Part shown: positions 1 through 64,000 of the stretch, in pieces
Position numbering within the stretch: the first letter of the stretch is position 1
Layout of the letters: the number at the start of each line of letters is the position of its first letter
Assembly (NCBI GenBank): GCA_947588685.1
Contig: CANPYM010000003.1
Coordinates: 5,587 to 69,586, forward strand
Length of the DNA: 64,000 nucleotides
DNA from: an uncultured Bacilli bacterium
Lineage (GTDB): Bacteria > Bacillota_I > Bacilli_A > RF39 > UBA660
Direction: 5' to 3'
Made by a program: the position numbers and the translations under genes
Notes under the pieces: generated by a model
Databases searched by the model: none
What the model was told of the DNA's origin: nothing
The model's input: the letters and a program-made list of their open reading frames with translations, nothing else

Positions 1-4
1 ACAT
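1..4 (-). CDS. Start codon only of the next operon gene (probably rpoA); the body lies outside the window
   Basis: On the minus strand, AAGGAGTGAGG lies upstream of an ATG at 4..2. In Bacillota rpoA normally follows rpsK. Confidence 0.35.
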
Positions 5-25
5 TTTCCTCACTCCTTTTCTAAA

Positions 26-409
26 TTATCCACGTGGACGCTTTGGTGGACGACATCCATTATGTGGGATAGGTGTAACATCAGTTATAGATGTAATTTC
101 TAGACCTGCTGTTTGAAGTGAACGAATTGCTGTTTCTCTTCCTGATCCTAAACCTTTTACGTATACTTCAACTTTTCTCATACCCATATCATAGGCAGCT
201 TTACCAGATGCTTCAGCTGACATACCAGCGGCAAATGGAGTTGACTTCTTAGAACCTTTAAAACCTAAAGTTCCAGCTGAAGCCCAACTAATTGCGTTAC
301 CTTCAGTATCAGTAATTGTTACAATTGTATTATTGAATGTTGAATGGATATAAGCTCTACCTTCCGGTACAGTCTTTTTAACTTTTCTTTTTCTTGCTTT
401 ATACGCCAT
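26..409 (-). CDS. rpsK: 30S ribosomal protein S11
   Basis: 127 aa. ATG preceded by GGAGGTT. Conserved S11 core ([25 protein letters not shown]). Follows rpsM in the canonical order. Confidence 0.97.
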
Positions 410-431
410 TTTATAACCTCCTTAGTTACAA

Positions 432-797
432 TTATTTCTTCTTATTAGCAACGACTTTTCCTCTACCTTTACGAGTACGAGCGTTTCTATTAGTTCTTTG
501 ACCTCTTACAGGTAAACCTCTTTTGTGACGAATTCCTTGATAAGAATTAATTTCCATCTTTGTTTTGATGTTCATATTAACTTCACGACGTAAGTCACCT
601 TCCGTCATATACTTATTAACTTCATCACGGATAGCATTTAACTCATCATTAGTTAAGTCGCCAGCTCTTTTGTTGATATCAACTTTAGCATCTTTTAAGA
701 TAGTATTTGATAAACTTCTACCAATACCATAGATATATGTTAATGCTATTTCAATTCTTTTATTATTTGGTATATCTACACCTTTAATACGTGCCAT
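432..797 (-). CDS. rpsM: 30S ribosomal protein S13
   Basis: 121 aa. [15 protein letters not shown]-terminus and basic C-terminal tail typical of S13. Confidence 0.97.
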
Positions 798-812
798 AAA
801 ACACCTCCTATA

Positions 813-926
813 TTAACCTTGTCTTTGTTTATGTTTAGGGTTTTCACATATTACCCTAACGGAACCTTTACGTTTAATTACTTTGCATTTTTCACATATT
901 GGTTTTACTGATGGTCTTACTTTCAT
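813..926 (-). CDS. rpmJ: 50S ribosomal protein L36 (zinc type)
   Basis: Not in the ORF track because it is below the length cut-off. Hand translation of the minus strand gives [37 protein letters not shown] (37 aa). Sits between infA and rpsM as expected. Confidence 0.95.
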
Positions 927-938
927 TAAAATCCCTCC

Positions 939-1154
939 CTACTTTCTATAGGTTATACGACCAAGTGTTAAATCATAGGTTGATAATTCAACCATAACTG
1001 TATCACCAGCTAAAATTCGAATCATGTTCATTCGCATTTTACCTGAAACTTGAGCCGTAATTACGTGCTTATTTGCTAATTCTACCTTAAATTTATAGCC
1101 TGGTAATACTTCTAATACTTTACCTTCCATTTCGATAACATTGTTCTTCGCCAT
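939..1154 (-). CDS. infA: Translation initiation factor IF-1
   Basis: 71 aa S1-fold IF-1 ([33 protein letters not shown]). Confidence 0.96.
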
Positions 1155-1158
1155 ATTA

Positions 1159-1905
1159 TCACCTCTTTGTCAATATTGTATACCCTTCATCTGTTACTAA
1201 TACTGTGTGTTCAAAGTGTGCCGATGGCATTCCATCAGCGGTTATGACCGTCCAATCATCATCTAGTAAGTAGACATTTGCTGTGCCTAAATTAAGCATT
1301 GGCTCAACAGCAATAACCATACCTGCCTTCAAGACTGGTCCAGTATTTCTTTTGCCATAATTAGGTACATCGGGTTCTTCGTGTAAGTGGTTACCGACAC
1401 CGTGACCGACAAGTTCTTTTACAACACCTAAATTATGAGCTGTGGCATAGGCCTCAACGGATGCGCCAATATCTCCAACATGAGCTCCTGCTTTTACTTC
1501 TTTTAAGCCTTCATATAAGGCTTTTTCTGTATGTTCTAGTAGATATTTCTTTTCATCAGATACATTGCCAACTGGATATGTCCAAGCAGAATCGCCATGA
1601 TAACCCTTATAGCAAGCACAAATATCTAATGTAACAATATCGCCATCTTTAAGTTTACGTTTACCGGCAATGCCGTGAACGACTTCCTCATTGATGGAAA
1701 TACAAATATTCGCAGGATACCCTTCGTAGTGATAACAAGATGGAGTTGCACCCCTTTTAATAATGTAATCGCGAGCTAGTGAATCAATCTTTTCCGTCGT
1801 TATACCCGGTTTTAGATATGGCATTAAATACTTATGAGTATCGCCAACGATTTCACCAGCTACACGCATTAACTCTATTTCTCTTGAAGACTTTATCGTA
1901 ATCAT
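1159..1905 (-). CDS. map: Type I methionine aminopeptidase
   Basis: 248 aa. MetAP motifs are present ([33 protein letters not shown]). Located between adk and infA. Confidence 0.95.
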
Positions 1906-1907
1906 TT

Positions 1908-2561
1908 TTACGCTCCTAAAATCTTTCTTACTTGCTCATGAGTAGCTTCTTTATCACCATTACCATCAACGTGATATAAAACACCTAACTTATCATAAAA
2001 GGCGATTAATGGAGACGTCTTTTCTAAATATGTGTTATATCTATCAATATATGTCTCTTCATTATCATCGGCTCTTTGATCAAGCTTATGACCACACTTA
2101 TCACATATGCCATCTTCTTTAGGTTTCATACCTTCCGTATTAACATTATATACAGACTTACAATTAGGGCAAGATCTACGGCCAGCTATTCTTTTAGCAG
2201 CCTTATCTTTGTCGATATCGATAACGATAACAACACCTAACTCTTTACCTAATTCTTGGAGCATATCTTGATAAGCTAAAGCTTGTTCGGTGTTCCGTGG
2301 AAAACCATCAAGAATGTACCCATTAGCGCAATCTTCTTTTTGTAATCTTTCTTTTAAAATGTCAATGATTAATTCATCACTAACAAAGATACCATTATTA
2401 ATTTTATAATTAATATCTCTTCCCATATCAGAATCTTCAGCGGCTTTTTCTCTTAGAATATCACCGGTTGAAATATGGGGAATATGGTATTCTTCTTTTA
2501 ATAGGGCCGCTTCTGTACCTTTACCAGCAGCAGGAGCAGCAATTAAAATTATACTTTTCAT
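1908..2561 (-). CDS. adk: Adenylate kinase (zinc-lid form)
   Basis: 217 aa. P-loop GAPAAGKGT and lid cysteines CPNC...CDKC. Its ATG overlaps the secY stop (ATGA). Confidence 0.95.
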   Translation of the reverse strand: MKSIILIAAPAAGKGTEAALLKEEYHIPHISTGDILREKAAEDSDMGRDINYKINNGIFVSDELIIDILKERLQKEDCANGYILDGFPRNTEQALAYQDMLQELGKELGVVIVIDIDKDKAAKRIAGRRSCPNCKSVYNVNTEGMKPKEDGICDKCGHKLDQRADDNEETYIDRYNTYLEKTSPLIAFYDKLGVLYHVDGNGDKEATHEQVRKILGA

Positions 2562-3817
2562 CTTCTTCTCCCTTTTCTTCCTCTTGTATAACTACGGCTT
2601 ACTAATTGACTTTCTAATTGCTTATAAGTTTCAAGAGCAACACCGACAACGATTAAAAGTCCTGTACCACTAATAGAAATACTAGTACTTAACGTTGAGA
2701 ATCGACTAAACAAGATTGGAAGTCCTGCTAAGAAAGCTAGGAATAGAGCTCCGACGATAGTAATTCTTTTTAAAATTGTTTTAATATAAACTTCGGTATC
2801 TTTACCTGGTCTTACTCCAGGAATATATCCACCATTTTTATTTAAATTATCAGCTAATTCTTCAGGCTTTAATTGCATAAATGTGTATAAGTATGCAAAA
2901 GCGACAATTAGTAAGACATAAATGATAAATCCTACAAGCGTTGTATAATTTAAATAATTTGTTACGAATAATGAAAACTTAGCATTGTTTACAAATTGCG
3001 CAATAATTTGTGGTATAGACATCAAAGCTGATGCAAAGATAACCGGAATAACACCTGCACCATTTAATTTAAATGGAATATAGGTTTGTTTACCTAACAT
3101 ACTTGTAGATTTATTAGCATATTGAATTGGAACCCGTCTTTCAGCACATTCCTCAAAGACAACACCGACAATAATACCAATAAAGACTATTACAAATAAG
3201 GCAAATGTTAAAATGCCAAGGAATCCTTTACCCCCATTAATTAACTCATTCCATAAGCTAACAAACATATTTGGTAAAGTTGTAATGATACCAGCCATAA
3301 TGATCATTGATGTACCATTACCAATTCCCTTTTTGGTGATTTGATCACCAATCCACATAACTAAAGCTGTACCAGCTGTTAAAACTAATGAATATAGTAA
3401 ATAATCAACGGCATTACCATTCTTAATATAAGTATATGAATACAAATATCCTTGAATAAAGGCTAGAATGATACCGACAACTCTAGTAATTTGATTTAAT
3501 TTATTACGCCCAACACCACCTTGATTACGTAATTCTGATAAGTAAGGAATAATATCCATACTAAGTAATTGAATGACGATTGAGGCCGTAATGTAAGGCA
3601 TAACACCTAATGCAAAAATTGACCGTTGTTCAAATGCTCCCCCACTCATAGCATTTATAACTTCTAGAAACTTTAAATTACTAGTTTCTAGGTCAACACC
3701 TGGTACTGTAATCGTTGTACCAATCTTAAAGACGAATAGGGCAGCAAAAGTGAATAATATTCGTTTGCGAATATCTTTATTTTTTGGATTAAATAGTTGC
3801 TTAAAATTGGCAAACAT
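2558..3817 (-). CDS. secY: Preprotein translocase subunit SecY
   Basis: The track ORF runs to 3841 and overlaps rplO. The ATG at 3817 (MFANFKQLF) lies just after the rplO stop and has GAGGAGG upstream. Polytopic, SecY-like sequence. Confidence 0.95.
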   Translation of the reverse strand: MFANFKQLFNPKNKDIRKRILFTFAALFVFKIGTTITVPGVDLETSNLKFLEVINAMSGGAFEQRSIFALGVMPYITASIVIQLLSMDIIPYLSELRNQGGVGRNKLNQITRVVGIILAFIQGYLYSYTYIKNGNAVDYLLYSLVLTAGTALVMWIGDQITKKGIGNGTSMIIMAGIITTLPNMFVSLWNELINGGKGFLGILTFALFVIVFIGIIVGVVFEECAERRVPIQYANKSTSMLGKQTYIPFKLNGAGVIPVIFASALMSIPQIIAQFVNNAKFSLFVTNYLNYTTLVGFIIYVLLIVAFAYLYTFMQLKPEELADNLNKNGGYIPGVRPGKDTEVYIKTILKRITIVGALFLAFLAGLPILFSRFSTLSTSISISGTGLLIVVGVALETYKQLESQLVSRSYTRGRKGRRR

Positions 3818-3818
3818 A

Positions 3819-4262
3819 TTAAACCTCCTCTGCTTTTCCACCCATTTTTTCTATCTTTTCTAAAGCTGTAGCTGAAAACTTACTAGCTTTAACTGTTAAT
3901 TTCTTTGTTAATTCACCATTACCTAATACTTTAATACCAGCTAATTGTTTCTTAACAATTCCCATTTCTTTTAATAATTCTGGAGTTACAACAGCTCCAT
4001 CTTCAAATTTATCTAAATCACTAACATTAATTGTTGCATATTCTACTTTAAAGCGAGCGTTAGAGAATCCTCTTTTAGGTAAGCGTCTGAATAATGGTAA
4101 TTGTCCACCTTCAAAACCTGGTCTTACGCCGCCACCACTTCTAGCGTTTTGTCCTTTATGTCCTTTTCCTGATGTTTTTCCGTGTCCAGATGAAACGCCA
4201 CGTCCCACTCTTTTAGATTCACGGATAGCACCAGTAGGTTGTTCAATACTATGTAACTTCAT
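3819..4262 (-). CDS. rplO: 50S ribosomal protein L15
   Basis: 147 aa. Gly/Lys-rich N-terminal half ([19 protein letters not shown]) typical of L15. Confidence 0.95.
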
Positions 4263-4263
4263 A

Positions 4264-4872
4264 CTATATCAAATCCTCAACTTTCTTACCACGTAATTTA
4301 GCTACTTCTTCAGCAGTCTTTTGTGATTTTAAGGCATTAAGGGTAGCGTATGCCATATTAACTTTAGTGCTTGAACCAAGTGATTTAGATAAAATGTCTT
4401 TTACACCAGCCATTTCAAGTACTGAACGAACTGGTCCACCAGCTTTAACACCAGTACCTTTATTAGCAGGTTTTAACATAACTTTACTAGCTCCACATAC
4501 GCCTGTAGCTTCATGTGGAATAGTTCTTTCTTCGACGATTGAAACTCTTGTAACATTTTTTGTAGCAGCTTGTGAGGCTTTTTTAATAGCATCTGGTACT
4601 TCGTTAGCTTTACCGGTACCTAAACCAACTTTACCTTTACGATCACCAACAACGACAACTGCTGAGAAACGGAAATGACGTCCACCTTTGGTTACTTTTG
4701 TAACACGTCCGATAGATATTACTTCTTCTTCATATAATTTTGGTTGTCTTTGTTGTCTTGGTTGACGTTTTTCTCTTGCCTGACGATTTGGCTTACCATT
4801 TCTTCTTGGTTTTTCTGTTGGTTCTGCCTCTTTGGCTTCAACTGGTTCAACCTTTTCGATTTCTTGTTCCAT
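4264..4872 (-). CDS. rpsE: 30S ribosomal protein S5 with a ~36-aa charged N-terminal extension
   Basis: 202 aa. The S5 core begins around [21 protein letters not shown]. Its stop lies 1 nt from the rplO start, leaving no room for rpmD. Confidence 0.95.
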
Positions 4873-4885
4873 CGTTATCCTCCTT

Positions 4886-5248
4886 TTAGAATTCTAGTCC
4901 GTTTTCGCGTGCGGCATCAGCTAATGCTTTAACACGACCATGATATAGGTATCCACCTCTATCAAAAACTACTTTTGTTATTTTTGCTTTTTTAGCTCTT
5001 TTAGCTAATAGCTCTCCTACTTTTGCGGCTGCTAGAGCGTTGCCACCATTTGTAAGCTTCAACTCTTTGTCAATAGAAGAGGCACTAGCTAATGTTACAC
5101 CAGCTTCATCGTCAATGATTTGAGCAAAAATATTATTATTTGATCTAAAGACGTTTAATCTAGGTACACTTTTCGTACCAGATACTTTAGCTCTAACACG
5201 ACTATGTCTTGCTTGTCGTGCTTCATTACGAACTACTTTTTTTATCAT
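4886..5248 (-). CDS. rplR: 50S ribosomal protein L18
   Basis: 120 aa. The ending [26 protein letters not shown] is the L18 signature. Confidence 0.96.
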
Positions 5249-5267
5249 AGTTTCTCTCCTTTACTAT

Positions 5268-5801
5268 CTATTTAGAAGCTTTCTTTCCTTCTTTGCGACG
5301 AATATGCTCTTCGCTATAACGAATACCTTTACCTTTATATGGTTCTGGTTTTCTTATTTTTCTAACGTTTGCTGCAAACTCACCAACTAATTGTTTATCA
5401 AAACCTTTAATTAAAAGTTCTGTATTACTTGGTGTTTCAACGGTAATACCTTTTGGTACTTCAACGTTTACTGGATGTGAGAATCCAGCAGTTACAACTA
5501 ATTCATTTCCTTTAACTTGGAAACGATAACCAACACCAACTGATTCTAGTTTCTTTTCATAACCTTCAGTTACACCAATAATCATATTATTAATGTTAGC
5601 ATTAGCTGTTCCGTGGAAAGCTTTGTATTCATCACTTTCACGTAATACTTTTAATTCTGTATCATTAATTTCAACAGTGATATGTTCATTAATTTCAGTA
5701 GAAAGTTCACCTTTAGGTCCTTTTACTGTAACAACGTTGCCATCAACTGATACAGTTACTCCGGCTGGAATTTTAATAACTCTATTACCAACACGACTCA
5801 T
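5268..5801 (-). CDS. rplF: 50S ribosomal protein L6
   Basis: 177 aa. MSRVGNRVIKIPAGV N-terminus and two-domain L6 pattern. Confidence 0.96.
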   Translation of the reverse strand: MSRVGNRVIKIPAGVTVSVDGNVVTVKGPKGELSTEINEHITVEINDTELKVLRESDEYKAFHGTANANINNMIIGVTEGYEKKLESVGVGYRFQVKGNELVVTAGFSHPVNVEVPKGITVETPSNTELLIKGFDKQLVGEFAANVRKIRKPEPYKGKGIRYSEEHIRRKEGKKASK

Positions 5802-5814
5802 AAAATCATCCTTT

Positions 5815-6210
5815 CTACCAAATATAAGCTAAAACTTCTCCTCCAAGAGAACGTTCTCTAGCGTCTTTATCTTTCATAAGACCTTCTGAGGTTGATATAA
5901 TAGCAATACCTAACCCATTTAATACCCTTGGAACATCTTCAGCTTTAACATAAACACGTAATCCTGGTTTAGAAATTCTCTTTAATCCAGTAATAACACG
6001 TTCTTTATTATCACCATATTTTAAGAATAGAACTAAAACATCTTGAACGTTATTTTGCTTAATTTTATAATCAGCAATAAAACCTTCTTCTTTTAATATT
6101 CTAGCTATTTCAATCTTTATTTTTGAAGCAGGTACTTCAACTTCTTTATATCGCATTTGATTTGCATTACGAATACGTGTAAGCATATCTGCGATTGGAT
6201 CTGTTACCAT
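5815..6210 (-). CDS. rpsH: 30S ribosomal protein S8
   Basis: The track ORF starts at 6231. The ATG at 6210 ([16 protein letters not shown]) has AGGAGGG upstream and matches the canonical S8 N-terminus. Confidence 0.95.
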
Positions 6211-6224
6211 ATACTTCCCTCCTT

Positions 6225-6410
6225 TTACCAACTAGATTTTTTCATTCCTGGGATTTGTCCTTTGTATGCTAGCTCTCTGAAACAAATTCTACAAATTCCG
6301 TATTTCTTTAATACTGCGTGAGGTCTACCACAACGACTGCAACGAGTATATCTACGTACTTCAAATTTAGGTTCACGACTAGCTTTTATTTTCATACTTT
6401 TCTTAGCCAT
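6225..6410 (-). CDS. rpsN: 30S ribosomal protein S14, short zinc-ribbon (type Z) form
   Basis: 61 aa with CSRCGR...CRIC. Confidence 0.95.
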
Positions 6411-6430
6411 AATTTCCTCCTAATATTTAA

Positions 6431-6970
6431 TTATTTTCTAAATGGCATACCGAAACCTTTTAATAAATCTAAAGCTTCTTCGTTTGTCTTTGCACTTGTA
6501 ACAAAAACGATATCCATTCCTCGTACTTTAACAACTTCATCGTATTCGATTTCAGAGAAGATTAATTGTTCTGTAAGTCCTAAAGTATAATTTCCTCTGC
6601 CATCAAATGCTTTACTAGATATACCTCTAAAGTCTCTTACACGTGGTAATGTTATACTAATTAATTTATCTAAGAAGTTGTACATATTTTCCCCACGTAA
6701 AGTAACCTTGCAACCAATTGCTTGACCCTCTCTTAATTTAAAGCCAGCAATTGATTTTTTAGCTTTTGTTGCAACTGGTTTTTGACCTGTAATAACTGAT
6801 AAGTCATGCATAGCAGCTTCTAGTAATTTAGCATTACCGGTTGCATCACCACAACCAATATTAACAACAATCTTTTCAAGCTTTGGTACTTCCATAACAT
6901 TTTTATAATTGTACTTTTCTTTTAAACTTGGTACGATTTCTTTAGTATATTTTTCTTTTAGGCGGTTCAT
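6431..6970 (-). CDS. rplE: 50S ribosomal protein L5
   Basis: 179 aa. MNRLKEKY start and an L5 core including GMDIVFVT. Confidence 0.96.
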
Positions 6971-6990
6971 ATTATATACCCTCCTTCCAA

Positions 6991-7299
6991 TTAATCAAGA
7001 CTAGCATTAGATTTTTTAGCTACTCTAACTTTCTTGCCTTTTTTATCCGTAGAATGTCCTATTCTAGTACGTTTTCCAGTTTTAGGATCAACGATCATAA
7101 CATTTGATGCATGGATTGGAGCTTCCATATCCACGATACTACCAGCTGCTTGACCGTTTGGTTTCATATGTTTTTTAACCATATTGATACCTTCTACAAC
7201 TACTTTATTTTCTTTTTTCAAAACGGTTGTAATTTTTCCTTCTTTACCTTTATCTTTACCAGAAATGACAACTACTTTATCTCCAGTTTTAAAGTTCAT
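6991..7299 (-). CDS. rplX: 50S ribosomal protein L24
   Basis: KOW motif [22 protein letters not shown] directly abuts the first ATG (7305), so the second ATG at 7299 is the more plausible start. Confidence 0.93.
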
Positions 7300-7317
7300 T
7301 TTCATTCCTCCAAACTT

Positions 7318-7686
7318 TTATAGCACTTCTTTAGCAAGTGATATAATTTTCATAAAATCTTTGTCACGTAATTCACGTGCAACTGGTCCGAAGACACGAG
7401 TTCCTACAGGAGTCTTATCATCTTTTATAATAACAGCAGCGTTATCATCAAACTTAATATAAGATCCATCTTCTCTTCTTAAACCAGATTTTGTTCTAAC
7501 GATGACAGCTTTGACAACTTTGCCTTTTTTAACTGTCCCGTTTGGTATTGCATTTTTAACGGTAGCAACCACTATATCTCCAATATTGCCTGTTTTTACC
7601 TTTGAGCCACCAAGAACACGAATAACTAATAATTCACGTGCTCCGGAGTTATCAGCAACTTTTAAACGGCTTTCTTGTTGAATCAT
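7318..7686 (-). CDS. rplN: 50S ribosomal protein L14
   Basis: 122 aa. [16 protein letters not shown] is the invariant L14 N-terminus. Confidence 0.97.
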
Positions 7687-7714
7687 ATATAATCCTCCTT
7701 CGTCAATATTTTGC

Positions 7715-7975
7715 CTATAATATTACGGCTTCTTCGACTACTTCCACAACACGGAAGTGTTTTGTCTTTGATAATGGTCTCGTCTGAACGATGCGAACGA
7801 TATCACCTTTCTTAGCGATATTTTTCTCATCATGGGCAGCATATTTTTTAGAATATTTAACTCTTTTGCCATATAAATTAGCATTTTTATAAGTTTCAAC
7901 TAAAACGGTTACCGTTTTATCGTTAGTATCGCTTACAACTTTACCAACTAATTCACGTAATCTTTTTTCTTGCAT
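7715..7975 (-). CDS. rpsQ: 30S ribosomal protein S17
   Basis: 86 aa, S17-like ([23 protein letters not shown]). Confidence 0.95.
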
Positions 7976-7986
7976 AAATCCTCCTC

Positions 7987-8193
7987 TTATTTCTCAGATA
8001 GTTCTCTTTCACGTAAGATTGTTTTCATACGCGCAACTAACTTTCTTAATTCTCTAATTCGTGAAGGTTTCTCCAAGTTTCCCGTTGCTTGTGAAAACTT
8101 CAAGTTAAATAATTCTGCTTTAGCCTCTTCAATTTTAGCGATTAGCTCTTCATCAGATAGTTGTCTAATTTCTTGATTAGTCATTAGCTTCAC
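7987..8193 (-). CDS. rpmC: 50S ribosomal protein L29
   Basis: L29-like helical protein ([15 protein letters not shown]). The start is ambiguous between GTG at 8193 and ATG at 8184; both overlap the end of rplP. Confidence 0.9.
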
Positions 8194-8605
8194 CGATCTC
8201 TTTCTTTACAAACTTACATTTGATTGGAAGTTTGTGCATTGCAAGACGTAATGCTTCACGAGCAACATCTTCTGTTACGCCTCCAATTTCAAACATAATT
8301 TTGCCTTCTTTTACTACTGCAACCCATGCATCATGAGAACCTTTACCTTTACCTTGACGAGTTTCTAGTGGTTTCTTTGTTAAAGATAAATGAGGGAAAA
8401 TGTTTATCCAAACTTTTCCTCCACGTTTCATATAACGTGTCATAGCAACTCTGGCAGCTTCGATTTGACGATCAGTGATCCAAGCACCTTCCATTGCCAT
8501 TAGTCCGTAATCACCGAAATGAAGTTCTGTGTTACCTCTTGCTTTTCCTTCATAAGGAAGACGGTGTGGATTACGGAATTTAGTTCTTTTTGGAATTACT
8601 GCCAT
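8177..8605 (-). CDS. rplP: 50S ribosomal protein L16
   Basis: 142 aa. PKRTKFRN start and a [10 protein letters not shown] core. Confidence 0.96.
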
Positions 8606-9266
8606 CTACATTACCTCCCTTATTTTTTTCAGGAAGTATTTCACCTTTACAAATCCATACTTTAACACCGATTTTACCATAAGCGGTATTAGCCTCTTTA
8701 TGAGCATAATCGACATCTGCTCTTAAAGTATGTAGTGGAATAATTCCTTCAATATAACCTTCAGTACGAGCCATATCAGCTCCACCTAAACGACCAGATA
8801 CAGAAGTTTTAATTCCCTTTGCTCCGGCCTTCATCGTATTTCTTACTGCTCTTTTTTGAGCAATTCTAAATGATACACGACCCTCGATTTGTTTAGCAAT
8901 ATTTTCTGCAACTAAAGCGGCATCTAAGTCAGGATTCTTAACTTCTTTAATAGAAATTTGAATGCTCTTAACATCTTCTTTAACTAATTTAGCTATTTCA
9001 GCTTTTAGTTTTTCGATTTCATCGCCACCGTGACCAATTACAACGCCTGGTTTAGCAGTATTAATGATTACTTCAGTACGTTTGTCGTTTCTTTCAATTA
9101 GAACGCTTGATACGGAAGCATCTTTTAATTTACGCGCTAAAAACTTACGAATCATATCATCTTTCTTTAGGTATTCAGCAAAATTCTTGTTATCAGCATA
9201 CCATTTAGATTCCCAAGTTTTGTTTATACCAACTCTAAGTCCAATTGGACTAACTTTTTGACCCAC
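8580..9266 (-). CDS. rpsC: 30S ribosomal protein S3
   Basis: 228 aa. GTG start after [20 protein letters not shown] start with a KH domain. The last 26 nt overlap rplP. Confidence 0.95.
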
Positions 9267-9283
9267 AAGTGTTCCTCCTTTAC

Positions 9284-9619
9284 TTAGTTTCTTTCACTTA
9301 CAACAATTGTAATGTGACTTGTTCTTTTCTTAATTGGATCAACGTGACCACGTGAACCAAATTTAATTCTTTTTAAGGTTTGACCTTCATTAATATATGC
9401 TTCTTTAACATATAGTTTAGCTTTATCTAAACCAGCGTTATTTTCGGCATTAGCAACAGCTGAAGTTAAAACTTTATGTATTAATCTTGCAGCTTCTTTA
9501 TTAATATTTCTTAAAATCTTGTCGGCTTCTTCGACATTTTTTCCACGTATTAAATCTATAACTAAACGGGCTTTACGAGGTGGGATACGAACTCCCTTTG
9601 CAATCGCTCTAGCTTCCAT
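9284..9619 (-). CDS. rplV: 50S ribosomal protein L22
   Basis: 111 aa, L22-like ([17 protein letters not shown]). Confidence 0.96.
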
Positions 9620-9645
9620 TTTAGTCCTCCTTCCTTGGATTTCGA

Positions 9646-9918
9646 TTATTTATTTTCTTTGGCATCGCCATGACCACCAAATTTACGAGTTGGAACAAAT
9701 TCACCTAATTTGTGTCCTACCATATCTTCTGTAACATAAACAGGAACAAACTCTTTTCCATTATGTACAGCAAATGTATTACCAATAAATTCAGGGAATA
9801 TTGTTGAACGGCGTGACCAAGTTTTAATTACTTCTTTTTTATCAGCACTATTATTTTTCTTAACCTTATTCATTAGACTTTCGTCAACGAAAGGTCCTTT
9901 CTTAAGACTTCTTGCCAT
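9646..9918 (-). CDS. rpsS: 30S ribosomal protein S19
   Basis: 90 aa. [12 protein letters not shown] and GHKLGEF motifs. Confidence 0.97.
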
Positions 9919-9930
9919 AGTAACTCCCTT

Positions 9931-10764
9931 CTATTTAACTTTACGACGACGAACTATTAAGCTGTCTGATTGTTTTTTACCTTTACGAGTTTTATAACCA
10001 AGTGCAGGTTTACCCCAAGGTGTAACTGGGCCTTTACGTCCGACAGGCGCACGACCTTCACCACCACCATGTGGATGGTCATTAGGGTTCATAACAGAAC
10101 CACGAACGGTAGGTCTAATACCCATATGACGCTTACGACCAGCTTTACCTAAGTTAACTAATTCAGCATCTTCGTTTCCTACTTCACCGATTGTTGCACG
10201 ACAAGTACTTAATACTTTTCTAACTTCACCACTTGTTAAACGAAGTAAAGTGTAATTCCCTTCACGGCCTAGGATTTGAACACTAGAACCAGCTGAACGA
10301 GCCATTTGGCCACCTTTACCAGCTTTTAATTCAACGTTGTGTACAAATGTACCTTCAGGAATATTTGCAAGTGGAAGAGCGTTACCAACTTTGATATCAG
10401 CATTTTCTCCACTTTCAATTTTGTCTCCTACCTTTAAACCTTTTGGCGCAATAATATATCTTTTTTCACCATCAGCATAATTGATAAGAGCAATATTTGA
10501 TGTTCTATTTGGATCGTATTCAATACTTGCTACAGTACCAATAACACCGTCCTTGTTTCTTTTAAAATCAATAATACGGTATTTTCTCTTTTCGCCACCA
10601 CCTTGGTGTCTTACTGTAATATGTCCTTGATTATTACGACCACCATTTTTCTTGACTGTAACCACTAATGATTTTTCGGGTTTTACTTTAGTTAATTCAC
10701 TATTATCTAAAGTCGTCATACCACGTCGACCATTAGTTGTTGACTTATAACTTTTGATTGCCAT
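9931..10764 (-). CDS. rplB: 50S ribosomal protein L2
   Basis: 277 aa. L2 signatures are present ([17 protein letters not shown]). Confidence 0.97.
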
Positions 10765-10785
10765 ATGTATAATCCTCCTTTAGAT

Positions 10786-11064
10786 TTAGTTTAGTTCAAT
10801 TGAACTTCCTTCAGCTAATTTAACAATAGCCTTTTTTACTTTGTTAGTACGTCCTGTATAACGACCAACTCTTTTTTTCTTCGTAGGAGCATTTAAAGTA
10901 TTAACACTTACAACCTTGACATTGAAGATAGCTTCTACGGCTTGTTTAATTTGTGTTTTGTTAGCTTTAGGATCAACACTAAATACAATTGTATTAGTAT
11001 CAGCTAAAGCAGCACTTTTTTCAGTAACGATCGGTGCTTTAATAATATCACGATAGTTATTCAT
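10786..11064 (-). CDS. rplW: 50S ribosomal protein L23
   Basis: 92 aa, L23-like. Its ATG shares one base with the rplD stop (TAATG). Confidence 0.94.
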   Translation of the reverse strand: MNNYRDIIKAPIVTEKSAALADTNTIVFSVDPKANKTQIKQAVEAIFNVKVVSVNTLNAPTKKKRVGRYTGRTNKVKKAIVKLAEGSSIELN

Positions 11065-11690
11065 TATTTCAAAGCCTCCTCTACTGACTTAATAGCAGCT
11101 TCGGTAGCAATTAAGGCATGAGCTGAAACAACATCCATTGTGTTAATTTCATCAGCACTTAATAATAGAACATTATTTAAGTTACGAGTTGCTAAAACGA
11201 TATTATCATCTAACTCATCGACAACAACTAAAATATTTCTATCTACCTTTAGATTTGCTAAAATATCTTTCATTTCTTTCGTTTTATTAGAAGCTAACTT
11301 TAATTCATCTAAAACGATTAACTCACTATCTAATACTTTATAAGATAGAGCTGATTTTAAAGCTAACTGTCTTTCTTTACGATTCATTTTCTTTGTATAA
11401 TTCTTTTCTGTTTGTGGTCCAAAAACAACGCCACCATGATACCAATGTGGTGCTCTAGTAGAACCTTGACGAGCATGACCGGTACCTTTTTGACGCCATG
11501 GCTTTCTACCACCGCCAGAAACTTCGGAACGATTTTTAACACTATGTGTTCCTTGACGAGCATTACTTGTTGCTAAACGAATAGCATCATATAATACTGT
11601 ATCATTTGGTTCAATATTCCAAACTTCTTTAGCTAATGTAATATCTTTAACCTTTTCACCTTTAACATTTAACACATCAATTTTACTCAT
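11064..11690 (-). CDS. rplD: 50S ribosomal protein L4
   Basis: 208 aa. Extended-loop motif GGGRKPWRQKGTGHARQGS. Confidence 0.96.
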   Translation of the reverse strand: MSKIDVLNVKGEKVKDITLAKEVWNIEPNDTVLYDAIRLATSNARQGTHSVKNRSEVSGGGRKPWRQKGTGHARQGSTRAPHWYHGGVVFGPQTEKNYTKKMNRKERQLALKSALSYKVLDSELIVLDELKLASNKTKEMKDILANLKVDRNILVVVDELDDNIVLATRNLNNVLLLSADEINTMDVVSAHALIATEAAIKSVEEALK

Positions 11691-11702
11691 ATGTTATACC
11701 TC

Positions 11703-12488
11703 CTAATTTTCTTCCTCTGGGGATTCATTATCAGTTGGTTCTGCAGGTGTTTCGGTTTCTTTTTCAGTTTCCTCTTCAACTGGAGCTTCACTAGCTTCTG
11801 TTTCAGTTAGAGCCTCTTCTTTAACACTATAATCAACTAAAGCTTCAGCTTCATTAACAGCGCCATTAGCTTTAACAGCTGATCTAATGATAACTAATCC
11901 TTGTTTTGGTCCAGGAATATTACCTTTAATCAATATTACATTATTTTCCATATCAACAGAAACAATCTCTAGATTTTGAATTGTTACTGTAAGTGTTCCC
12001 ATATGGCCAGCTAATTTCTTACCTTTGAAAACACGCATTGGTCGCATCGTTCCCATTGAACCTGGTCTTCTATGATAATGTGAACCATGTCCCATAGGAC
12101 CTCTTGATTGACCATGTCTTTTAATAACACCTTGGAACCCTTTACCTTTTGTAGTTCCTGTTACATCAACAACTTCACCAGCAGTAAAGATGTCAGCTTT
12201 GACTTCTTGACCAACTGTATATTCATTGATATCTACACCTTTAATTTCTTTAAAGCAGCGCTTAGGTGTAGTGTTTGCTTTAGCTGTGTGACCAGCTATT
12301 GCTTTCGTCGCTAACTTTTCTCTTTTAGTATCGAATCCTAATTGAATTGCTTCATAACCATCGTTTTCTTTAGTCTTAATTTGCGTTACTACATTTGGTT
12401 CAACATAAACGGCAGTTACAGGAATTAATTTTCCAGATTCTGTAAATACTTGAGTCATTCCAATTTTACGACCTAAGATTCCTTTCAT
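11703..12488 (-). CDS. rplC: 50S ribosomal protein L3 with a ~45-aa acidic C-terminal extension
   Basis: The core starts at [13 protein letters not shown]. The ATG at 12488 has better spacing to GGAGG than the track start at 12494. Ends in a Glu/Thr/Pro-rich tail. Confidence 0.94.
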
Positions 12489-12506
12489 ATACATTTCCTC
12501 CTATAA

Positions 12507-12815
12507 TTATTTCACAATTTTGATATCAACACCACTTGGAACTTCTAAATGAGCTAATGCTTCAATAGTCTCCTTTGATGGATTGATGACATCGATAAGT
12601 CTTTTGTGTGTTCTTTTTTCAAATTGCTCACGTGAATCTTTATATTTGTGAACAGCTCTTAAAATAGTGATTTTTTCAACTTCCGTTGGTAGTGGAATTG
12701 GGCCACTTACTTCGCCACCATTTCTTTTGACTGTCTCAACAATTTTCGCACAAGCAGTATCTAAACTTTTATGTTCAAATGCTTTTAATTTGATACGAAC
12801 TTTTACTTTTGACAT
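12507..12815 (-). CDS. rpsJ: 30S ribosomal protein S10
   Basis: 102 aa, S10-like ([26 protein letters not shown]). First gene of the cluster. Confidence 0.97.
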
Positions 12816-12946
12816 AATGTCCTCCCTTCGCCTATATCTCGTATAGACTTGCTCCGTGTAAAAACCTGATATCGGTCAGTGTTTATATAACAACTTAACC
12901 GGGCGTATCAGCAACCTCACACATCAATGCACGCCACACATAATCC

Positions 12947-12975
12947 ATTTTACTAAAAAAGTGCTGAAAAATCAA
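12947..12975 (-). promoter_or_regulatory. Candidate sigma-A promoter of the S10 superoperon (TTGATT-N17-TAAAAT)
   Basis: On the minus strand, TTGATT (12975..12970), a 17-nt spacer, then TAAAAT (12952..12947). It overlaps the terminator of the upstream HNH gene. A second, weaker candidate is TTGCTG at 12914..12909 with TGtTATATA around 12892..12884. Confidence 0.4.
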
Positions 12976-12983
12976 CACTTTTT
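12955..12983 (-). terminator. Rho-independent terminator after the HNH gene
   Basis: Minus-strand hairpin AGTGTTG / CAGCACT (one G-U pair) followed by a T6 run, immediately downstream of the stop at 13011. Confidence 0.6.
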
Positions 12984-13010
12984 GAAAATTTATTTTATTT
13001 TTTACTTTTT

Positions 13011-13562
13011 TTATAAATAGTTATCGCTAGACACTTGATTTATATCTCGCCATACCCTCTTTTTTATTTTTTGTTTTTGCTTTCGTCTTGCTTTTTTCGT
13101 TTTATGAATCACGGGATCTATCCCTTCTTGCATAACAAGACGAAGACTAGTAGGACTTAAGGTTAAACGCCTAGGCATAACTTCTTTTATTGCTTCCATA
13201 TTAAGATGCATATGTTTAATCTTCTTTGCTAATTCACTCTTATGTTCTTGTTCATATTCTAGCAAAGTTTTTTGAATAAGTTCTAATGCACTTGGCGTTG
13301 CGGCCGCACCACTATCATTAATAACTTGAAATAAATAGTTGATGGTATTATACGCATCGATATCAATTCTTTCAATTTCATGTAAATACTGATGAGCGAG
13401 TTTAGTTAAGGGCGCTAAATTGGATATAACCCTTCTTCCACCATGTTCATCTTTCTTAATATGGTGATTCGTTAGTGGGTTTTCATTCGTTATTTTAAAT
13501 GATAACCAATCATAATCAGTTATACCATAGATTTTGATTGATGTAGCGATTAACTCATTCAT
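13011..13562 (-). CDS. HNH-motif nuclease-like protein with a basic C-terminal tail
   Basis: 183 aa. The segment TNHHIKKDEHGGRRVISNLAPLTKLAHQYLHE fits the HH...N...H HNH pattern but lacks the zinc cysteines. Lys/Arg-rich tail KTKKARRKQKQKIKKR. Confidence 0.55.
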   Translation of the reverse strand: MNELIATSIKIYGITDYDWLSFKITNENPLTNHHIKKDEHGGRRVISNLAPLTKLAHQYLHEIERIDIDAYNTINYLFQVINDSGAAATPSALELIQKTLLEYEQEHKSELAKKIKHMHLNMEAIKEVMPRRLTLSPTSLRLVMQEGIDPVIHKTKKARRKQKQKIKKRVWRDINQVSSDNYL

Positions 13563-13628
13563 CGTACCACCTATTATAACTATATCACATTCCCTACTTT
13601 TTATATAGTATTTATCATATATTTTAGT

Positions 13629-13907
13629 ATGAAAAATCTTCTTTCAACCATTAGCCCACCGGCATTTTCTTTAAGTGCGATTGCGATTGGTTATGTTTTA
13701 AGTAATGATCTTGACCCTTCTGAACAAAATACGGTTGGGAACTGGTTTATGCTCATCGGACAAGTACTTTGTACTAATGCAGCCCAACAACAAGTTATAA
13801 ATAATAGCAATAATAATCAAAATGGTGAGCATATCGTCAATGATTTTGATATGAATACACTTAAAAGATCAATTAGGCAGATGAACGATGAAATTAATAA
13901 GTTTTAA
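13629..13907 (+). CDS. Small hypothetical protein (92 aa, hydrophobic N-terminal half, Asn/Gln-rich middle)
   Basis: ORF followed by a bidirectional terminator. I recognise no family with confidence. Confidence 0.45.
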   Translation: MKNLLSTISPPAFSLSAIAIGYVLSNDLDPSEQNTVGNWFMLIGQVLCTNAAQQQVINNSNNNQNGEHIVNDFDMNTLKRSIRQMNDEINKF

Positions 13908-13934
13908 AAAAGAACCTTTAAGGTTCCTTTTATT
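13905..13934. terminator. Bidirectional terminator between convergent genes
   Basis: Hairpin GAACCT-tta-AGGTTC flanked by an A6 run on one side and a T-rich run on the other. Confidence 0.6.
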
Positions 13935-14925
13935 TTGTTTTGCCACCACTTTTTTCGTCACTACTACCAAACAACGCGAAGAAATCTTCATCAGCCTTTA
14001 ATGCCTCACCGACAAACTCTAAAGCATCAGGATTTTGTTTAATAGCAACTAAAGCTACTTCTTTATCATTTCGTAATCTTTCACTGGCGTATTGAAGCGC
14101 TAAACCATTTTGATGAACAGCTATTAAAACAACTTCCTTATCATCTTGATACTCTTTAAAGACAAGAGCTAAGGCAAGAGGATTACTACTTAACGTTCGC
14201 ATAATCATTTTTCTATATGGTTGATCTTCTTTAGGCGTTTCAGGGCTTTTTTCTTTAGAAGTTACTGGTGGCATTACCTCTTCTCTTTGAACAGGAGGCA
14301 CACTTACTTCATCAGTTTTACCTTCTTTTTGTTTTACCAACGCTTCATACTCAGCCATAAAATGGCTATTGTTTTTTAATCTATCGCCAACATAATCAAT
14401 AGCGTCAACATTACCTCTAATAGCCGCTAAGGCAACATCAAAATCATTTTGTAGACGAGGGCTTACATATTCAAGCGCTAAACCATATTCCTGAACAGCT
14501 ATCATCGCCATTTCTTTATCGTCTCTTAACTTAGGACTCGCATATGCTAAAGCATAACCATTTTGTCTAATAGCGACTAAAGCTACCTCTTTATCATTTT
14601 GTAATCTTTCACTTGCATAAAAGAAGTTGATAGCCATTTTATCTTGTCTAATAGCCATTAAAACGACTTCTTTATCATCTTGTAATCTAGGACTTGCATA
14701 CGCTAAAGCACCCCCAAATGATTGGACAGCAGCCATAACGATATCGCGGTTATTATGGATTCTAGGGCTTGCAAAAGCTAAAGCCCGTCCATTATTTTTA
14801 ACGGCAGCCATAACAACTTCGTCATCATCTCTTAATCTTAAACTGGCATGCTTTAAATAAAGGCCATTTTTACTAACAACATTTAAAATAACTTTCTTAT
14901 TATCAGACATATCTGCTTTTTCCAT
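13930..14925 (-). CDS. DUF4116 repeat protein (8 repeats)
   Basis: Eight ~30-aa units of the form (V/A)xxA(V/I)xxNGxAL(x)YASxRLxxDKEV. The start is moved to ATG 14925 (MEKADMSD), which has AGGAGTG upstream; the track start is 14976. Confidence 0.8.
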   Translation of the reverse strand: MEKADMSDNKKVILNVVSKNGLYLKHASLRLRDDDEVVMAAVKNNGRALAFASPRIHNNRDIVMAAVQSFGGALAYASPRLQDDKEVVLMAIRQDKMAINFFYASERLQNDKEVALVAIRQNGYALAYASPKLRDDKEMAMIAVQEYGLALEYVSPRLQNDFDVALAAIRGNVDAIDYVGDRLKNNSHFMAEYEALVKQKEGKTDEVSVPPVQREEVMPPVTSKEKSPETPKEDQPYRKMIMRTLSSNPLALALVFKEYQDDKEVVLIAVHQNGLALQYASERLRNDKEVALVAIKQNPDALEFVGEALKADEDFFALFGSSDEKSGGKTK

Positions 14926-14991
14926 GCTATCACTCCTACTATTAACAATTATAAGGTAAGAACCTCTTTTAGTCAATGTCTATAAGTACTT

Positions 14992-15019
14992 TTGCTTAAA
15001 CGTTTTTATATGGTATAAT
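14992..15019 (+). promoter_or_regulatory. Sigma-A promoter of gpsA (TTGCTT-N16-TGgTATAAT)
   Basis: TTGCTT at 14992..14997 and an extended -10 TGGTATAAT ending at 15019, 15 nt before the gpsA ATG region. Confidence 0.6.
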
Positions 15020-15034
15020 GATACTGGTGATTAT

Positions 15035-16006
15035 ATGAAAGTATCTGTATTAGGAACAGGTGCCTTTGGTTTAGCTTTAGCTTCCATTTTAAATGAAAAT
15101 GGCCATAGTGTTAAAATGTGGACCAAATTTGAAGAAGAAGCTAACTATTTAAATCAAACCCATACTAGTCCTAATTTAAAAAATTTTATTATTGATTCAA
15201 ATATTAAAATATCCACCAATTTTAAACAAACAGTCCGGGGAACTGAGTTAATTATCATTGCTGTTCCGGCTGGCTTTGTTGATGATATATCAAGACTATT
15301 AAAAAAAGAAATAAAAGAAAATCAACATGTTTGTATCGCCTCTAAAGGTATTGAGCAAAGTACTTGTCTTTTCGTCTATGATGTTTTTAAAAAATATATA
15401 ACTAGTGATCAAGTAGGTGTTATATCTGGTCCAAGTTTTGCCGTCGATGTTATCAAAAAAGTACCAATCGGTCTTTCTTTAGCTAGTAGTAATGAAACGA
15501 CAATTCGTATCATTAAAGAAGCTTTGCAAAATAAACACGTTAAATTGCGTGAGACCGATGATATTTTAGGCGTTGAAATATGTGGCAGCATTAAAAATGT
15601 TATCGCTATTGCGTCTGGTATGTTAGATGGAATGGGTTTACCAATATCGACCCAAGCTATGTTAATTACCGAATCTTTGAATGATATCAAAGAACTAATT
15701 AATACTTTAGGTGGCAATAAAATGACGATTCTATCATTTGCAGGTTTCGGCGATTTGCTTTTAACTTGTACAAGTACTAAAAGTAGAAACTTTTCGTTTG
15801 GACGCTTAATTGGTCAGAAGAAATCACAAGAAGAAATTAATAATTATATTGAAACAACAACTATTGAAGGTTTGTATACTCTAAAGTCGATATATAAACT
15901 ATTACAAGATAAGAAAGTTAAAATGCCAATTATTGATTTAATTAATGATATCGTATATAATAACAAACCAGTAACTGATTTACTAGAATTTTTGGTGGTG
16001 AAATAA
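15035..16006 (+). CDS. gpsA: NAD(P)H-dependent glycerol-3-phosphate dehydrogenase
   Basis: 323 aa. N-terminal Rossmann motif VLGTGAFGLALA plus GpsA-like GPSFA and KNVIAIASG segments. Confidence 0.93.
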   Translation: MKVSVLGTGAFGLALASILNENGHSVKMWTKFEEEANYLNQTHTSPNLKNFIIDSNIKISTNFKQTVRGTELIIIAVPAGFVDDISRLLKKEIKENQHVCIASKGIEQSTCLFVYDVFKKYITSDQVGVISGPSFAVDVIKKVPIGLSLASSNETTIRIIKEALQNKHVKLRETDDILGVEICGSIKNVIAIASGMLDGMGLPISTQAMLITESLNDIKELINTLGGNKMTILSFAGFGDLLLTCTSTKSRNFSFGRLIGQKKSQEEINNYIETTTIEGLYTLKSIYKLLQDKKVKMPIIDLINDIVYNNKPVTDLLEFLVVK

Positions 16007-17100
16007 TGGCGGAAGGAAGATATAATAGTTATGTTATTATGGGTAAAGGCGGCGAAATGCCAATTGTTATTGATTGGACCAAAGTAAAAGCTTTTGCGAG
16101 TCTTAAGAAAAAAAAGTATCGTTTAGAAGGCATTGATTTTTTTACAACGCATTATGCAAATAGAGAAAGTCTTATTGCTGAACTTATTAATGCTGAGGCT
16201 CTCTCACCAGCTGCTGCTAGAGGTATTAAACTTCAAATATACCAGGTCAAGCAAGATAAAAAAAGTCCTGATGGCGTAGCCTTTAAACCAAATGGTAGCT
16301 TACAATTTGGACTTGCTTATAAAGCTTATTTGCCATTACTTAAGTATGATAATGTCGTTATTAGAACTCTTCAGGAGCATCTAGATGATTACACTTTCAT
16401 CAATGCTTTAGTTACTAAATATAAAAAAGAAGGTCCGTATAATGATTTTATCTTTGATGCCTTAGAAAATAAAATTCACAAAATAGAAAATAGCCTACAC
16501 TACAATTTTGAAGGGGTTGAAAAACAGAGAAACGTCCTTCGTTCATACTACTATCGTTATAATCAAATGCGGGTCGTAAGAGGTCTACTTGATAGTATGC
16601 TAGCTTATGCTAGTCATAAAACCCATAGTGATGGTGAGGTAAGAAGTGCTTACAACAATGCAAGAGAATTTTTCTTAAGAATTAAATATCAAGTTACATT
16701 TGCCGAAGATGATATTGACGATGCGACCAAACTATCTTTTAAAACAAATAAAGATGGTTCAAGAGCTGTTAAGTATTTAGAGTTTCATAATTTTATTATG
16801 TGGCTCGGTAGTCAACTTGATTTAGAATTGGGTGAATATGCCCAAATAAATGATCAGATTGTCTACCCATTAGCTAGTAAAAAGAAAAAAATAAAAAAAC
16901 GTGAAAAGAGAAAAGAAGTTGATGGTCAAACATCATTGTTTGATAATCCTCCTTATGAAAACGAGGAACCCTTAACAGGCGATATCGATGAACAGATGTC
17001 GCTATTCCCTAGTCACCATGAATCATTTAGCGATATGGCTATTGATGATAATGATGAATTAGATCATCAGGGAAAACAACATATTAAAACAAAAAAATAA
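16006..17100 (+). CDS. Hypothetical protein with a basic patch and an acidic tail carrying two QxSLF motifs
   Basis: 364 aa. Its ATG overlaps the gpsA stop (TAATG). The body matches no family I recognise. The tail reads KKKKIKKREKRKEVDGQTSLFDNPP...DEQMSLFPSHH. Confidence 0.6.
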   Translation: MAEGRYNSYVIMGKGGEMPIVIDWTKVKAFASLKKKKYRLEGIDFFTTHYANRESLIAELINAEALSPAAARGIKLQIYQVKQDKKSPDGVAFKPNGSLQFGLAYKAYLPLLKYDNVVIRTLQEHLDDYTFINALVTKYKKEGPYNDFIFDALENKIHKIENSLHYNFEGVEKQRNVLRSYYYRYNQMRVVRGLLDSMLAYASHKTHSDGEVRSAYNNAREFFLRIKYQVTFAEDDIDDATKLSFKTNKDGSRAVKYLEFHNFIMWLGSQLDLELGEYAQINDQIVYPLASKKKKIKKREKRKEVDGQTSLFDNPPYENEEPLTGDIDEQMSLFPSHHESFSDMAIDDNDELDHQGKQHIKTKK

Positions 17101-17128
17101 GACTTAATTTTCTAAGTCTTATTTTTTA
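17098..17128. terminator. Bidirectional terminator (9-bp stem)
   Basis: TAAGACTTA-attttc-TAAGTCTTA, flanked by A7 upstream and T6 downstream. Lies between convergent ORF 16006 and rpsR. Confidence 0.8.
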
Positions 17129-17347
17129 TTATTTAACAAATGGAATTAATGCCATAAAACGTGCATACTTAACTTGCGTTGCAATATGACGTTGATGTTT
17201 AGCGCAAGCACCTGTAATTCTTCTTGGTAAAATTTTACCTTTATCAGCACTTACATATTTCTTTATAACTTCAACGTTTTTATAGTCAACGTCTTTACCA
17301 GCACACATTTGGCATATTTTTTTCTTTTTACGATAGAACTCTGCCAT
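17129..17347 (-). CDS. rpsR: 30S ribosomal protein S18
   Basis: 72 aa, S18-like (ILPRRITGACAKHQRHIATQVKYARFMALIPF). Confidence 0.96.
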   Translation of the reverse strand: MAEFYRKKKKICQMCAGKDVDYKNVEVIKKYVSADKGKILPRRITGACAKHQRHIATQVKYARFMALIPFVK

Positions 17348-17362
17348 TTTTAATCCTCCTTA

Positions 17363-17821
17363 TTAGTCTAGGAAATTATCATCAATGGAAACAGAATCAC
17401 CATATTCAGCAAATGGATCATTTTCAACATTGACGCTATCTTGATAATCATATGGGCTTGGCTCATCATAATTTATATCCTCACCCGCTGACTTTTCACG
17501 GCTACTCTTACTTTCAACAAACTCAAAGTTGTCTAAAGCAACATCGGTCGTATAGCGTTTATTTCCATCTTTATCATCATAACTTCCTGTTTGAAGTCTA
17601 CCTTCAATAGCAATTAAATTACCTTTATCAAAGTATTTTGCTATGGTCTCAGCTTGCTTTCTCCAAGCTACAACATTAATGAAATCAGCTTCTCTTTTAC
17701 CATCAGCACTCGTAAAATTACGATTGACAGCAACAGTAAAACGTAAGAAAGCTGTATTAGAACTTGTATAACGTAATTCAGGTTTAGCTGTTAATCTTCC
17801 TAATAAAATTACTCTATTCAT
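17363..17821 (-). CDS. ssb: Single-stranded DNA-binding protein
   Basis: 152 aa. OB-fold N-terminus MNRVILLGRLTAKPELRYT and an acidic tail ending DDNFLD. Sits between rpsF and rpsR. Confidence 0.95.
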   Translation of the reverse strand: MNRVILLGRLTAKPELRYTSSNTAFLRFTVAVNRNFTSADGKREADFINVVAWRKQAETIAKYFDKGNLIAIEGRLQTGSYDDKDGNKRYTTDVALDNFEFVESKSSREKSAGEDINYDEPSPYDYQDSVNVENDPFAEYGDSVSIDDNFLD

Positions 17822-17833
17822 ACTTCACCTCTA

Positions 17834-18136
17834 TTAGTCTTCTTTTCTAATAATTAAATGTCTAACAATATCTGATGAAATACCTGCTAAACGATCAAAC
17901 TCTTTAACGCCTGCATCATCAGCAGATTCAATTTGATATACAAAATAGTATCCTGATTTATAAACTTCAGAACCCTTCTTGATATCATAAGCTAATGCTT
18001 TTTGTCCCCAAGCATCAACAGAAGTAACCTTAGCGCCTTTATCTTCCAAAGTTGCTTTAAAAGAATCAGCTACTTTTTGGATATCTTCCTCACTTAATGT
18101 TGGTCGAACAATGAACATAATTTCATAGTTACGCAT
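17834..18136 (-). CDS. rpsF: 30S ribosomal protein S6
   Basis: 100 aa. MRNYEIMFIVRP N-terminus. Confidence 0.96.
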   Translation of the reverse strand: MRNYEIMFIVRPTLSEEDIQKVADSFKATLEDKGAKVTSVDAWGQKALAYDIKKGSEVYKSGYYFVYQIESADDAGVKEFDRLAGISSDIVRHLIIRKED

Positions 18137-18195
18137 TTTCTACACCTCCTTATGGTCTTTGGCTTCATTGAAGCAAGGAGTAATTAAATTACTCG
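18137..18195 (-). promoter_or_regulatory. Candidate structured 5' leader of rpsF-ssb-rpsR (possible S6:S18 autoregulatory element)
   Basis: The minus-strand leader has hairpins GAGTAAT-tta-ATTACTC and GCTTC-aat-GAAGC. A CTCCTT segment could pair with the AAGGAG Shine-Dalgarno. Confidence 0.3.
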
Positions 18196-18201
18196 CTTAA
18201 G

Positions 18202-18230
18202 ATTATAACAAATAAAAGGCGATTTGTAAA
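18202..18230 (-). promoter_or_regulatory. Sigma-A promoter of rpsF operon (TTTACA-N17-TATAAT)
   Basis: On the minus strand, TTTACA (18230..18225), a 17-nt spacer ending in TGt, then TATAAT (18207..18202). Confidence 0.6.
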
Positions 18231-18238
18231 TAAATATC

Positions 18239-18267
18239 TTTACTTTTATAGTTAATTTTATTATAAT
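18239..18267 (+). promoter_or_regulatory. Sigma-A promoter of ORF 18288 (TTTACT-N17-TATAAT)
   Basis: TTTACT at 18239..18244 and TATAAT at 18262..18267. Divergent from the rpsF promoter. Confidence 0.5.
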
Positions 18268-18287
18268 ACGCTTCACAGGTGATGTAT

Positions 18288-18818
18288 ATGGCAGTTGCGC
18301 CACAAATATTCGTAAGAAATGATCCATTATATGATTTTAAAAAGGGATTAAATAAGGCTCATCCTAAATGTCAGCTTTTTATCCATAATGATGTTAATGG
18401 GCCATTAAAAATTTCCAGTGGACGCCTTTACCGTCAAGAAGTTAAAGAAAAATTTTTGACTGATGGAACCATTTCTTTAGAACGCTATAGCCGGGAGCCA
18501 GCTTTTATTGTATGGCGTGAGGCCGTTTTAACATTAGATGATCATATTTCTTTTGATTTCAATTTAGAAGATGCTAGTTTTTTTATCTATGACTTATCAT
18601 ATGGCTATGAAAGACGATTTGAGATTCATACAAGTTTAGAAAGTACAGCTATCTATGAAAAGATTATTACTTATCTTTTAGAAAGAGAAAAACTAGAAGG
18701 AACCTTAAATAGTATTCGTTTTAGTAGTCTAAGAACCTTAGAACAAGTAATTCAAAAGCAACATCAAAAAATTGTTATGGATACTAAAACAGGAAAAGAA
18801 AAAGTATATAAAATATAA
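18288..18818 (+). CDS. Hypothetical protein
   Basis: The track ORF starts at a GTG (18279). The ATG at 18288 (MAVAPQIF) lies 5 nt after AGGTGA. No recognisable motif. Confidence 0.5.
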   Translation: MAVAPQIFVRNDPLYDFKKGLNKAHPKCQLFIHNDVNGPLKISSGRLYRQEVKEKFLTDGTISLERYSREPAFIVWREAVLTLDDHISFDFNLEDASFFIYDLSYGYERRFEIHTSLESTAIYEKIITYLLEREKLEGTLNSIRFSSLRTLEQVIQKQHQKIVMDTKTGKEKVYKI

Positions 18819-18851
18819 GCGACAATTGTTAATGATTGTCGCTTTTGTTTT
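18817..18851. terminator. Bidirectional terminator (10-bp stem)
   Basis: AAGCGACAAT-tgttaatg-ATTGTCGCTT followed by a T-rich run. Shared by ORF 18288 (+) and the cassette (-). Confidence 0.75.
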
Positions 18852-18856
18852 AACTT

Positions 18857-19867
18857 TTAACTCACTAAAATCCATTCTTGAAAATAAGCAATTTTCGTAT
18901 GACAATAATCACACATACCTTTATTAATGTCAATTGATGCCCCACAATTAGAACACATAATGATATTAACATCGCCATCAAGATTAACTTGCTGATTAAG
19001 ATTTTGAACTAACGTATAGGTTGATACCATTGTTTTAGGCACAATTTTACCATCAATATAATAGATAACTCTAATTCTAACTTGAACATCGATGAAATGG
19101 CGATTATCTTTAATGTAATCCTTAAAAGAGACATAATCTAAAATGTCATAATCAATTACATCTTCTTTTGTATAATAATATTTTCTTATTTCATAATTAA
19201 AATTGTTAAAAAATTTCTTTTTATCAATATTGGTCCTTTGCCAAAATAGTTGTTGTTCTTTATTTTGTTTAGCTTTATATCTTTTAATCGGTCCTAAAAT
19301 AATATAAGCATCAGCTATATAGAATAAGTAATATAGTACTAATGAAAGGATAGCCGCATAAACAAATATTTTAATAATATCAATATCATTAAAAGTTCTA
19401 GATGTCGTTTTAATAAATATATAACTTAAAATAAGGCTTACTATAATATCGATAATACCTGTTATAACACGATAAATATTACTATGTAGAACAGCATCAT
19501 AATGATATTTACCGCCTAAGTCTTTATCAACATAGTCAATATTATAATATGTTTTACAATAAGGGCAGCCATCAAGAACATCTTTAACTAATGATCGCAT
19601 TCCACAGTTTGGACACACGTATTCTTCATCTTGGTTAGTAGTAATGAAGGTATATTCTATTCTTGAATCAAATTCCTTTTCGGTATGTTTTAAAACATTA
19701 TTGACATAATATTCTTTACCACATCTAATACCATTTTTAATGTTAACATCGCTAGGGCTTTGACTATCACGAATAACGATGTCATTACCGACGATATATT
19801 TAGTTTTAATACGAATATTATAACGTTTTAATTTTTCTTTATGAAAGGCATCTGATACCATAGACAT
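18857..19867 (-). CDS. Membrane protein with N- and C-terminal zinc ribbons (cassette gene 4)
   Basis: 336 aa. CPNC...CPYC near aa 85-105, two TM helices (IYRVITGIIDIIVSLILSYIFI and IFVYAAILSLVLYYLFYIADAYIIL), and a C-terminal domain ending CSNC...CDYC. GGAGGATT RBS lies within the 9-nt gap after gene 3. Confidence 0.65.
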   Translation of the reverse strand: MSMVSDAFHKEKLKRYNIRIKTKYIVGNDIVIRDSQSPSDVNIKNGIRCGKEYYVNNVLKHTEKEFDSRIEYTFITTNQDEEYVCPNCGMRSLVKDVLDGCPYCKTYYNIDYVDKDLGGKYHYDAVLHSNIYRVITGIIDIIVSLILSYIFIKTTSRTFNDIDIIKIFVYAAILSLVLYYLFYIADAYIILGPIKRYKAKQNKEQQLFWQRTNIDKKKFFNNFNYEIRKYYYTKEDVIDYDILDYVSFKDYIKDNRHFIDVQVRIRVIYYIDGKIVPKTMVSTYTLVQNLNQQVNLDGDVNIIMCSNCGASIDINKGMCDYCHTKIAYFQEWILVS

Positions 19868-19876
19868 CTAATCCTC

Positions 19877-20230
19877 CTACCTATTGTTGTTATTATTGTT
19901 ATTATTATTATTGTTGTTATTTGATGAAGAGCCTCCTGAAGATGATCCACTTGAAGCTACATAATGAGGAATAATGATGAGACTCGCTCCCGTTAAATCC
20001 AATCCATCAATTGATGCGTCAATACAAGGAGTATTAATAACATGAAGGACTTGATTATTATATATAAATGATATATTATCTTCCCCACCATGAACAACCC
20101 CATCAGGATTTTTTTCTATAAAGTTATAAATAAGCTCTAGTTCATCAGCTGTCAAATTATAATGTTTGGTAAGATCAATACATCTTTTTTTCCTAATTAG
20201 TTCCTCATAGGTTTCTGGTTCTTTATTCAT
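19877..20230 (-). CDS. 117-aa protein with a Ser/Gly + Asn13 C-terminal tail (cassette gene 3)
   Basis: Its ATG overlaps the rSAM stop (ATGA). About 90 aa of ordinary sequence are followed by SSGSSSGGSSS-N13-R. Confidence 0.6.
   Translation of the reverse strand: MNKEPETYEELIRKKRCIDLTKHYNLTADELELIYNFIEKNPDGVVHGGEDNISFIYNNQVLHVINTPCIDASIDGLDLTGASLIIIPHYVASSGSSSGGSSSNNNNNNNNNNNNNR
19883..19921 (-). repeat. (AAY)13 trinucleotide run encoding Asn13
   Basis: The plus strand reads att gtt gtt att att gtt att att att att gtt gtt att, which is 13 consecutive Asn codons on the minus strand. Confidence 0.9.
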
Positions 20231-21975
20231 TTAATCATCTCCTTATTGATATAGTAAAACTCCATATTTTGAAAAGGTAAATTAATTGCTTGCAAATGAT
20301 AGTAAGCATTATTTTTTTGTTTAGTATAATGATAATCTCTTAAAGCAGAGGTCGTAAAAAAGATATTATTAGGGTTATCCAAAGATAAATGGTCTTTATA
20401 TTCATAAATTAAATTAGTTATATCATAGGCATAATAATCTTCTTTATCAGATGGGATATTATCTAAAACCCCTTTATATATTTGATGCGTCATAATATGT
20501 TGTTGCTTAGTTCTATTTTCATCACCATATGTTACCATATTCCCACTTAATAACATAATGTATAAAGAATTGTTAATTGGGTAATCACATTCAGCATCAA
20601 GAAGGCTTTTTTTCATATATATCATAACTTTACTTTTTAAAGTTAAATAAATAATTTCACGTTTGTTCTTTAAGATTTGTGACGCTAAAGGATAACATAC
20701 ATCGTCAACATTCAAGATAAAGACACTATCATCATAAATATATTTTAGTTTAGGATCACTATTAATAATTTCTTCTAGACTAGGATATTCTTGTCCTTTG
20801 GGTTTAGGCATATAATTGTCTAATTTAGTTACACGCATCTTTTTTAGATATGTATAGACATTATCTTCATTATATTCATCAACTTTATATCCCCGGTCTT
20901 TATATAATTGCTGTTGCAATTTGCAAGTATAACTTTGATTAGTTTGATAAGTATTTTTGACAAAAGGGCAGCCTGTTTTACATAGATATAAATAGCCACA
21001 TTTAGCGCATTCTTCATTAAATGGTTTTCTATTATGATTAATAAATATCTTTTCTCTAGCTGTCTTTAATATTTCTTCAACACTATTTTGATAAATATTG
21101 CCATAATAATAATCTTTATTCTTTTGGCCTCTTACGCAAGAATATATATCGCCGTTCTTCTCAAGTAAGAAAAACTTCTCACCACAATTATCACAATTGG
21201 TACAATATTCTGGTCCAAACTCATCAAACCAAGCTCCGTTAACACCAGCATCTAAGTCTGTTCCATCAAACTCTTGATGCATTCTTTGATAAAACTTAAC
21301 CTGCTCATCTTCACTCATATGATGAAGAAGACCATTCGAATTGTAGTCAAAACCAATCATAAAATTGAAGTCATTCATATCCAAACAAGTATTTTTATGT
21401 AGGAAAATGATATCTTCAATAATTTGATCAAGATGTTGATAATGTTCCTTAAAAATGGTGGCAGATACTTTCTTCTTATTAGGAATATCTTTAAGTAGTT
21501 CAATATTTTCTAGTATTTTATCTAGGGTTTTTCCTCCACCTTTTGTAAGACGATATTCATCATGTAATGAAAGGGGTAAATCAAGACTACCTGAGATAGA
21601 AACATTAAACTCTTTTATCGTATCAATATGTTTATCTAATTGATACATATTCGTTTTAATATGAGGTCTACCAACTTTAAAGCCCCCAGCTGTTATAATA
21701 TCTTTATTCATATCATAATAAGAGCTTATATAGGCAATAAGATTATGAAAATCTTCTTTGCTAAGAGTTGTTACCTCCCCACCATGAAGGGAAATGTTAA
21801 AAGGTATAACATTACTCTCTTTGAATTTGGAAACAGCATACTTTAAAGTATCTAAGGCTTTATAAGATGTTTGTTCATCTTTAGTATTATCTTCTAAGTA
21901 ACAATACCTGCAAGCCATATTACAAGCCATCGTCGGTACATATAAAAGATGAATATATTTATAATCACTATTCAT
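20227..21975 (-). CDS. Radical SAM / SPASM-domain enzyme with an unassigned ~220-aa C-terminal domain (cassette gene 2)
   Basis: 582 aa. CNMACRYC (CX3CX2C) at aa 18-25, verified in the DNA at 21901..21924. GGE motif SLHGGEV. SPASM cysteines CX15(GX4)C at aa 264-280 and CAKCGYLYLCKTGC (CX2CX5CX3C) at aa 323-336, plus C351. Aa ~360-582 match nothing I recognise. Confidence 0.85.
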   Translation of the reverse strand: MNSDYKYIHLLYVPTMACNMACRYCYLEDNTKDEQTSYKALDTLKYAVSKFKESNVIPFNISLHGGEVTTLSKEDFHNLIAYISSYYDMNKDIITAGGFKVGRPHIKTNMYQLDKHIDTIKEFNVSISGSLDLPLSLHDEYRLTKGGGKTLDKILENIELLKDIPNKKKVSATIFKEHYQHLDQIIEDIIFLHKNTCLDMNDFNFMIGFDYNSNGLLHHMSEDEQVKFYQRMHQEFDGTDLDAGVNGAWFDEFGPEYCTNCDNCGEKFFLLEKNGDIYSCVRGQKNKDYYYGNIYQNSVEEILKTAREKIFINHNRKPFNEECAKCGYLYLCKTGCPFVKNTYQTNQSYTCKLQQQLYKDRGYKVDEYNEDNVYTYLKKMRVTKLDNYMPKPKGQEYPSLEEIINSDPKLKYIYDDSVFILNVDDVCYPLASQILKNKREIIYLTLKSKVMIYMKKSLLDAECDYPINNSLYIMLLSGNMVTYGDENRTKQQHIMTHQIYKGVLDNIPSDKEDYYAYDITNLIYEYKDHLSLDNPNNIFFTTSALRDYHYTKQKNNAYYHLQAINLPFQNMEFYYINKEMIK

Positions 21976-23869
21976 AATTACCCCTAAAAGTCATTATCAT
22001 ATTCGTTAAAGGACTTAAGTTACTATCATTTATATTAGAAGATGTTGAAACATTAGAATTATTATCTAGATTATTACCTGTATTAATATTATCATTGCTA
22101 TTAATGTTACTATTTTGATTACTACTTATATTACTATTTACGTTGCTATTTATATTGCTATTTAAATTACTATTGTTATTGTTACCATAATTACTATCAT
22201 AGCTATAGTCATAATCACCTGTATAAATTAGGGTTGAACCTTTCGGTGTATATTTGTGAATGTTAGTTGGGCTTTCTTTAAAAGCACGATAGTTGTATTC
22301 TGTCTCATATGGTAGATAAATACTATATAAGTTATCACATGACCTAAAGGCCGAAGAGCCAATTTCTTTCAATTTACTAGTCGGATTAATTTTAACTTCT
22401 TTTAAAGAGGAACAACCATAGAAAGCATGGCCACCAATCCGAACCACTTTATCAGGTATTTCTACCTTTTCAAGCGAGCGACAATTTTCAAATGTATTAC
22501 CGCGGATTTCCTTTATGTTTGATGGAATATGAATGTTCTTTAATGAAAAACAGTTTCTAAAAGCCTCGCCACCTATGTAAGTTACACTATCAGGAATGTT
22601 TATTTCTTTTAAATTATAATCATTAGCGAAAGCCCCACCACGAATTTGAATCATAGTCTCAGGTAGTTCAACATTCTTTAAGAAAAACATATTAGAAAAA
22701 GCATTACCTCTTAAGCCTATTACCGGTTTTCCTTTATACTCTTCTGGCACTTTAACGGTTGTAAAATTCGTTAAACCAAAAGTGTAGAATCTTAAGACAT
22801 AGCCATCGTCATTGTTATCATAAATAGTATGAGGGTTATAAAAGATTACAAGGGGAAGTAAAATAGCTAATAATGTTGCTGTTATAAGTAAAGGATAACT
22901 ATTATTAGGAACTAACTGTTCTTTAGTACTCATAACAATATTAGATATTTTCTCACTTGGCCTAGCTTTTACCTGCTTAACTAAATATTTAATAAACTTC
23001 ATTCGCCGCATTAAAATGCCATAAATAACAAGAATTATTAGACCTATAAAATAAGTTAAAAATGGAAAATGGAAGAAAATTAAAGATATATAAATGAAAA
23101 TTAAGAACGCAAAAATAAATCCTAATATTTTCTTTCTCTTAATCATTTCTCTAGGAAGCATTTTAGGTTGTTCTGTTAACCCAACTTTAACTAGCTCTCT
23201 TTTAATAAACTCCTCAGTTAAAGCCTTTTCTGATAAATTATACATAGGATCAAAACTACTAGCATCGACAATTTGTCTAGGGGCTATAGTAGCGTCAGGG
23301 TTAGGAGTAACGATAACATTATCTCCGGAAAAAGCTTTGCCACAATTAGTACAAAACTTATCACTGATTTTCATCACATTTTCACAATTAGCGCAAGTCA
23401 AAATAACGCTATTTAAGGTTTGAGGAGCATTAGAAGTTTGATTCACACTTGTTAATGTATTAGTTAAATTGCCATTAGGAGTATTTTGAGTAAAATTCAA
23501 ATTACTCGTATTTGTAGCTAGTGTAGCGCTATTTTTCTTTTGAGCTATTGCTAATGCAATTGGCACAATAATACCGCCACCAATAAAGATTGATAGCCCA
23601 TCGATGACTTCAGTAGTAGATGCGTTTATCAAATTACCAATAAATAATAATATTACTCTAGCAACACATAGCCATACGAATAGACGTCCTTCGTCATTAG
23701 GACGAATAGCGCCAGCAAGGGGTTCTAAAAAGATAGGACATACAAATATACTAAGTATGCCCTCTACAAAAAAGGCCTCGTCAAAATCATAACTTCTAAA
23801 TATGAAACCAACTGTTAATAATATAATCATTGACAATATTGTCGCTATCCAACTGGAAATTTTCTTCAT
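21968..23869 (-). CDS. Polytopic membrane protein with zinc ribbon, BspA-type leucine-rich repeats and an Asn/Ser-rich tail (cassette gene 1)
   Basis: 633 aa. N-terminal TM bundle, then CANC...CTNCGK, more TM helices, then ~6 LRR units (IGGEAFRNCFSLKNIHIPSNIKEIRGNTFENCRSLEKVEIPDKV...), then an NSNxNSN tail. Its last 8 nt overlap the rSAM start. Confidence 0.7.
   Translation of the reverse strand: MKKISSWIATILSMIILLTVGFIFRSYDFDEAFFVEGILSIFVCPIFLEPLAGAIRPNDEGRLFVWLCVARVILLFIGNLINASTTEVIDGLSIFIGGGIIVPIALAIAQKKNSATLATNTSNLNFTQNTPNGNLTNTLTSVNQTSNAPQTLNSVILTCANCENVMKISDKFCTNCGKAFSGDNVIVTPNPDATIAPRQIVDASSFDPMYNLSEKALTEEFIKRELVKVGLTEQPKMLPREMIKRKKILGFIFAFLIFIYISLIFFHFPFLTYFIGLIILVIYGILMRRMKFIKYLVKQVKARPSEKISNIVMSTKEQLVPNNSYPLLITATLLAILLPLVIFYNPHTIYDNNDDGYVLRFYTFGLTNFTTVKVPEEYKGKPVIGLRGNAFSNMFFLKNVELPETMIQIRGGAFANDYNLKEINIPDSVTYIGGEAFRNCFSLKNIHIPSNIKEIRGNTFENCRSLEKVEIPDKVVRIGGHAFYGCSSLKEVKINPTSKLKEIGSSAFRSCDNLYSIYLPYETEYNYRAFKESPTNIHKYTPKGSTLIYTGDYDYSYDSNYGNNNNSNLNSNINSNVNSNISSNQNSNINSNDNINTGNNLDNNSNVSTSSNINDSNLSPLTNMIMTFRGNYE
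22019..22192 (-). repeat. Degenerate short tandem repeats encoding the Asn/Ser-rich tail
   Basis: Encodes NNNNSNLNSNINSNVNSNISSNQNSNINSNDNINTGNNLDNNSNVSTSSNINDSN. The DNA shows imperfect ~12-nt periodicity (ttgctattta / ttactattt variants). Confidence 0.7.
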
Positions 23870-23904
23870 ACAACCACCATCTCCTAATATTCCTACTATA
23901 AATC

Positions 23905-23913
23905 ATTATATCA
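23905..23913 (-). promoter_or_regulatory. Extended -10 element (TGaTATAAT) upstream of the cassette
   Basis: Minus-strand TGATATAAT about 36 nt upstream of the gene 1 ATG. The -35 is weak (TTAGAG/TAGAGT). Confidence 0.45.
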
Positions 23914-23941
23914 TAACTTTATAAAATACTCTAAAAAAGAC

Positions 23942-23971
23942 ATCAAAAAACTCACTAATTTAGTGAGTTTA
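23942..23971 (-). terminator. Rho-independent terminator of ychF
   Basis: AAACTCACTA-att-TAGTGAGTTT. The stem overlaps the ychF stop and a T-run follows on the minus strand. Confidence 0.75.
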
Positions 23972-25066
23972 TACATTAAATCTAAAATAGCAGATATCGC
24001 CATCTTGCATTAAGTATTCTTTACCTTCAAGTCGCATCTTACCGGCTTCTTTAACAGCTTTTTCATTGCCACAAGCTTCTAAGTCCGTATAGCTCATAAC
24101 TTCAGCTTTAATAAAGCCTCTTTCAAAATCCGTATGAATAATGCCAGCACATTCAGGAGCTTTCATACCATCTTTGAAAGTCCAAGCCCTTACTTCATCA
24201 GATCCGGCGGTAAAGAAAGTCTTTAACCCTAATAAAGAATAAGATGCTTTAATCAGTTTATCCAAGCCACTCTCTTCAATGCCTAAAGTGCTTAAGAACT
24301 CTAACCTTTCATCGTCTGTAAGTTCACTTAATTCTTCTTCGATTTTAGCACAAACGATAATGACTTTTGCACCAGTTTTATCAGCGAATTCCTTAACTTT
24401 ATCAACATAAGTATTACCATCTTTAGCGTCATCTTCACTAACATTAGCCATATAAATAATTGGTTTAGCTGTTAATAGGTTATATGGTTTGATTATCTTA
24501 ATCTCATCTTGCGTAAGTTCAACATCACGAATATTTTGACCATTTTCTAAAGCTTCTTTTAATTTTGTTAAAAGCGTTGCCTCTTTTTGAACTTCTTTAT
24601 CTTTGGACATTGTTGCTTTTTTACCAATCTTATTTAACCGGTTATCAACTATTTCTAAATCCGCTAAAATAAGTTCTAAAGCAATCGTCTCAATATCTCT
24701 TAAAGGATTAATTTCATTTTCGACATGAATAATATTTTTATCTTCAAAACACCTTACAACTTCTACAATAGCGTCAACTTCACGAATATGAGATAGAAAC
24801 TTATTGCCTAATCCTTCCCCTTTAGAAGCGCCTTTAACAAGGCCAGCAATATCGGTAAACTCAAAAGTTGTTGGAACTAAGCTAGCTGGTTTATATAAAT
24901 CATTTAAAAAGTCTAGCCTTTTATCGGGAACAACCACAACACCAACATTAGGTTCAATTGTCGCAAAAGGATAATTGGCTGCTAAAATCTTTTGTTTCGT
25001 TATCGCATTAAATAGGGTTGACTTACCAACATTAGGTAAACCAACAATACCGGTTGTTAAACTCAT
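23969..25066 (-). CDS. ychF: Redox-regulated ATPase YchF
   Basis: 365 aa. G1 motif GLPNVGKST and a TGS-like C-terminus ending MQDGDICYFRFNV. Confidence 0.96.
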   Translation of the reverse strand: MSLTTGIVGLPNVGKSTLFNAITKQKILAANYPFATIEPNVGVVVVPDKRLDFLNDLYKPASLVPTTFEFTDIAGLVKGASKGEGLGNKFLSHIREVDAIVEVVRCFEDKNIIHVENEINPLRDIETIALELILADLEIVDNRLNKIGKKATMSKDKEVQKEATLLTKLKEALENGQNIRDVELTQDEIKIIKPYNLLTAKPIIYMANVSEDDAKDGNTYVDKVKEFADKTGAKVIIVCAKIEEELSELTDDERLEFLSTLGIEESGLDKLIKASYSLLGLKTFFTAGSDEVRAWTFKDGMKAPECAGIIHTDFERGFIKAEVMSYTDLEACGNEKAVKEAGKMRLEGKEYLMQDGDICYFRFNV

Positions 25067-25118
25067 AAAATCACCTTCATATCAAGTTTACTATATTCAT
25101 TTTTAAAAATCAATCATT

Positions 25119-26756
25119 CTATTTATATACTAAATATTTAGCTAATTCATCGTTGACAACTTCTCTTATCGCTTCTAAATTATAGCGACGATCACGAATG
25201 TTGTCATATAGTTCTATTACGTCTTTCGATACAAAAGCTGGATAATCATATTCTTTTGGTAGTTGATACTCACTATAAGTCTTATAAGGAGCCAAATCAT
25301 ATTTTTCAGCTAAATAGGTTAAGAAGACATCTAACTTTTGACTATATAAAGCATTATAATTATCGATTGTAATATGATATCCACGGGTTTGAAGTAAAGC
25401 AAAGAAGCCAACACTCATTCGTTGTTCGAAGAGACGAATTAAATACATATTATAATCGATTGGAACATCCTTAGTCTCATTTAAAACTAATAGATTAATA
25501 AAGAATAAATCCGTAAGCTGGATGTTAGCGTAATCAACAACTATATTGATAAAACTCTGTATATCAAGATCTGGATTAATTTCCAAGGCTTTTTCATATA
25601 AATCACTAGGAAATAGGCCTAACATTAAATCATATGCCACGAGCATTTTAACAACATCCACGAAGTCCTCATTACTAAAGACCGGAAATTGTTCCAATAG
25701 AGCAATCGGATTTTTAGATAGACTATATCTTAAAAAGCCATCTTGTTCATAGTCATCTTGTAAGCTTAAAACAAAACGGATATTATCTAAAATTTCTCTT
25801 TCTTCAAAACTAGCTAAAAGACCGCGATCGGTTAAACTCATCGCATATTCTTCCGCTGTTACTTCCTCAATAAAATTAAACATTAAGGTATCATCTTCAT
25901 AATAATTTATACCCGTAAAAGTTGTATACACATCAGCTTGGTATTCATCAGGACAAGCAGCCGCTAAAAAATGTTTAAACTCGTGCATATTAATCGGCTT
26001 AAAACTTTCTAAAGATGGGTATTTGCTATCACTTGTTAAGATCCAACTGATGTCTTCAAAAGATGTGGCAGCTACAACCCCCAAAGTTTCACTATCCGCA
26101 TTATCACGATACGTAAAAGCTATGTGCGATAATAGGCAAGCAAGATGAGCCATATCATAATCCAGGTATCTTTTTTTCGTTTCTAAAACAATTTCTTTTA
26201 ATTGATTTAAAACAATATTAATATCGTCTAAAGACATATTTTTAATACCCTTATACTTATCATGATTTTCTTTTTTAACTAAATTTAAGCTATCAAAAAG
26301 AACAAGTAAAGTTCCATTAGCTTTAATTTTAAGAGCAAGGTTAGTCCAATTGATAGTATCTTTAGAACGATTATAAAAAAGCATATTATCATGCTTCATA
26401 ACTAATCCTGTCACATTAGGATCAGTTAAAGCATCAAAAAGATAATCATCAATGTTTAATGTATTAATGATATCATCAGAAACATAGCCCGTTGCTTTAA
26501 TTTTTTGGGCCCAATCTTTGGCAGTAGTTAAATCAGTACCTGTCTTTTCATCAAGAGATAAAACAATATCATCTACTGTCGCTATTTTATTAGGAGCACG
26601 ATGAAAATAAGGATAATCACTATCTTCCATCTGTTGTGCGACTAATTTGATATTTTCAGAACTTCTAAAATGCATTTTACATAAAGTAAGGCCTACATTA
26701 CCTGTCATAATTACCGCTAAAAGTCCTGCATAAAAGCGAATCTTATGTTTCATCAT
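25119..26756 (-). CDS. Membrane-anchored or secreted hypothetical protein with an HEXXH motif
   Basis: 545 aa. N-terminal hydrophobic helix (FYAGLLAVIMTGNVGLTLC). HEFKH at aa 258-262, verified in the DNA at 25971..25985. Otherwise unrecognised. Confidence 0.5.
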   Translation of the reverse strand: MMKHKIRFYAGLLAVIMTGNVGLTLCKMHFRSSENIKLVAQQMEDSDYPYFHRAPNKIATVDDIVLSLDEKTGTDLTTAKDWAQKIKATGYVSDDIINTLNIDDYLFDALTDPNVTGLVMKHDNMLFYNRSKDTINWTNLALKIKANGTLLVLFDSLNLVKKENHDKYKGIKNMSLDDINIVLNQLKEIVLETKKRYLDYDMAHLACLLSHIAFTYRDNADSETLGVVAATSFEDISWILTSDSKYPSLESFKPINMHEFKHFLAAACPDEYQADVYTTFTGINYYEDDTLMFNFIEEVTAEEYAMSLTDRGLLASFEEREILDNIRFVLSLQDDYEQDGFLRYSLSKNPIALLEQFPVFSNEDFVDVVKMLVAYDLMLGLFPSDLYEKALEINPDLDIQSFINIVVDYANIQLTDLFFINLLVLNETKDVPIDYNMYLIRLFEQRMSVGFFALLQTRGYHITIDNYNALYSQKLDVFLTYLAEKYDLAPYKTYSEYQLPKEYDYPAFVSKDVIELYDNIRDRRYNLEAIREVVNDELAKYLVYK

Positions 26757-26788
26757 TTACCCCCGATAAATTGCTTTTTATCATAGCA

Positions 26789-26816
26789 CAAAAAAAGGAA
26801 TCCGACAATTCCTTTT
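26789..26816 (-). terminator. Rho-independent terminator after the AbgT-like gene
   Basis: AAGGAAT-tgtcgg-ATTCCTT followed by a T-run on the minus strand. Confidence 0.75.
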
Positions 26817-28315
26817 TATAATGTTGCCGTTGAACCAATACCGATACTAGCACCAATAAGGTTCCAACCAACAATAATAACTAACCAAGTAAGCGCTAAA
26901 GCTAATAAAACCGGGCACATCTTACGGATTGTTCCAAAGAAGCTTATTTCTTCATCTTGACTATCAGCTTTATATAAGAATCCTAACATAATAATGAAGA
27001 AAATATAAAAGGGACTAAAACATTTACCGATAGAATCACCAGCTTTAAAAATCATTTGCCCAAACTCAGGTGCGATATTAGCTCTAACTAAACTATCAAT
27101 AACAATTGGTGAGGCGATGCGCCAATTACTAATGGTTGATGGATTTAAAATAGTCATAATAATACATACAATGAGGGTCGCACCAACCATAAAGACACCG
27201 GACATCTCACTTATCCGTAAAACCTCTAATAATTTTAAAGATAGAACCGTATTTAAATTAGTAAACTCCAAAACGCTTAACATAATAGATGCGAAGAACA
27301 AACCAGCAAAGATAAAGCCCGTATTTTGGAATGTTTTAGATATCGCTTTATTAAACTCACTACTACCTTTAATATTACGGGATACTTTACCATAAATATA
27401 GCTACATATTAAAGCCATTCCTAAAAGGATAACCATAAAACCATCTTTAAATGGCGCATTATCACCCATCAATTTAGTCATATATGATCCCGCTTTTTCA
27501 TCTAACATCCAACCTGAAAGTGGTAAACCAGGAATAATTGACCAAACAGCTAAAAGGAGCATAACAACAAATCCTATAATAGCGGCTTTTAAAGCCTTAC
27601 TAGACATTATTAGTTCTTCTTCATCATCATAACGAACTTTCTTAGGAAAAGTTTTTTCAATCATAATTGTTCCAACAATCGTTAAAATAATTGTCGAAGC
27701 TAACATCATAAATAGGGTTGACCAAGGGAAAAAGCTATAATTATCTAAAACATTACGAGCAACAACTTCAGTCATATTACCAAGGACAAGGTCCTGATAA
27801 TTATAGACTAAACCAGTTCCATAACCCATTGTAATACCAATAAATGATGTCATTATACCTGTTTTAGCATCACGACCCATAATTCGATAGATGGCTGCCA
27901 CAAAAGGTAGTAAAATAGCATAACTATAGTCACCAACAAAAGTTGAACAAATGCTGATAAATAAAACAACAAATGTTATGATACTACTTTTAACATTTTT
28001 AAGGCCACCAAATAAATGTCTTAATAAACCGCTAACCTCTAAAATAGAAACCGTGATTAAAGATACGATAACAGCTACTAATGGTTCAACACCCCGAAAA
28101 TTTCTTAAAGCTGATCCAATAACGTATTGGATACCTTCTTTAGAGAAAATGTTATTAACTGTAATCGTTGTTGTCTCTAATGTTTCTTGATCAGTTAAAA
28201 CGCCACTTAATCCTAATTTACTGCCAATAAAACTGATAGCAGCAATAATCGCACTAAGTAAAATCATAACTGTTAAAGGTCCAAGATTAATCTTTCTTGT
28301 TCTTTTTTTTCGCAT
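26816..28315 (-). CDS. AbgT-family (p-aminobenzoyl-glutamate-type) transporter-like membrane protein
   Basis: 499 aa and polytopic. The N-terminal region (NNIFSKEGIQYVIGSALRNFRGVEPLVAVIVSLITVSILEVSGL) resembles the conserved AbgT entry segment. Assigned from memory of the family only. Confidence 0.55.
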   Translation of the reverse strand: MRKKRTRKINLGPLTVMILLSAIIAAISFIGSKLGLSGVLTDQETLETTTITVNNIFSKEGIQYVIGSALRNFRGVEPLVAVIVSLITVSILEVSGLLRHLFGGLKNVKSSIITFVVLFISICSTFVGDYSYAILLPFVAAIYRIMGRDAKTGIMTSFIGITMGYGTGLVYNYQDLVLGNMTEVVARNVLDNYSFFPWSTLFMMLASTIILTIVGTIMIEKTFPKKVRYDDEEELIMSSKALKAAIIGFVVMLLLAVWSIIPGLPLSGWMLDEKAGSYMTKLMGDNAPFKDGFMVILLGMALICSYIYGKVSRNIKGSSEFNKAISKTFQNTGFIFAGLFFASIMLSVLEFTNLNTVLSLKLLEVLRISEMSGVFMVGATLIVCIIMTILNPSTISNWRIASPIVIDSLVRANIAPEFGQMIFKAGDSIGKCFSPFYIFFIIMLGFLYKADSQDEEISFFGTIRKMCPVLLALALTWLVIIVGWNLIGASIGIGSTATL

Positions 28316-28323
28316 AAGCCCTC

Positions 28324-28509
28324 CTAATAAGTAATGACTTTTTTTAATTTCTTATTAAACTCAATTCGCGGAAACATAATACTCCTACCACATTTAACGC
28401 ATTTGATTTTGATATCAGCGCCAATACGAGTTATTTCCCATTCATTCGTACCGCAAGGATGTTCTTTTTTCATCATTACGATACTACCTAATTTATAATT
28501 ATTCTCCAT
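28324..28509 (-). CDS. DUF951 family small protein
   Basis: The real start is probably ATG 28509 (MENNYKLGSIVMMKKEHPCGTNEWEITRIGADIKIKCVKCGR). The track N-terminus overlaps the mscS-like gene. Confidence 0.8.
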   Translation of the reverse strand: MENNYKLGSIVMMKKEHPCGTNEWEITRIGADIKIKCVKCGRSIMFPRIEFNKKLKKVITY

Positions 28510-29305
28510 TATGAACCACCACCTGTGGGAAAGGTATTTCAATATCATTTTCATCGAAAGCCTTTTTAATCTTTTCTCTTAAAATTCGTTCATAATTATA
28601 ACGATCATTATAATTAGAGCCAAAAATGACACGCATAAGAATACCGCTTTCACCTAACTCTTCGACGCCACATAAAGTAGCCGGTTCCGTAATGTTTAAT
28701 TCTTTAGTGAATTCGTCTAAGACTTTATTTAAAACCTCTTTTACTTTATCCAAGTTAGAACGATAAGCAACTTCGACATCAATAATACTAATATTATTTT
28801 GAAGGGTATGATTAATAACCCGGTCAATATTACGATTAGCAATAACTAACACTTCACCGGTGTAGGCGGTAAGACGTGTTGACTTAATACCTAAATAAGT
28901 AACAGTACCTTTAAAATCACCGATAGTTACCACATCACCAATATCAAATTGGTCTTCAAAAATGATTCCGGCTCCGGCGATAATATCTTTTAATAAATCT
29001 TGTAAAGCAAGACCAGCTACTAAACTAACTACTCCTAAAGAAGCTAGTAATGATTTAGTATCAATGCCATAGACATCTAAAATCATAAGTAGAGCAATTA
29101 CCGCAATAAAGTATTTTGAAATGTTATCGATTAAGCCTACCATCGTCTTTTGACGACGAGAATCAACTCTTACACTACGTGTCTTAATTGCAAAAGCTTT
29201 CTTAATTACTTTATGAATAATAACATAAATTAAAATCGCTGCAATAATGATAATAATTGGGGCGATAATCTTACGATTAAGAATTATTTCTAATATTTTT
29301 TTCAT
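28499..29305 (-). CDS. Small-conductance mechanosensitive channel (MscS family)
   Basis: 268 aa. TM helices followed by the MscS beta-domain signature FDIGDVVTIGDFKGTVTYLGIKSTRL. Confidence 0.85.
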   Translation of the reverse strand: MKKILEIILNRKIIAPIIIIIAAILIYVIIHKVIKKAFAIKTRSVRVDSRRQKTMVGLIDNISKYFIAVIALLMILDVYGIDTKSLLASLGVVSLVAGLALQDLLKDIIAGAGIIFEDQFDIGDVVTIGDFKGTVTYLGIKSTRLTAYTGEVLVIANRNIDRVINHTLQNNISIIDVEVAYRSNLDKVKEVLNKVLDEFTKELNITEPATLCGVEELGESGILMRVIFGSNYNDRYNYERILREKIKKAFDENDIEIPFPQVVVHNGE

Positions 29306-29306
29306 A

Positions 29307-30182
29307 TTATTCCTTTATTCCTAAAACATCTAAAATACGGTTTAAATCAGCTACATTAGTAAAACCAATTTCAATCTTATTTTCTTTAACTTTTACTTTC
29401 GTATCTAACTTGTCAGATAAAAGTTCAGCAACATAAAGATAATCTGGTCTAACGGGTTTCGTATGATGAACATTTTTAACTTTTTTATCTTCTTTTTTAG
29501 CGCGCTCTTCAAGACTATGAACAGGTACCTTGTTTTCAATAATGTCATAGGCAAGCTCTCTAATGCGTTCATCATCTTCTAATTTACTTAAAACTCTAGC
29601 ATGAGCCATACTAAGTTTATTCGATGTAACTAAATCTTGAACATCCTTAGGTAGACGTAAAAGACCTAATAAATTAGTTATATGACTACGACTTTTACCA
29701 ACCCGGGCACTTAACTCATCTTGAGTTATGTGAAGGCGCTCTAACATTGTCTTATAAGCTAGGGCCTCTTCAATCGCGCTTAAATCTTCCCGCTGTAAGT
29801 TTTCTAGTAAGGCAATTTCCATCATTTGCATATCATCAAGGTTACGAATAATAGCAGGAATTGTTTTAAGACCAGCTATTTGGCTCGCTCTTACTCTTCG
29901 TTCACCTGCAATAATCTCATAACCTTTAATACTCTTTTTAACAATAATAGGTTGGAAAACGCCGTGTTCTTTAATTGATGATGCGAGTTCCTCTAAGGCT
30001 TCTCTATCAAAGTTATGACGTGGTTGATAGGGATTTGGTCTTAATTCATCAAGATTAAGATCAATAATTTCTTCGTGGGAAGCACTTTCATAAACAGCTT
30101 GTTCAAAACTATCTAAATCTAAGTTCTCCGTATTAAATAATTGTTCTAATCCGCGCCCTAAGGCTCTTTTTTTATTTTCCAT
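29307..30182 (-). CDS. parB: Chromosome partitioning protein ParB/Spo0J
   Basis: ParB box GERRVRA and an HTH region. The track start is a TTG. ATG 30182 (MENKKRALGRGL) is the canonical N-terminus. Confidence 0.93.
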   Translation of the reverse strand: MENKKRALGRGLEQLFNTENLDLDSFEQAVYESASHEEIIDLNLDELRPNPYQPRHNFDREALEELASSIKEHGVFQPIIVKKSIKGYEIIAGERRVRASQIAGLKTIPAIIRNLDDMQMMEIALLENLQREDLSAIEEALAYKTMLERLHITQDELSARVGKSRSHITNLLGLLRLPKDVQDLVTSNKLSMAHARVLSKLEDDERIRELAYDIIENKVPVHSLEERAKKEDKKVKNVHHTKPVRPDYLYVAELLSDKLDTKVKVKENKIEIGFTNVADLNRILDVLGIKE

Positions 30183-30957
30183 TTCTCTCAATCACCTCTT
30201 TAGCTAAATTTAAGTAAGCTTCTGTTCCACGACTCCGTGGATCATAAGCATGAATTGGCTTACCATGACTTGGTGCTTCAGCTAATCTTACTAACCTAGG
30301 AATAATCGTATCGTATACTTTATCCTTGAAGTAACTCCTGATATCTTCAACAACTTCAAGACCTAGATTAGCTCTACTATCAAGCATTGTAAGTAAAACA
30401 CCTTCAATATCTAATTCCGGATTTAGTTTTCTTTGCGCTAGTTTGATAGAACTTAGTAGTTGCATAATTCCTTCAAGCGCAAAAAACTCACATTGGACAG
30501 GTATAATAACGGAATCGGCTGCCGCTAAAGCATTAGTTGTAATAATCTCTAATGATGGTGGACAATCGATGATGACATAATCAAATACATCAACGAGCTT
30601 TCGAAGATGTTTCTTTAATTGTAAAGCTGGAATAAACTTACTATTTTCTCTTGATAAATCACGTAGTTCATTTCCGACACCAGCTAGATTAATAGATGCT
30701 GGCATCATATATAAATTTTTAAAGTGCGTTTTAATAACAACATCTTGAACATTAGCTTTATCGGTTAGTAATTCATAAGTAGTTGCTTTAGATGTTCCTT
30801 TATCAACACCCACACCTGTTGTGGCATTACCTTGAGGATCTAAATCAATTAATAAAGTCTTTTTCCCTAAAAGGCCTAAAGAAGCCGCAAGATTGATACT
30901 AGAGGTCGTCTTACCAACGCCTCCTTTTTGATTAACAAATGCTATAATTTTTCCCAT
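30172..30957 (-). CDS. parA: Chromosome partitioning ATPase ParA/Soj
   Basis: 261 aa. Deviant Walker A NQKGGVGKTT. Confidence 0.95.
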   Translation of the reverse strand: MGKIIAFVNQKGGVGKTTSSINLAASLGLLGKKTLLIDLDPQGNATTGVGVDKGTSKATTYELLTDKANVQDVVIKTHFKNLYMMPASINLAGVGNELRDLSRENSKFIPALQLKKHLRKLVDVFDYVIIDCPPSLEIITTNALAAADSVIIPVQCEFFALEGIMQLLSSIKLAQRKLNPELDIEGVLLTMLDSRANLGLEVVEDIRSYFKDKVYDTIIPRLVRLAEAPSHGKPIHAYDPRSRGTEAYLNLAKEVIERNGK

Positions 30958-30991
30958 AATTTCACCTGTTTTAAACTTCTTTCACATATCT

Positions 30992-31021
30992 ATTTTATCA
31001 TACTTTACCCTATAAAGCCAA
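30992..31021 (-). promoter_or_regulatory. Sigma-A promoter of parA-parB (TTGGCT-N18-TGaTAAAAT)
   Basis: On the minus strand, TTGGCT at 31021..31016 and the extended -10 TGATAAAAT ending at 30992. Confidence 0.5.
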
Positions 31022-31035
31022 TAAGTTAGTGGGGT

Positions 31036-31061
31036 AAAAAAACCAATCATCACGATTGGTC
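31036..31061 (-). terminator. Rho-independent terminator after ORF 31062
   Basis: ACCAATC-gtgat-GATTGGT followed by T7 on the minus strand. Confidence 0.75.
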
Positions 31062-31880
31062 TTAACTTGCTTCATAATAAGTTTTAGCTGGCTCTAAAAT
31101 TAATTGCTTATCGCGAACAAAAGAATAATCTACTTCATCACCGGAACGAACAGAATGCATAATGCTTTTTCGTTGTTCCTTTAGTCTTGCAAAATCTCTT
31201 CTAGCGAACCACATCATATTTAAGTGATCAACGCTATCCAAGGTCAAGACAGCTGATGATAGATAAGCACGGTATAGAGCTAATTTTTTACCACAATGAG
31301 CTAGTTCATCTAAATGTTCCACTCTTTTGTCACTCATAAGTGATGATTCATTTAGGACAAAGTCCATAACGGCATCGGATATAGAATTATCTTGAAATAG
31401 ATCACGGTGTACCTCACTACGCTCTTTTAAGGCTTCAAAAACAGCTCGCAATAAAGCTTGATCTTCTTCCGTTAATTCTTCATTTTCCATTCTTTTACGA
31501 AGATTTTGAAGCTCCCATTGAACGGCTTCTTTAAAGAATTCAATCCCGCCACGGCTATTACATAATAGGACTTCACTAAATAAAAGGCGTCCATGTTCCG
31601 AATAGGCCGGAACAGGATAAACTTGGGTAAAGAATGTTTCCATCAATTTTTGGGAATTAGGATTAGAACTGATTAAATAATTATTCTTATCCTCACCTCG
31701 TTCATAAATAGCATCTTCTTCATAAGCTAAAAACTCATCATAATCAAAGCCGGTATTTTCAAAACGTCTTTTAATTTCAGCTTCGGCTTCACTAGGATTA
31801 ACGCCATAACTATCATCATTAGTAATGACAGTATATGATAAAGCTGATAAAGGTAATTTCTGAATGTTTACTTTTTCCAT
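31062..31880 (-). CDS. Hypothetical cytoplasmic protein (272 aa)
   Basis: Good RBS (GGAGGATTAAA-ATG) and its own terminator. Mostly helical-looking sequence with no motif I recognise. Confidence 0.5.
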   Translation of the reverse strand: MEKVNIQKLPLSALSYTVITNDDSYGVNPSEAEAEIKRRFENTGFDYDEFLAYEEDAIYERGEDKNNYLISSNPNSQKLMETFFTQVYPVPAYSEHGRLLFSEVLLCNSRGGIEFFKEAVQWELQNLRKRMENEELTEEDQALLRAVFEALKERSEVHRDLFQDNSISDAVMDFVLNESSLMSDKRVEHLDELAHCGKKLALYRAYLSSAVLTLDSVDHLNMMWFARRDFARLKEQRKSIMHSVRSGDEVDYSFVRDKQLILEPAKTYYEAS

Positions 31881-31909
31881 TTTAATCCTCCTATAATAAA
31901 ATATGATAG

Positions 31910-33718
31910 CTATTTACGACTATCATATTTTTTTCGTTCGTTCGTATTTAAAATAGCTTTGCGCATCCGATAATTAGTTGGTGTTATCTCAACTAATTCA
32001 TCGTCATTAATATAATCTAGACATACTTCCAAACTCATTTGTTTTGGCCTTTTTAAGACAACGGTATGATCTTTTCCGGCAGAACGCGTGTTAGTTAGAT
32101 TTTTACCACGGACAACATTAACCGCTAAATCCGTCTCATGGTTACTTTCACCAACAATCATTCCTTCATAAACTTGGGTACCAGGTTCAATAAACATAAC
32201 GCCCCGTTCTTCTAGTCCACCTAAAGCATAAGCTGTCGCTGCGCCATTTTCCATTGAAACTAAAACACCATTTTTACGAGTTCCAACTAAAGCTCCCGCT
32301 TTAGGACGATAAGCGCTGAAAGTATGATTAATAATACCATAACCTTTTGTCATCGTCATAAACTCGGTCATAAAACCGATAAGACCCCTTGTTGGAACAA
32401 GATAGTTAAGACGAACTTGATTTTCCGTATTCGTCATATTTTCCATTGTTCCTTCTCTATTACCTAAAGCTTCAATAACAGCGCCAACATATTCTTCAGG
32501 AACATCGACTTGAACCTCTTCATAAGGTTCGCATGTTACACCATCGATAACTTTTTCAATAATTTTAGGTTTTGATACTTGTAACTCAAATCCCTCACGA
32601 CGCATATTTTCAATTAAAATTGATAAGTGTAGCTCGCCACGACCAGAGACAATAAAGGATTCTGAATCATTTGGTTGAACACGAAGGGAGACATCACGTT
32701 CTGTTTCTTTCATCAAGCGTTCTTCAATCTTTCTCGCTGTAACAATCTTACCTTCTCTACCACAGAAAGGACTGGTGTTAACGCCAAAAGTCATCTGCAA
32801 AGTTGGTTCATCAATACGAAGAAGTGGTAGAGCTTCTTCTTTTCCTACTGTGCATACAGTTTCCCCGACCGAAATATCTGGTAAACCAGCAATAGCGACA
32901 ATATCGCCAGCTTCAGCATGATCAACTTCAATTCTTTTTAGACCTAGATAGCCATATATTTTAGCAACTCTAAATTGTTTAATCGTGCCATCAACCCGAA
33001 CACAAGATACCATTTCATTTAATTTGATAGTTCCTCTTTTGACTAAACCAATACCAATCCGACCAACAAAATCATTATAGTCAAGTAGTGCTGGTTGAAA
33101 TTGTAAAGGAGCATCTAATTCAACTTTAGGCTCTGGAATATAATCGATAATTAAGTCAAGGATATTTTCCATACCTTCTTTTTGCGTACTTAAATCAGGA
33201 TCTAGTGATGAGGTACCATTAATGGCTGAACAGTAAGCAATCGGAAAATCTAAATCATCAACGTCAGCACCTAGTTCAATAAATAGGTCAATAACTTCAT
33301 CGATAACCTCTTTAGGACGGGCGGCTGGTTTATCAACTTTATTAACAACGACAATCGGTTTAACATGAGCTTCCATGGCCTTCTTTAAAACAAAGCGGGT
33401 TTGTGGCATTGTTCCTTCATAAGCATCAACAACAAGTAAGACACCATCAACCATATTCATAATACGTTCAACTTCGCCACCAAAATCAGCATGGCCTGGT
33501 GTATCAAGAATATTAATTCTTGTATCTTTATAATTAATAGCTGTTGTCTTAGCTAAGATAGTAATACCACGTTCTCTTTCAATATCATTAGAATCTAAAG
33601 CTCGCTCTTGCACATTTTCATTATCACGAAAAGTTCCTGATGATTGTAATAACTTATCAACTAAAGTTGTCTTTCCATGATCGACGTGAGCAATTATCGC
33701 AATATTTCTTTTCTTCAT
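31910..33718 (-). CDS. typA: Translational GTPase TypA/BipA
   Basis: The track ORF extends to 33760. ATG 33718 (MKKRNIAIIAHVDHGKTTL) is the canonical start. G-domain motifs DTPGHADF and NKVD are present. Confidence 0.96.
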   Translation of the reverse strand: MKKRNIAIIAHVDHGKTTLVDKLLQSSGTFRDNENVQERALDSNDIERERGITILAKTTAINYKDTRINILDTPGHADFGGEVERIMNMVDGVLLVVDAYEGTMPQTRFVLKKAMEAHVKPIVVVNKVDKPAARPKEVIDEVIDLFIELGADVDDLDFPIAYCSAINGTSSLDPDLSTQKEGMENILDLIIDYIPEPKVELDAPLQFQPALLDYNDFVGRIGIGLVKRGTIKLNEMVSCVRVDGTIKQFRVAKIYGYLGLKRIEVDHAEAGDIVAIAGLPDISVGETVCTVGKEEALPLLRIDEPTLQMTFGVNTSPFCGREGKIVTARKIEERLMKETERDVSLRVQPNDSESFIVSGRGELHLSILIENMRREGFELQVSKPKIIEKVIDGVTCEPYEEVQVDVPEEYVGAVIEALGNREGTMENMTNTENQVRLNYLVPTRGLIGFMTEFMTMTKGYGIINHTFSAYRPKAGALVGTRKNGVLVSMENGAATAYALGGLEERGVMFIEPGTQVYEGMIVGESNHETDLAVNVVRGKNLTNTRSAGKDHTVVLKRPKQMSLEVCLDYINDDELVEITPTNYRMRKAILNTNERKKYDSRK

Positions 33719-33748
33719 ACATATACACCCTTTTCGCACACTTTCGAG

Positions 33749-33777
33749 ATTATAGCACATCCCAAGAATAAAGTAAA
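33749..33777 (-). promoter_or_regulatory. Sigma-A promoter of typA (TTTACT-N17-TATAAT with TGc)
   Basis: On the minus strand, TTTACT at 33777..33772 and TGCTATAAT ending at 33749. Confidence 0.55.
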
Positions 33778-33806
33778 GTGCATAAGAAAAACTATTTTAC
33801 AATAGT

Positions 33807-34466
33807 TTATCTTTCATAATCAAAAATAATTTTTCTTCGTGTATGGCGATACTTTTTAGCCAATTTCTTATAGCTATGACTACTTGGTTGACAAGCATAA
33901 TAACTATATCCGCCACCTCTTTTAACGTCAATAACAAAGATGAAACTATATACATTACTGTTTAAATCTTGATAGATACATAAAACACTTATCGTATCCT
34001 CAATAATCTTACCTTCTTCTTTTTGAATAGCTAAAGATGTTTGAACGCTTTTTTCCTCACCGGCCGCAATATCAAAAGTTGTAAACAACCGTTGATTTAA
34101 GTTGTCGGTTACTTCTTGAGCGCCATAGATCTTTTCGCCACTTTCTAAATCATAAAACTTAATATTTGTTGCCACACCATAGCCGATATTTCGTAACATT
34201 ATCTTGACGTCAATACTATCACTACTTCCAGCTATTTTATCTAGAGCAGTACCTTTATATTTTTTTCGGAGTTTGTTACCTAACATAACGATAAAATAAA
34301 AGCATTTATCTAAGTTACTAACATCTTCAATCTTATCTAAAATTATATATGGCTTATGTTCTGCTTTGACACGACCAGCAACGGTATACATCGCCGCTAT
34401 AATCGTCGCACAAACGGGTACAACAATTGAAGCTATGGTTAAAACAAACGTATATTCTTCCATCAT
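33807..34466 (-). CDS. Hypothetical single-pass membrane protein (219 aa)
   Basis: N-terminal TM helix (FVLTIASIVVPVCATIIAAMYTV). The remainder is unrecognised. Lies 4 nt downstream of the Nudix gene. Confidence 0.45.
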   Translation of the reverse strand: MMEEYTFVLTIASIVVPVCATIIAAMYTVAGRVKAEHKPYIILDKIEDVSNLDKCFYFIVMLGNKLRKKYKGTALDKIAGSSDSIDVKIMLRNIGYGVATNIKFYDLESGEKIYGAQEVTDNLNQRLFTTFDIAAGEEKSVQTSLAIQKEEGKIIEDTISVLCIYQDLNSNVYSFIFVIDVKRGGGYSYYACQPSSHSYKKLAKKYRHTRRKIIFDYER

Positions 34467-34470
34467 CCAC

Positions 34471-34905
34471 CTACTTTATCATTTCTTTTAAAATATAATC
34501 CATCGTAATTTTAATATCCGGAAAGCAATCGATATGATCAAGTTCTTCTCTAGTAAACCATCTAATATCTGTACTTTCTTCAATATTAAGAGTTGGATTT
34601 GTATCATTATTAGGAATAGCAGCATAAATAATATCAACGTGCATCTCACCATTACTATGACGATTCTTTTGGATACCTAAAGGACGGATAAAATCTTCTT
34701 CACGAGGGAAATGTTCACCTAACAAAGTTACTTTTAAACCGGTCTCTTCATAGGCCTCCCTTAAGGCACACTCCTCAGGAGTTTCATCTAATTCAATATG
34801 GCCTCCTGGTTGCGTCCAACGATGATTTTTACGATGCATAATTAGTAAAATACGTTTATCCACTGGATTTATAATAAAAACAGAGGCACAAAAATGTCTT
34901 GCCAT
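34471..34905 (-). CDS. NUDIX hydrolase
   Basis: 144 aa. Nudix box GGHIELDETPEECALREAYEETGL. Confidence 0.88.
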   Translation of the reverse strand: MARHFCASVFIINPVDKRILLIMHRKNHRWTQPGGHIELDETPEECALREAYEETGLKVTLLGEHFPREEDFIRPLGIQKNRHSNGEMHVDIIYAAIPNNDTNPTLNIEESTDIRWFTREELDHIDCFPDIKITMDYILKEMIK

Positions 34906-34946
34906 ACTATCACCATTTTGATTATAACAAAAAAAGACATTCCTGT

Positions 34947-35696
34947 CTATTCAAGAATGTCAAGTCCTTGTATGTTCTCATTATCTTTATAAATTGTTAC
35001 CTTCTCACTTTCATCTAAAGTACATAGTAAGATATCCTTAACATTATTACACCCTAAAACTTTAAGCTGTTTTAAAAGCCAATTAGCATCTTTATGCATT
35101 AAAGACAAATTCTTGTCCATAATATGTCCATCGATGATGACATTACCAACTAATACTTCTTTATCAGGCTTTATTTTCATATCGCTAGGACTTAATGGTT
35201 TATATAAGGCTTTCGGTAGGAAACTCATCTCGCCATTTACTTCCATAATGCCGTAAGCGATATTGGAAATATCAAAGTAGCCTTTAATACGACATTCTTC
35301 TAATAGTTCATTAATATCAAGATGTGCTTTACGCATATTATCTCTTAAGATTTTACCATTTTGAATAATGATGGTTGGGGTTCCCATAAAAAGGCGACGC
35401 ATAAAAATGCTTTTCATCGTTAACCATGAAACTAAATAGGCGACTAGTCCAAATAAGATAACGGCAAATATGCCATTTATTTCTGGTGATTCAGTGTTGA
35501 TGGTCATTTCTGCAGCAAAGTTACCAATCGAAATACCAATAACATAGTCAAATAAGCTTAATTCGGACACTTGTTTTTTACCCAATAATTTAGTAACAAT
35601 AAAAAGAGTAAATAAACTAATTAAAGCCCGATAAGTAACCGTTCCAAGGGTTGAAAAATCCATAATATCACCAATAATATTATGGATTTTAATCAT
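34947..35696 (-). CDS. DUF421 (YetF-like) membrane protein
   Basis: LGKKQVSELSLFDYVIGISIGNFAA and the C-terminal YetF-type domain. The start may instead be ATG 35663 (MDFSTLG). Confidence 0.78.
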   Translation of the reverse strand: MIKIHNIIGDIMDFSTLGTVTYRALISLFTLFIVTKLLGKKQVSELSLFDYVIGISIGNFAAEMTINTESPEINGIFAVILFGLVAYLVSWLTMKSIFMRRLFMGTPTIIIQNGKILRDNMRKAHLDINELLEECRIKGYFDISNIAYGIMEVNGEMSFLPKALYKPLSPSDMKIKPDKEVLVGNVIIDGHIMDKNLSLMHKDANWLLKQLKVLGCNNVKDILLCTLDESEKVTIYKDNENIQGLDILE

Positions 35697-35710
35697 TTAA
35701 ATATACTCAC

Positions 35711-35736
35711 AAAAAAACGTACCTAAGTACGTTTTA
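35711..35736 (-). terminator. Rho-independent terminator of rpmE
   Basis: AAACGTAC-ttag-GTACGTTT followed by a T-run on the minus strand. The stem includes the stop codon. Confidence 0.8.
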
Positions 35737-35949
35737 GTTTTGTTTGTCTAAACCATATTTACGATTGAACTTTTCAACACGGCCAGCTTTTGATGCACTA
35801 GCGCCATCTTTCTTACCATTATAGAATGGATGACACTTGTCACATGTTTCAATATGTAATTCAGGCTTATTTGACATAACTGTAAAAGTATTGCCACAAG
35901 CACACATTACTTTAGTTTCAACGTATTCTGGATGAATTCCTTTTTTCAT
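35734..35949 (-). CDS. rpmE: 50S ribosomal protein L31 (zinc-binding type A)
   Basis: The canonical start MKKGIHPEY is at 35949, with AAGGAG 8 nt upstream. Cys pairs CACG and CDKC. Confidence 0.93.
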
Positions 35950-36055
35950 CTTCTTCGCTCCTTCCGCCATGACTTTGATAAGTCATAGAAAACTAATTCC
36001 TACCTAGTTTATCAAATTATTTTATAATTTGCAAGTATTTAAGAGGTATTTTACA

Positions 36056-36709
36056 TTAATCTCTACTATTACCAAATAAACGTAGTAAATCTAAGAAAAT
36101 ATTAACGAAGTCTAAATATAATTGGAAAGCACCATAAATAGCTAGGCTATCTTGATTTTCAATGCCATATAATTTTCTTTTAATAGCTTGAATATCAAAG
36201 GCAATATACGCCATAAAGATAATAATACCAATAATACATAAGCCAAGGTCTAAAGCTTCAGAACCAATAAAGATATTAATAACAGACATAATAATGATTG
36301 CTAAAATACCCATAAATAAGAAAGTCGATATTTTAGTTAAATCAATCTTGGTAAAATAACCGATACAACCAAATATTAACATAATAATAGCGGTTACACC
36401 AAAGATAATCATAATAGATCCTAATTCAAAATAAGCAAAAATAGTTGCAAAAGTCACACCGGTTAAAGCTGTATAAAATAAATACAAGATTGTTGCCGTT
36501 AAGGACGACATCTTTCTAATGCGGACAGCTAATACAATCGCAATGACAATTTCAGCTAACCAAACAAGTAAATATAAACCTCCTGAAAATAAAGTATCCA
36601 TTAAACTTGATTCTTGAAGACCAAAACCCATACCAAAAGTTATAAGTAGACCAACAAATAACCACATAAATATTTTTGGAAAAACGACTCTTAATTCATC
36701 GCTCATCAA
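36056..36709 (-). CDS. Bax inhibitor-1/YccA family membrane protein
   Basis: 217 aa with 7 TM helices. C-terminal region AFQLYLDFVNIFLDLLRLFG is typical of the family. Confidence 0.85.
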   Translation of the reverse strand: MMSDELRVVFPKIFMWLFVGLLITFGMGFGLQESSLMDTLFSGGLYLLVWLAEIVIAIVLAVRIRKMSSLTATILYLFYTALTGVTFATIFAYFELGSIMIIFGVTAIIMLIFGCIGYFTKIDLTKISTFLFMGILAIIIMSVINIFIGSEALDLGLCIIGIIIFMAYIAFDIQAIKRKLYGIENQDSLAIYGAFQLYLDFVNIFLDLLRLFGNSRD

Positions 36710-36710
36710 A

Positions 36711-37133
36711 TCACCTCTTTACCATTATATCATAATTATTTTTAATTTTAAAAATCCATTTATTCAAAAGATAATCATCATAATTATTTTCTTCTTTTAA
36801 AATTATTGTTATCCGTTCTTTCGTATATTTACGCATCGTATCAAATAGATGATTAAGGTCTTTAAAACTATTCTTTGTAATTACAAGATCATTTAAATCA
36901 ATATATATATTATCCGCCTTAACTAAGAGATTTTGAATATGATGTTCATTAATTTTAATGTTATCTAAAATATCATTAGTAATATCTTTAGGACGCGTAT
37001 CTTGATAAGGATAACAATAATTACTTTTAATATTATTACCAAAAGATAAACTTATATGAGCCTTATAGTTAACCTTAAGGCTGATGGTTATAACAACTAT
37101 AGTGACCATAATGATAAATAGTAGCTTTTTCAT
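36711..37133 (-). CDS. Hypothetical protein with N-terminal signal/anchor
   Basis: ATG 37133 (MKKLLFIIMVTIVVITISL) follows GAGGTG. The track start is a GTG inside the RBS. Confidence 0.45.
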   Translation of the reverse strand: MKKLLFIIMVTIVVITISLKVNYKAHISLSFGNNIKSNYCYPYQDTRPKDITNDILDNIKINEHHIQNLLVKADNIYIDLNDLVITKNSFKDLNHLFDTMRKYTKERITIILKEENNYDDYLLNKWIFKIKNNYDIMVKR

Positions 37134-37143
37134 TTTCACCTCA

Positions 37144-37168
37144 TAAAAAAAGTAGCCTAAGCTACTTA
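37144..37168 (-). terminator. Rho-independent terminator of murA
   Basis: AAGTAGC-ttag-GCTACTT followed by T7 on the minus strand. Confidence 0.75.
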
Positions 37169-38422
37169 ATTATATTCTTCTAATTCGATTTTTGCACCTA
37201 CACTTGTCAATTTGCCAATAATATTTTCATAACCTCTTAAGACGTGTTCAACACTATCAACAATTGTCTCCCCTGATGCGGCTAAACCAGCAAGAACAAG
37301 ACAAGCTCCAGCGCGAAGATCAGTGGCTGTTACCGTAGCCCCTTTTAAAGGTGAAGGACCATGAACATATATTTTACGATCATCAATAGTAATATCCGCA
37401 CCCATATCGACTAAATATTTAACATTTTGAAAACGATTTTCATAGATAGTTTCTTCTAAAACAGACTCTCCACTTAACTGAGTTAATAAAGTCGTAAGAG
37501 GTTGTTGTAAGTCTGTTGCAAAACCAGGATAACCTAGGGTTTTAACATTGATAGCCCGGCCCTTATCTAGTTTTGATAAAGTGATAGATGATGATGAGAC
37601 TTCCATCTTACAACCAGCTTCTTTAAGTTTTTCAATTAAGGCATCAATATGTTCCGGGATAATATTATTAATGGTTAAATTATCACCCATTAAAGCTCCC
37701 GCAATAACATAAGTACCAGCTTCAATACGATCAGGTATAACTTCGGTAAAACCTTTACCTAAATGTTCTACACCATCAATCGTAATTGTACTAGTTCCAG
37801 CTCCCATTATTTTAGCGCCCATATTGTTTAAGAAAGTCGCAATATTAACTATTTCAGGCTCTTTGGCAGCATTTTCAATGACAGTCCTGCCTTCGGCTCT
37901 AACAGCTACCAAAAGAGTATTAACTGTAGCGCCAACACTTGGCATATCAAGATAAATATTATTACCTACTAATTTATCAGCAGAAATAGTAAACTTATTT
38001 CCCTCTTCAATAACATTTGCCCCTAAAGCCCGGTAACCTTTTAAAGTTTGATCAATGGGACGAGCCCCAATCGAACAGCCACCAGGAAAATACATTTCAA
38101 CGTATTTATATTTACCTAGTAAAGAGGACATAAAATAGTAAGATGCACGCAACTTTTTAGCAATAGCTTCCGGTATTTCTTTATTTACAACGGGTCTTGC
38201 ATCAATCTTTATTTGACCATTACTTCTTATCACATTAGCCCCTAAATAAACTAGTATTTCTTGTAAAGCATCAATATCAGAAATATTAGGTACATTGTCA
38301 ATAACTACTTCTTCATCAGAAAGCAAAGCGGCTGGAATAAGCGCTACCGCACTGTTTTTAGCACCACTAATATTGATCTCACCGGTTAGTTTATGTCCAC
38401 CTTCTATTTTAATTCTTTTCAT
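37166..38422 (-). CDS. murA: UDP-N-acetylglucosamine 1-carboxyvinyltransferase
   Basis: 418 aa. ISGAKNSAVALIPAALL and the active-site loop PGGCSIGARPID (Cys form). Confidence 0.96.
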   Translation of the reverse strand: MKRIKIEGGHKLTGEINISGAKNSAVALIPAALLSDEEVVIDNVPNISDIDALQEILVYLGANVIRSNGQIKIDARPVVNKEIPEAIAKKLRASYYFMSSLLGKYKYVEMYFPGGCSIGARPIDQTLKGYRALGANVIEEGNKFTISADKLVGNNIYLDMPSVGATVNTLLVAVRAEGRTVIENAAKEPEIVNIATFLNNMGAKIMGAGTSTITIDGVEHLGKGFTEVIPDRIEAGTYVIAGALMGDNLTINNIIPEHIDALIEKLKEAGCKMEVSSSSITLSKLDKGRAINVKTLGYPGFATDLQQPLTTLLTQLSGESVLEETIYENRFQNVKYLVDMGADITIDDRKIYVHGPSPLKGATVTATDLRAGACLVLAGLAASGETIVDSVEHVLRGYENIIGKLTSVGAKIELEEYN

Positions 38423-38456
38423 ACATACCTCCCTTAATACTATATGTTAATACTTA

Positions 38457-39305
38457 TTACACGTGCCTAGTTCCAAGTAAGGCAACTTTAGCTTTGATGG
38501 CCTCTTTCATATAAGCTTCACCAGCTTTAATAACCTTACGAGGATCATATACTTCAGGATCACTTTCAAGTTTCTCCCGAACACCCTTTGTCCAAGCTTG
38601 TTGTAATTCCGTATTAATATTTAACTTACAAATACCACACGATATGGCTTTTCTAATCTGTTCGTCATAAATGCCACTACCGCCATGCAAAACTAGAGGG
38701 ATATTACATACCTCTTTAATTTCTTCCATCCGGTCAAAAGCAAGAACAGGATCGCCATGATATGGTCCATGAACACTTCCTAAAGCTGGCGCTAAAGCAT
38801 CAATACCCGTCTCTTCAACAAAGCGCTTACAATCGGCTACTTCAGCATATAAGATACCTGTAACAACACCATCTTCACTACCGCCAACGTGTCCTACTTC
38901 TGCTTCAACACTGACGTTTCTTTCTTTCGCATAATCACATACTTCTTTCGTTAGACGAATATTCTCATCTAATTCATATTTAGATGCATCAATCATGACG
39001 GAAGTAAAGCCGGCATCAATAGCTTCCTTACAAGCTTCAAAACTGCTTCCGTGATCTAGATGAACGGCAACCGGAATCGTTATATGAAGATAATCCATTA
39101 AGTTTTTAACCATATCAAATACAGTCTTATAGCCACCCATATATTTAGATGCTCCTTCACTAACACCTAAAATGACTGGTACTTTTAATTCTTCACATTC
39201 TTCTAAAATAAATCTTGTCCACTCTAAATTATTTATATTAAAATGCGCAATTGCGTACTTACCTTCTTTAGCTTCATTTAACATTTTAATCATATTAACT
39301 AACAT
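38457..39305 (-). CDS. fba: Class II fructose-1,6-bisphosphate aldolase
   Basis: AIAHFNINNLEW, VHLDHG and LVLHGGSG motifs. The start is moved to ATG 39305 (MLVNMIKML); the longer track N-terminus is hydrophobic junk overlapping spoIIR. Confidence 0.93.
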   Translation of the reverse strand: MLVNMIKMLNEAKEGKYAIAHFNINNLEWTRFILEECEELKVPVILGVSEGASKYMGGYKTVFDMVKNLMDYLHITIPVAVHLDHGSSFEACKEAIDAGFTSVMIDASKYELDENIRLTKEVCDYAKERNVSVEAEVGHVGGSEDGVVTGILYAEVADCKRFVEETGIDALAPALGSVHGPYHGDPVLAFDRMEEIKEVCNIPLVLHGGSGIYDEQIRKAISCGICKLNINTELQQAWTKGVREKLESDPEVYDPRKVIKAGEAYMKEAIKAKVALLGTRHV

Positions 39306-39375
39306 ATTCTCACCCAATTTAAATATATTATGTATACTCATAAAAGTCAATAAACTTAAGCAAAATAAAAAGCAA

Positions 39376-39897
39376 TTAGACATTGCTTTTACTCGGGAAA
39401 TATTTACTAATCATATCCATAACAAAAGAACGATATTCCACATCACTACTCTCTTCGGCTTCTAACAAGCAAAGTGGAGGGAAAAGGACACACCACCAAT
39501 TATCACCTAAGCCATTACCTAAAGTTACAACTAATGATTGATATTCCCCAGCTTCATAGTTAATTCCTCTAAACTCTTTCTCAGGGAAATAATTCATACC
39601 ATAATTAAGCTTATAATTCTTTGTATATTGGCTAATTAATTCTTTTACCTTAGGAATATTCTTCTTAATTAGCGCATCGGCTTCTTCAATATTTTCCACA
39701 CCATCTAATTTAGTATATAAGTATTTTTCAATATCTTCTTTTATTTCCCGTTTTAGAGCCTGATCATCCTCACTATTTGAATTAGCTATAACACGGATTC
39801 TAATAGCCTCATCAGGGATTAAATTGTTACTAGTAAGAGTATTAGCTACTAACGCAAGAGTAATTACCGCAATTAAAATAAAAAGAATGTTTTTCAT
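39376..39897 (-). CDS. spoIIR: Stage II sporulation protein R
   Basis: 173 aa. Signal anchor, IRIRVIANSNSEDDQALK and NWWCVLFPPLC motifs. Confidence 0.82.
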   Translation of the reverse strand: MKNILFILIAVITLALVANTLTSNNLIPDEAIRIRVIANSNSEDDQALKREIKEDIEKYLYTKLDGVENIEEADALIKKNIPKVKELISQYTKNYKLNYGMNYFPEKEFRGINYEAGEYQSLVVTLGNGLGDNWWCVLFPPLCLLEAEESSDVEYRSFVMDMISKYFPSKSNV

Positions 39898-39942
39898 ATA
39901 TCATCACCTACTATATATTGATAAACATTCTTTAATTTTATA

Positions 39943-39968
39943 CAAAAAATAGTGATTACTCACTATTT
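39943..39968 (-). terminator. Rho-independent terminator after ORF 39963
   Basis: AATAGTG-agtaat-CACTATT followed by a T-run on the minus strand. Confidence 0.65.
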
Positions 39969-40520
39969 TGTATACATACAAGCTCTTTTCTTGAAATAGA
40001 TAAATGAACAAGTACCAAAAGCAATTGATATAACAGCAATAACTCCAAAAACAGCGCCAATAGCCGTTCCTAGACCTTCTACTGCTACTAATTCACCAGC
40101 AAATTCTTCGATAGCTGCGCCACCAATAACAGCTAAAATACCAAATAGTACACCATTAATTATTTCAATTACTGATTGGATCATAGCAAGAATCCGTCCA
40201 ACTTTATTACGCATTGCTAATAAAATAATAGTGGCTCCAAGGAAAACAACACCAATTAAAGTTCCAATGTTGAAATTACTAAATAAGTTCATAACATTAC
40301 CAATTACAGATAATCCTAAAATAACCATATAAACAACAGCATAAGTCATTCCCATTTGAGGTTGAGCTTGAGTTTGAGGATATCCTCCCATCATTGGTTG
40401 TACACCATTAACTGGTGCTTGTGGCATAGCAGCCATAACTTCTAAATCAGCACTACCACAGTTTGGACAATTATTTGCAGTATCAGCTACCTGGCTACCG
40501 CATGCTTTACATCTTTTCAT
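39963..40520 (-). CDS. Zinc-ribbon / Pro-Gln-rich linker / multi-TM membrane protein
   Basis: 185 aa. CKACGS...CPNCGS, then a PQAPVNGVQPMMGGYPQTQAQPQMG linker, then 4 hydrophobic helices. Confidence 0.6.
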   Translation of the reverse strand: MKRCKACGSQVADTANNCPNCGSADLEVMAAMPQAPVNGVQPMMGGYPQTQAQPQMGMTYAVVYMVILGLSVIGNVMNLFSNFNIGTLIGVVFLGATIILLAMRNKVGRILAMIQSVIEIINGVLFGILAVIGGAAIEEFAGELVAVEGLGTAIGAVFGVIAVISIAFGTCSFIYFKKRACMYTK

Positions 40521-40650
40521 TAAACATACTCCTCCCTTTTAATATCGATGTTAGCCTCATCAAACGTCTCCTTAATCTTAAGAAAACAGTTACCTATGAT
40601 TACAACCATTATATCACAAATTATGGCGTATTAAAATATAATTGTTACAT

Positions 40651-41211
40651 TTAATATATGGTTTGATTATGACATTTATCATATTCATCTTCATCAAAAA
40701 GGAATGTATTAGTATCACAATAACCATTTTTCCATATGCCACCAGCATCTTCACAACAACTACTTGAAACTTCATAATAATCCTGATAATCATTTTCTTG
40801 ATAGTCTGATACTGCACTGAATGCGATAATCATGGTAATAGCGAAAAAGACAATATATAAAACAATCGTAGTAATAAATCCAACTAAAGCTCCGATACCG
40901 GCCATTTTGGCATCACCCTTACGATCGTTATTCCAAACAGCAAATAAAATTAAACCAACCAAAGGGATAAAAAATCCTAAGACAGCCCAACCAAAACTAC
41001 CTTTCTTTTGGGGATATTGATAATTTTGATTATACGCAGGATATTGATAATAAGGATATCCTTGATAATTTTGATATGGTTGATAATATGCTTGATTTTG
41101 AGCATAATTAGTTTGTTGATAATCCCCATTTTCAAAACTATTACCACCACAATATGGACAAAATTCAACTTTTTCATCAACCATGTTATTACACATTTTA
41201 CACTTCTTCAT
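40651..41211 (-). CDS. Zinc-ribbon / Tyr-Gln-Asn-rich linker / TM protein with a Cys-containing C-terminal domain
   Basis: 186 aa. CKMC...CPYCGG, then a YQ-rich linker (NQAYYQPYQNYQGYPYYQYPAYNQNYQYPQ), two TM helices, and a C-terminal tail with CC...C...C. Confidence 0.6.
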   Translation of the reverse strand: MKKCKMCNNMVDEKVEFCPYCGGNSFENGDYQQTNYAQNQAYYQPYQNYQGYPYYQYPAYNQNYQYPQKKGSFGWAVLGFFIPLVGLILFAVWNNDRKGDAKMAGIGALVGFITTIVLYIVFFAITMIIAFSAVSDYQENDYQDYYEVSSSCCEDAGGIWKNGYCDTNTFLFDEDEYDKCHNQTIY

Positions 41212-41243
41212 AATACATACCTCCTTATATTCTCATCATACCA

Positions 41244-41696
41244 TTATTTATGATATGTTTCATTATGATTAATCTTAAAAGCACGATAGATTTGTTCTAA
41301 TAAGATAACTCTAAATAACTGATGTGGGAAAGTTAATTTTGAAAAAGAAAGAGCATAATTACTTCTTTTTTTAATATCTTCGTGAAGGCCTAACGAACCA
41401 CCAATAATAAAAGTTATAGTAGAATTAGTTAAATAGATATCATCTAACTTTTTAGCTAAAGCAACGGAACTTAATTCTTGTCCTGTTATCTCTAAAGTTA
41501 TGACATAATCTTTATCGTCAATATGTTTTTCTAATTCTTCTTTTTCTTTAACTAAAACATTATCAGCTTTATCGTTATAGTCTTTGCATTCAATAATTTC
41601 TATTTTCGTATATTTACTTAATCTTTTAACATATTCTAAAACGGCTTCTTGATAAAATGTTTCTTTTATTTTACCAACACATAATATTTTAATCAT
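41244..41696 (-). CDS. rlmH: 23S rRNA (pseudouridine1915-N3)-methyltransferase RlmH
   Basis: 150 aa, SPOUT fold. MIKILCVGKIKETFYQEAVLEYVKRL and a C-terminal HQLFRVILLEQIYRAF segment. Confidence 0.9.
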   Translation of the reverse strand: MIKILCVGKIKETFYQEAVLEYVKRLSKYTKIEIIECKDYNDKADNVLVKEKEELEKHIDDKDYVITLEITGQELSSVALAKKLDDIYLTNSTITFIIGGSLGLHEDIKKRSNYALSFSKLTFPHQLFRVILLEQIYRAFKINHNETYHK

Positions 41697-42451
41697 ACTT
41701 CCACCAATTCTGATGCTTCTCTTTGATCAGCAATACTAATATCATCAAAAGAAATATGCTTCTTACTAAGTGTCTCTTTTAAATTGTTGTAAGCTATTTC
41801 TTTCGTATTATTTTGTTCACTAAGATGCGCTAAAAAGACTTTTTTTGTATCTCTACCAATAAACTTAGATAAATATAGAGCTGAATCTTTATTAGATAAG
41901 TGTCCGCTATCACCTAGAATGCGCATTTTAACTTGATGAGGATAATGTTCATTATTCATCAAAAGTTCAATGTCATGATTACTTTCCATAATATAGATAG
42001 TACGATTACTAAGAAGTTTGTGATACTTCTCACTAATATAACCCGTATCAGTCATATAGACTGCACTTTTACCATCATATTCAAAGATATATCCTCTGGC
42101 ATCATTAGCATCATGACTCGTTGGAACCGGTGTGATGACGACACCATCTAAATCAATCGGTTCATTTAGATTAGTATAATCAACCTTTAAATTAGCTTCC
42201 TTGCATATCGCATCAGACATATAAATATGGGGATGATACTTCTTATAAAAGACACTTACGCCTGATACGTGATCCGTGTGAGCGTGGGTTATAAAAACAC
42301 TATCAATCTCACTAGGATTAACACCTAAAGATTTTAATTTCTTTTCAATGCTTAAAGAAGAAGTACCTATATCAATAAGAACTTTATGACTTCCAACACC
42401 AATATAGGTACAATTTCCTTTACTTCCACTTGCTAAAACACATACTTGCAT
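41693..42451 (-). CDS. MBL-fold metallo-hydrolase (WalJ/YycJ-like)
   Basis: 252 aa. HTDH motif in ITHAHTDHVSG. Sits immediately upstream of rlmH, as yycJ does in Bacillus. Confidence 0.85.
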   Translation of the reverse strand: MQVCVLASGSKGNCTYIGVGSHKVLIDIGTSSLSIEKKLKSLGVNPSEIDSVFITHAHTDHVSGVSVFYKKYHPHIYMSDAICKEANLKVDYTNLNEPIDLDGVVITPVPTSHDANDARGYIFEYDGKSAVYMTDTGYISEKYHKLLSNRTIYIMESNHDIELLMNNEHYPHQVKMRILGDSGHLSNKDSALYLSKFIGRDTKKVFLAHLSEQNNTKEIAYNNLKETLSKKHISFDDISIADQREASELVEV

Positions 42452-42455
42452 AATC

Positions 42456-44477
42456 TTACTTCCTTAAATATGGTAATGGATTAGTAGCTCCGCCACTACC
42501 TGGACATTTATTCGTTGTCGCTCCAACTCTAATTTCAAAGTGAACATGGTTACCAGTTGCAGCACCACTATGACCGATATAACCGATTACTTGACCACGA
42601 GCAACAACGCTACCCTTCTTTAAGCCTTTAGCAAAGCCACTCATATGGCCATATAATGTACAATAACCATTATTATGATTGATAATAATATGCTTACCAT
42701 AACCATATCTTGTATCATTAATAGCATAGATAGTACCATTATTAGAAGCATATACTGGTTTACCATAGTTATTTGGAATATCTACGCCACTATGAAGTTC
42801 ACGTTTCTTATAGTTAAATGGATAAGTACGCCAACCGAAAGGTGAACTAATTGAATAAGCATTAGTTGGCCATAACCAGTTACGAACACTACCAATACTT
42901 GGTACATTATGCGTACCAACACGAACGACTTTATTACGAGATGGCTTAATTGTTTCGTTACTAATTGGAACAGTCTTAACAACGGAACCATTTACTTTTT
43001 GAACAGTCTGAGATACACGCATAATGCCATTTTGACCACTTTGTTCAACATATTCTGATCCTGTTGTCATTGTTTTATCAGCTTTTTCAATCGTATCATA
43101 GTAAATTGTTTGATCAAAGACTTGGGATTCTTCTACAATAACTTCTATTTTAGGATTTAACTTAGTAATGGTAATCGGCTGATTATCATAAAACATATTA
43201 TCGATACTAGTAAAACTTGGGTTAGAAAGGAAGAACTCCTCAACACTAATACCATTACGATAAGCTAAATCATCAACACTATCTTTAGATGATGCCAAAA
43301 CGGTCTTAGATATCTTGTTATCACCATATAACAAATAACTAGCTAGACTTGATGAATCCGTATAGATTTTCTCACTAACTGAAACATTAGTTTTTTTAAC
43401 GGTTATTTCATCATCAAGATAAATATTATCAATCATTGTACCGGTTGTTTTTACCTCTTGTTGGGTACCATTTTGATAATCTTCATATTTTTCATTACCG
43501 ACAAAAACTTTAGTGACTTCTTCAATGGCATCATTAAAAATATCTTCGTCTGTAACATATAAGATGATATCTTTACTTTTGGCATTGCTACTGGTAGATG
43601 ATGAATCCAAATCCTCTAGAGTACTATCAGATTCCATATCTTCAGCATCATCTTCCTTGACTTTAATTCTAAACTGATATCCTTCAATAGTACAAGGCTT
43701 TTTAGCAATAATTTTATTATAAATATCCTCAATATCACTATAAGTATTATCATAAGTTGTAATTTTTTTAATATTAATACCTAAAGGTTCTAAAACGTTT
43801 GTCGTATGAAGATATATTTCATTATCATTGACATAATTTTTCATATAAATATATCTACTATAAGATACGTCAATCATCTTGTTACTAACAAACTCTTCTA
43901 GGTAACTAACCTCACTACTCGTCATATTAAGACTTTCACGATTTTGATAAAGATAATCAATTAAATCTTTTTGATAACTTTTAATGTTTTTATCAAAAAT
44001 AGCTTGAAGGCGATCATAATTCTTAATACCTTTACTAGTTAAACCATTACCTTCTTTATATTCATCACTAAAGGTTCTATATAACTTACTTAAATCAGCA
44101 TATTTCCCATCTTTAGCATTACCATTATTATCAACATAAGAAGATAATTCATTATAAATATCTTCTAATTTTATCATATAAATATAATTTGAATATAACG
44201 AATTGCCTCTTACAAATACTTTTTTCATCACATTATGAACAGATTCAATTGTCTCAATATTAGACTGATATTCAATGACCTGATTTTGGATAATTTCACC
44301 CTGTTCGGCAACATGCTTTTCAAATTTTTCTTTAGAGGTAATAACACCAATTTTTTCATTATCAAGATAAACTTGATAAAAACTCCGTGGGACGTATTTT
44401 CTTCCATAGTTAAATTGTAAAAAGAAAACAGCAACACCACAAAGGAAAACAATGATGTATACAACACACTTTTTCAT
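42456..44477 (-). CDS. Membrane-anchored M23 family metallopeptidase with a G5-like domain
   Basis: 673 aa. N-terminal TM helix, a G5-like segment (GSEYVEQSGQNGIMRVSQTVQKVNGSVV...VVRVGT), and C-terminal HSGVDI...GHSGAATGNHVHFEIR. Confidence 0.85.
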   Translation of the reverse strand: MKKCVVYIIVFLCGVAVFFLQFNYGRKYVPRSFYQVYLDNEKIGVITSKEKFEKHVAEQGEIIQNQVIEYQSNIETIESVHNVMKKVFVRGNSLYSNYIYMIKLEDIYNELSSYVDNNGNAKDGKYADLSKLYRTFSDEYKEGNGLTSKGIKNYDRLQAIFDKNIKSYQKDLIDYLYQNRESLNMTSSEVSYLEEFVSNKMIDVSYSRYIYMKNYVNDNEIYLHTTNVLEPLGINIKKITTYDNTYSDIEDIYNKIIAKKPCTIEGYQFRIKVKEDDAEDMESDSTLEDLDSSSTSSNAKSKDIILYVTDEDIFNDAIEEVTKVFVGNEKYEDYQNGTQQEVKTTGTMIDNIYLDDEITVKKTNVSVSEKIYTDSSSLASYLLYGDNKISKTVLASSKDSVDDLAYRNGISVEEFFLSNPSFTSIDNMFYDNQPITITKLNPKIEVIVEESQVFDQTIYYDTIEKADKTMTTGSEYVEQSGQNGIMRVSQTVQKVNGSVVKTVPISNETIKPSRNKVVRVGTHNVPSIGSVRNWLWPTNAYSISSPFGWRTYPFNYKKRELHSGVDIPNNYGKPVYASNNGTIYAINDTRYGYGKHIIINHNNGYCTLYGHMSGFAKGLKKGSVVARGQVIGYIGHSGAATGNHVHFEIRVGATTNKCPGSGGATNPLPYLRK

Positions 44478-44484
44478 AAATCAC

Positions 44485-45840
44485 CTATTTTTCTTCGGTT
44501 TCTTTAATATCACTATCAGCTACACTAACAAGCGTACTAATAGATTTTTGAAATAATAAGTTAATATCTTTTAATGGACCATTACGATGCTTACGGACAA
44601 CTAGCTGCATCAAGCTTTCAGGCTTTTCCTTTTCTTGTTCCGTACAATGAAGGAAAGCAACAAAGTCAGCATCTTGTTCGATAGCACCAGATTCTCTTAA
44701 ATCACTTAACATCGGCTTTTTATCACCATTACGTTGTTCAATACTACGAGATAATTGGGATAGAGCAATAACCGGAATATCTAAGTCCATTGCCATCGTC
44801 TTTAACGCTCTTGATATCTCAGCAACTTCCTGTTGCCTATTTTGACCATTAGATCCACCTTTAGTTGCGCTTTGGATCAATGTTAAATAATCGATGATAA
44901 CGATATCAAGGCCTGCTTCCGAACTTTTTAAACGCCGGCATTTAGACATAATCTCTGATACGGTTTGTCCGGCACTATCATCAATAAAAAGATTTGTCTT
45001 AGCTAATTTACTAATAGCTTCATTAAGCTTTTTCCAATCATCGTGTTCAAGATTACCCGTCTTTAATTTATCACCTGTAATTTGTCCAACAGATGATAAC
45101 ATACGCGTTGCCAATTGTTCTGCACCCATCTCCATGTTGAAAACAGCTACAGATTTTTTAGCATTAATTGCCATATGCGTTGCCATATTTAGGGCAAAAG
45201 CCGTCTTTCCCATACCGGGACGAGCAGCGATAATGATAAATTGATGGGGATGCCATCCGGTTGTTAGGCGGTCTAAATCATAAAAGCCCGTTGGAATACC
45301 GGTAACATCTTTTTTATTAGCAGCCAAAAACTCAATATCAGCTTGGGTTTTATCCAATACTTCTTTAATAGGCTTAAACTCCGTTGTTTTAATTCCTTCC
45401 GAAACATCACTAATCTTTTTACTAGCTTCATATAAAAAGTCCGTAATATCTCTACCAACATTATAACTATCTTGAACAATACTAGTAGCTTCATCAATTA
45501 AACGTCTTAAAACGGCTTTTTCAGAAACAATCTTAATATATTCATCAATATTAGCGGTCGTTGGAACATCATTAATAATTTGAACTAAGTATTCGATATT
45601 GCCAACTTGTTCTAGTAAATGGCGGTGATTCAACTCTTCACTAACCGTTGTTAAATCAACCGGAACTTTTTTATCATTTAAATACTTTATACACGTAAAA
45701 ATTTTACTGTGAGCATCAATATAAAAATCATCACTAGTTAATCCTTCAACAGCTTTTTGTAAAGCTTTTTTAGTTAAAAACATTGATCCTATTACTGATT
45801 GTTCAGCTTCGGTATTATGGGGTATTGTTTTCTCAGGCAT
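44485..45840 (-). CDS. dnaB: Replicative DNA helicase
   Basis: 451 aa. Walker A ARPGMGKTAFALN and a DnaB N-terminal domain (PHNTEAEQSVIGSM). Confidence 0.96.
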   Translation of the reverse strand: MPEKTIPHNTEAEQSVIGSMFLTKKALQKAVEGLTSDDFYIDAHSKIFTCIKYLNDKKVPVDLTTVSEELNHRHLLEQVGNIEYLVQIINDVPTTANIDEYIKIVSEKAVLRRLIDEATSIVQDSYNVGRDITDFLYEASKKISDVSEGIKTTEFKPIKEVLDKTQADIEFLAANKKDVTGIPTGFYDLDRLTTGWHPHQFIIIAARPGMGKTAFALNMATHMAINAKKSVAVFNMEMGAEQLATRMLSSVGQITGDKLKTGNLEHDDWKKLNEAISKLAKTNLFIDDSAGQTVSEIMSKCRRLKSSEAGLDIVIIDYLTLIQSATKGGSNGQNRQQEVAEISRALKTMAMDLDIPVIALSQLSRSIEQRNGDKKPMLSDLRESGAIEQDADFVAFLHCTEQEKEKPESLMQLVVRKHRNGPLKDINLLFQKSISTLVSVADSDIKETEEK

Positions 45841-45850
45841 AAAACACCTC

Positions 45851-46288
45851 CTACTTTACTAATTCAACTCTTATTTTAGCTATAACTTTTTTGTGTAGTT
45901 CAATATCAACATTATGATAACCTAGGGTTGACAAGGGAGTGTTGATATGAACTTGTTTTTTATCTATTTCATAACCTTTACCTACTAGTTCGCTAGCAAT
46001 TTGTTTTGCGCTAACACTACCAAAAACACGGTCCATCTCACCGGTTTTAACTTTAAACTTTAGTTCTTCTTTTTCCAATTTAGCTTTAATTTGTTCACAC
46101 TTTTTAATTAAAGCATCCATTGCCTGCTTTTTTTCTTCATTTTCTCGGTTTAGGCGGTTAACACCCGCTCCGGTTGCTGGAACAGCTTGGCCAGCTTTAA
46201 TTAAATAATTAGCATAGCCATCAGCTACATTGATAATATCGCCCTTTTTACCTTGTTTTTTAACATCATCAAGCAAGATTATCTTCAT
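45851..46288 (-). CDS. rplI: 50S ribosomal protein L9
   Basis: 145 aa. [29 protein letters not shown]. Confidence 0.95.
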
Positions 46289-47258
46289 CTTTTATTTCAC
46301 CTAGCACTTTCTTTAAAGCTTTCTCTAATGCTTTGATAGTCGTATTTTCGACTTGAACAGCGGCCGTATTGGTGTGACCACCACCGCCTAAACGTTTCAT
46401 GACTTCACAGACATCAACATCACCAATACTACGTGCACTAATGCCAACTAATTTTTTACCTAATTGGCCAATAGTGAAACTAGCTTTAACACCATCAAAA
46501 TTAAGTAACTCTTCACTTATTTCAGCTAACTCTTCTGGGGTTGTGGATGTCGCATAAAGAAGACAGATAGCCATATCTTTATCATAGATATAACTACTCT
46601 TAATATAATCGGCCTTTCTTAAAAACTCATCTTTACTTTCTTTTAAAAGGTTTTGTTTAACAATTGGATCAGCACCTAAAGAGATGAGATAAGCAGCTGC
46701 TTCAAAAGTTTTCTCCGTTATTTTGACGTTAAAACCATTCGTATCAATTTCCATACCAGCAAGCATAATAGAGGCTACCACTGGACTAATAGGAATACTC
46801 GTATTTTTACTATAAAAGGCAATTAATTCAACAACACTTGATAAAGATGAATCAATATAAAAAATCTCTGTTTCCCGAATATAATTACCCATCTTAATAT
46901 GATGATCTAAAACAACCTTATCAGATATTTCATCAACCAATTTAGGACAAACAATCCGCTCTTGTTGATGTACATCTAAGACAACTAATAACGTTTTATC
47001 ACTAACTAACTTACTATAGTTCTTCTCACTTACATAATTAAAGTTAGGAACTAATGATAAAGCTTGCTTAACGGTATTGTTATTTTCATCACTATCTGGA
47101 TTGATAAAAATATATGTCTTTTTACCCATTGCATTAAAAATAGAACTTAAGCCTAAACTTGATCCTAAAGCATCAAGATCAGGATTTTTATGACTAGCAA
47201 TAATAATTTTGTTATAGTCTTTAACTAACTCCGTTAAACGTCCAAATAAACTTTCCAT
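46269..47258 (-). CDS. DHH/DHHA1 family phosphoesterase (short form, no sensor domains)
   Basis: 329 aa. DHH motif VLDHH and DHHA1 motif GGGGH. Its last 20 nt overlap rplI. Confidence 0.85.
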
Positions 47259-47322
47259 AGGCCCTCCTTAATCACTTAATATTATACTATAAAATTTATC
47301 ATTCCACAAACATAACCAACAT

Positions 47323-47350
47323 AAAAAAAGAAAACATCAAGTTTTCTTTT
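47323..47350 (-). terminator. Rho-independent terminator of the giant adhesin gene
   Basis: AGAAAAC-ttgat-GTTTTCT followed by T6 on the minus strand. Confidence 0.75.
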
Positions 47351-47393
47351 CATTTGATAAAAGCAGGCACGATTTTAATCATTTGATTAATAT

Positions 47394-50300
47394 CTAACAC
47401 TTACTCTTTAGAAATTTTCTACATAGAAGTATACCGCTTAAAAGAGTGATTAAAGCCATCTCAAAAATAATTATAAACTTCTTTATTTGATCTCCAGTTA
47501 ATGGGATTTCAATATTTCTTTTATTTGTTATAGTTACGACAATATCATCATTAACTATTCCTTCATTGTCGGTATAAGTCGTTTGATATTTATCTTGATT
47601 AGCTTCTTCTTCAATTACCTCATATAAAGTATCATAAGGTATATCTTCTATAACAATTTTATCGCCACCTTTTAAGGTAATTGTTCCTTCATATGTTTCT
47701 TCATCATCTGTTGGCGTAAAATTAATTATGCCATCTTCATCAAGACCAGTATATGCATACGCTCCTTTAAATGGGGCATCTTTATCTGGTTTTAAAGTAA
47801 TTTTAAAGGTCCACTCTCTTTCGGATTCAACATTAGTTCCTTCTAGTTTTTTCTCAATACTGATACTATGCTTTGAATAATTTTTATTACTAAACTTAAC
47901 TAATGGAGCATCACCATTTAAGATTCCTTTAGTGTTTTCCGTAGTAATAGTTACATAGTCGTCTTGATTAGCTTCTTCTTCGGTTACTTCATATTCCGTA
48001 CCTTCTGGCAAATCCTTTATTTCTATTTTTTCATTATGTTTTAATTTTATAGTAGCCTCATTATAACCATCTTTTTCTACGACATCGATTGTTCCTTCTT
48101 GAAGTTCTTCAACCTCTTCAACTTCTTCAGTTTCAATATCATCTTGAGCAACTTTCTTCGTCAAAATATAGGCATATTTTTTATCTAATTTTTTGATACT
48201 TGGCGCTACAAGCTTTATTTTAAACGTCCACTCTTTTTCTTTATTGCCTAAATTACCAAATACTTCTTTACTAATGATAATATTGTGTTTTGATAATTTT
48301 GTATTCTTATATGATACTTTTACATCATCATTTAATATGCCATCTTCATCAGTTACATGAGTTATATATTCGTCTTGATTAGCTTCTTTTTCTCTAACAC
48401 GGTAAGTCGTCTTTTCTGGCAAACCATTAATAGTAACTGTTTGATTATGTTTTAAAGTAATTGTTCCAACACTACTACCGTCACTTTGTTTTGCAAATGC
48501 AATTAGACCTGTTTTAGATCCATCATATAAATATTCATCTAATAATGTTATATGATCATCCGGTGTTAAAGTTATTTCAAAAGTCCATTCTTTATTCTTA
48601 TCTCCGGCTCCACCGGCTACTTCTTTAGATATTGTTAAAGAATGTTTTGATGGCTTTTTATTATTGTACTTAACCATAAATGTATCAGTATCAATAAGTG
48701 TGCCTTTTTCTTGGCCTGTTGTCCAAGTAACATATCCATCAGTATTAGCTTCTTCTTCTACCACTTCATACTGCGTTCCTTGTGGCAAATTATTAATTGT
48801 CACTGATTCACCATGTTTTAGTGTTACATGGGCACTACTTGTACCATCACTATTATGTTGTAACTTTATATATGCATCATTTGATGGCACTATTTCAGAT
48901 ACAAAATTACCACTCGTAATTGGATAGCTATCCGATAGTGTAACACCCTCTTGAGGAGTAAACTTAACTATAAAATTCCAAACCTTGTCTTGATCGCCAT
49001 CACTACCAAGGACTTCTTTAGAAATTGTTAAACTATGTTCCGATAATTTGATATTGTTAAAGGAAATACTAGGATTATCTTTTCCATACGTCAAAGTACC
49101 TTCAACATCGCCTGTTACCCGAGTTGTATATCCATCAGTATTAGCTTCTTCTTCTTCAACTTTATACTTTGTTTCTTCTGGTAAACCTTTAATTGTTACC
49201 GTATCATTATGTTTTAGTAATACTTCTCCGGTGTAAGTTCCATCTGTATTACTAGTGAATGATATCTTTCCACTCTTAGTTCCATCAAATTGATATTCTT
49301 TATCTAAAATGACATACTCTAAAGGCTTTAAGATAATTTTAAAGGTCCATTCTTTTTCTTCATCAGCCCAAGCACCGGTTACTTTTTTAGAAATAGTTAT
49401 ATCGTGCTTACTTAATTTCGTATTAGTAAAGCGTACCGTTTCAAGATCTTTAGTTAATTCTCCTTCGGTATTAAGCGTTGCCATCGTATAATATTTTTCT
49501 TGGTTAGCCTCTACCTCTTCAACTTTATATTTTGTTCTTTCTGGAATGTTTTCAATTGTTACACTTTCACCATGTTTTAATTTAATAGTTCCTGTATAAC
49601 TATCTCCTTGTTTCGTTAAATGTAAATCTCCATCAGCATGATCAGTCACACCATTAGCAGCATGACCGCCTACATAATGATAAGTCGTATCAAATATAAC
49701 ATCTTCCGCAGGCATAAAGGTAACTTTAAAGGTCCATTCTTTTTCTTTATCGCCAGCACCGCCAGTTACAATTTTTTCTAATTTTAATTGATGACGGGAA
49801 TATTTTATATTTGTAAATTTAACATTAACACTTGGTTCATCTTTTAATAATCCTGTTTCATTATTTTTTAAAGTTATATAACCATCTTGGCTAGCATCTT
49901 TTTCCACGATTTCATAACTTGTACCTTCAGGAATATTTTTAATTGTCACACTTTCATTATGTTTTAGACTAATAGTTCCTGTATAACTTCCATCGTGATT
50001 ATCGGTAAGTTCCATCATTCCATCTTTGCTTCCAAGATAAGCATAACTTTTAGCAAATGGAATATTCTCTTGTGGGGTGAGAGTAAGATTGAATACCCAT
50101 TCTTTTTCTTGATCGCCCCAACTACCTAACACTTCTTTTGATAAAACAATATCATGTTTAGAGTATTTAGCATTTTCAAACGTAACACTAGTCTCATTAT
50201 CTACTAATGTTCCTTTAGCATTAACAGCCGTTGTTACATAATCATCACGATTAGCTAAAGTTTCCGTAACTTCATATTGCGTATTTTGCGGTATACCTTT

Positions 50301-53300
50301 AAGTGTTATTTTTTCACCATGCTTCAAAGTAACACTACCTGTATAGTTACCACTAGGTTGTTTCATCAAAGAGATACTACCAGTCTCATCTTCACCAGTT
50401 GCTTTATGTTTTAAAGTTTCATAACTTTCTTCTAATGTAACATTAACACTAGGAGTTAAAGAAATATCAAATGTCCATTCCTTTTCTTGATCAGCTAAAG
50501 CTCCGACAACATTTTTTTGAATCGTCAAATCAACCGGAGCATAGAAAGTATTAATGTAGTCAACTTCATCGAAGTAATTATCGTTAACTTGACCGATTAC
50601 CTTCGTACCTTCGATTGTGGCCGTATCTTTTTCCGCTAAATGGATACGATCAAAGAAATATCCTTCGCGGTGTTCAGGCTCGGTAAGAAGTTCTTCGATT
50701 TCATATGTTGAGTCGCTATTTAATCCGGAGAACATTAAGCCTTCATTATTCTTTAATGTAATATGAGCAACATTAACTTCTTGATTTTTCCAATCATCAT
50801 CGGTCCAACCTTCAGGCTTATCTCCTGGCTTTTTATCGTCACTATACCCAAAATATACTTTTTGGGTTAAAAAGGCTGTTTGGGTTGCATAAGGTGATGA
50901 TAATTCACTAGCGCCATATGAATATGGATTTAGATGAGCGATAACAAATTCATCTAATGAATCATATCCAGAAGTTGTTCCTTTCCATGTACCATTTTCA
51001 ACCTCAATAACAGGGATTAGATAAGCTTTCTTTATCCAGAAATCCAATGATCCAAGGGTATGTTCATCGTCATATTTTTTATATTTATTTAAATCGTTCT
51101 TTAAGCTACTACTTATCGCATCAGGATTTTCAACATAAGTGGTCATACCTGATAATGTTAATTCAACATAATCTTCACTATCTGGTGCTTGATATAGCCT
51201 AAAGACATTTTCATCACTGACACTTTTGGCTTTATTAGTTCCAATATAAACATAATAACTTCGGCCATTATTTTTACGATAAACAGTTAAATCATTATTA
51301 GCGTTTTGTAAAAATCCTCTATTGTCAGTCAAAATATCTATGGTTTTTAAACGAAGTTGCCACTCATTACTATAAGGATTTTTGTACATTTTTAAAGCTT
51401 CAAAATCGCCTTCATGGTCATCTAACTTAACACTAAAATTAAACTCTTTATTATTATCAATTTTTTGCTTACCAACCTCATTAGTTTCTACTTCTTTAGT
51501 CATAAATAACAAAGAATCGTTTACCTCAAGGCGACCATTATTTCCTAGATAAGAATTAATGATAATATTACTATCATTAGAAGTTGTTCCTGTAGTCGCA
51601 CTAATGGTTGGTAGGTAATAATTATAAGCCGTGCTTGTTCGGTTAGTTGTTTTTGGTCTTAAACTTTGAGCCATATCACCAACACGTAAACCACCTGGGC
51701 GTGTTGCAATTACCCAATTATCACCACTAGGTTTATCTTTTCCTTGTTCATATTGAACCCATGTGTCATTTACTTCATCATACCAAGCTAAGTAGTTTCC
51801 TGCCTCAATACTTCCACCAGCTATTCCTGAACCAAATTCTTTACCTAATCTTGATACAGCAACATGAACAAGGTCCTTTCTACCTGGCAAGTAATAATCA
51901 AGTATAACATAGTACCATTTATCAGGACTTAATGTTTGAGCATCAGTTATTTTTTGATGAGTAGCTTTAAAGACATTTAACTCATCATCCGTAAGTAGTG
52001 GGACATCTTTATATGTTCCATTAGTTTCAAGGTCACCATCATCAGCACCTAAATTGTATAAAGGTAGCGGATTTTGATACATATAGAAGCGATTCGTTTC
52101 ATTTGGTGAGAAAGATAAGACAGCATCGCCTCTAGTTCTTTCAGCGCTTGTGTCTGTAACATAATCTTTATATAGCGTGTTACTATAATAGTTAGAATAG
52201 AAATAAACAACATCGCCAATCTTATTTTTTTGTAGATATTCTGGAGAAATTTTGGCCATATCTACATTTAAGCCATCATCCGTAAAAATAGAATCTTGTA
52301 AGCCCACACCATAGAAAAGTCTAAATGGTGTCGTTATCGTTTTATTACCTAAATTAGTTGTGTATGATGAGACAAAGCCGTCTGGCCCTATTGTAATATT
52401 TGCTACTTCAATAGGTAAAGCACTTACTGGAATATTGACATAAATAGCTCGATCAAAGCCTAAATCAATAGCTGCATCATTATTTTCATCTTCAAAATTT
52501 TCAGTGTCTTCGACCCATATCCGAATATCACTTAATTTATATTTGATCTTTGTATCGTTATAACATGGATTATGAACTTCGTCATTTCTGCTATCTTCTA
52601 TAAAGCGATACAAAGTATAGATAGTGTTTCTTTGCTGATTGGTCATGCTTCCCTCTTCTAAAAGATTTGGAACGTACTTTCGAACAGTTTCACTATCAGC
52701 ATAATAAGTATCACCATTATCCCAGCTACCGCTAGTCCCTAAAAATTCGCCATCTTTATTATACCAACCCATCTCAAAAGGTAATGATAAATCTTCACTA
52801 TCATGACTTGGCCCACGATGCTTAATATTAAAATTATAATCGTATACAGCTGTCTTTGTAATACCATGAATTTTTCCAAAAAGAAGTAAACCCATGTCAT
52901 ATGTTTCACCACTAACGGTAATTGCCTTATTCTTGACATCCATATATTGTCCCAGTGGATCCATAAAAGTCATTGAATCTTCGATACCAATATCATTAAT
53001 ACCACTAATGGGCTCGAAAGCACTAGAAACAATATCTTCAACGATGGCATCAAATGTTTCAGCAATCTTATCTGCTGCTTCTTCTTTACTAGATGCATAA
53101 TAAGATTTAGTTACATAGTCATATTCTAAATCAGCATTACTTAATCCGTAAGGATTATTGGCTGTATCACCAGGATCTAAGTTATCAAATGATACATCTT
53201 TTCTTTCTGATACAAAATAAGCATTAGAATGGTTGTGTCCTATTGGAACAGTTGCATCATATTCAACACCATTAACAGTAGCTCTTCCATCTTTCATATC

Positions 53301-55010
53301 ATCCCAAAGGCCTTTTGCTTCATCGTAAATGACATATTTATTTATTTTTCCCCGATCATCATAGGAATTACTATCATTTTTGAATTCATCATAAGCATTA
53401 ATAGCATCAATAATGGCTGATATTATTTCATAACCAACCGTATATGGTTCATAAACAATATCATCATCTTTTAAATTGTTTACATCAGCATCTTGTTTGA
53501 TATAACCCTTTTCTTTTAACCAATCAGTATTAAAATAATCGTTGGGGTTCATAAGTACTGAACTAGTATTTATAGTATAATTAGCTGTACCACTAAACCA
53601 TTCTTCTGGATCAGGTAGTTTTACTTCTTCTGGATTATTCATATCAACAGAAACTGTATAAAATTTACAATTTCCTCCAAACTTTTTTTCTACCTGAGCT
53701 CTCATATATGAACCATTTAAAATTGTTGTTAATATAATCGCTGCTTGTGAAGATCTTACCTCATTAGCAAACTCTTTTAACTTTTGTTCACCTACAGCAC
53801 CAGGGTTAGAGTCTTTAATATGGCCATCTGTTAATGTTCCATCTCCATAACCAATTTGTTCTAATGTTGGAACTCCATCTTTTTCTATTAAATCAATGTA
53901 CATATTCCAATCCCATGTCCAGGTTCCTTGTGGATCTTCAAACGCCTTGATATAACTAGCTTTTTTATTACCTCGATCATTTGTAAAGCCCATAGCTTGT
54001 AGGGTAGGATTAGACCATGATCCCTCCAACATATCGGTAGCTGCACCATCAGATAATACAACAACGGAAGGAATATAATTAAAGGTAATTCCCGCAACCT
54101 TAACTTTAGTTTCCTCTTGTAATAAAGCTTTAAATGCCGCATAAGTACCAGCATTAATATTCGTTGTTCCATTACGATATGTATCATATCTTTTTATACC
54201 ATTATCAGTAAGTCGTATATTCTCATCAACTTTAAAAGTATCATTGACATACCTTTTATCAACAAAAACAAAGCCACCAGCGGTATTAGCATGACTTGGA
54301 TCTTTGATAGGTTCACTAAACTGGGTGTAATCAGTAACCCCTGCTTCTACCCAGCCGGCATCAAGATAATGATATGGTTGTTCTTCATCATCACTTACCT
54401 CATAATGCCCCATTGGAACAATAGTTGTTGCTGTATTACAATCATCATCTTTTACTCCATTTTTACCATTGTTACCAAAAAGAACAACAGACACTTCATT
54501 AAAAGCGCCAGCGCGCATTAACTTATCAATAGATTCGTTAACAGCGCTAACAGTTTTATCCATACGGGTTTTAGACCAATCTGTTTTATTATTAGAATAC
54601 ATCGAACCAGAATTATCTATAACAATAACGGTTTTAGTTGGTGGTAAACCTATCCAAGCCTGACTAGATCCTAAAGCTGAGAAAACATTTAAAAAATCAG
54701 TATTAAGTTTGACTTTACCGTCATATCCGTCAGTGGCCATATCTAAAGTTAAATCATTAGTAAAAACAGACTTATCAGACCAAATACGGCCAGCATATCT
54801 TGAACCATCCGCATCACTAAGTAAAAGATTTTGATATGAATCCATCGTACTAGGATCAGAAATACGATTAAAATTAGATGAACTATAAGATTTGTTATTG
54901 ATAAATCCCATCATCGTCAATAAGCTTTTATTACCAAAGCTTATAACAGCTAAAGAAATACATATCGTTAACACCAATAATTTTAAAGATATTTTTTTAA
55001 TGTTATTCAT
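47394..55010 (-). CDS. Giant cell-wall-anchored surface protein: signal peptide, vWA domain, long unassigned middle region, 8 CnaB/SpaA-like repeats, IPLTG sorting signal
   Basis: 2538 aa. Signal peptide KISLKLLVLTICISLAVISFG. MIDAS motif VIDNSGSM (aa 130-137). Eight ~121-aa repeats carry KEWTF. The C-terminus reads IPLTGD + hydrophobic helix + RKFLKSKC; IPLTG was verified in the DNA at 47493..47507. Confidence 0.9.
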   Translation of the reverse strand: MNNIKKISLKLLVLTICISLAVISFGNKSLLTMMGFINNKSYSSSNFNRISDPSTMDSYQNLLLSDADGSRYAGRIWSDKSVFTNDLTLDMATDGYDGKVKLNTDFLNVFSALGSSQAWIGLPPTKTVIVIDNSGSMYSNNKTDWSKTRMDKTVSAVNESIDKLMRAGAFNEVSVVLFGNNGKNGVKDDDCNTATTIVPMGHYEVSDDEEQPYHYLDAGWVEAGVTDYTQFSEPIKDPSHANTAGGFVFVDKRYVNDTFKVDENIRLTDNGIKRYDTYRNGTTNINAGTYAAFKALLQEETKVKVAGITFNYIPSVVVLSDGAATDMLEGSWSNPTLQAMGFTNDRGNKKASYIKAFEDPQGTWTWDWNMYIDLIEKDGVPTLEQIGYGDGTLTDGHIKDSNPGAVGEQKLKEFANEVRSSQAAIILTTILNGSYMRAQVEKKFGGNCKFYTVSVDMNNPEEVKLPDPEEWFSGTANYTINTSSVLMNPNDYFNTDWLKEKGYIKQDADVNNLKDDDIVYEPYTVGYEIISAIIDAINAYDEFKNDSNSYDDRGKINKYVIYDEAKGLWDDMKDGRATVNGVEYDATVPIGHNHSNAYFVSERKDVSFDNLDPGDTANNPYGLSNADLEYDYVTKSYYASSKEEAADKIAETFDAIVEDIVSSAFEPISGINDIGIEDSMTFMDPLGQYMDVKNKAITVSGETYDMGLLLFGKIHGITKTAVYDYNFNIKHRGPSHDSEDLSLPFEMGWYNKDGEFLGTSGSWDNGDTYYADSETVRKYVPNLLEEGSMTNQQRNTIYTLYRFIEDSRNDEVHNPCYNDTKIKYKLSDIRIWVEDTENFEDENNDAAIDLGFDRAIYVNIPVSALPIEVANITIGPDGFVSSYTTNLGNKTITTPFRLFYGVGLQDSIFTDDGLNVDMAKISPEYLQKNKIGDVVYFYSNYYSNTLYKDYVTDTSAERTRGDAVLSFSPNETNRFYMYQNPLPLYNLGADDGDLETNGTYKDVPLLTDDELNVFKATHQKITDAQTLSPDKWYYVILDYYLPGRKDLVHVAVSRLGKEFGSGIAGGSIEAGNYLAWYDEVNDTWVQYEQGKDKPSGDNWVIATRPGGLRVGDMAQSLRPKTTNRTSTAYNYYLPTISATTGTTSNDSNIIINSYLGNNGRLEVNDSLLFMTKEVETNEVGKQKIDNNKEFNFSVKLDDHEGDFEALKMYKNPYSNEWQLRLKTIDILTDNRGFLQNANNDLTVYRKNNGRSYYVYIGTNKAKSVSDENVFRLYQAPDSEDYVELTLSGMTTYVENPDAISSSLKNDLNKYKKYDDEHTLGSLDFWIKKAYLIPVIEVENGTWKGTTSGYDSLDEFVIAHLNPYSYGASELSSPYATQTAFLTQKVYFGYSDDKKPGDKPEGWTDDDWKNQEVNVAHITLKNNEGLMFSGLNSDSTYEIEELLTEPEHREGYFFDRIHLAEKDTATIEGTKVIGQVNDNYFDEVDYINTFYAPVDLTIQKNVVGALADQEKEWTFDISLTPSVNVTLEESYETLKHKATGEDETGSISLMKQPSGNYTGSVTLKHGEKITLKGIPQNTQYEVTETLANRDDYVTTAVNAKGTLVDNETSVTFENAKYSKHDIVLSKEVLGSWGDQEKEWVFNLTLTPQENIPFAKSYAYLGSKDGMMELTDNHDGSYTGTISLKHNESVTIKNIPEGTSYEIVEKDASQDGYITLKNNETGLLKDEPSVNVKFTNIKYSRHQLKLEKIVTGGAGDKEKEWTFKVTFMPAEDVIFDTTYHYVGGHAANGVTDHADGDLHLTKQGDSYTGTIKLKHGESVTIENIPERTKYKVEEVEANQEKYYTMATLNTEGELTKDLETVRFTNTKLSKHDITISKKVTGAWADEEKEWTFKIILKPLEYVILDKEYQFDGTKSGKISFTSNTDGTYTGEVLLKHNDTVTIKGLPEETKYKVEEEEANTDGYTTRVTGDVEGTLTYGKDNPSISFNNIKLSEHSLTISKEVLGSDGDQDKVWNFIVKFTPQEGVTLSDSYPITSGNFVSEIVPSNDAYIKLQHNSDGTSSAHVTLKHGESVTINNLPQGTQYEVVEEEANTDGYVTWTTGQEKGTLIDTDTFMVKYNNKKPSKHSLTISKEVAGGAGDKNKEWTFEITLTPDDHITLLDEYLYDGSKTGLIAFAKQSDGSSVGTITLKHNQTVTINGLPEKTTYRVREKEANQDEYITHVTDEDGILNDDVKVSYKNTKLSKHNIIISKEVFGNLGNKEKEWTFKIKLVAPSIKKLDKKYAYILTKKVAQDDIETEEVEEVEELQEGTIDVVEKDGYNEATIKLKHNEKIEIKDLPEGTEYEVTEEEANQDDYVTITTENTKGILNGDAPLVKFSNKNYSKHSISIEKKLEGTNVESEREWTFKITLKPDKDAPFKGAYAYTGLDEDGIINFTPTDDEETYEGTITLKGGDKIVIEDIPYDTLYEVIEEEANQDKYQTTYTDNEGIVNDDIVVTITNKRNIEIPLTGDQIKKFIIIFEMALITLLSGILLCRKFLKSKC
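47510..50535 (-). repeat. Eight tandem ~365-bp coding repeats (CnaB/SpaA-like domains)
   Basis: Recurrent protein blocks (L/I)SKEVxG..(D/E)KEWTFxIxLxP...YTGTIxLKHxExVTIxxLPExTxYEVxEEEANxDGY...VxFxNxK. The repeats are diverged at the DNA level. Confidence 0.85.
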
Positions 55011-55102
55011 AACTTCTCCTACTTTTCTTAATAATTTTTTTTATATTTAAAATAGATTCAAATATTTGGACATTACTATCTTTATCTATCCTTTTCTAAA
55101 TC

Positions 55103-55131
55103 ATTATATCAACAAAAAAAAAAAAAAACAA
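55103..55131 (-). promoter_or_regulatory. Sigma-A promoter of the adhesin gene: TTGTTT-N17-TATAAT with TGa extended -10; 12 of the 17 spacer nt are T
   Basis: Read base by base on the minus strand: TTG + T15 + GTTGA + TATAAT. The -35 is 55131..55126, the spacer 55125..55109, and the -10 55108..55103. Confidence 0.65.
55114..55128 (-). repeat. Homopolymeric T15 tract (A15 on the plus strand)
   Basis: The longest homopolymer I noticed in the window. It lies inside the promoter spacer and directly follows the whiA terminator stem. Confidence 0.98.
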
Positions 55132-55163
55132 GTAACTTTTTTGCGAGATATATTAGTTACTTG
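55114..55163 (-). terminator. Putative whiA terminator (8-bp stem, 19-nt loop, T15 tail)
   Basis: CAAGTAAC (contains the whiA stop) ... GTTACTTG followed by T15. The loop is unusually large, so the hairpin is weak. Confidence 0.5.
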
Positions 55164-56080
55164 TTTCTTTCTTTTTTATTTCTAATTCTTTCAGCTAACG
55201 CTTTTATTTTATTAAAGCGATGATACAAACCAGATTTAGTAATTTTGGTATCGGTTTCAATACTGATGATTTCACTTAATTCAACTAACGAAGCTTCGGG
55301 GTATTTTAAACGGTAAGTGGCAACTAATCTTTCTTTTTCATCTAAAAGATCTAGTCCGCCTTCTGCTTCAATTACCTCGATATCTCTTACCTGTTTCGTC
55401 GCTGTTTCAATAATTTTATCGACATTGGCTTGTTCACAATTATTAAGGCGATTCGTCATATTCTTGTGATCCCTATAGATACGAATATCTTCAAAGTAGA
55501 ATAACGCATTAATAGCGTTCATCATTCGAAGAAAATCCCCTATTTTTTCGGCTTCTTTAACATAGATCATATACTTATTATCCCGTTTTAAAACTTTGCT
55601 ATTTAAATAGTATTCATTTAATAACTTACTAATAAACTTAGCATATTCTAAGTTATCAACAAAAAACTCTAAATGATAACGTGACTTCTTGGGGTCATTA
55701 ATACTACCACAGGCTATAAATAATCCTCTTAAATAAGCTCGTTTCGATAAATCATCATCAAGAATATAATCTCTTGGAATATTCGTATCAAGACTTAAAT
55801 CATTGATAATATCTTTAACTTTACGGGTTATCTCTAAAATATAGAGATAACTTTTCATATAGTTATAACCACGCCTTACGGTTATTTTAGGAGAAACATC
55901 ATACATTTCTTTAATTGATGAAAAAACATATCTAGCGACACTAGCATTTTCCGTAGTTATTTTAATAGTATCAGTAATAATGGCACTATTTCTTAAAATA
56001 ACAGATAATTCAGCAATCATTTCCGTGCGTTCATGGTTTAATTTACTTACTTCATTTTTAATATCACTTGTAAATGACAT
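55157..56080 (-). CDS. whiA: DNA-binding protein WhiA
   Basis: 307 aa. MSFTSDIKNEVSKL start, LAGLIDADG-like middle and a C-terminal HTH. Confidence 0.93.
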   Translation of the reverse strand: MSFTSDIKNEVSKLNHERTEMIAELSVILRNSAIITDTIKITTENASVARYVFSSIKEMYDVSPKITVRRGYNYMKSYLYILEITRKVKDIINDLSLDTNIPRDYILDDDLSKRAYLRGLFIACGSINDPKKSRYHLEFFVDNLEYAKFISKLLNEYYLNSKVLKRDNKYMIYVKEAEKIGDFLRMMNAINALFYFEDIRIYRDHKNMTNRLNNCEQANVDKIIETATKQVRDIEVIEAEGGLDLLDEKERLVATYRLKYPEASLVELSEIISIETDTKITKSGLYHRFNKIKALAERIRNKKERNK

Positions 56081-56086
56081 AAATAT

Positions 56087-57034
56087 CTAGTCCTTTAATA
56101 AGTAAGAGAAAATCTGCAAACTTAACTTCATCGCATCATGACGAATTAAATTATTATTGATAATAAAGAAGTTATCGCTGATGACATCTTTAACTATTTT
56201 CTTTACTTCATCTTCGTCAAAAACAACAGCATCTTTTTGTTCTAATGTTTCATACTTATGGGCTATTTCAGGTCCGATTTCACCACTATTAGCTACTACA
56301 ACATCGATTTTATGCTTACCTAAATAACCATTTAATAACTTAATATGATCAGATACTGTAAAGCCATCAGTTTCCCCTGGCTGCGTCATCATATTGCAAG
56401 CATACATTACTTTGGCTTGGCTCTCATCGATAGCCTTAATGATATCATCACAAATCAGATTAGGAATAATACTTGTAAACAAGCTACCCATACTAAGAAT
56501 GATTAAATCGGCACTTTTTAAAGCTTCGATAGCCTCTTTAGTTGGAGTGGGTGAGTCTTTATAATAAACTTTTTTAACACCTTTCTTGCACAAAGTAATA
56601 TTGTGTTCACCTTCAACAACGCTGCCATCATTCATATCGGCCATTAAAACGACATTATCTTCTGTTAGTGGAACCACTTTACCTTTTAAGTTCATAACTT
56701 TACTTAAGGCTTCAATACCATCAGATAAGTTACCACTTATTTTAGCGCAAGCGGTAAGTAGTATATTACCAACTGTCTGACCCTCTAAATCACTTGTCGT
56801 ATTAAAACGATAATTAAAAAGGTCCATAACTAAAGGCTCCGTCTCTGATAGAGCTACCAAAACTCTTCTGATATCACCAACAGCTGGGATATTAAACTCT
56901 TCTCTTAAAACACCAGTCCCACCACCATCATCACAAACAGATACAATGGCCGTTAGATCAATAGGGAACTGTTTTAAACCTCTAAGTAGGGTTGAAGACC
57001 CTGTTCCTCCTCCTAAAACGACAACTTTTTTCAT
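56087..57034 (-). CDS. yvcK: YvcK-family gluconeogenesis/morphology factor (CofD-like)
   Basis: 315 aa. VVVLGGGTGSSTLLRGLK. Sits upstream of whiA as in other Bacillota. Confidence 0.9.
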   Translation of the reverse strand: MKKVVVLGGGTGSSTLLRGLKQFPIDLTAIVSVCDDGGGTGVLREEFNIPAVGDIRRVLVALSETEPLVMDLFNYRFNTTSDLEGQTVGNILLTACAKISGNLSDGIEALSKVMNLKGKVVPLTEDNVVLMADMNDGSVVEGEHNITLCKKGVKKVYYKDSPTPTKEAIEALKSADLIILSMGSLFTSIIPNLICDDIIKAIDESQAKVMYACNMMTQPGETDGFTVSDHIKLLNGYLGKHKIDVVVANSGEIGPEIAHKYETLEQKDAVVFDEDEVKKIVKDVISDNFFIINNNLIRHDAMKLSLQIFSYLLKD

Positions 57035-57849
57035 TATGCTTTTCTCTTCCTTCCTTTTTCTTCAGGTTCTAAATATAAGACACCTTTTTTTAAAGATACG
57101 ATGATAAAGATAATACCTGCTATTACCATAATAACAGATACTAACTGTGCTACTTTAATAGGTCCTAACATTAGACTATCGGTTCTAAGCCCCTCGACAA
57201 AGAAGCGTTCCACGCCATAGATGATAAAATAAATGCCACTTAGAGTACCAACTTTAAGCTTTTTATATTTTTTACATAAAATTATTAAAATAGTAAAACA
57301 TAAAAGACAAGTCATTGATTCATAAAAGAAAGTTGGGTGATGATACACACCACCAATATTCATGCCATCAATAACAAAGCCTGGAATTGGTAAGGATTTT
57401 AACTTAGCTAAAGAAATAACAGGTCCGTAAGCTTCTTGATTAAAGAAATTTCCCCACCGGCCAATTGCTTGCCCTAAAACGAGTGATGGGGCAACAATAT
57501 CCATAAATCTAAAAGTATTGATATGATGCTTACGCGTATAGAAAATGGTAAATATTAACCCCGCAATAACCCCGCCATGAATAGCAAGGCCACCATTCCA
57601 AATTGCAAATACTTGCATAATATTATTCTTATAAGCATTCCACTCAAAGATAACATAATATAGTCTAGCGCCAACAATAACAATTGGTACTAAATAAAAG
57701 AAATAGTCATATAAAAATTCTTTTTTAATATTAGGATGTCTTTTGATCTCTAAATAAACAAGGAAAAAGCCAATAAAAAAGGCTGTAAGAATGCATAATG
57801 AGTACCAATATACAGTTAAACCAAAAACGTGAAAAGCAACAGGACTCAT
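57034..57849 (-). CDS. lgt: Prolipoprotein diacylglyceryl transferase
   Basis: 271 aa. GRWGNFFNQEAYG signature and multiple TM helices. Confidence 0.94.
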   Translation of the reverse strand: MSPVAFHVFGLTVYWYSLCILTAFFIGFFLVYLEIKRHPNIKKEFLYDYFFYLVPIVIVGARLYYVIFEWNAYKNNIMQVFAIWNGGLAIHGGVIAGLIFTIFYTRKHHINTFRFMDIVAPSLVLGQAIGRWGNFFNQEAYGPVISLAKLKSLPIPGFVIDGMNIGGVYHHPTFFYESMTCLLCFTILIILCKKYKKLKVGTLSGIYFIIYGVERFFVEGLRTDSLMLGPIKVAQLVSVIMVIAGIIFIIVSLKKGVLYLEPEEKGRKRKA

Positions 57850-58280
57850 TTGCGCTTACCTCCTTTTAAAATACCATCGATAATCCAATTATCCATAATA
57901 GCATTCATAATTGATATAACAACTGATACAATGATTAACATCCATACGCCATGAACATTAAAATTAGATTGTAAAATCCAATCGGATAACTTTAAAATAA
58001 AAGCATTAATCAAAGGATAGAATAATCCTAAAGTCATAGCTGTTAAAGGAATCGTTAACCATGTTAAAACAGGTTTAATAGTTCGATTTAAAACAAAAAT
58101 AATTAAAACAGCTAAAAAGCCCCAATAAATATTTTTGATAAAAACGGTATTTTTAAAAATCATTGATACTGTAATTAAAACTAAAGTATAACCGACAAGA
58201 TGAATAAAAATATCTAAAGAACGGCTAATACTTTCACGTTTATTCCATTTTTTTTCAGTTGTTATCTCTTCTTTTTTCAT
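57846..58280 (-). CDS. DUF360 / YvlD-type (phage holin family 4-like) membrane protein
   Basis: IKPVLTWLTIPLTAMTLGLFYPLINAFILKL core. ATG 58280 follows GGAGAAATT; the track start is 58298. Confidence 0.75.
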   Translation of the reverse strand: MKKEEITTEKKWNKRESISRSLDIFIHLVGYTLVLITVSMIFKNTVFIKNIYWGFLAVLIIFVLNRTIKPVLTWLTIPLTAMTLGLFYPLINAFILKLSDWILQSNFNVHGVWMLIIVSVVISIMNAIMDNWIIDGILKGGKRK

Positions 58281-58334
58281 AATTTCTCCTTGATTCATTA
58301 TAACACTATTCTATAGCTATTTCAAATATTCAAA

Positions 58335-58358
58335 GCGGTAAGATTTCACTCTTACCGC
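58335..58358 (-). terminator. Hairpin downstream of uvrB (8-bp GC-rich stem)
   Basis: GCGGTAAG-n8-CTTACCGC. The T-tract on the minus strand is interrupted (TTTGAATATTT), so its terminator strength is uncertain. Confidence 0.5.
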
Positions 58359-58394
58359 CTTTATTTTTATTCCATTTTTGTCTTTATTTTTAAG

Positions 58395-60344
58395 CTATTC
58401 ACTACGAATCTCAAATAGAGCATCTCTTAATTCCATAGCGCGCTCAAAGTCTAGGTTTTTAGCCGCTTCATGCATTTCTGCTTCAATTTGAGCCATTAAG
58501 TCAATCTTTTCATGTTTAGATAATTTCTCACGTTTCTTCTTAGTAACATTTTTATTATTAGATATAACTTCCCGAATAGCTTTAATAATCGTCTTAGGAA
58601 CGATACCATGTTCTACATTATAGGCTTCTTGGATTTCCCTTCTTCGGTTCGTCTCCTTAATAGCTAAGTCCATTGATTCACTAATTTCATCAGCATACAT
58701 AATAACATGACCATTCGCATTACGAGCGGCCCTACCGATGGTCTGAATTAAACTTCGCTCACTTCTTAAGAAACCTTGTTTATCCGCATCCATTATCGCA
58801 ATTAGTTCAACTTCTGGAATATCTAAACCTTCCCTTAATAAGTTAATACCAACCAAAACATCATATTTACCGGTTCTTAAGTCATGAATAATTTCCATTC
58901 GCTCTAATGTTTTAATCTCATTATGTAAGTAAGCTACTTTAATATCCGCTTTCTTTAGGTAATTAGTTAATTCTTCGGCCATGCGAATGGTTAAAGTCGT
59001 TATTAAAACGCGGGCTTTCTTTTCAATACATTCATTGATATTCTCTAACAAATCATCAATTTGATTCTTCGTTGGATGAATACTAATTTTAGGGTCTAAT
59101 AAACCGGTTGGCCGAATAATCTGTTCAACAACTTCATTATTCGTCTTGGCTAGTTCATAATCACCAGGAGTGGCTGATATATATATTGTCTGACCTTTTT
59201 TAGCTTCAAACTCATCAAACTTTAAAGGACGGTTATCCAAAGCACTAGGAAGACGAAAGCCATATTCAACCAAAACTTCTTTACGTGCCCGGTCGCCATT
59301 ATACATACCGCGTACCTGAGGAATTGTAACGTGTGATTCATCGATAACTAAAAGGAAATCATCACCAAAAAAGTCCATTAATGTCGTTGGCGTTTCCCCG
59401 GGACCTCTTAAAGCTAGATGCCGAGAGTAATTTTCGACACCCCGACAAAAGCCTGTTTCTCTTAACATTTCAAGATCATACTTAGTCCGTTCTTCCAAGC
59501 GTTGATATTCAAGTAATTTATTTTCTTTTTTAAAATATTCTAAGCGTTCTTCTAATTCTTTTTCAATATTATCACAAGCTTGATTTAATTTTTCTTCTGA
59601 TGTCACAAAGTGACTAGCTGGGAAGATGGATATCGTCTGTTTATTCGTTAAGATAGCCCCCGTTACGACATCAAACTCGGAAATACGGTCAATCTCATCA
59701 CCAAAGAACTCAACTCTAACACCTTTACTATGCTGGTTAACAGGAATTATTTCTAAAACATCCCCTTTAGCTCTAAAAGTACCTCGCTTAAAATCCATAT
59801 TATTGCGTTCATAAAGCATTTCAATTAAACGTTCAATAATCGCATCTCTTTCAACGGTCTCACCGCATCTTAAAACAAGCATTTTATCGCGGTAATCATC
59901 GATATCACCAATACCATAAATACAAGAAACACTAGCGATAACAATAACATCTTTATTATCAAGTAAAGCGCCCGTTGCGGAATGCCTTAATTCATCAATC
60001 TCATCATTGATAGCGGCATCTTTTTCAATATAAGTATCCGTTTTAGCAACATATGCTTCTGGTTGATAATAATCATAATAAGATACAAAATACTCAACAT
60101 GATTATGTGGAAATAACTCTTTAAACTCACCATATAGTTGACCTGCTAAAGTTTTATTATGAGCAAGGACTAAGGTTGGTTTATTAACTTCTTTGATAAC
60201 ATTAGCAATCGTAAATGTTTTACCAGTACCAGTAGCGCCAAGTAAAACTTGATCTTTCTTGCCTTCTTTAATGCCTTCAACTAATTTTTCAATAGCCTTA
60301 GGTTGATCACCAGATGGCTTGTATTCAGAAACTAACTCAAACAT
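58395..60344 (-). CDS. uvrB: Excinuclease ABC subunit B
   Basis: 649 aa. Walker [10 protein letters not shown], helicase motifs, and a C-terminal UVR domain ([14 protein letters not shown]). Confidence 0.97.
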
Positions 60345-60426
60345 CTTAATCCTCCTCTCATTGTTGTGCTTATTTTATCACTATTTCTAGTATAAAACAA
60401 GAATGTTAAAAATCCTTTTTGAACAT

Positions 60427-60452
60427 CAAAAAAAGGTAATTAAATTACCTTA
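60427..60452 (-). terminator. Rho-independent terminator of the DUF975 gene
   Basis: AAGGTAAT-tta-ATTACCTT followed by a T-run on the minus strand. Confidence 0.75.
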
Positions 60453-61154
60453 TATTTCGACTTCTTCCTCTTCGATAGTCGTTTCTTCTTCTTCTTTTTC
60501 TTCGACTTCTTCTTCAACTGGTCCTCTTAAGGTATTGTAGAAGTTAGCCATAGTAACATTCATATATGGAATTAACCAAAGATATAAAATTCCTAAAGTT
60601 AAAACACCAAGAATAGCCCATCCATAAAAGCTTAAAATTAATACAACTAATTGGAGACGGTGTCCTTTCATCATTTCTTTACTCTTTTTAATAGATCCCA
60701 TTACCCCTAATTCAGGATTATCAACTAAAATATAACTTACTAAAGCATAATTAAGTGCCGCAATAATACCTGGTACGACTAATAAAATTGTTCCTAAACC
60801 AATAACAAATCCCGTAATAATACTTACGCAAATATATGGTAAAAAGAGATTTACTTTACTAAATAAGTCCCCTACTGATGCTTCTTTATTACGAGATATT
60901 TTTAAGTAGAAATTTACTTCTCCTAAAGCAATAGCTGCTGTCGCAACGGAAATAATCAACCCTAATAATATCCAAGATGTTCCAAATTTTTCAATATTAA
61001 AGCCATTAGCTGAAAAGTCTAATCCCATAGCTAAACAACCGATTAAAGCAATTGAAATAGGGATGGCAACAGCTAAAAACATAAGTAAAATAGCTTGACC
61101 ATAATTTCCTTTTAATGAAGCTTTAGCATTCTTTTTTAATTCTGCACGATTCAT
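60450..61154 (-). CDS. DUF975 family membrane protein with an acidic C-terminal tail
   Basis: MNRAELKKNAKASLKGNYGQAILLMFL is the family N-terminus. ATG 61154 is preferred over the GTG at 61160. The tail is EEEVEEKEEEETTIEEEEVEI. Confidence 0.8.
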   Translation of the reverse strand: MNRAELKKNAKASLKGNYGQAILLMFLAVAIPISIALIGCLAMGLDFSANGFNIEKFGTSWILLGLIISVATAAIALGEVNFYLKISRNKEASVGDLFSKVNLFLPYICVSIITGFVIGLGTILLVVPGIIAALNYALVSYILVDNPELGVMGSIKKSKEMMKGHRLQLVVLILSFYGWAILGVLTLGILYLWLIPYMNVTMANFYNTLRGPVEEEVEEKEEEETTIEEEEVEI

Positions 61155-61358
61155 ATGCACACTCCTCTCTTATAAAAAGTATACCATTAAATTGATGATT
61201 TTAAAAGGCTTTAATTAGGAAAGTAGTTTAATAAAAAAAACTTAAAATATTTGACAAAATATACATATAATAGTGTCAAGATGATAAAAATATTAAAATA
61301 GTTCTAGCCTTTTTCTTTTTTTCTTTGCTAAAATAAGATTAGACTAAAGGAGGATTAT

Positions 61359-61637
61359 ATGGGGCTTTTAGATCGCATTGTTAGTAATGTTGTTAGTAGT
61401 GCAAGTTACTCAGCAGGTCATGCAATTGGAGACGCTATTGGTAATATGGCTGGGGAAGGTATCAATTCTGTAACCACGGATATGAAAATTCAAAATGAAG
61501 AAAAAATGAATGCTTACCATGACGCTGTCGACGAACGAGAGAAATTACAAAATTTACCAGCTACATGTCCACATTGTTATGCTCCTACTAATGGTAAATT
61601 AGTATGTGAATATTGCAAATGTAAAATTATTGAATAA
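61359..61637 (+). CDS. Small protein with a C-terminal zinc ribbon
   Basis: 92 aa. Strong RBS AAAGGAGGATTAT-ATG. CPHC...CEYCKC at the C-terminus. A terminator follows. Confidence 0.6.
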   Translation: MGLLDRIVSNVVSSASYSAGHAIGDAIGNMAGEGINSVTTDMKIQNEEKMNAYHDAVDEREKLQNLPATCPHCYAPTNGKLVCEYCKCKIIE

Positions 61638-61671
61638 AAAAATAAAGTTCTTAAATGAACTTTATTTTTTT
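61636..61671. terminator. Bidirectional terminator (11-bp AT-rich stem)
   Basis: AAATAAAGTTC-ttaaat-GAACTTTATTT, flanked by A- and T-runs. Lies between convergent ORF 61359 and the DUF1292 gene. Confidence 0.7.
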
Positions 61672-61933
61672 ACGAAAATTTAAAATTATCTTTATTTCTA
61701 TTTTTAAAACTTTCAAAAACAGCTTGCGTTATTTGATCATCAGCTTCTAAAACATAGCGATCATGCATATCGTCTACTTCTTCTACTCTAAAAATATAAA
61801 CTTCTGTACTGCTATTATCAGCTAAATAACATACACAATAAATATTTCCATTGTACTCTTGAATATCAAGGATTTCATAATCAACCGGATGATTATTTTG
61901 ATCTATAAAAGTTATTATATTTTTTTCTTCCAT
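61670..61933 (-). CDS. DUF1292 family protein
   Basis: True start at ATG 61933 (MEEKNIITFIDQNNHPVDYEILDIQEYNGNIYCVCYL...), with GAGGTGATAAT upstream. The track N-terminus overlaps the upstream ORF. Confidence 0.8.
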   Translation of the reverse strand: MEEKNIITFIDQNNHPVDYEILDIQEYNGNIYCVCYLADNSSTEVYIFRVEEVDDMHDRYVLEADDQITQAVFESFKNRNKDNFKFS

Positions 61934-61937
61934 ATTA

Positions 61938-64000
61938 TCACCTCGTTTTATGCGGAGTATCTGGTGTAAAATCTTCCTCATTATAGGAACTTTCATAGTC
62001 CCCTCTTCTGGTACCCGTAAATCCATACGTATTATCAGTTTGACGTTCTTGTAAAGGCTTATCAGTTGCTTTTTCAATTGGTTTTAAGGTACGGCCAATT
62101 AAACCTTGACGTTGTAGTTCTGTTTTAGATTTCGTTCTTCTTAATAAATCATACAAATCTCCTAATTCACCCCCAGATAAAGCAATTATGGCTGATAAAA
62201 TACGAGGGTCTACAACTTTACTACATTTTAGCAAAGGAATTATAGCAATATCGCCGCCAACAACCCTCTTTACGGTCTCAACGTGTTCACTAGTTTTGGT
62301 TACAAAGTCAACAAGAATATCTTTAGCTTCAACCCAACCTTCAGCAACTTTGCTTGTATCACCATCATAATCAACCCAAAATCTAATTCCTTCACTAAAT
62401 TTTCTAGCAGCCGCTTCCGGATCAGGTGAACTAGCTATTTTATCAATAATATCTTTAGCCGTCATCGGTTGATGAGTCGTTTCACTATAGACACGCGCTA
62501 ATATCTCAAATAATTTATCCGAACTATTAGGATTACTACTCAAATGCATTGTTGCGTACTGGATATCGCCCCAATTATCTAGACAAACACCAGAATATTC
62601 TTTTCCTTCCCAAACAAAGTCAACACCTCTAAAATGAGGTCGAGCTGGCGCAGCAACTTGATTACCAGCCCCATGGGCATAATAGTCAATTACTTTGTCA
62701 GTTTTATCATAAGCTTCACCAATACTTAAATCTTCTAGAGCTTTTCTTCTAACTTCAACTTTACCTGGAATAACATGTTGTTCTTCAATAACTGTATCAG
62801 GTAGTTGAACTGTCATCTCTCCACACTGTTTTTGAATCCATCTTGTTATTTTAGGTCCAAGATAACTAATAGCACCAACCCTAGCTACAGTAGCAATACC
62901 TGATACAACCCTTGTTATATTACTACGATTAGCTTCTTCGTGAATGCTTAAAGAGATTGGATCAGTTTGAACAACGCCAGGAACAGGGTGTTCATTATTA
63001 GCTCGAATACATAAATCAATATCATCTATTTTTTCTCTGATCATTTTTTGAAGAGATTCTATATGCTGCCTTGTAGAATCTTTTTTTTCGGTTTGCCATG
63101 CAAGATCTAAATCTGTTAAAGCATCCATCAATTCCTTTTTACGCGCTACTAAGGCAATTCCCAAAGCCTGTTGTTGCTGTTTAGCACGCTCATGGTCCTT
63201 AGCTGATTCTTCAATTTCAATTGCTTTAGCGCTAGCGATAATAATATTTCCTTCTTTAGCTCTAAATATAGCTTGAAATCTAGGCACAAAAGCTTTCTTT
63301 AAGGCATAGGCCAAGGCGTTAGGTTTTAATGGTTTCTCACCCTTTTTTTCGCGTTCAATATTTTCTATTATTAAAGCCATATCCATCAGTTGCTCAAAAA
63401 TATCTTTACGAGCTTGATAACGATGGGTAGCTAAATCTTTATAAACAGCAGCAGCACTTTGTTTTGACTTAAAAATCAAATCTTGAATAGGGGCTACAAC
63501 AGATTTTCCAACGAAAGCATAAAGAGGCTTTTTCGTATGGTTTAATAGGAAAACGAAAGCATTCGTTGGTACAGATACAATATCACTTGCTAAAGCTCTA
63601 GCATTAAATTTCTTGCGCCCTGTCTTTTCATTTTCTTCAACAATTTCTCTAAGAGGATAATAAGATCCCTTCTCACCATGTTTACCTAATGTTTTTAAAT
63701 TTTGATGCGTTGTCTGATGCTGATTATACGCATAGTTATTGGTTGCAATATATTCCTCATCTTGATGCATAAGTAAATCGATAAGTTCTTCATCTGTATA
63801 CTCATGCCATTCACTATCTTTAGGTAAACTACCAGTACATTTATATAACCTAATTGCTTCTAAATATTTGCTTTTATCACCACTTTGGGCTCGTGATAAA
63901 CGTTCCAAGCGATAAGAGAATTCCGTCAATTGTAAGAAAGCCTCATCCTGTGCTTTTTCTGGATAATCTTCAATAACACTATAACTACCACGTTTTACTA
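61938..64000 (-). CDS. Large hypothetical protein, 5' end outside the window
   Basis: The track start at 63929 is a TTG. I checked the frame upstream to 64000 and it stays open (…VKRGSYSVIEDYPEKAQDEAFLQL-TEFSYRL…), so the gene is truncated by the window edge and exceeds 687 aa. No motif recognised. Confidence 0.6.
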   Translation of the reverse strand, partial: VKRGSYSVIEDYPEKAQDEAFLQLTEFSYRLERLSRAQSGDKSKYLEAIRLYKCTGSLPKDSEWHEYTDEELIDLLMHQDEEYIATNNYAYNQHQTTHQNLKTLGKHGEKGSYYPLREIVEENEKTGRKKFNARALASDIVSVPTNAFVFLLNHTKKPLYAFVGKSVVAPIQDLIFKSKQSAAAVYKDLATHRYQARKDIFEQLMDMALIIENIEREKKGEKPLKPNALAYALKKAFVPRFQAIFRAKEGNIIIASAKAIEIEESAKDHERAKQQQQALGIALVARKKELMDALTDLDLAWQTEKKDSTRQHIESLQKMIREKIDDIDLCIRANNEHPVPGVVQTDPISLSIHEEANRSNITRVVSGIATVARVGAISYLGPKITRWIQKQCGEMTVQLPDTVIEEQHVIPGKVEVRRKALEDLSIGEAYDKTDKVIDYYAHGAGNQVAAPARPHFRGVDFVWEGKEYSGVCLDNWGDIQYATMHLSSNPNSSDKLFEILARVYSETTHQPMTAKDIIDKIASSPDPEAAARKFSEGIRFWVDYDGDTSKVAEGWVEAKDILVDFVTKTSEHVETVKRVVGGDIAIIPLLKCSKVVDPRILSAIIALSGGELGDLYDLLRRTKSKTELQRQGLIGRTLKPIEKATDKPLQERQTDNTYGFTGTRRGDYESSYNEEDFTPDTPHKTR

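What the first reader, a model, noticed from the sequence alone, without database searches (positions are those of the whole stretch)
18857..23869. Tightly coupled four-gene radical SAM/SPASM cassette inserted between ychF and rpsF-ssb-rpsR
Seen in sequence:
- Four minus-strand ORFs form one unit. Gene 1 overlaps gene 2 by 8 nt. Genes 2 and 3 share ATGA. Genes 3 and 4 are separated by 9 nt containing GGAGG.
- The unit has its own extended -10 element at 23905..23913 and one terminator at 18817..18851.
- The products are: (1) a polytopic membrane protein with an internal CxxC...CxxC zinc ribbon, BspA-type LRRs and an Asn/Ser-rich tail; (2) a radical SAM enzyme with CX3CX2C plus a complete SPASM cysteine set and a ~220-aa unassigned C-terminal domain; (3) a 117-aa protein ending SSGSSSGGSSS-N13-R; (4) a two-TM protein with a zinc ribbon at each end.

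Established knowledge: SPASM-domain radical SAM enzymes are mostly protein or peptide modifiers (anSME, sactipeptide, ranthipeptide and similar maturases). ychF lies directly next to rpsF-ssb-rpsR in Bacillus-type gene order.

Inference: this ~5-kb block is an accessory insertion into a conserved neighbourhood, and the rSAM enzyme probably modifies one of its co-encoded partners. The combination of a surface LRR protein, an rSAM enzyme, an Asn-tailed small protein and a zinc-ribbon membrane protein matches no named rSAM system I know. The block also looks more AT-rich than its flanks; for example 20281..20340 has 13 G+C in 60 nt. That is illustrative only.
Basis: partly seen in the sequence, partly recalled or inferred. 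Interest (0 to 1): 0.8.

Follow-up and report, generated by a model that had tools for sequence, protein, structure and literature searches.

The report
Radical SAM enzyme plus poly-asparagine-tailed protein
The cassette is real and mobile, and its core is an uncatalogued pairing, found from gut Bacilli to Proteobacteria, of a radical SAM/SPASM enzyme carrying an unassigned extra domain with a small protein whose extreme C-terminus is a conserved run of about 12 asparagines, which is most likely the enzyme's target.

Summary
All structural claims hold. There are four coupled minus-strand genes with their own promoter and terminator. They lie in a ychF|rpsF slot that relatives leave empty or fill differently, and the block is the most AT-rich 5 kb of the window.

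Comparison with about 60 loci shows the conserved core is two genes, not four. Gene 2 is a radical SAM/SPASM enzyme with an anSME-like fold and a ~220-aa C-terminal domain that has no structural or sequence relative. Gene 3 is a small cytoplasmic protein ending in (S/T)-Asn(5-28)-X.

- The pair recurs in Bacilli, Clostridia, Bacteroidales, Actinomycetota, Myxococcota and beta- and gamma-proteobacteria, at locus GC of 22-71%.
- There is exactly one poly-Asn ORF per locus, and none in 1.56 Mb of control loci.
- The LRR protein (gene 1) is Firmicute/Bacteroidota-specific.
- Gene 4 is missing from one subclade. Proteobacteria carry unrelated small membrane proteins instead.
- Campylobacter prophages place the enzyme in the tail-fibre module, and their fibres end ...STNNNNY.

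No NCBIfam, Pfam or PADLOC model covers the system, and I found no paper on it.

Best reading: a new radical SAM maturase system that modifies C-terminal poly-Asn tails. The chemistry and the cellular role remain unknown.

The parts
23905..23913 (-). Extended -10 element (TGaTATAAT) of the cassette promoter. It lies downstream of the ychF terminator at 23948-23970.
   Evidence: Read directly from the sequence. The consensus scan did not list this promoter because it lacks a good -35.
21968..23869 (-). Gene 1: polytopic membrane protein with a cytosolic Zn ribbon (residues 159-176), an extracellular BspA-type LRR_5 domain and a non-conserved Asn/Ser-rich tail. It is a lineage-specific partner found in Firmicutes and Bacteroidota.
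   Evidence: PF13306 E 4.4e-65. TM prediction. A homolog lies upstream of the enzyme in 28 loci. C-termini are not conserved.
20227..21975 (-). Gene 2: radical SAM/SPASM enzyme with an extra C-terminal domain. This is the conserved catalytic core of the system.
   Evidence: The AF2 model has pLDDT 87, and its best PDB match is anSMEcpe 4k36, E 1e-13.
21412..21942 (-). Radical SAM core of gene 2 (aa 12-188), including C18x3C22x2C25 and the GGE motif.
   Evidence: PF04055 covers residues 12-188. C18, C22 and C25 are invariant.
20923..21204 (-). SPASM region of gene 2 (aa 258-351), with eight invariant cysteines: C258, C264, C280, C323, C326, C332, C336, C351.
   Evidence: TIGR04085 42.8 bits against a cut-off of 27.
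20230..20883 (-). C-terminal domain of gene 2 (aa ~365-582). It is family-specific and of unknown fold class. Invariant residues include N469, Y483, G484, R488, K490, H493, T542, H549, Y550 and N556.
   Evidence: There are only 102 representatives in 1.84 billion proteins. Every complete protein among them is a ~590-620-aa radical SAM enzyme; the rest are fragments. AF2 gives pLDDT 88.9 and pTM 0.81. There is no significant match in PDB or BFVD and no PDB sequence match.
19877..20230 (-). Gene 3: 117-aa cytoplasmic protein with a ~90-aa conserved N-terminal domain, a Ser/Gly linker and a poly-Asn tail. It is the predicted substrate.
   Evidence: The N-domain is homologous to that of the proteobacterial counterparts (hhalign probability 97.3%, E 2.5e-11).
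19883..19921 (-). Run of 13 Asn codons (mixed AAT/AAC), followed only by Arg and the stop codon, and preceded by the near-invariant GGSSS.
   Evidence: the only N>=5 run in all six frames of the window. Conservation is shown.
18857..19867 (-). Gene 4: membrane protein with a cytosolic Zn ribbon, two TM helices and a second cytosolic Zn ribbon. It is a lineage-specific partner.
   Evidence: The architecture is the same in all 17 complete homologs. It is present in 18 of 28 Firmicute-type loci and absent from one subclade. It is not homologous to the proteobacterial membrane partners.
18817..18844 (.). Bidirectional intrinsic terminator that ends both the cassette and the convergent ORF 18279-18818.
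   Evidence: One search finds it on both strands.

Best explanation
The cassette is a mobile post-translational modification system.

Shown:
- Gene 2 is a cytoplasmic radical SAM enzyme with two fully cysteine-ligated auxiliary clusters and an anSME-like core.
- It carries a family-specific C-terminal domain.
- It is strictly paired with gene 3 across phyla, and the tail of gene 3 is conserved.

Inferred:
- Gene 2 acts on the translationally coupled product of gene 3.
- Gene 3 is built like a carrier or leader (a ~90-aa folded domain) followed by a core, the C-terminal (S/T)-Asn(n)-X tail.
- The C-terminal domain of the enzyme takes the place of the missing RRE and docks the gene 3 domain or the tail.
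- The radical SAM site abstracts a hydrogen atom from the Ser-Asn junction or, repeatedly, from Asn residues along the tail.
- Candidate outcomes are oxidation, cross-linking or epimerisation. Full cysteine ligation of both auxiliary clusters and the cysteine-free substrate fit anSME-type oxidation or carbon-centred chemistry better than thioether formation.
- The modified protein probably stays protein-bound and works at the membrane or envelope with lineage-specific membrane partners. Here these are the surface LRR protein (gene 1) and the double zinc-ribbon protein (gene 4).

The chemistry and the cellular role are not shown.
For: 1. Specificity of the pairing.
- In 60 loci that encode a full-length homolog of gene 2, 52 ORFs carry a run of at least 6 Asn. 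There is one per locus, always on the enzyme's strand, nearly always adjacent, and the run lies 0-8 residues from the C-terminus.
- None of 3488 ORFs in 123 control loci (1.56 Mb) has such a run.
- There is only one such run in the window.

2. Selection on the protein, not on base composition.
- The run persists at 59-71% GC (Archangium, Rhodocyclaceae, Slackia), with mixed AAT/AAC codons.

3. Conservation of the tail.
- GGSSS-N(n) is nearly invariant in Bacilli, although the rest of the protein is only 45-60% identical.
- The residue before the run is S, T or C in 50 of 53 cases.
- The N-terminal domains are homologous across phyla.

4. The enzyme.
- The fold is anSME/CteB/SuiB-like.
- The top partial HMM hits are all peptide or protein maturases.
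- There are 3 + 8 invariant cysteines.
- The C-terminal domain is found only in this enzyme family.

5. Coupling.
- g2 and g3 overlap by ATGA.
- In Firmicute-type loci the gene 3 homolog starts between 7 nt inside the enzyme gene and 37 nt after its stop.

6. Protein targets are plausible.
- In Campylobacter and Helicobacter prophages the enzyme sits in the tail-fibre module, and the fibres end GSTNNNNY, GSSNNNNY, SCNNNNGG or MGNNF.
Against: - There is no biochemical evidence. Adjacency does not prove an enzyme-substrate relation.
- No RRE, protease or exporter is present, so this is not a textbook RiPP cluster.
- The run length varies from 5 to 28, and differs (13 vs 16) between strains that share an identical enzyme. 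That fits a spacer or an iterative substrate better than a single defined cross-link.
- The prophage fibres have only 2-4 Asn and share no detectable homology with the gene 3 domain, so that link rests on position and composition alone.
- The membrane partners are unrelated between lineages, so the cellular role cannot be transferred from one lineage to another.
Confidence: 0.6

Rival explanations
1. The enzyme modifies the surface LRR protein (gene 1), for example its Asn/Ser-rich C-terminal tail. Gene 3 would then be a chaperone or adaptor.
For: Gene 1 lies immediately upstream and overlaps gene 2 by 8 nt. An LRR_5 protein precedes the enzyme in 28 Firmicute and Bacteroidota loci. The gene 1 tail in the window is Asn/Ser-rich.
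Against: The Asn/Ser-rich tail is present in only a few homologs; most end ...AFKESPTxIxYY. No LRR protein accompanies the enzyme in Proteobacteria, Myxococcota or the prophages. The predicted topology puts the LRR domain and its tail outside the cell, out of reach of a cytoplasmic Fe-S enzyme after export (inference).
Confidence: 0.07
2. The module is an anti-phage defence or abortive-infection system. The enzyme and the poly-Asn protein would act as sensor or activator, and the small membrane proteins as effectors.
For: Distribution across phyla is sporadic, the genomic contexts vary, and the block is compositionally distinct. A small 2-3-TM protein is a constant third component, although unrelated in sequence between lineages. 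Homologs occur in prophages.
Against: There is no PADLOC match beyond a partial hit to the radical SAM core. In prophages the gene lies inside the tail-fibre module next to fibres with Asn tails, not in a moron or defence position. The enzyme is 75-82% identical across many Bacilli MAGs, which is unusually stable for a defence gene. This rival concerns the cellular role and is compatible with the proposed enzyme-substrate pair.
Confidence: 0.12
3. The system is a classical secreted RiPP. Gene 3 is the precursor, its ~90-aa N-terminus is a leader, and the modified Asn-rich peptide is cleaved and exported as a bioactive product by proteins encoded elsewhere.
For: The layout is leader plus C-terminal core. 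The nearest HMM neighbours are RiPP maturases (DynA, PapB, DarE/W, AmcB). Radical SAM/SPASM maturases with repeat-motif precursors are established (NCBIfam names: GrrM/OscB, HxsB, CXXX-repeat, CefB).
Against: No protease or transporter is conserved in any of about 60 neighbourhoods. The precursor lies downstream of the enzyme and is translationally coupled to it, so roughly 1:1 expression is expected. Phage structural proteins appear to carry the same kind of tail.
Confidence: 0.15
4. The poly-Asn tail is functionless low-complexity sequence produced by AT-rich DNA or replication slippage. Gene 2 would be an orphan anSME-like enzyme with a substrate encoded elsewhere.
For: The window is 33% GC. 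The run length is polymorphic between strains. anSME is the best structural and HMM neighbour.
Against: The tail is present at 59-71% GC with mixed codons. It is absent from 1.56 Mb of control loci, 80 of which come from related AT-rich Bacilli. It is always C-terminal, on the enzyme's strand and nearly always adjacent to the enzyme gene. The anSME equivalog score is far below cut-off (95.5 vs 349.45), and no sulfatase domain is found in the four cassette genes or in the neighbours scanned.
Confidence: 0.02

Closest known systems
Anaerobic sulfatase-maturating enzyme (anSME; TIGR03942; PDB 4k36-4k39)
   Same: It is the best structural match (Foldseek E 1e-13) and the best partial HMM match. 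There is no N-terminal RRE. The eight conserved SPASM cysteines have the same spacing as the two fully ligated auxiliary clusters of anSMEcpe (the anSME residue numbers are from my own knowledge of Goldman et al. 2013). It acts on a protein, at Ser or Cys.
   Different: The score is 95.5 bits against a cut-off of 349.45. There is an extra ~220-aa C-terminal domain. No sulfatase and no C/S-x-P-x-R motif is nearby. The partner is a poly-Asn-tailed protein.
RRE-less radical SAM/SPASM peptide maturases DarE, DarW and DynA (darobactin, dynobactin)
   Same: They are among the top partial HMM hits (DynA 92 bits, DarW 73, DarE 67). They also lack an RRE (from my own knowledge). They use a single enzyme plus a short C-terminal core.
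   Different: All scores are far below the cut-offs of 450-650 bits. Those enzymes cross-link aromatic and Lys residues in short cores (from my own knowledge). Here the core is homopolymeric Asn with no aromatic residues, and the enzyme carries an added domain.
Radical SAM/SPASM systems with repeat-motif targets (GrrM/OscB Gly-rich repeats, HxsB His-Xaa-Ser repeats, CXXX-repeat, Cys-every-fifth CefB)
   Same: The concept is the same: a dedicated SPASM maturase is encoded next to a protein whose target region is a simple repeat. All appear as weak partial hits.
   Different: None of those targets is an Asn homopolymer. None of the equivalog cut-offs is met. The C-terminal domain is not covered by any of those models, whose matches end by about residue 364.
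Proteusins (polytheonamide and aeronamide type)
   Same: These are Asn-rich ribosomal peptides with long leaders. A radical SAM enzyme acts on them repeatedly, and their D-Asn residues are then N-methylated (PMC9060474, abstract).
   Different: The proteusin epimerases are a different, non-SPASM radical SAM family (from my own knowledge). Their cores are mixed sequences of ~48 residues with hydrophobic residues. No methyltransferase is present here. Epimerisation is only one candidate chemistry for this system.
Mycofactocin (MftC) and PQQ (PqqE) pathways
   Same: A SPASM radical SAM enzyme modifies the extreme C-terminal residues of a ribosomal peptide, and the product is used inside the cell rather than as an exported antibiotic.
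   Different: Those pathways need a separate RRE protein (MftB, PqqD), a protease and further tailoring enzymes (from my own knowledge). TIGR03962 scores only 28.6 against a cut-off of 265.

Membership tests
Radical SAM superfamily | CX3CX2C cluster motif within a partial TIM-barrel core that binds SAM | tested here: met
   C18x3C22x2C25 is invariant. PF04055 scores 45.6 bits against a cut-off of 29.5. The AF2 model matches radical SAM structures.
SPASM subgroup | C-terminal extension with 7-8 cysteines that bind two auxiliary [4Fe-4S] clusters | tested here: met
   TIGR04085 scores 42.8 against 27, and PF13186 scores 27.5 against 21.5. Eight cysteines are invariant across phyla.
Anaerobic sulfatase maturase (TIGR03942) | Whole-protein score above the equivalog cut-off of 349.45 bits | tested here: not met
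   The score is 95.5 bits. Homologs from other phyla score 66-82 bits.
Anaerobic sulfatase maturase (TIGR03942) | A cognate sulfatase substrate with a C/S-x-P/A-x-R motif | tested here: not met
   No Sulfatase domain is found in the four cassette genes or in the neighbours scanned. No sulfatase-like cluster recurs in about 60 neighbourhoods.
Named RiPP maturases (DynA, DarE/W, PapB, AmcB, HxsB, GrrM/OscB, CefB, XyeB, SCIFF, MftC and others) | Score above each family's curated cut-off | tested here: not met
   All 41 NCBIfam hits other than the SPASM domain model are 3- to 25-fold below cut-off. The same holds for the Undibacterium homolog, the homolog on the contig labelled Staphylococcus chromogenes, and the Campylobacter phage homolog.
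RiPP biosynthetic cluster (general definition) | Adjacent gene for a precursor with an N-terminal leader and a C-terminal core | tested here: met
   Gene 3 and its counterparts have a conserved N-domain plus a C-terminal Ser-polyAsn tail, and they are adjacent in about 53 of 60 loci.
RiPP biosynthetic cluster (general definition) | An RRE (PqqD-like) recognition domain, a leader protease and an exporter | tested here: not met
   No PqqD, protease or transporter family appears in the cassette. None is conserved in the neighbourhoods.
Prokaryotic viperin (pVip) defence | Full-length match to the pVip model | tested here: not met
   Only residues 15-98 match PDLC02903, at 30.8 bits, and NF038283 scores 33.7 against a cut-off of 180.
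BspA-type leucine-rich repeat proteins (gene 1) | LRR_5 repeats | tested here: met
   PF13306 scores 217.8 bits against 27.7, in three stretches.
phrog_1802 (phage 'radical SAM domain-containing protein') | Full-length match that includes the C-terminal domain | tested here: met
   E 1e-43, covering residues 13-574 of 582. The Campylobacter phage CAM-P21 homolog is 34% identical over 98% of the length. This family has no assigned function.

The most novel reading that the evidence does not exclude
A previously undescribed post-translational modification exists. A dedicated radical SAM/SPASM enzyme family, defined by a C-terminal domain with no detectable structural relative, processes homopolymeric C-terminal asparagine tails, possibly repeatedly along the run. 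The substrates are a family of small carrier proteins found across at least six bacterial phyla. Campylobacter and Helicobacter prophages use the same enzyme to modify the distal C-terminal tips of their tail fibres.
Probability: 0.45. Interest if true: 0.9.

Novelty: new variant of a known kind. Interest (0 to 1): 0.8.

Why it matters
- Radical SAM/SPASM maturases are a major source of new peptide chemistry. A family whose conserved target is an Asn homopolymer would add a new substrate class, and probably a new reaction.
- The family-specific C-terminal domain would be a new solution to substrate recognition, since no RRE is present.
- The system is common in uncultured human and animal gut Bacilli, where it sits next to a surface LRR protein. 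That suggests a role at the cell envelope or in host interaction.
- The prophage version suggests that phage tail-fibre tips can be modified by radical chemistry, which would be new for phage biology and for host-range determination.
- Cultured carriers make the question directly testable. They include Chitinilyticum aquatile DSM 21506, Undibacterium squillarum KCTC 23917, Maricurvus nonylphenolicus KU41E, Pseudoalteromonas luteoviolacea IPB1, Psychromonas aquimarina ATCC BAA-1526, and Campylobacter jejuni 414 with phage CAM-P21.

Tried and rejected
- anSME identity. Rejected on score, on the extra domain and on the lack of a sulfatase.
- Known defence system. PADLOC gave only a partial hit to the viperin core.
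- Fold assignment for the C-terminal domain. Foldseek against PDB and BFVD gave nothing significant: TM-scores normalised to the query were at most 0.35, and the matches with the lowest E-values had rmsd of about 20 Å. phmmer against PDB found nothing.
- Homology between gene 4 and the proteobacterial membrane partners. hhalign probability was below 1%. Genes 1 and 4 share only a zinc-ribbon module (probability 90% over 28 columns).
- BLASTP similarity between the phage neighbours and genes 1, 3 and 4. None was found.
- Homology between the gene 3 domain and the C-termini of phage tail fibres. Not significant.
- A conserved gene theme around the proteobacterial loci. The neighbours look unrelated to each other by eye: kinase, TonB receptor, peptidase, GGDEF proteins.
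- PDB profile search with the gene 3 family. It hit only the engineered Asn10 linker of MBP fusion proteins.
- Rfam. No regulatory RNA lies near the cassette.
- Plasmids. Only a Campylobacter coli record carries a full-length homolog.
- Literature. Five full-text searches that combined radical SAM, SPASM or RiPP terms with poly-asparagine terms, or with 'NNNNNNNN', found nothing relevant. Two searches on phage, Campylobacter and tail-fibre terms also found nothing relevant.


Full report
**1. The observation**

- g1 and g2 overlap by 8 nt. g2 and g3 share ATGA. g3 and g4 are 9 nt apart, with a Shine-Dalgarno sequence that starts in the g3 stop codon.
- ychF ends in its own terminator at 23970-23948. 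A TGaTATAAT element follows at 23913-23905.
- A bidirectional terminator at 18817-18844 closes both the cassette and a convergent 179-aa ORF.
- g1 has BspA-type LRR_5 repeats (E 4e-65), about six TM helices and an internal zinc ribbon.
- g2 has the radical SAM motif and an above-threshold SPASM domain. Residues about 365-582 are unassigned.
- g3 has no family match. g4 has a zinc ribbon, two TM helices and a second zinc ribbon.
- The block is 29.2% GC against 32.8% for the window. That is lower than any other 5-kb stretch of the window (0 of 196).

**2. It is an accessory block**

I collected 80 metagenome loci whose ychF is 68-84% identical to the window's. None has the cassette.

- Many have ychF followed directly by rpsF-ssb-rpsR.
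- The closest relative (L113) has adhE and two other ORFs in the slot.
- Only one other locus (L001, enzyme 82% identical) has the cassette at the ychF site.
- In all other Firmicute-type loci the same block sits in unrelated contexts, for example between an acyltransferase and a polysaccharide deacetylase.

**3. What is conserved**

The C-terminal domain of g2 defines a small family.

- It has 102 representatives among 1.84 billion clustered proteins. Every complete protein among them is a ~590-620-aa radical SAM enzyme; the rest are fragments.
- Full-length homologs occur sporadically. They are found in gut Bacilli and 'Tenericutes' MAGs, Clostridia, Bacteroidales, Slackia, Archangium, beta- and gamma-proteobacteria (Undibacterium, Chitinilyticum, Rhodoferax, Maricurvus, Pseudoalteromonas, Psychromonas, Beggiatoa, Thiomargarita), a cable-bacterium MAG, and Campylobacter and Helicobacter prophages.
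- The alignment shows 3 + 8 invariant cysteines. The C-terminal domain has a cluster of invariant polar residues: N469, Y483, G484, R488, K490, H493, T542, H549, Y550 and N556.

I clustered all ORFs around 60 such loci. Only one partner is universal outside the prophages: a small protein (median 125 aa) that ends in a poly-Asn run.

- Firmicutes and Bacteroidota add the LRR protein (28 loci) and usually g4 (18 loci). g4 is absent from one subclade.
- Proteobacteria instead carry either a ~270-aa or a ~155-aa membrane protein. Neither is related to g4 or to the other (hhalign probability below 1%).

**4. The poly-Asn tail is selected and specific**

- Within Bacilli the g3 family is only 45-60% identical overall, yet GGSSS-N(n) is nearly invariant.
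- Across the 60 loci, 52 of 2420 six-frame ORFs have a run of at least 6 Asn. There is one per locus, always on the enzyme's strand, nearly always adjacent (after the enzyme gene or just before it), and the run lies 0-8 residues from the C-terminus.
- Locus GC ranges from 22% to 71%, and AAT and AAC codons are mixed even in Archangium (69% GC). The window's run is also mixed.
- In 123 control loci (1.56 Mb), none of 3488 ORFs has such a run. The controls were generic radical SAM/SPASM loci plus the 80 related ychF loci.
- The window itself has only this one run.
- In 53 proteins the residue before the run is Ser 45, Thr 4 and Cys 1. The last residue is Gly 26, Arg 17 and Asn 6. Run length is 5-28, median 12.
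- Run length can differ between strains that have an identical enzyme (13 vs 16).
- With the tails removed, the N-terminal domains of the Firmicute-type and proteobacterial-type proteins are still homologous (hhalign probability 97.3%, E 2.5e-11; reciprocal HMM cross-hits).
- No family model covers these proteins.

**5. The enzyme**

- The AF2 model has pLDDT 87. Its best matches are anSMEcpe (E 1e-13), then CteB, SuiB and ChlB. All of these align only with the first ~380 residues.
- Modelled alone, the C-terminal domain is confident (pLDDT 88.9, pTM 0.81). It has no significant match in PDB or BFVD and no sequence match in PDB.
- No NCBIfam equivalog cut-off is approached by the window protein or by three distant homologs. 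The only full-length family match is phrog_1802, which has no assigned function.
- The enzyme has no N-terminal RRE.
- The eight conserved SPASM cysteines are spaced as in the two fully ligated auxiliary clusters of anSME. This comparison rests on my own knowledge of the anSMEcpe structure.

**6. Prophage variant**

- In Campylobacter phage CAM-P21 and related prophages the enzyme (34% identical, C-terminal domain conserved) lies inside the tail-fibre module. The order is fibre (phrog_1162), phrog_10241, enzyme, DUF1353 tail assembly chaperone, a second fibre-like protein, then sheath.
- There is no g3 homolog. The upstream fibre proteins are otherwise divergent at their C-termini, yet they end GSTNNNNY, GSSNNNNY, SCNNNNGG, MGNNF, TGNNF or MGNNS.
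- Two large viral contigs show similar Asn-ending ORFs next to the enzyme.
- This link is suggestive only. The runs are short, and no sequence homology to g3 was detected.

**7. Interpretation**

Shown:
- a mobile, tightly coupled cassette;
- an anSME-like radical SAM/SPASM enzyme with a family-specific domain;
- strict cross-phylum pairing with a protein that carries a selected C-terminal Ser-polyAsn tail.

Inferred:
- The tail is the substrate.
- The extra domain replaces an RRE for recognition.
- The chemistry is hydrogen-atom abstraction at the Ser-Asn junction or repeatedly along the run. Oxidation, cross-linking and epimerisation are the candidates.
- The product remains protein-bound and acts with lineage-specific membrane proteins. 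Here these are a surface LRR protein and a double zinc-ribbon membrane protein.

Rivals are weighed in the report sections: the LRR protein as substrate, a defence system, a secreted RiPP, and meaningless low complexity. The last is effectively excluded.

**8. Novelty**

- There is no curated model in NCBIfam 20.0, Pfam or PADLOC.
- No paper in the searchable library links radical SAM enzymes with poly-asparagine. Subscription-only literature could not be searched.
- The enzyme class and the enzyme-next-to-substrate logic are known. The homopolymeric Asn target, the extra domain, the membrane partners and the tail-fibre association are not.
- I therefore rate it a new variant of a known kind, of high interest to radical SAM, RiPP and phage specialists.

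Noticed in passing
L005 (Campylobacter phage CAM-P21, MW462221) 6235-11132; also L051, L054, L058, L060, L086, L091: The prophage homolog of gene 2 sits inside the tail-fibre module. The fibre proteins two genes upstream end in short Asn runs (GSTNNNNY, GSSNNNNY, SCNNNNGG, MGNNF, TGNNF, MGNNS). C. jejuni 414 carries two such copies.
   Followed up: partly
L089 and L090 (IMG/VR contigs of 258 kb and 94 kb), ORFs 450-800 nt upstream of the enzyme gene: Two large viral contigs have small ORFs, or a 1000-aa protein, ending ...NNNGNNNNSCSGGW, ...FSNNNNNNLAGNV and ...HGNNNS, followed by a ~145-aa ORF and then the enzyme.
   Followed up: no
window 23870-23968 and 18137-18856; L113 7683-11818: The ychF|rpsF junction is a variable slot in this lineage. 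It is empty in many relatives, holds adhE plus two ORFs in the closest relative (L113), and holds the cassette plus a convergent 179-aa ORF here and in L001.
   Followed up: yes
window 18279-18818 (+): A 179-aa ORF convergent with the cassette has no family match in Pfam, NCBIfam, PADLOC or PHROGs. It is conserved (63% identity) next to the cassette in L001 only.
   Followed up: partly
L002, L003, L004 (gene 3 homologs): Strains that encode an identical enzyme protein (P0043) differ in Asn-run length (13 vs 16), through in-frame changes in a mixed AAT/AAC tract.
   Followed up: partly
L031, L036, L037, L039, L048, L057, L059 (proteobacterial and Archangium poly-Asn proteins): This subgroup has a conserved hydrophobic Gly-rich stretch (LVMLGTAGLxLTMPG) between the N-domain and the Asn tail. 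It could be a membrane-interacting segment. The Bacilli proteins lack it.
   Followed up: no
L061 (contig labelled Staphylococcus chromogenes M79.2): This locus is 58% GC, far from staphylococcal composition, so the contig is probably contamination or mislabelled. It still carries the enzyme and a 77-aa ORF ending GGS-N13-G.
   Followed up: no
window 19883-19930 versus PDB: The only PDB sequences resembling the gene 3 tail are MBP fusion proteins that carry an engineered SSS-N10 linker, a man-made hydrophilic spacer.
   Followed up: no
window 16006-17100 (+) and 25119-26756 (-): Two sizeable ORFs flank the conserved genes, of 364 aa and 545 aa. Neither has a family match above threshold in any of the four libraries. 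The 545-aa ORF is 57% identical to a counterpart in L001.
   Followed up: no
window 12828-12935 (-) and 35958-35988 (-): Rfam finds an S10-Clostridia and an L31-Firmicutes ribosomal-protein leader. This is consistent with a Bacillota chromosome.
   Followed up: no

Follow-up and report, generated by a model that had tools for sequence, protein, structure and literature searches.

A pure run of T between whiA and the gene for a 2538-aa surface protein varies in length from 10 to 17 nt among 11 independent assemblies from two related species, with invariant flanks on either side. The tract fills most of the space between the -35 and -10 elements of the predicted promoter of the surface-protein gene, and it is a well-founded candidate for a contingency locus like those of vlp, porA or R28. 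Simple-sequence homopolymers change length by slipped-strand mispairing. With moderate confidence, we take slippage-driven change of the promoter spacer, and resulting variation in adhesin transcription, as the best explanation of the locus. In the 64-kb stretch of DNA analysed here (the window), the tract measures exactly 15 T and is the only A/T homopolymer of at least 9 nt. The expected number of runs of at least 15 nt in the window was 0.005 when the run-length histogram was extrapolated and 0.008 under an iid model, and the T15 tract is beyond chance.

The T tract and the predicted adhesin promoter

Base-by-base reading of the minus strand gave exactly the anatomy described in the original prediction, in which the whiA stop codon lies inside a hairpin stem and is followed by a 19-nt loop, T15, GTTGA and TATAAT (Table 1). 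The proposed TTGTTT hexamer, the 17-nt spacing at 15 T and the extended -10 TGaTATAAT also agreed with the letters at 55131..55103.

Table 1. Features around the T tract, in window coordinates
Feature	Position	Strand	Basis
whiA, 307 aa	55157..56080	minus	ORF; Pfam WhiA_N, LAGLIDADG_WhiA, HTH_WhiA
A-rich run AAATAAAAAAGAAAGAAA, coding for the WhiA C-terminus here; able to pair with the T tract	55164..55181	minus	direct reading, fold
Hairpin 5' arm CAAGTAAC	55156..55163	minus	read base by base; all 8 pairs kept in 9 sequences
whiA stop codon TAA, inside the 5' arm	55159..55157	minus	read base by base
Hairpin loop, 19 nt, varying among strains and species	55137..55155	minus	direct reading, alignment
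Hairpin 3' arm GTTACTTG; its final TTG is the sole consensus-matching part of the proposed -35	55129..55136	minus	
Proposed -35 TTGTTT, 3/6 against TTGACA	55126..55131	minus	same hexamer and 17-nt spacing at the uvrB promoter
Pure, uninterrupted T15; hairpin U-tail and most of the proposed -35/-10 spacer	55114..55128	minus	alleles T10-T17 in 11 assemblies
GTTGA	55113..55109	minus	read base by base
Predicted extended -10 TGaTATAAT (TG 55111..55110, TATAAT 55108..55103)	55103..55111	minus	GTTGATATAATGA identical in 11/11 assemblies, both species
Predicted 5' UTR; putative TSS ~55097/55096; AGGAG 55020..55016	55011..55097	minus	not conserved between the two species
Giant surface protein, 2538 aa	47394..55010	minus	ORF, domain matches, C-terminal motif
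Terminator-like hairpin and T-run AAAAGAAAAC ttgat GTTTTCTTTT TTT, 3' end of the adhesin cassette	47323..47351	minus	direct reading
Promoter of the DHH-family gene, TTGTGG-17-TATAAT	47281..47309	minus	same promoter directly after whiA in L002

A consensus promoter scan omitted TTGTTT-17-TGaTATAAT because its -35 element matches at only three of six positions (TTG). Other minus-strand promoters in the window are built in the same manner, with TTGxxx placed 17 nt upstream of TGnTAnAAT; these include the uvrB promoter at 60380 (TTGTTT-17-TGATAAAAT) and a promoter at 58305 (TTGAAA-17-TGTTATAAT), both on the minus strand. The promoter scan found no other promoter-like site on the same strand in the gap between whiA and the ATG of the adhesin gene. 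Given the recurrence of this design elsewhere in the window and the lack of an alternative site, we infer on good grounds that this is the promoter of the adhesin gene; its TSS, slippage of the tract within populations and any effect on expression are likewise predictions.

The claim that the downstream gene encodes a giant adhesin was supported, in that a sortase-anchored surface protein lies directly downstream of the tract, its ORF starting at 55010. The protein has an N-terminal signal peptide, a Pfam domain search identified VWA_2, eight copies of DUF7601 and eight of DUF5979, and the C-terminus carries IPLTG, a hydrophobic segment and a basic tail, which together form a sortase-type anchor. 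The sorting motif is IPLTG, not the canonical LPXTG. The protein is thus anchored to the cell wall in the sortase manner, and 'adhesin' is a fair working label for it. When the N-terminal 400 aa were compared with a database of 5.8 billion proteins, only distant relatives were found, with at most 47% identity. No poly-T tract was present upstream of the adhesin homologues L033 and L034 (38% identity for L034), and the region upstream of L034 was ordinary. As this distant homologue lacks the tract, the tract is specific to the lineage and is not a property of the adhesin family.

Tract length among related strains

No record matched the WhiA or the CofD-like protein of the window exactly, and relatives were reached through homologues of the window WhiA and near-identical members of WhiA clusters, which led to contigs of related strains. 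We also scanned contigs from one genome per species for at least nine T followed by GTTGATATAAT. This analysis revealed 18 matches, two of which contained the homologous element (L007 and L021, from isolates Lapin-004__bin25 and Lapin-032__bin82, each recorded as 'uncultured Bacilli bacterium'); the others were unrelated sites of T9-T11. In the JGI metagenome collection, neither the tract plus the -10 element nor the hairpin 5' arm had a match when each was used for a scan, and the lineage is absent from that collection.

The element is carried by two species. Species A, which includes the window, showed 92-98% nucleotide identity across contigs, and in species B the WhiA shares 85% identity with that of the window, while the flanking DNA is 76-78% identical. 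Four tract alleles were identified among the five strains of species A (T15 in the window, T13 in L001 and L035, T16 in L007 and T12 in L037) and four among the six strains of species B (T16 in L003, L021 and L026, T17 in L004, T10 in L024 and T13 in L025), with T16 the commonest allele. The tract was pure T in all 11 independent assemblies despite the 76-78% identity of the flanking genes between the species, and the sequences bordering it, TTACTTG and GTTGATATAATGA, were identical in every assembly. Comparison of the tract across strains, which had been proposed as a check on the original prediction, thus revealed a tract that is not invariant, since its length ranges from 10 to 17 within constant flanks, and this outcome favours the core of the prediction. 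The strains L003 and L004, obtained from different samples, showed 0 mismatches in 3582 nt, and their sole difference was one T in the tract.

As a control, we examined a further 21 A/T runs, each 6-7 nt long, within shared regions. A true change in length was detected in one of these (A7/A8), where it was consistent with clade; three others differed by substitutions and not by length. The A8 run at 55035..55042 on the minus strand, located in the adhesin 5' UTR 70 nt downstream of the tract, was broken by substitutions or an insertion in L001 and L007. Thus, ordinary runs decay while the T tract stays pure, because the A8 run is interrupted in sister strains and all 11 tracts are uninterrupted.

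Seven of the 18 contigs that carry the 3' end of whiA stop in the tract or no more than 35 nt from it; these are L023, L027, L028, L029 and L031, together with L030 and L036, which end in the hairpin 5' arm. These breaks reflect either heterogeneity within the population or technical dropout. As a practical warning, the tract breaks metagenome assemblies or is mis-sized in them.

The adhesin cassette and the hairpin at its border

In the closer relative L002 (GCA_947632495.1), whose WhiA is 89% identical, the adhesin gene, the hairpin and the tract are all missing. Here the DHH-family gene follows 70 nt after whiA and has the promoter TTGTAG-17-TATAAT (L002:4915-4986 compared with window 47258..55160). 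In the window, the DHH promoter comes after the terminator-like hairpin that ends the adhesin gene. The adhesin unit is an inserted cassette, because L002 has whiA followed directly by the same DHH promoter, and this promoter marks the predicted 3' boundary of the cassette. As read from the letters, the order within the cassette is A-run, hairpin and T(n), then the extended -10 promoter, the 5' UTR, the adhesin gene and a terminator. Relatives differ in whether they carry the whole cassette.

The hairpin sits at the 3' end of whiA in the window and in species B, but where the adhesin gene is missing, whiA has no such hairpin behind it. In species B, it starts 45 nt past the whiA stop codon, and the overlap of hairpin and stop codon in the window is therefore a local accident. 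The original description of the T tract as the tail of the whiA terminator is thus not supported, given the separation of the two in the sister species and the missing hairpin where there is no adhesin. By these comparisons the block belongs to the adhesin cassette and not to whiA.

Conservation between the two species is limited to the A-run, the hairpin arms, the tract and GTTGATATAATGA. The loop has diverged, as has the 5' UTR, which measures ~90 nt in the window species and ~180 nt in species B. This pattern points to the stretch between the A-run and GTTGATATAATGA, both included, as the functional control region, as opposed to the DNA proximal to the ATG. The A-run precedes the hairpin in both species, as AAATAAAAAAGAAAGAAA in the window and as the non-coding AAAAAAATAAAA in species B. 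The 5' UTR of the window gave no significant fold and no Rfam match. At the locus as a whole, Rfam returned no family and only sub-threshold, miRNA-like matches to the A/U hairpin, and a riboswitch or leader reading of the locus was rejected on this account. A separate feature was observed in the adhesin 5' UTR of species B (L003:5064-5195), where an inverted repeat of ~28 bp (GTTAAATTTTTTAAATGGGCTCTATAGG ... CTTATAGAGTCCATTTAAAAAATTTAGC) surrounds ~70 nt. This repeat has a folding energy of -43 kcal/mol (z = -5.4), is invariant in six strains and is absent from the shorter UTR of the window; it could represent an inserted MITE-like element or a structured regulatory leader.

The hairpin next to the tract consists of 8 bp, 3 of them G-C pairs, and a 19-nt loop, and it was not called by a simple terminator scan. 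Together with flanking A/U pairs it folds at -10.8 kcal/mol in the window (z = -5.2) and at -8.5 in species B, in both cases better than shuffled sequences, and pairing of the upstream A-rich run with the T-run gives a fold of -21 kcal/mol. The arms were paired in 100% of cells in 9 sequences and include one compensatory change, from C:G to U:A, between the species; as a single evolutionary event, this covariation is weak evidence. The hairpin and U-run plausibly form a weak terminator or insulator, and this terminator-like element may be bidirectional, with the A-run mirroring the T-run in both species. In intrinsic termination, a U-tail of roughly 7-9 nt matters. Slippage had also been predicted to tune the terminator at the same time as the promoter, and this claim is unsupported because even the shortest observed allele leaves 10 U behind the hairpin, more than the length that matters; in addition, the stem is weak and the loop atypically large.

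A second overlap of stop codon, hairpin and T-run was observed at 34922..34960 on the minus strand, where the TAG (34949..34947) of ORF 34947..35696 falls inside GACATTC..GAATGTC. The hairpin at this site is followed by T7, TGTTATAAT and the ATG of the next gene at 34905. In unrelated genomes, T9 and GTTGATATAAT come after a hairpin (L010:3628-3647), after the 3' end of a tRNA (L005:3391-3410) and after the apparent 3' end of another tRNA (L008:5724-5743). Given the second window site with its T7 and the T9 cases in unrelated genomes, the sharing of a T-run between terminator tail and promoter is ordinary, and a terminator tail fused to an extended -10 is a widespread compact design. The present locus is like these compact overlaps in that a hairpin and T-run abut TGnTATAAT, but the ordinary cases have T6-T9, whereas here the run is T10-T17 and polymorphic in length.

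Predicted consequences of tract length

In the mechanism that we propose, the 60-nt block would serve as the border module at the 5' end of an accessory adhesin cassette placed between whiA and the DHH-family gene. The first part of the block (A-run, hairpin and T-run) would act as a weak, possibly bidirectional, terminator-like insulator, and the second part as a TG-extended promoter of the sigma-A type, TTG..(T)n..GTTGA-TATAAT. Slipped-strand mispairing in the poly-T would change the length of the tract and shift the -35 TTG relative to the extended -10, giving spacers of 12 to 19 nt. The outcome would be heritable, reversible variation in adhesin transcription, high with T14-T16 (spacers of 16-18 nt) and low with T10-T13 and T17. 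The observed alleles correspond to spacers of 12, 14, 15, 15, 15, 17, 18, 18, 18, 18 and 19 nt, and about half of them fall in the functional range of 16-18 nt. A perfect extended -10 can largely replace the -35 element and is less dependent on spacing, as in E. coli and in the '-16 region' promoters of Gram-positive bacteria. Because the extended -10 can substitute for the -35, and the commonest allele is T16 and not T15, graded modulation is expected, and any effect of length would more probably be graded than strictly ON/OFF. The chances that expression depends on tract length in a biologically meaningful way appear evenly balanced.

Several other explanations of the variable tract were considered. 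The length data come from metagenome assemblies with SPAdes-style contig names, in which coverage of 2-6x is stated, and homopolymers this long are error-prone in sequencing and in library PCR. Each species could then have one fixed length, with the apparent alleles produced by slippage during library PCR or sequencing and by assembly at low coverage. The authenticity of homopolymers in short-read data is a documented problem (PMC9187656), and the seven contigs that stop at the tract are also in keeping with a technical origin. However, the difference of up to 6 nt between T10 and T16 at 5x coverage exceeds the usual error of +/-1-2, the 21 shorter runs in the same contigs yielded only the one clade-consistent change in length, and two curated species-representative MAGs also carry T16. 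We therefore regard a purely technical origin as very unlikely. Little should be read into a difference of a single T, artefacts are an unlikely source of differences of 3-6 T, and the T tract is probably hypermutable in vivo. A truly variable tract could still be an expanded terminator tail that drifts neutrally, next to a promoter that relies on the extended -10 alone and is insensitive to length. The recurrence of a hairpin and T-run abutting TGnTATAAT (34922..34960; L005, L008 and L010), the 3/6 match of the -35 element and the 18-nt, not 17-nt, spacer of the commonest allele would all suit such drift. Over the divergence between the species, however, interruptions like those in the A8 run would be expected, and all 11 alleles are pure; a run of 10-17 T far exceeds what termination needs, and other promoters in the window carry TTGxxx 17 nt upstream of an extended -10. 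Weighing these points, we consider neutral drift of the tail unlikely.

If the promoter is independent of its -35 element, the T tract, by its position, separates the core promoter from the upstream A-run. RNA polymerase would then use the extended -10 while its alpha C-terminal domains contact the A-run, and tract length would shift the helical phasing between these elements and make the output multiphasic, by a mechanism documented for H. pylori sabA (PMC4081817). The presence of A-rich runs before the hairpin in both species agrees with this rheostat, but the A-run lies ~60-80 nt upstream of the predicted TSS, beyond the usual position of an UP element, and pairing with the T-run in a bidirectional terminator-like hairpin accounts for it equally well. 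Phasing of the A-run is in our view a live, if improbable, alternative. The inverted repeat was also considered as an operator for a dimeric regulator, with half-sites 27 bp apart from centre to centre; a hairpin with a U-tail, in RNA or DNA, offers a simpler account, and the operator reading is not favoured. A further scheme combines both roles of the T-run, as U-tail and as spacer, in a two-input switch. Short alleles, T10-T13, would shut down the promoter of the adhesin gene itself and keep the insulator, which would leave read-through from the whiA operon as the sole source of adhesin expression, and long alleles would uncouple the two; the arrangement would be kept by selection for mutability in two species. 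WhiA is a regulator of the cell cycle and of division. We give this scheme very little credence.

The preferred reading, slippage-driven change of the promoter spacer, can be compared with known systems of phase-variable transcription. The length of the -35/-10 spacer sets promoter strength at the homopolymers of Neisseria porA and opc and at the TA repeats of Haemophilus influenzae hif. The present locus resembles these in having a repeat between the -35 and -10 elements. They differ in being G/C tracts or dinucleotide repeats within mapped promoters of Gram-negative pathogens, whereas here a poly-T lies in a predicted promoter of Gram-positive type. The principle of control by spacer-length repeats has been restated (PMC9187656). 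In M. hyorhinis, the vlp promoters contain a poly-A tract, according to the summary of Citti and Wise 1995 given in PMC10502178. The likeness to vlp lies in a mononucleotide A/T tract in the promoter of a surface protein, in slippage indels that alter transcription and in a host among the low-G+C Bacillota/Mollicutes. In contrast, vlp is a multigene lipoprotein family of a wall-less pathogen, and the present gene encodes a single sortase-anchored protein of 2538 aa in an uncultured gut commensal. Compared with vlp, the tract also forms the U-tail of a hairpin, the -10 element is a perfect extended one, and switching is predicted from sequence.

The closest case in Bacillota is the T tract in the Spy1336/R28-Spy1337 intergenic region of S. 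pyogenes M28, where the transcript takes one of three states with 9, 10 or 11 T and the alleles of natural strains came from SPAdes assemblies (PMC7098570). The same study describes a tract of 8-15 T upstream of GBS bca (PMC7098570). Both the R28 locus and the present one have a poly-T upstream of a repeat-rich, LPXTG-anchored type of adhesin in Bacillota, with natural differences between alleles, and at R28 changes of one nucleotide in the tract alter transcript levels (PMC7098570). The R28 tract differs in having 8-13 T, mostly 9-10, in lying between divergent genes and in acting with the gene for an AraC-type regulator; here, 10-17 T would form the spacer of the core promoter, and there is no adjacent regulator. 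At H. pylori sabA, a T tract acts as a rheostat that re-phases UP-like elements (PMC4081817). This tract is similarly a variable run of T at an adhesin promoter, with natural alleles of ~9-18 T and graded, multiphasic output, but it borders the -35 element on the upstream side, whereas the present tract follows the TTG and constitutes the predicted spacer.

The features of a contingency locus that are present here are a pure, over-long repeat, length polymorphism among strains with constant flanks and a surface protein as the target; the place of the tract within the promoter is predicted from sequence. To our knowledge, contingency loci have been documented mainly in pathogens, including Neisseria, Haemophilus, Helicobacter, Campylobacter, mycoplasmas and streptococci. 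The present candidate lies in an uncultured commensal Bacilli lineage of the rabbit gut and precedes the gene for a giant accessory adhesin of ~2500 aa. The mechanism itself is known and would not surprise a specialist; what is new is its setting in a commensal, uncultured lineage, and it can be checked in existing read sets. If the proposed mechanism holds, stochastic switching of an adhesin through a promoter homopolymer would also occur in uncultured gut Bacillota, and the length of the tract would serve as a simple metagenomic marker of adhesin state in situ. Elsewhere in the window, Rfam matches at gathering level were obtained for an S10-Clostridia leader (12828..12935, minus strand) and an L31-Firmicutes leader (35958..35988, minus strand), which fit a Bacillota origin of the DNA.
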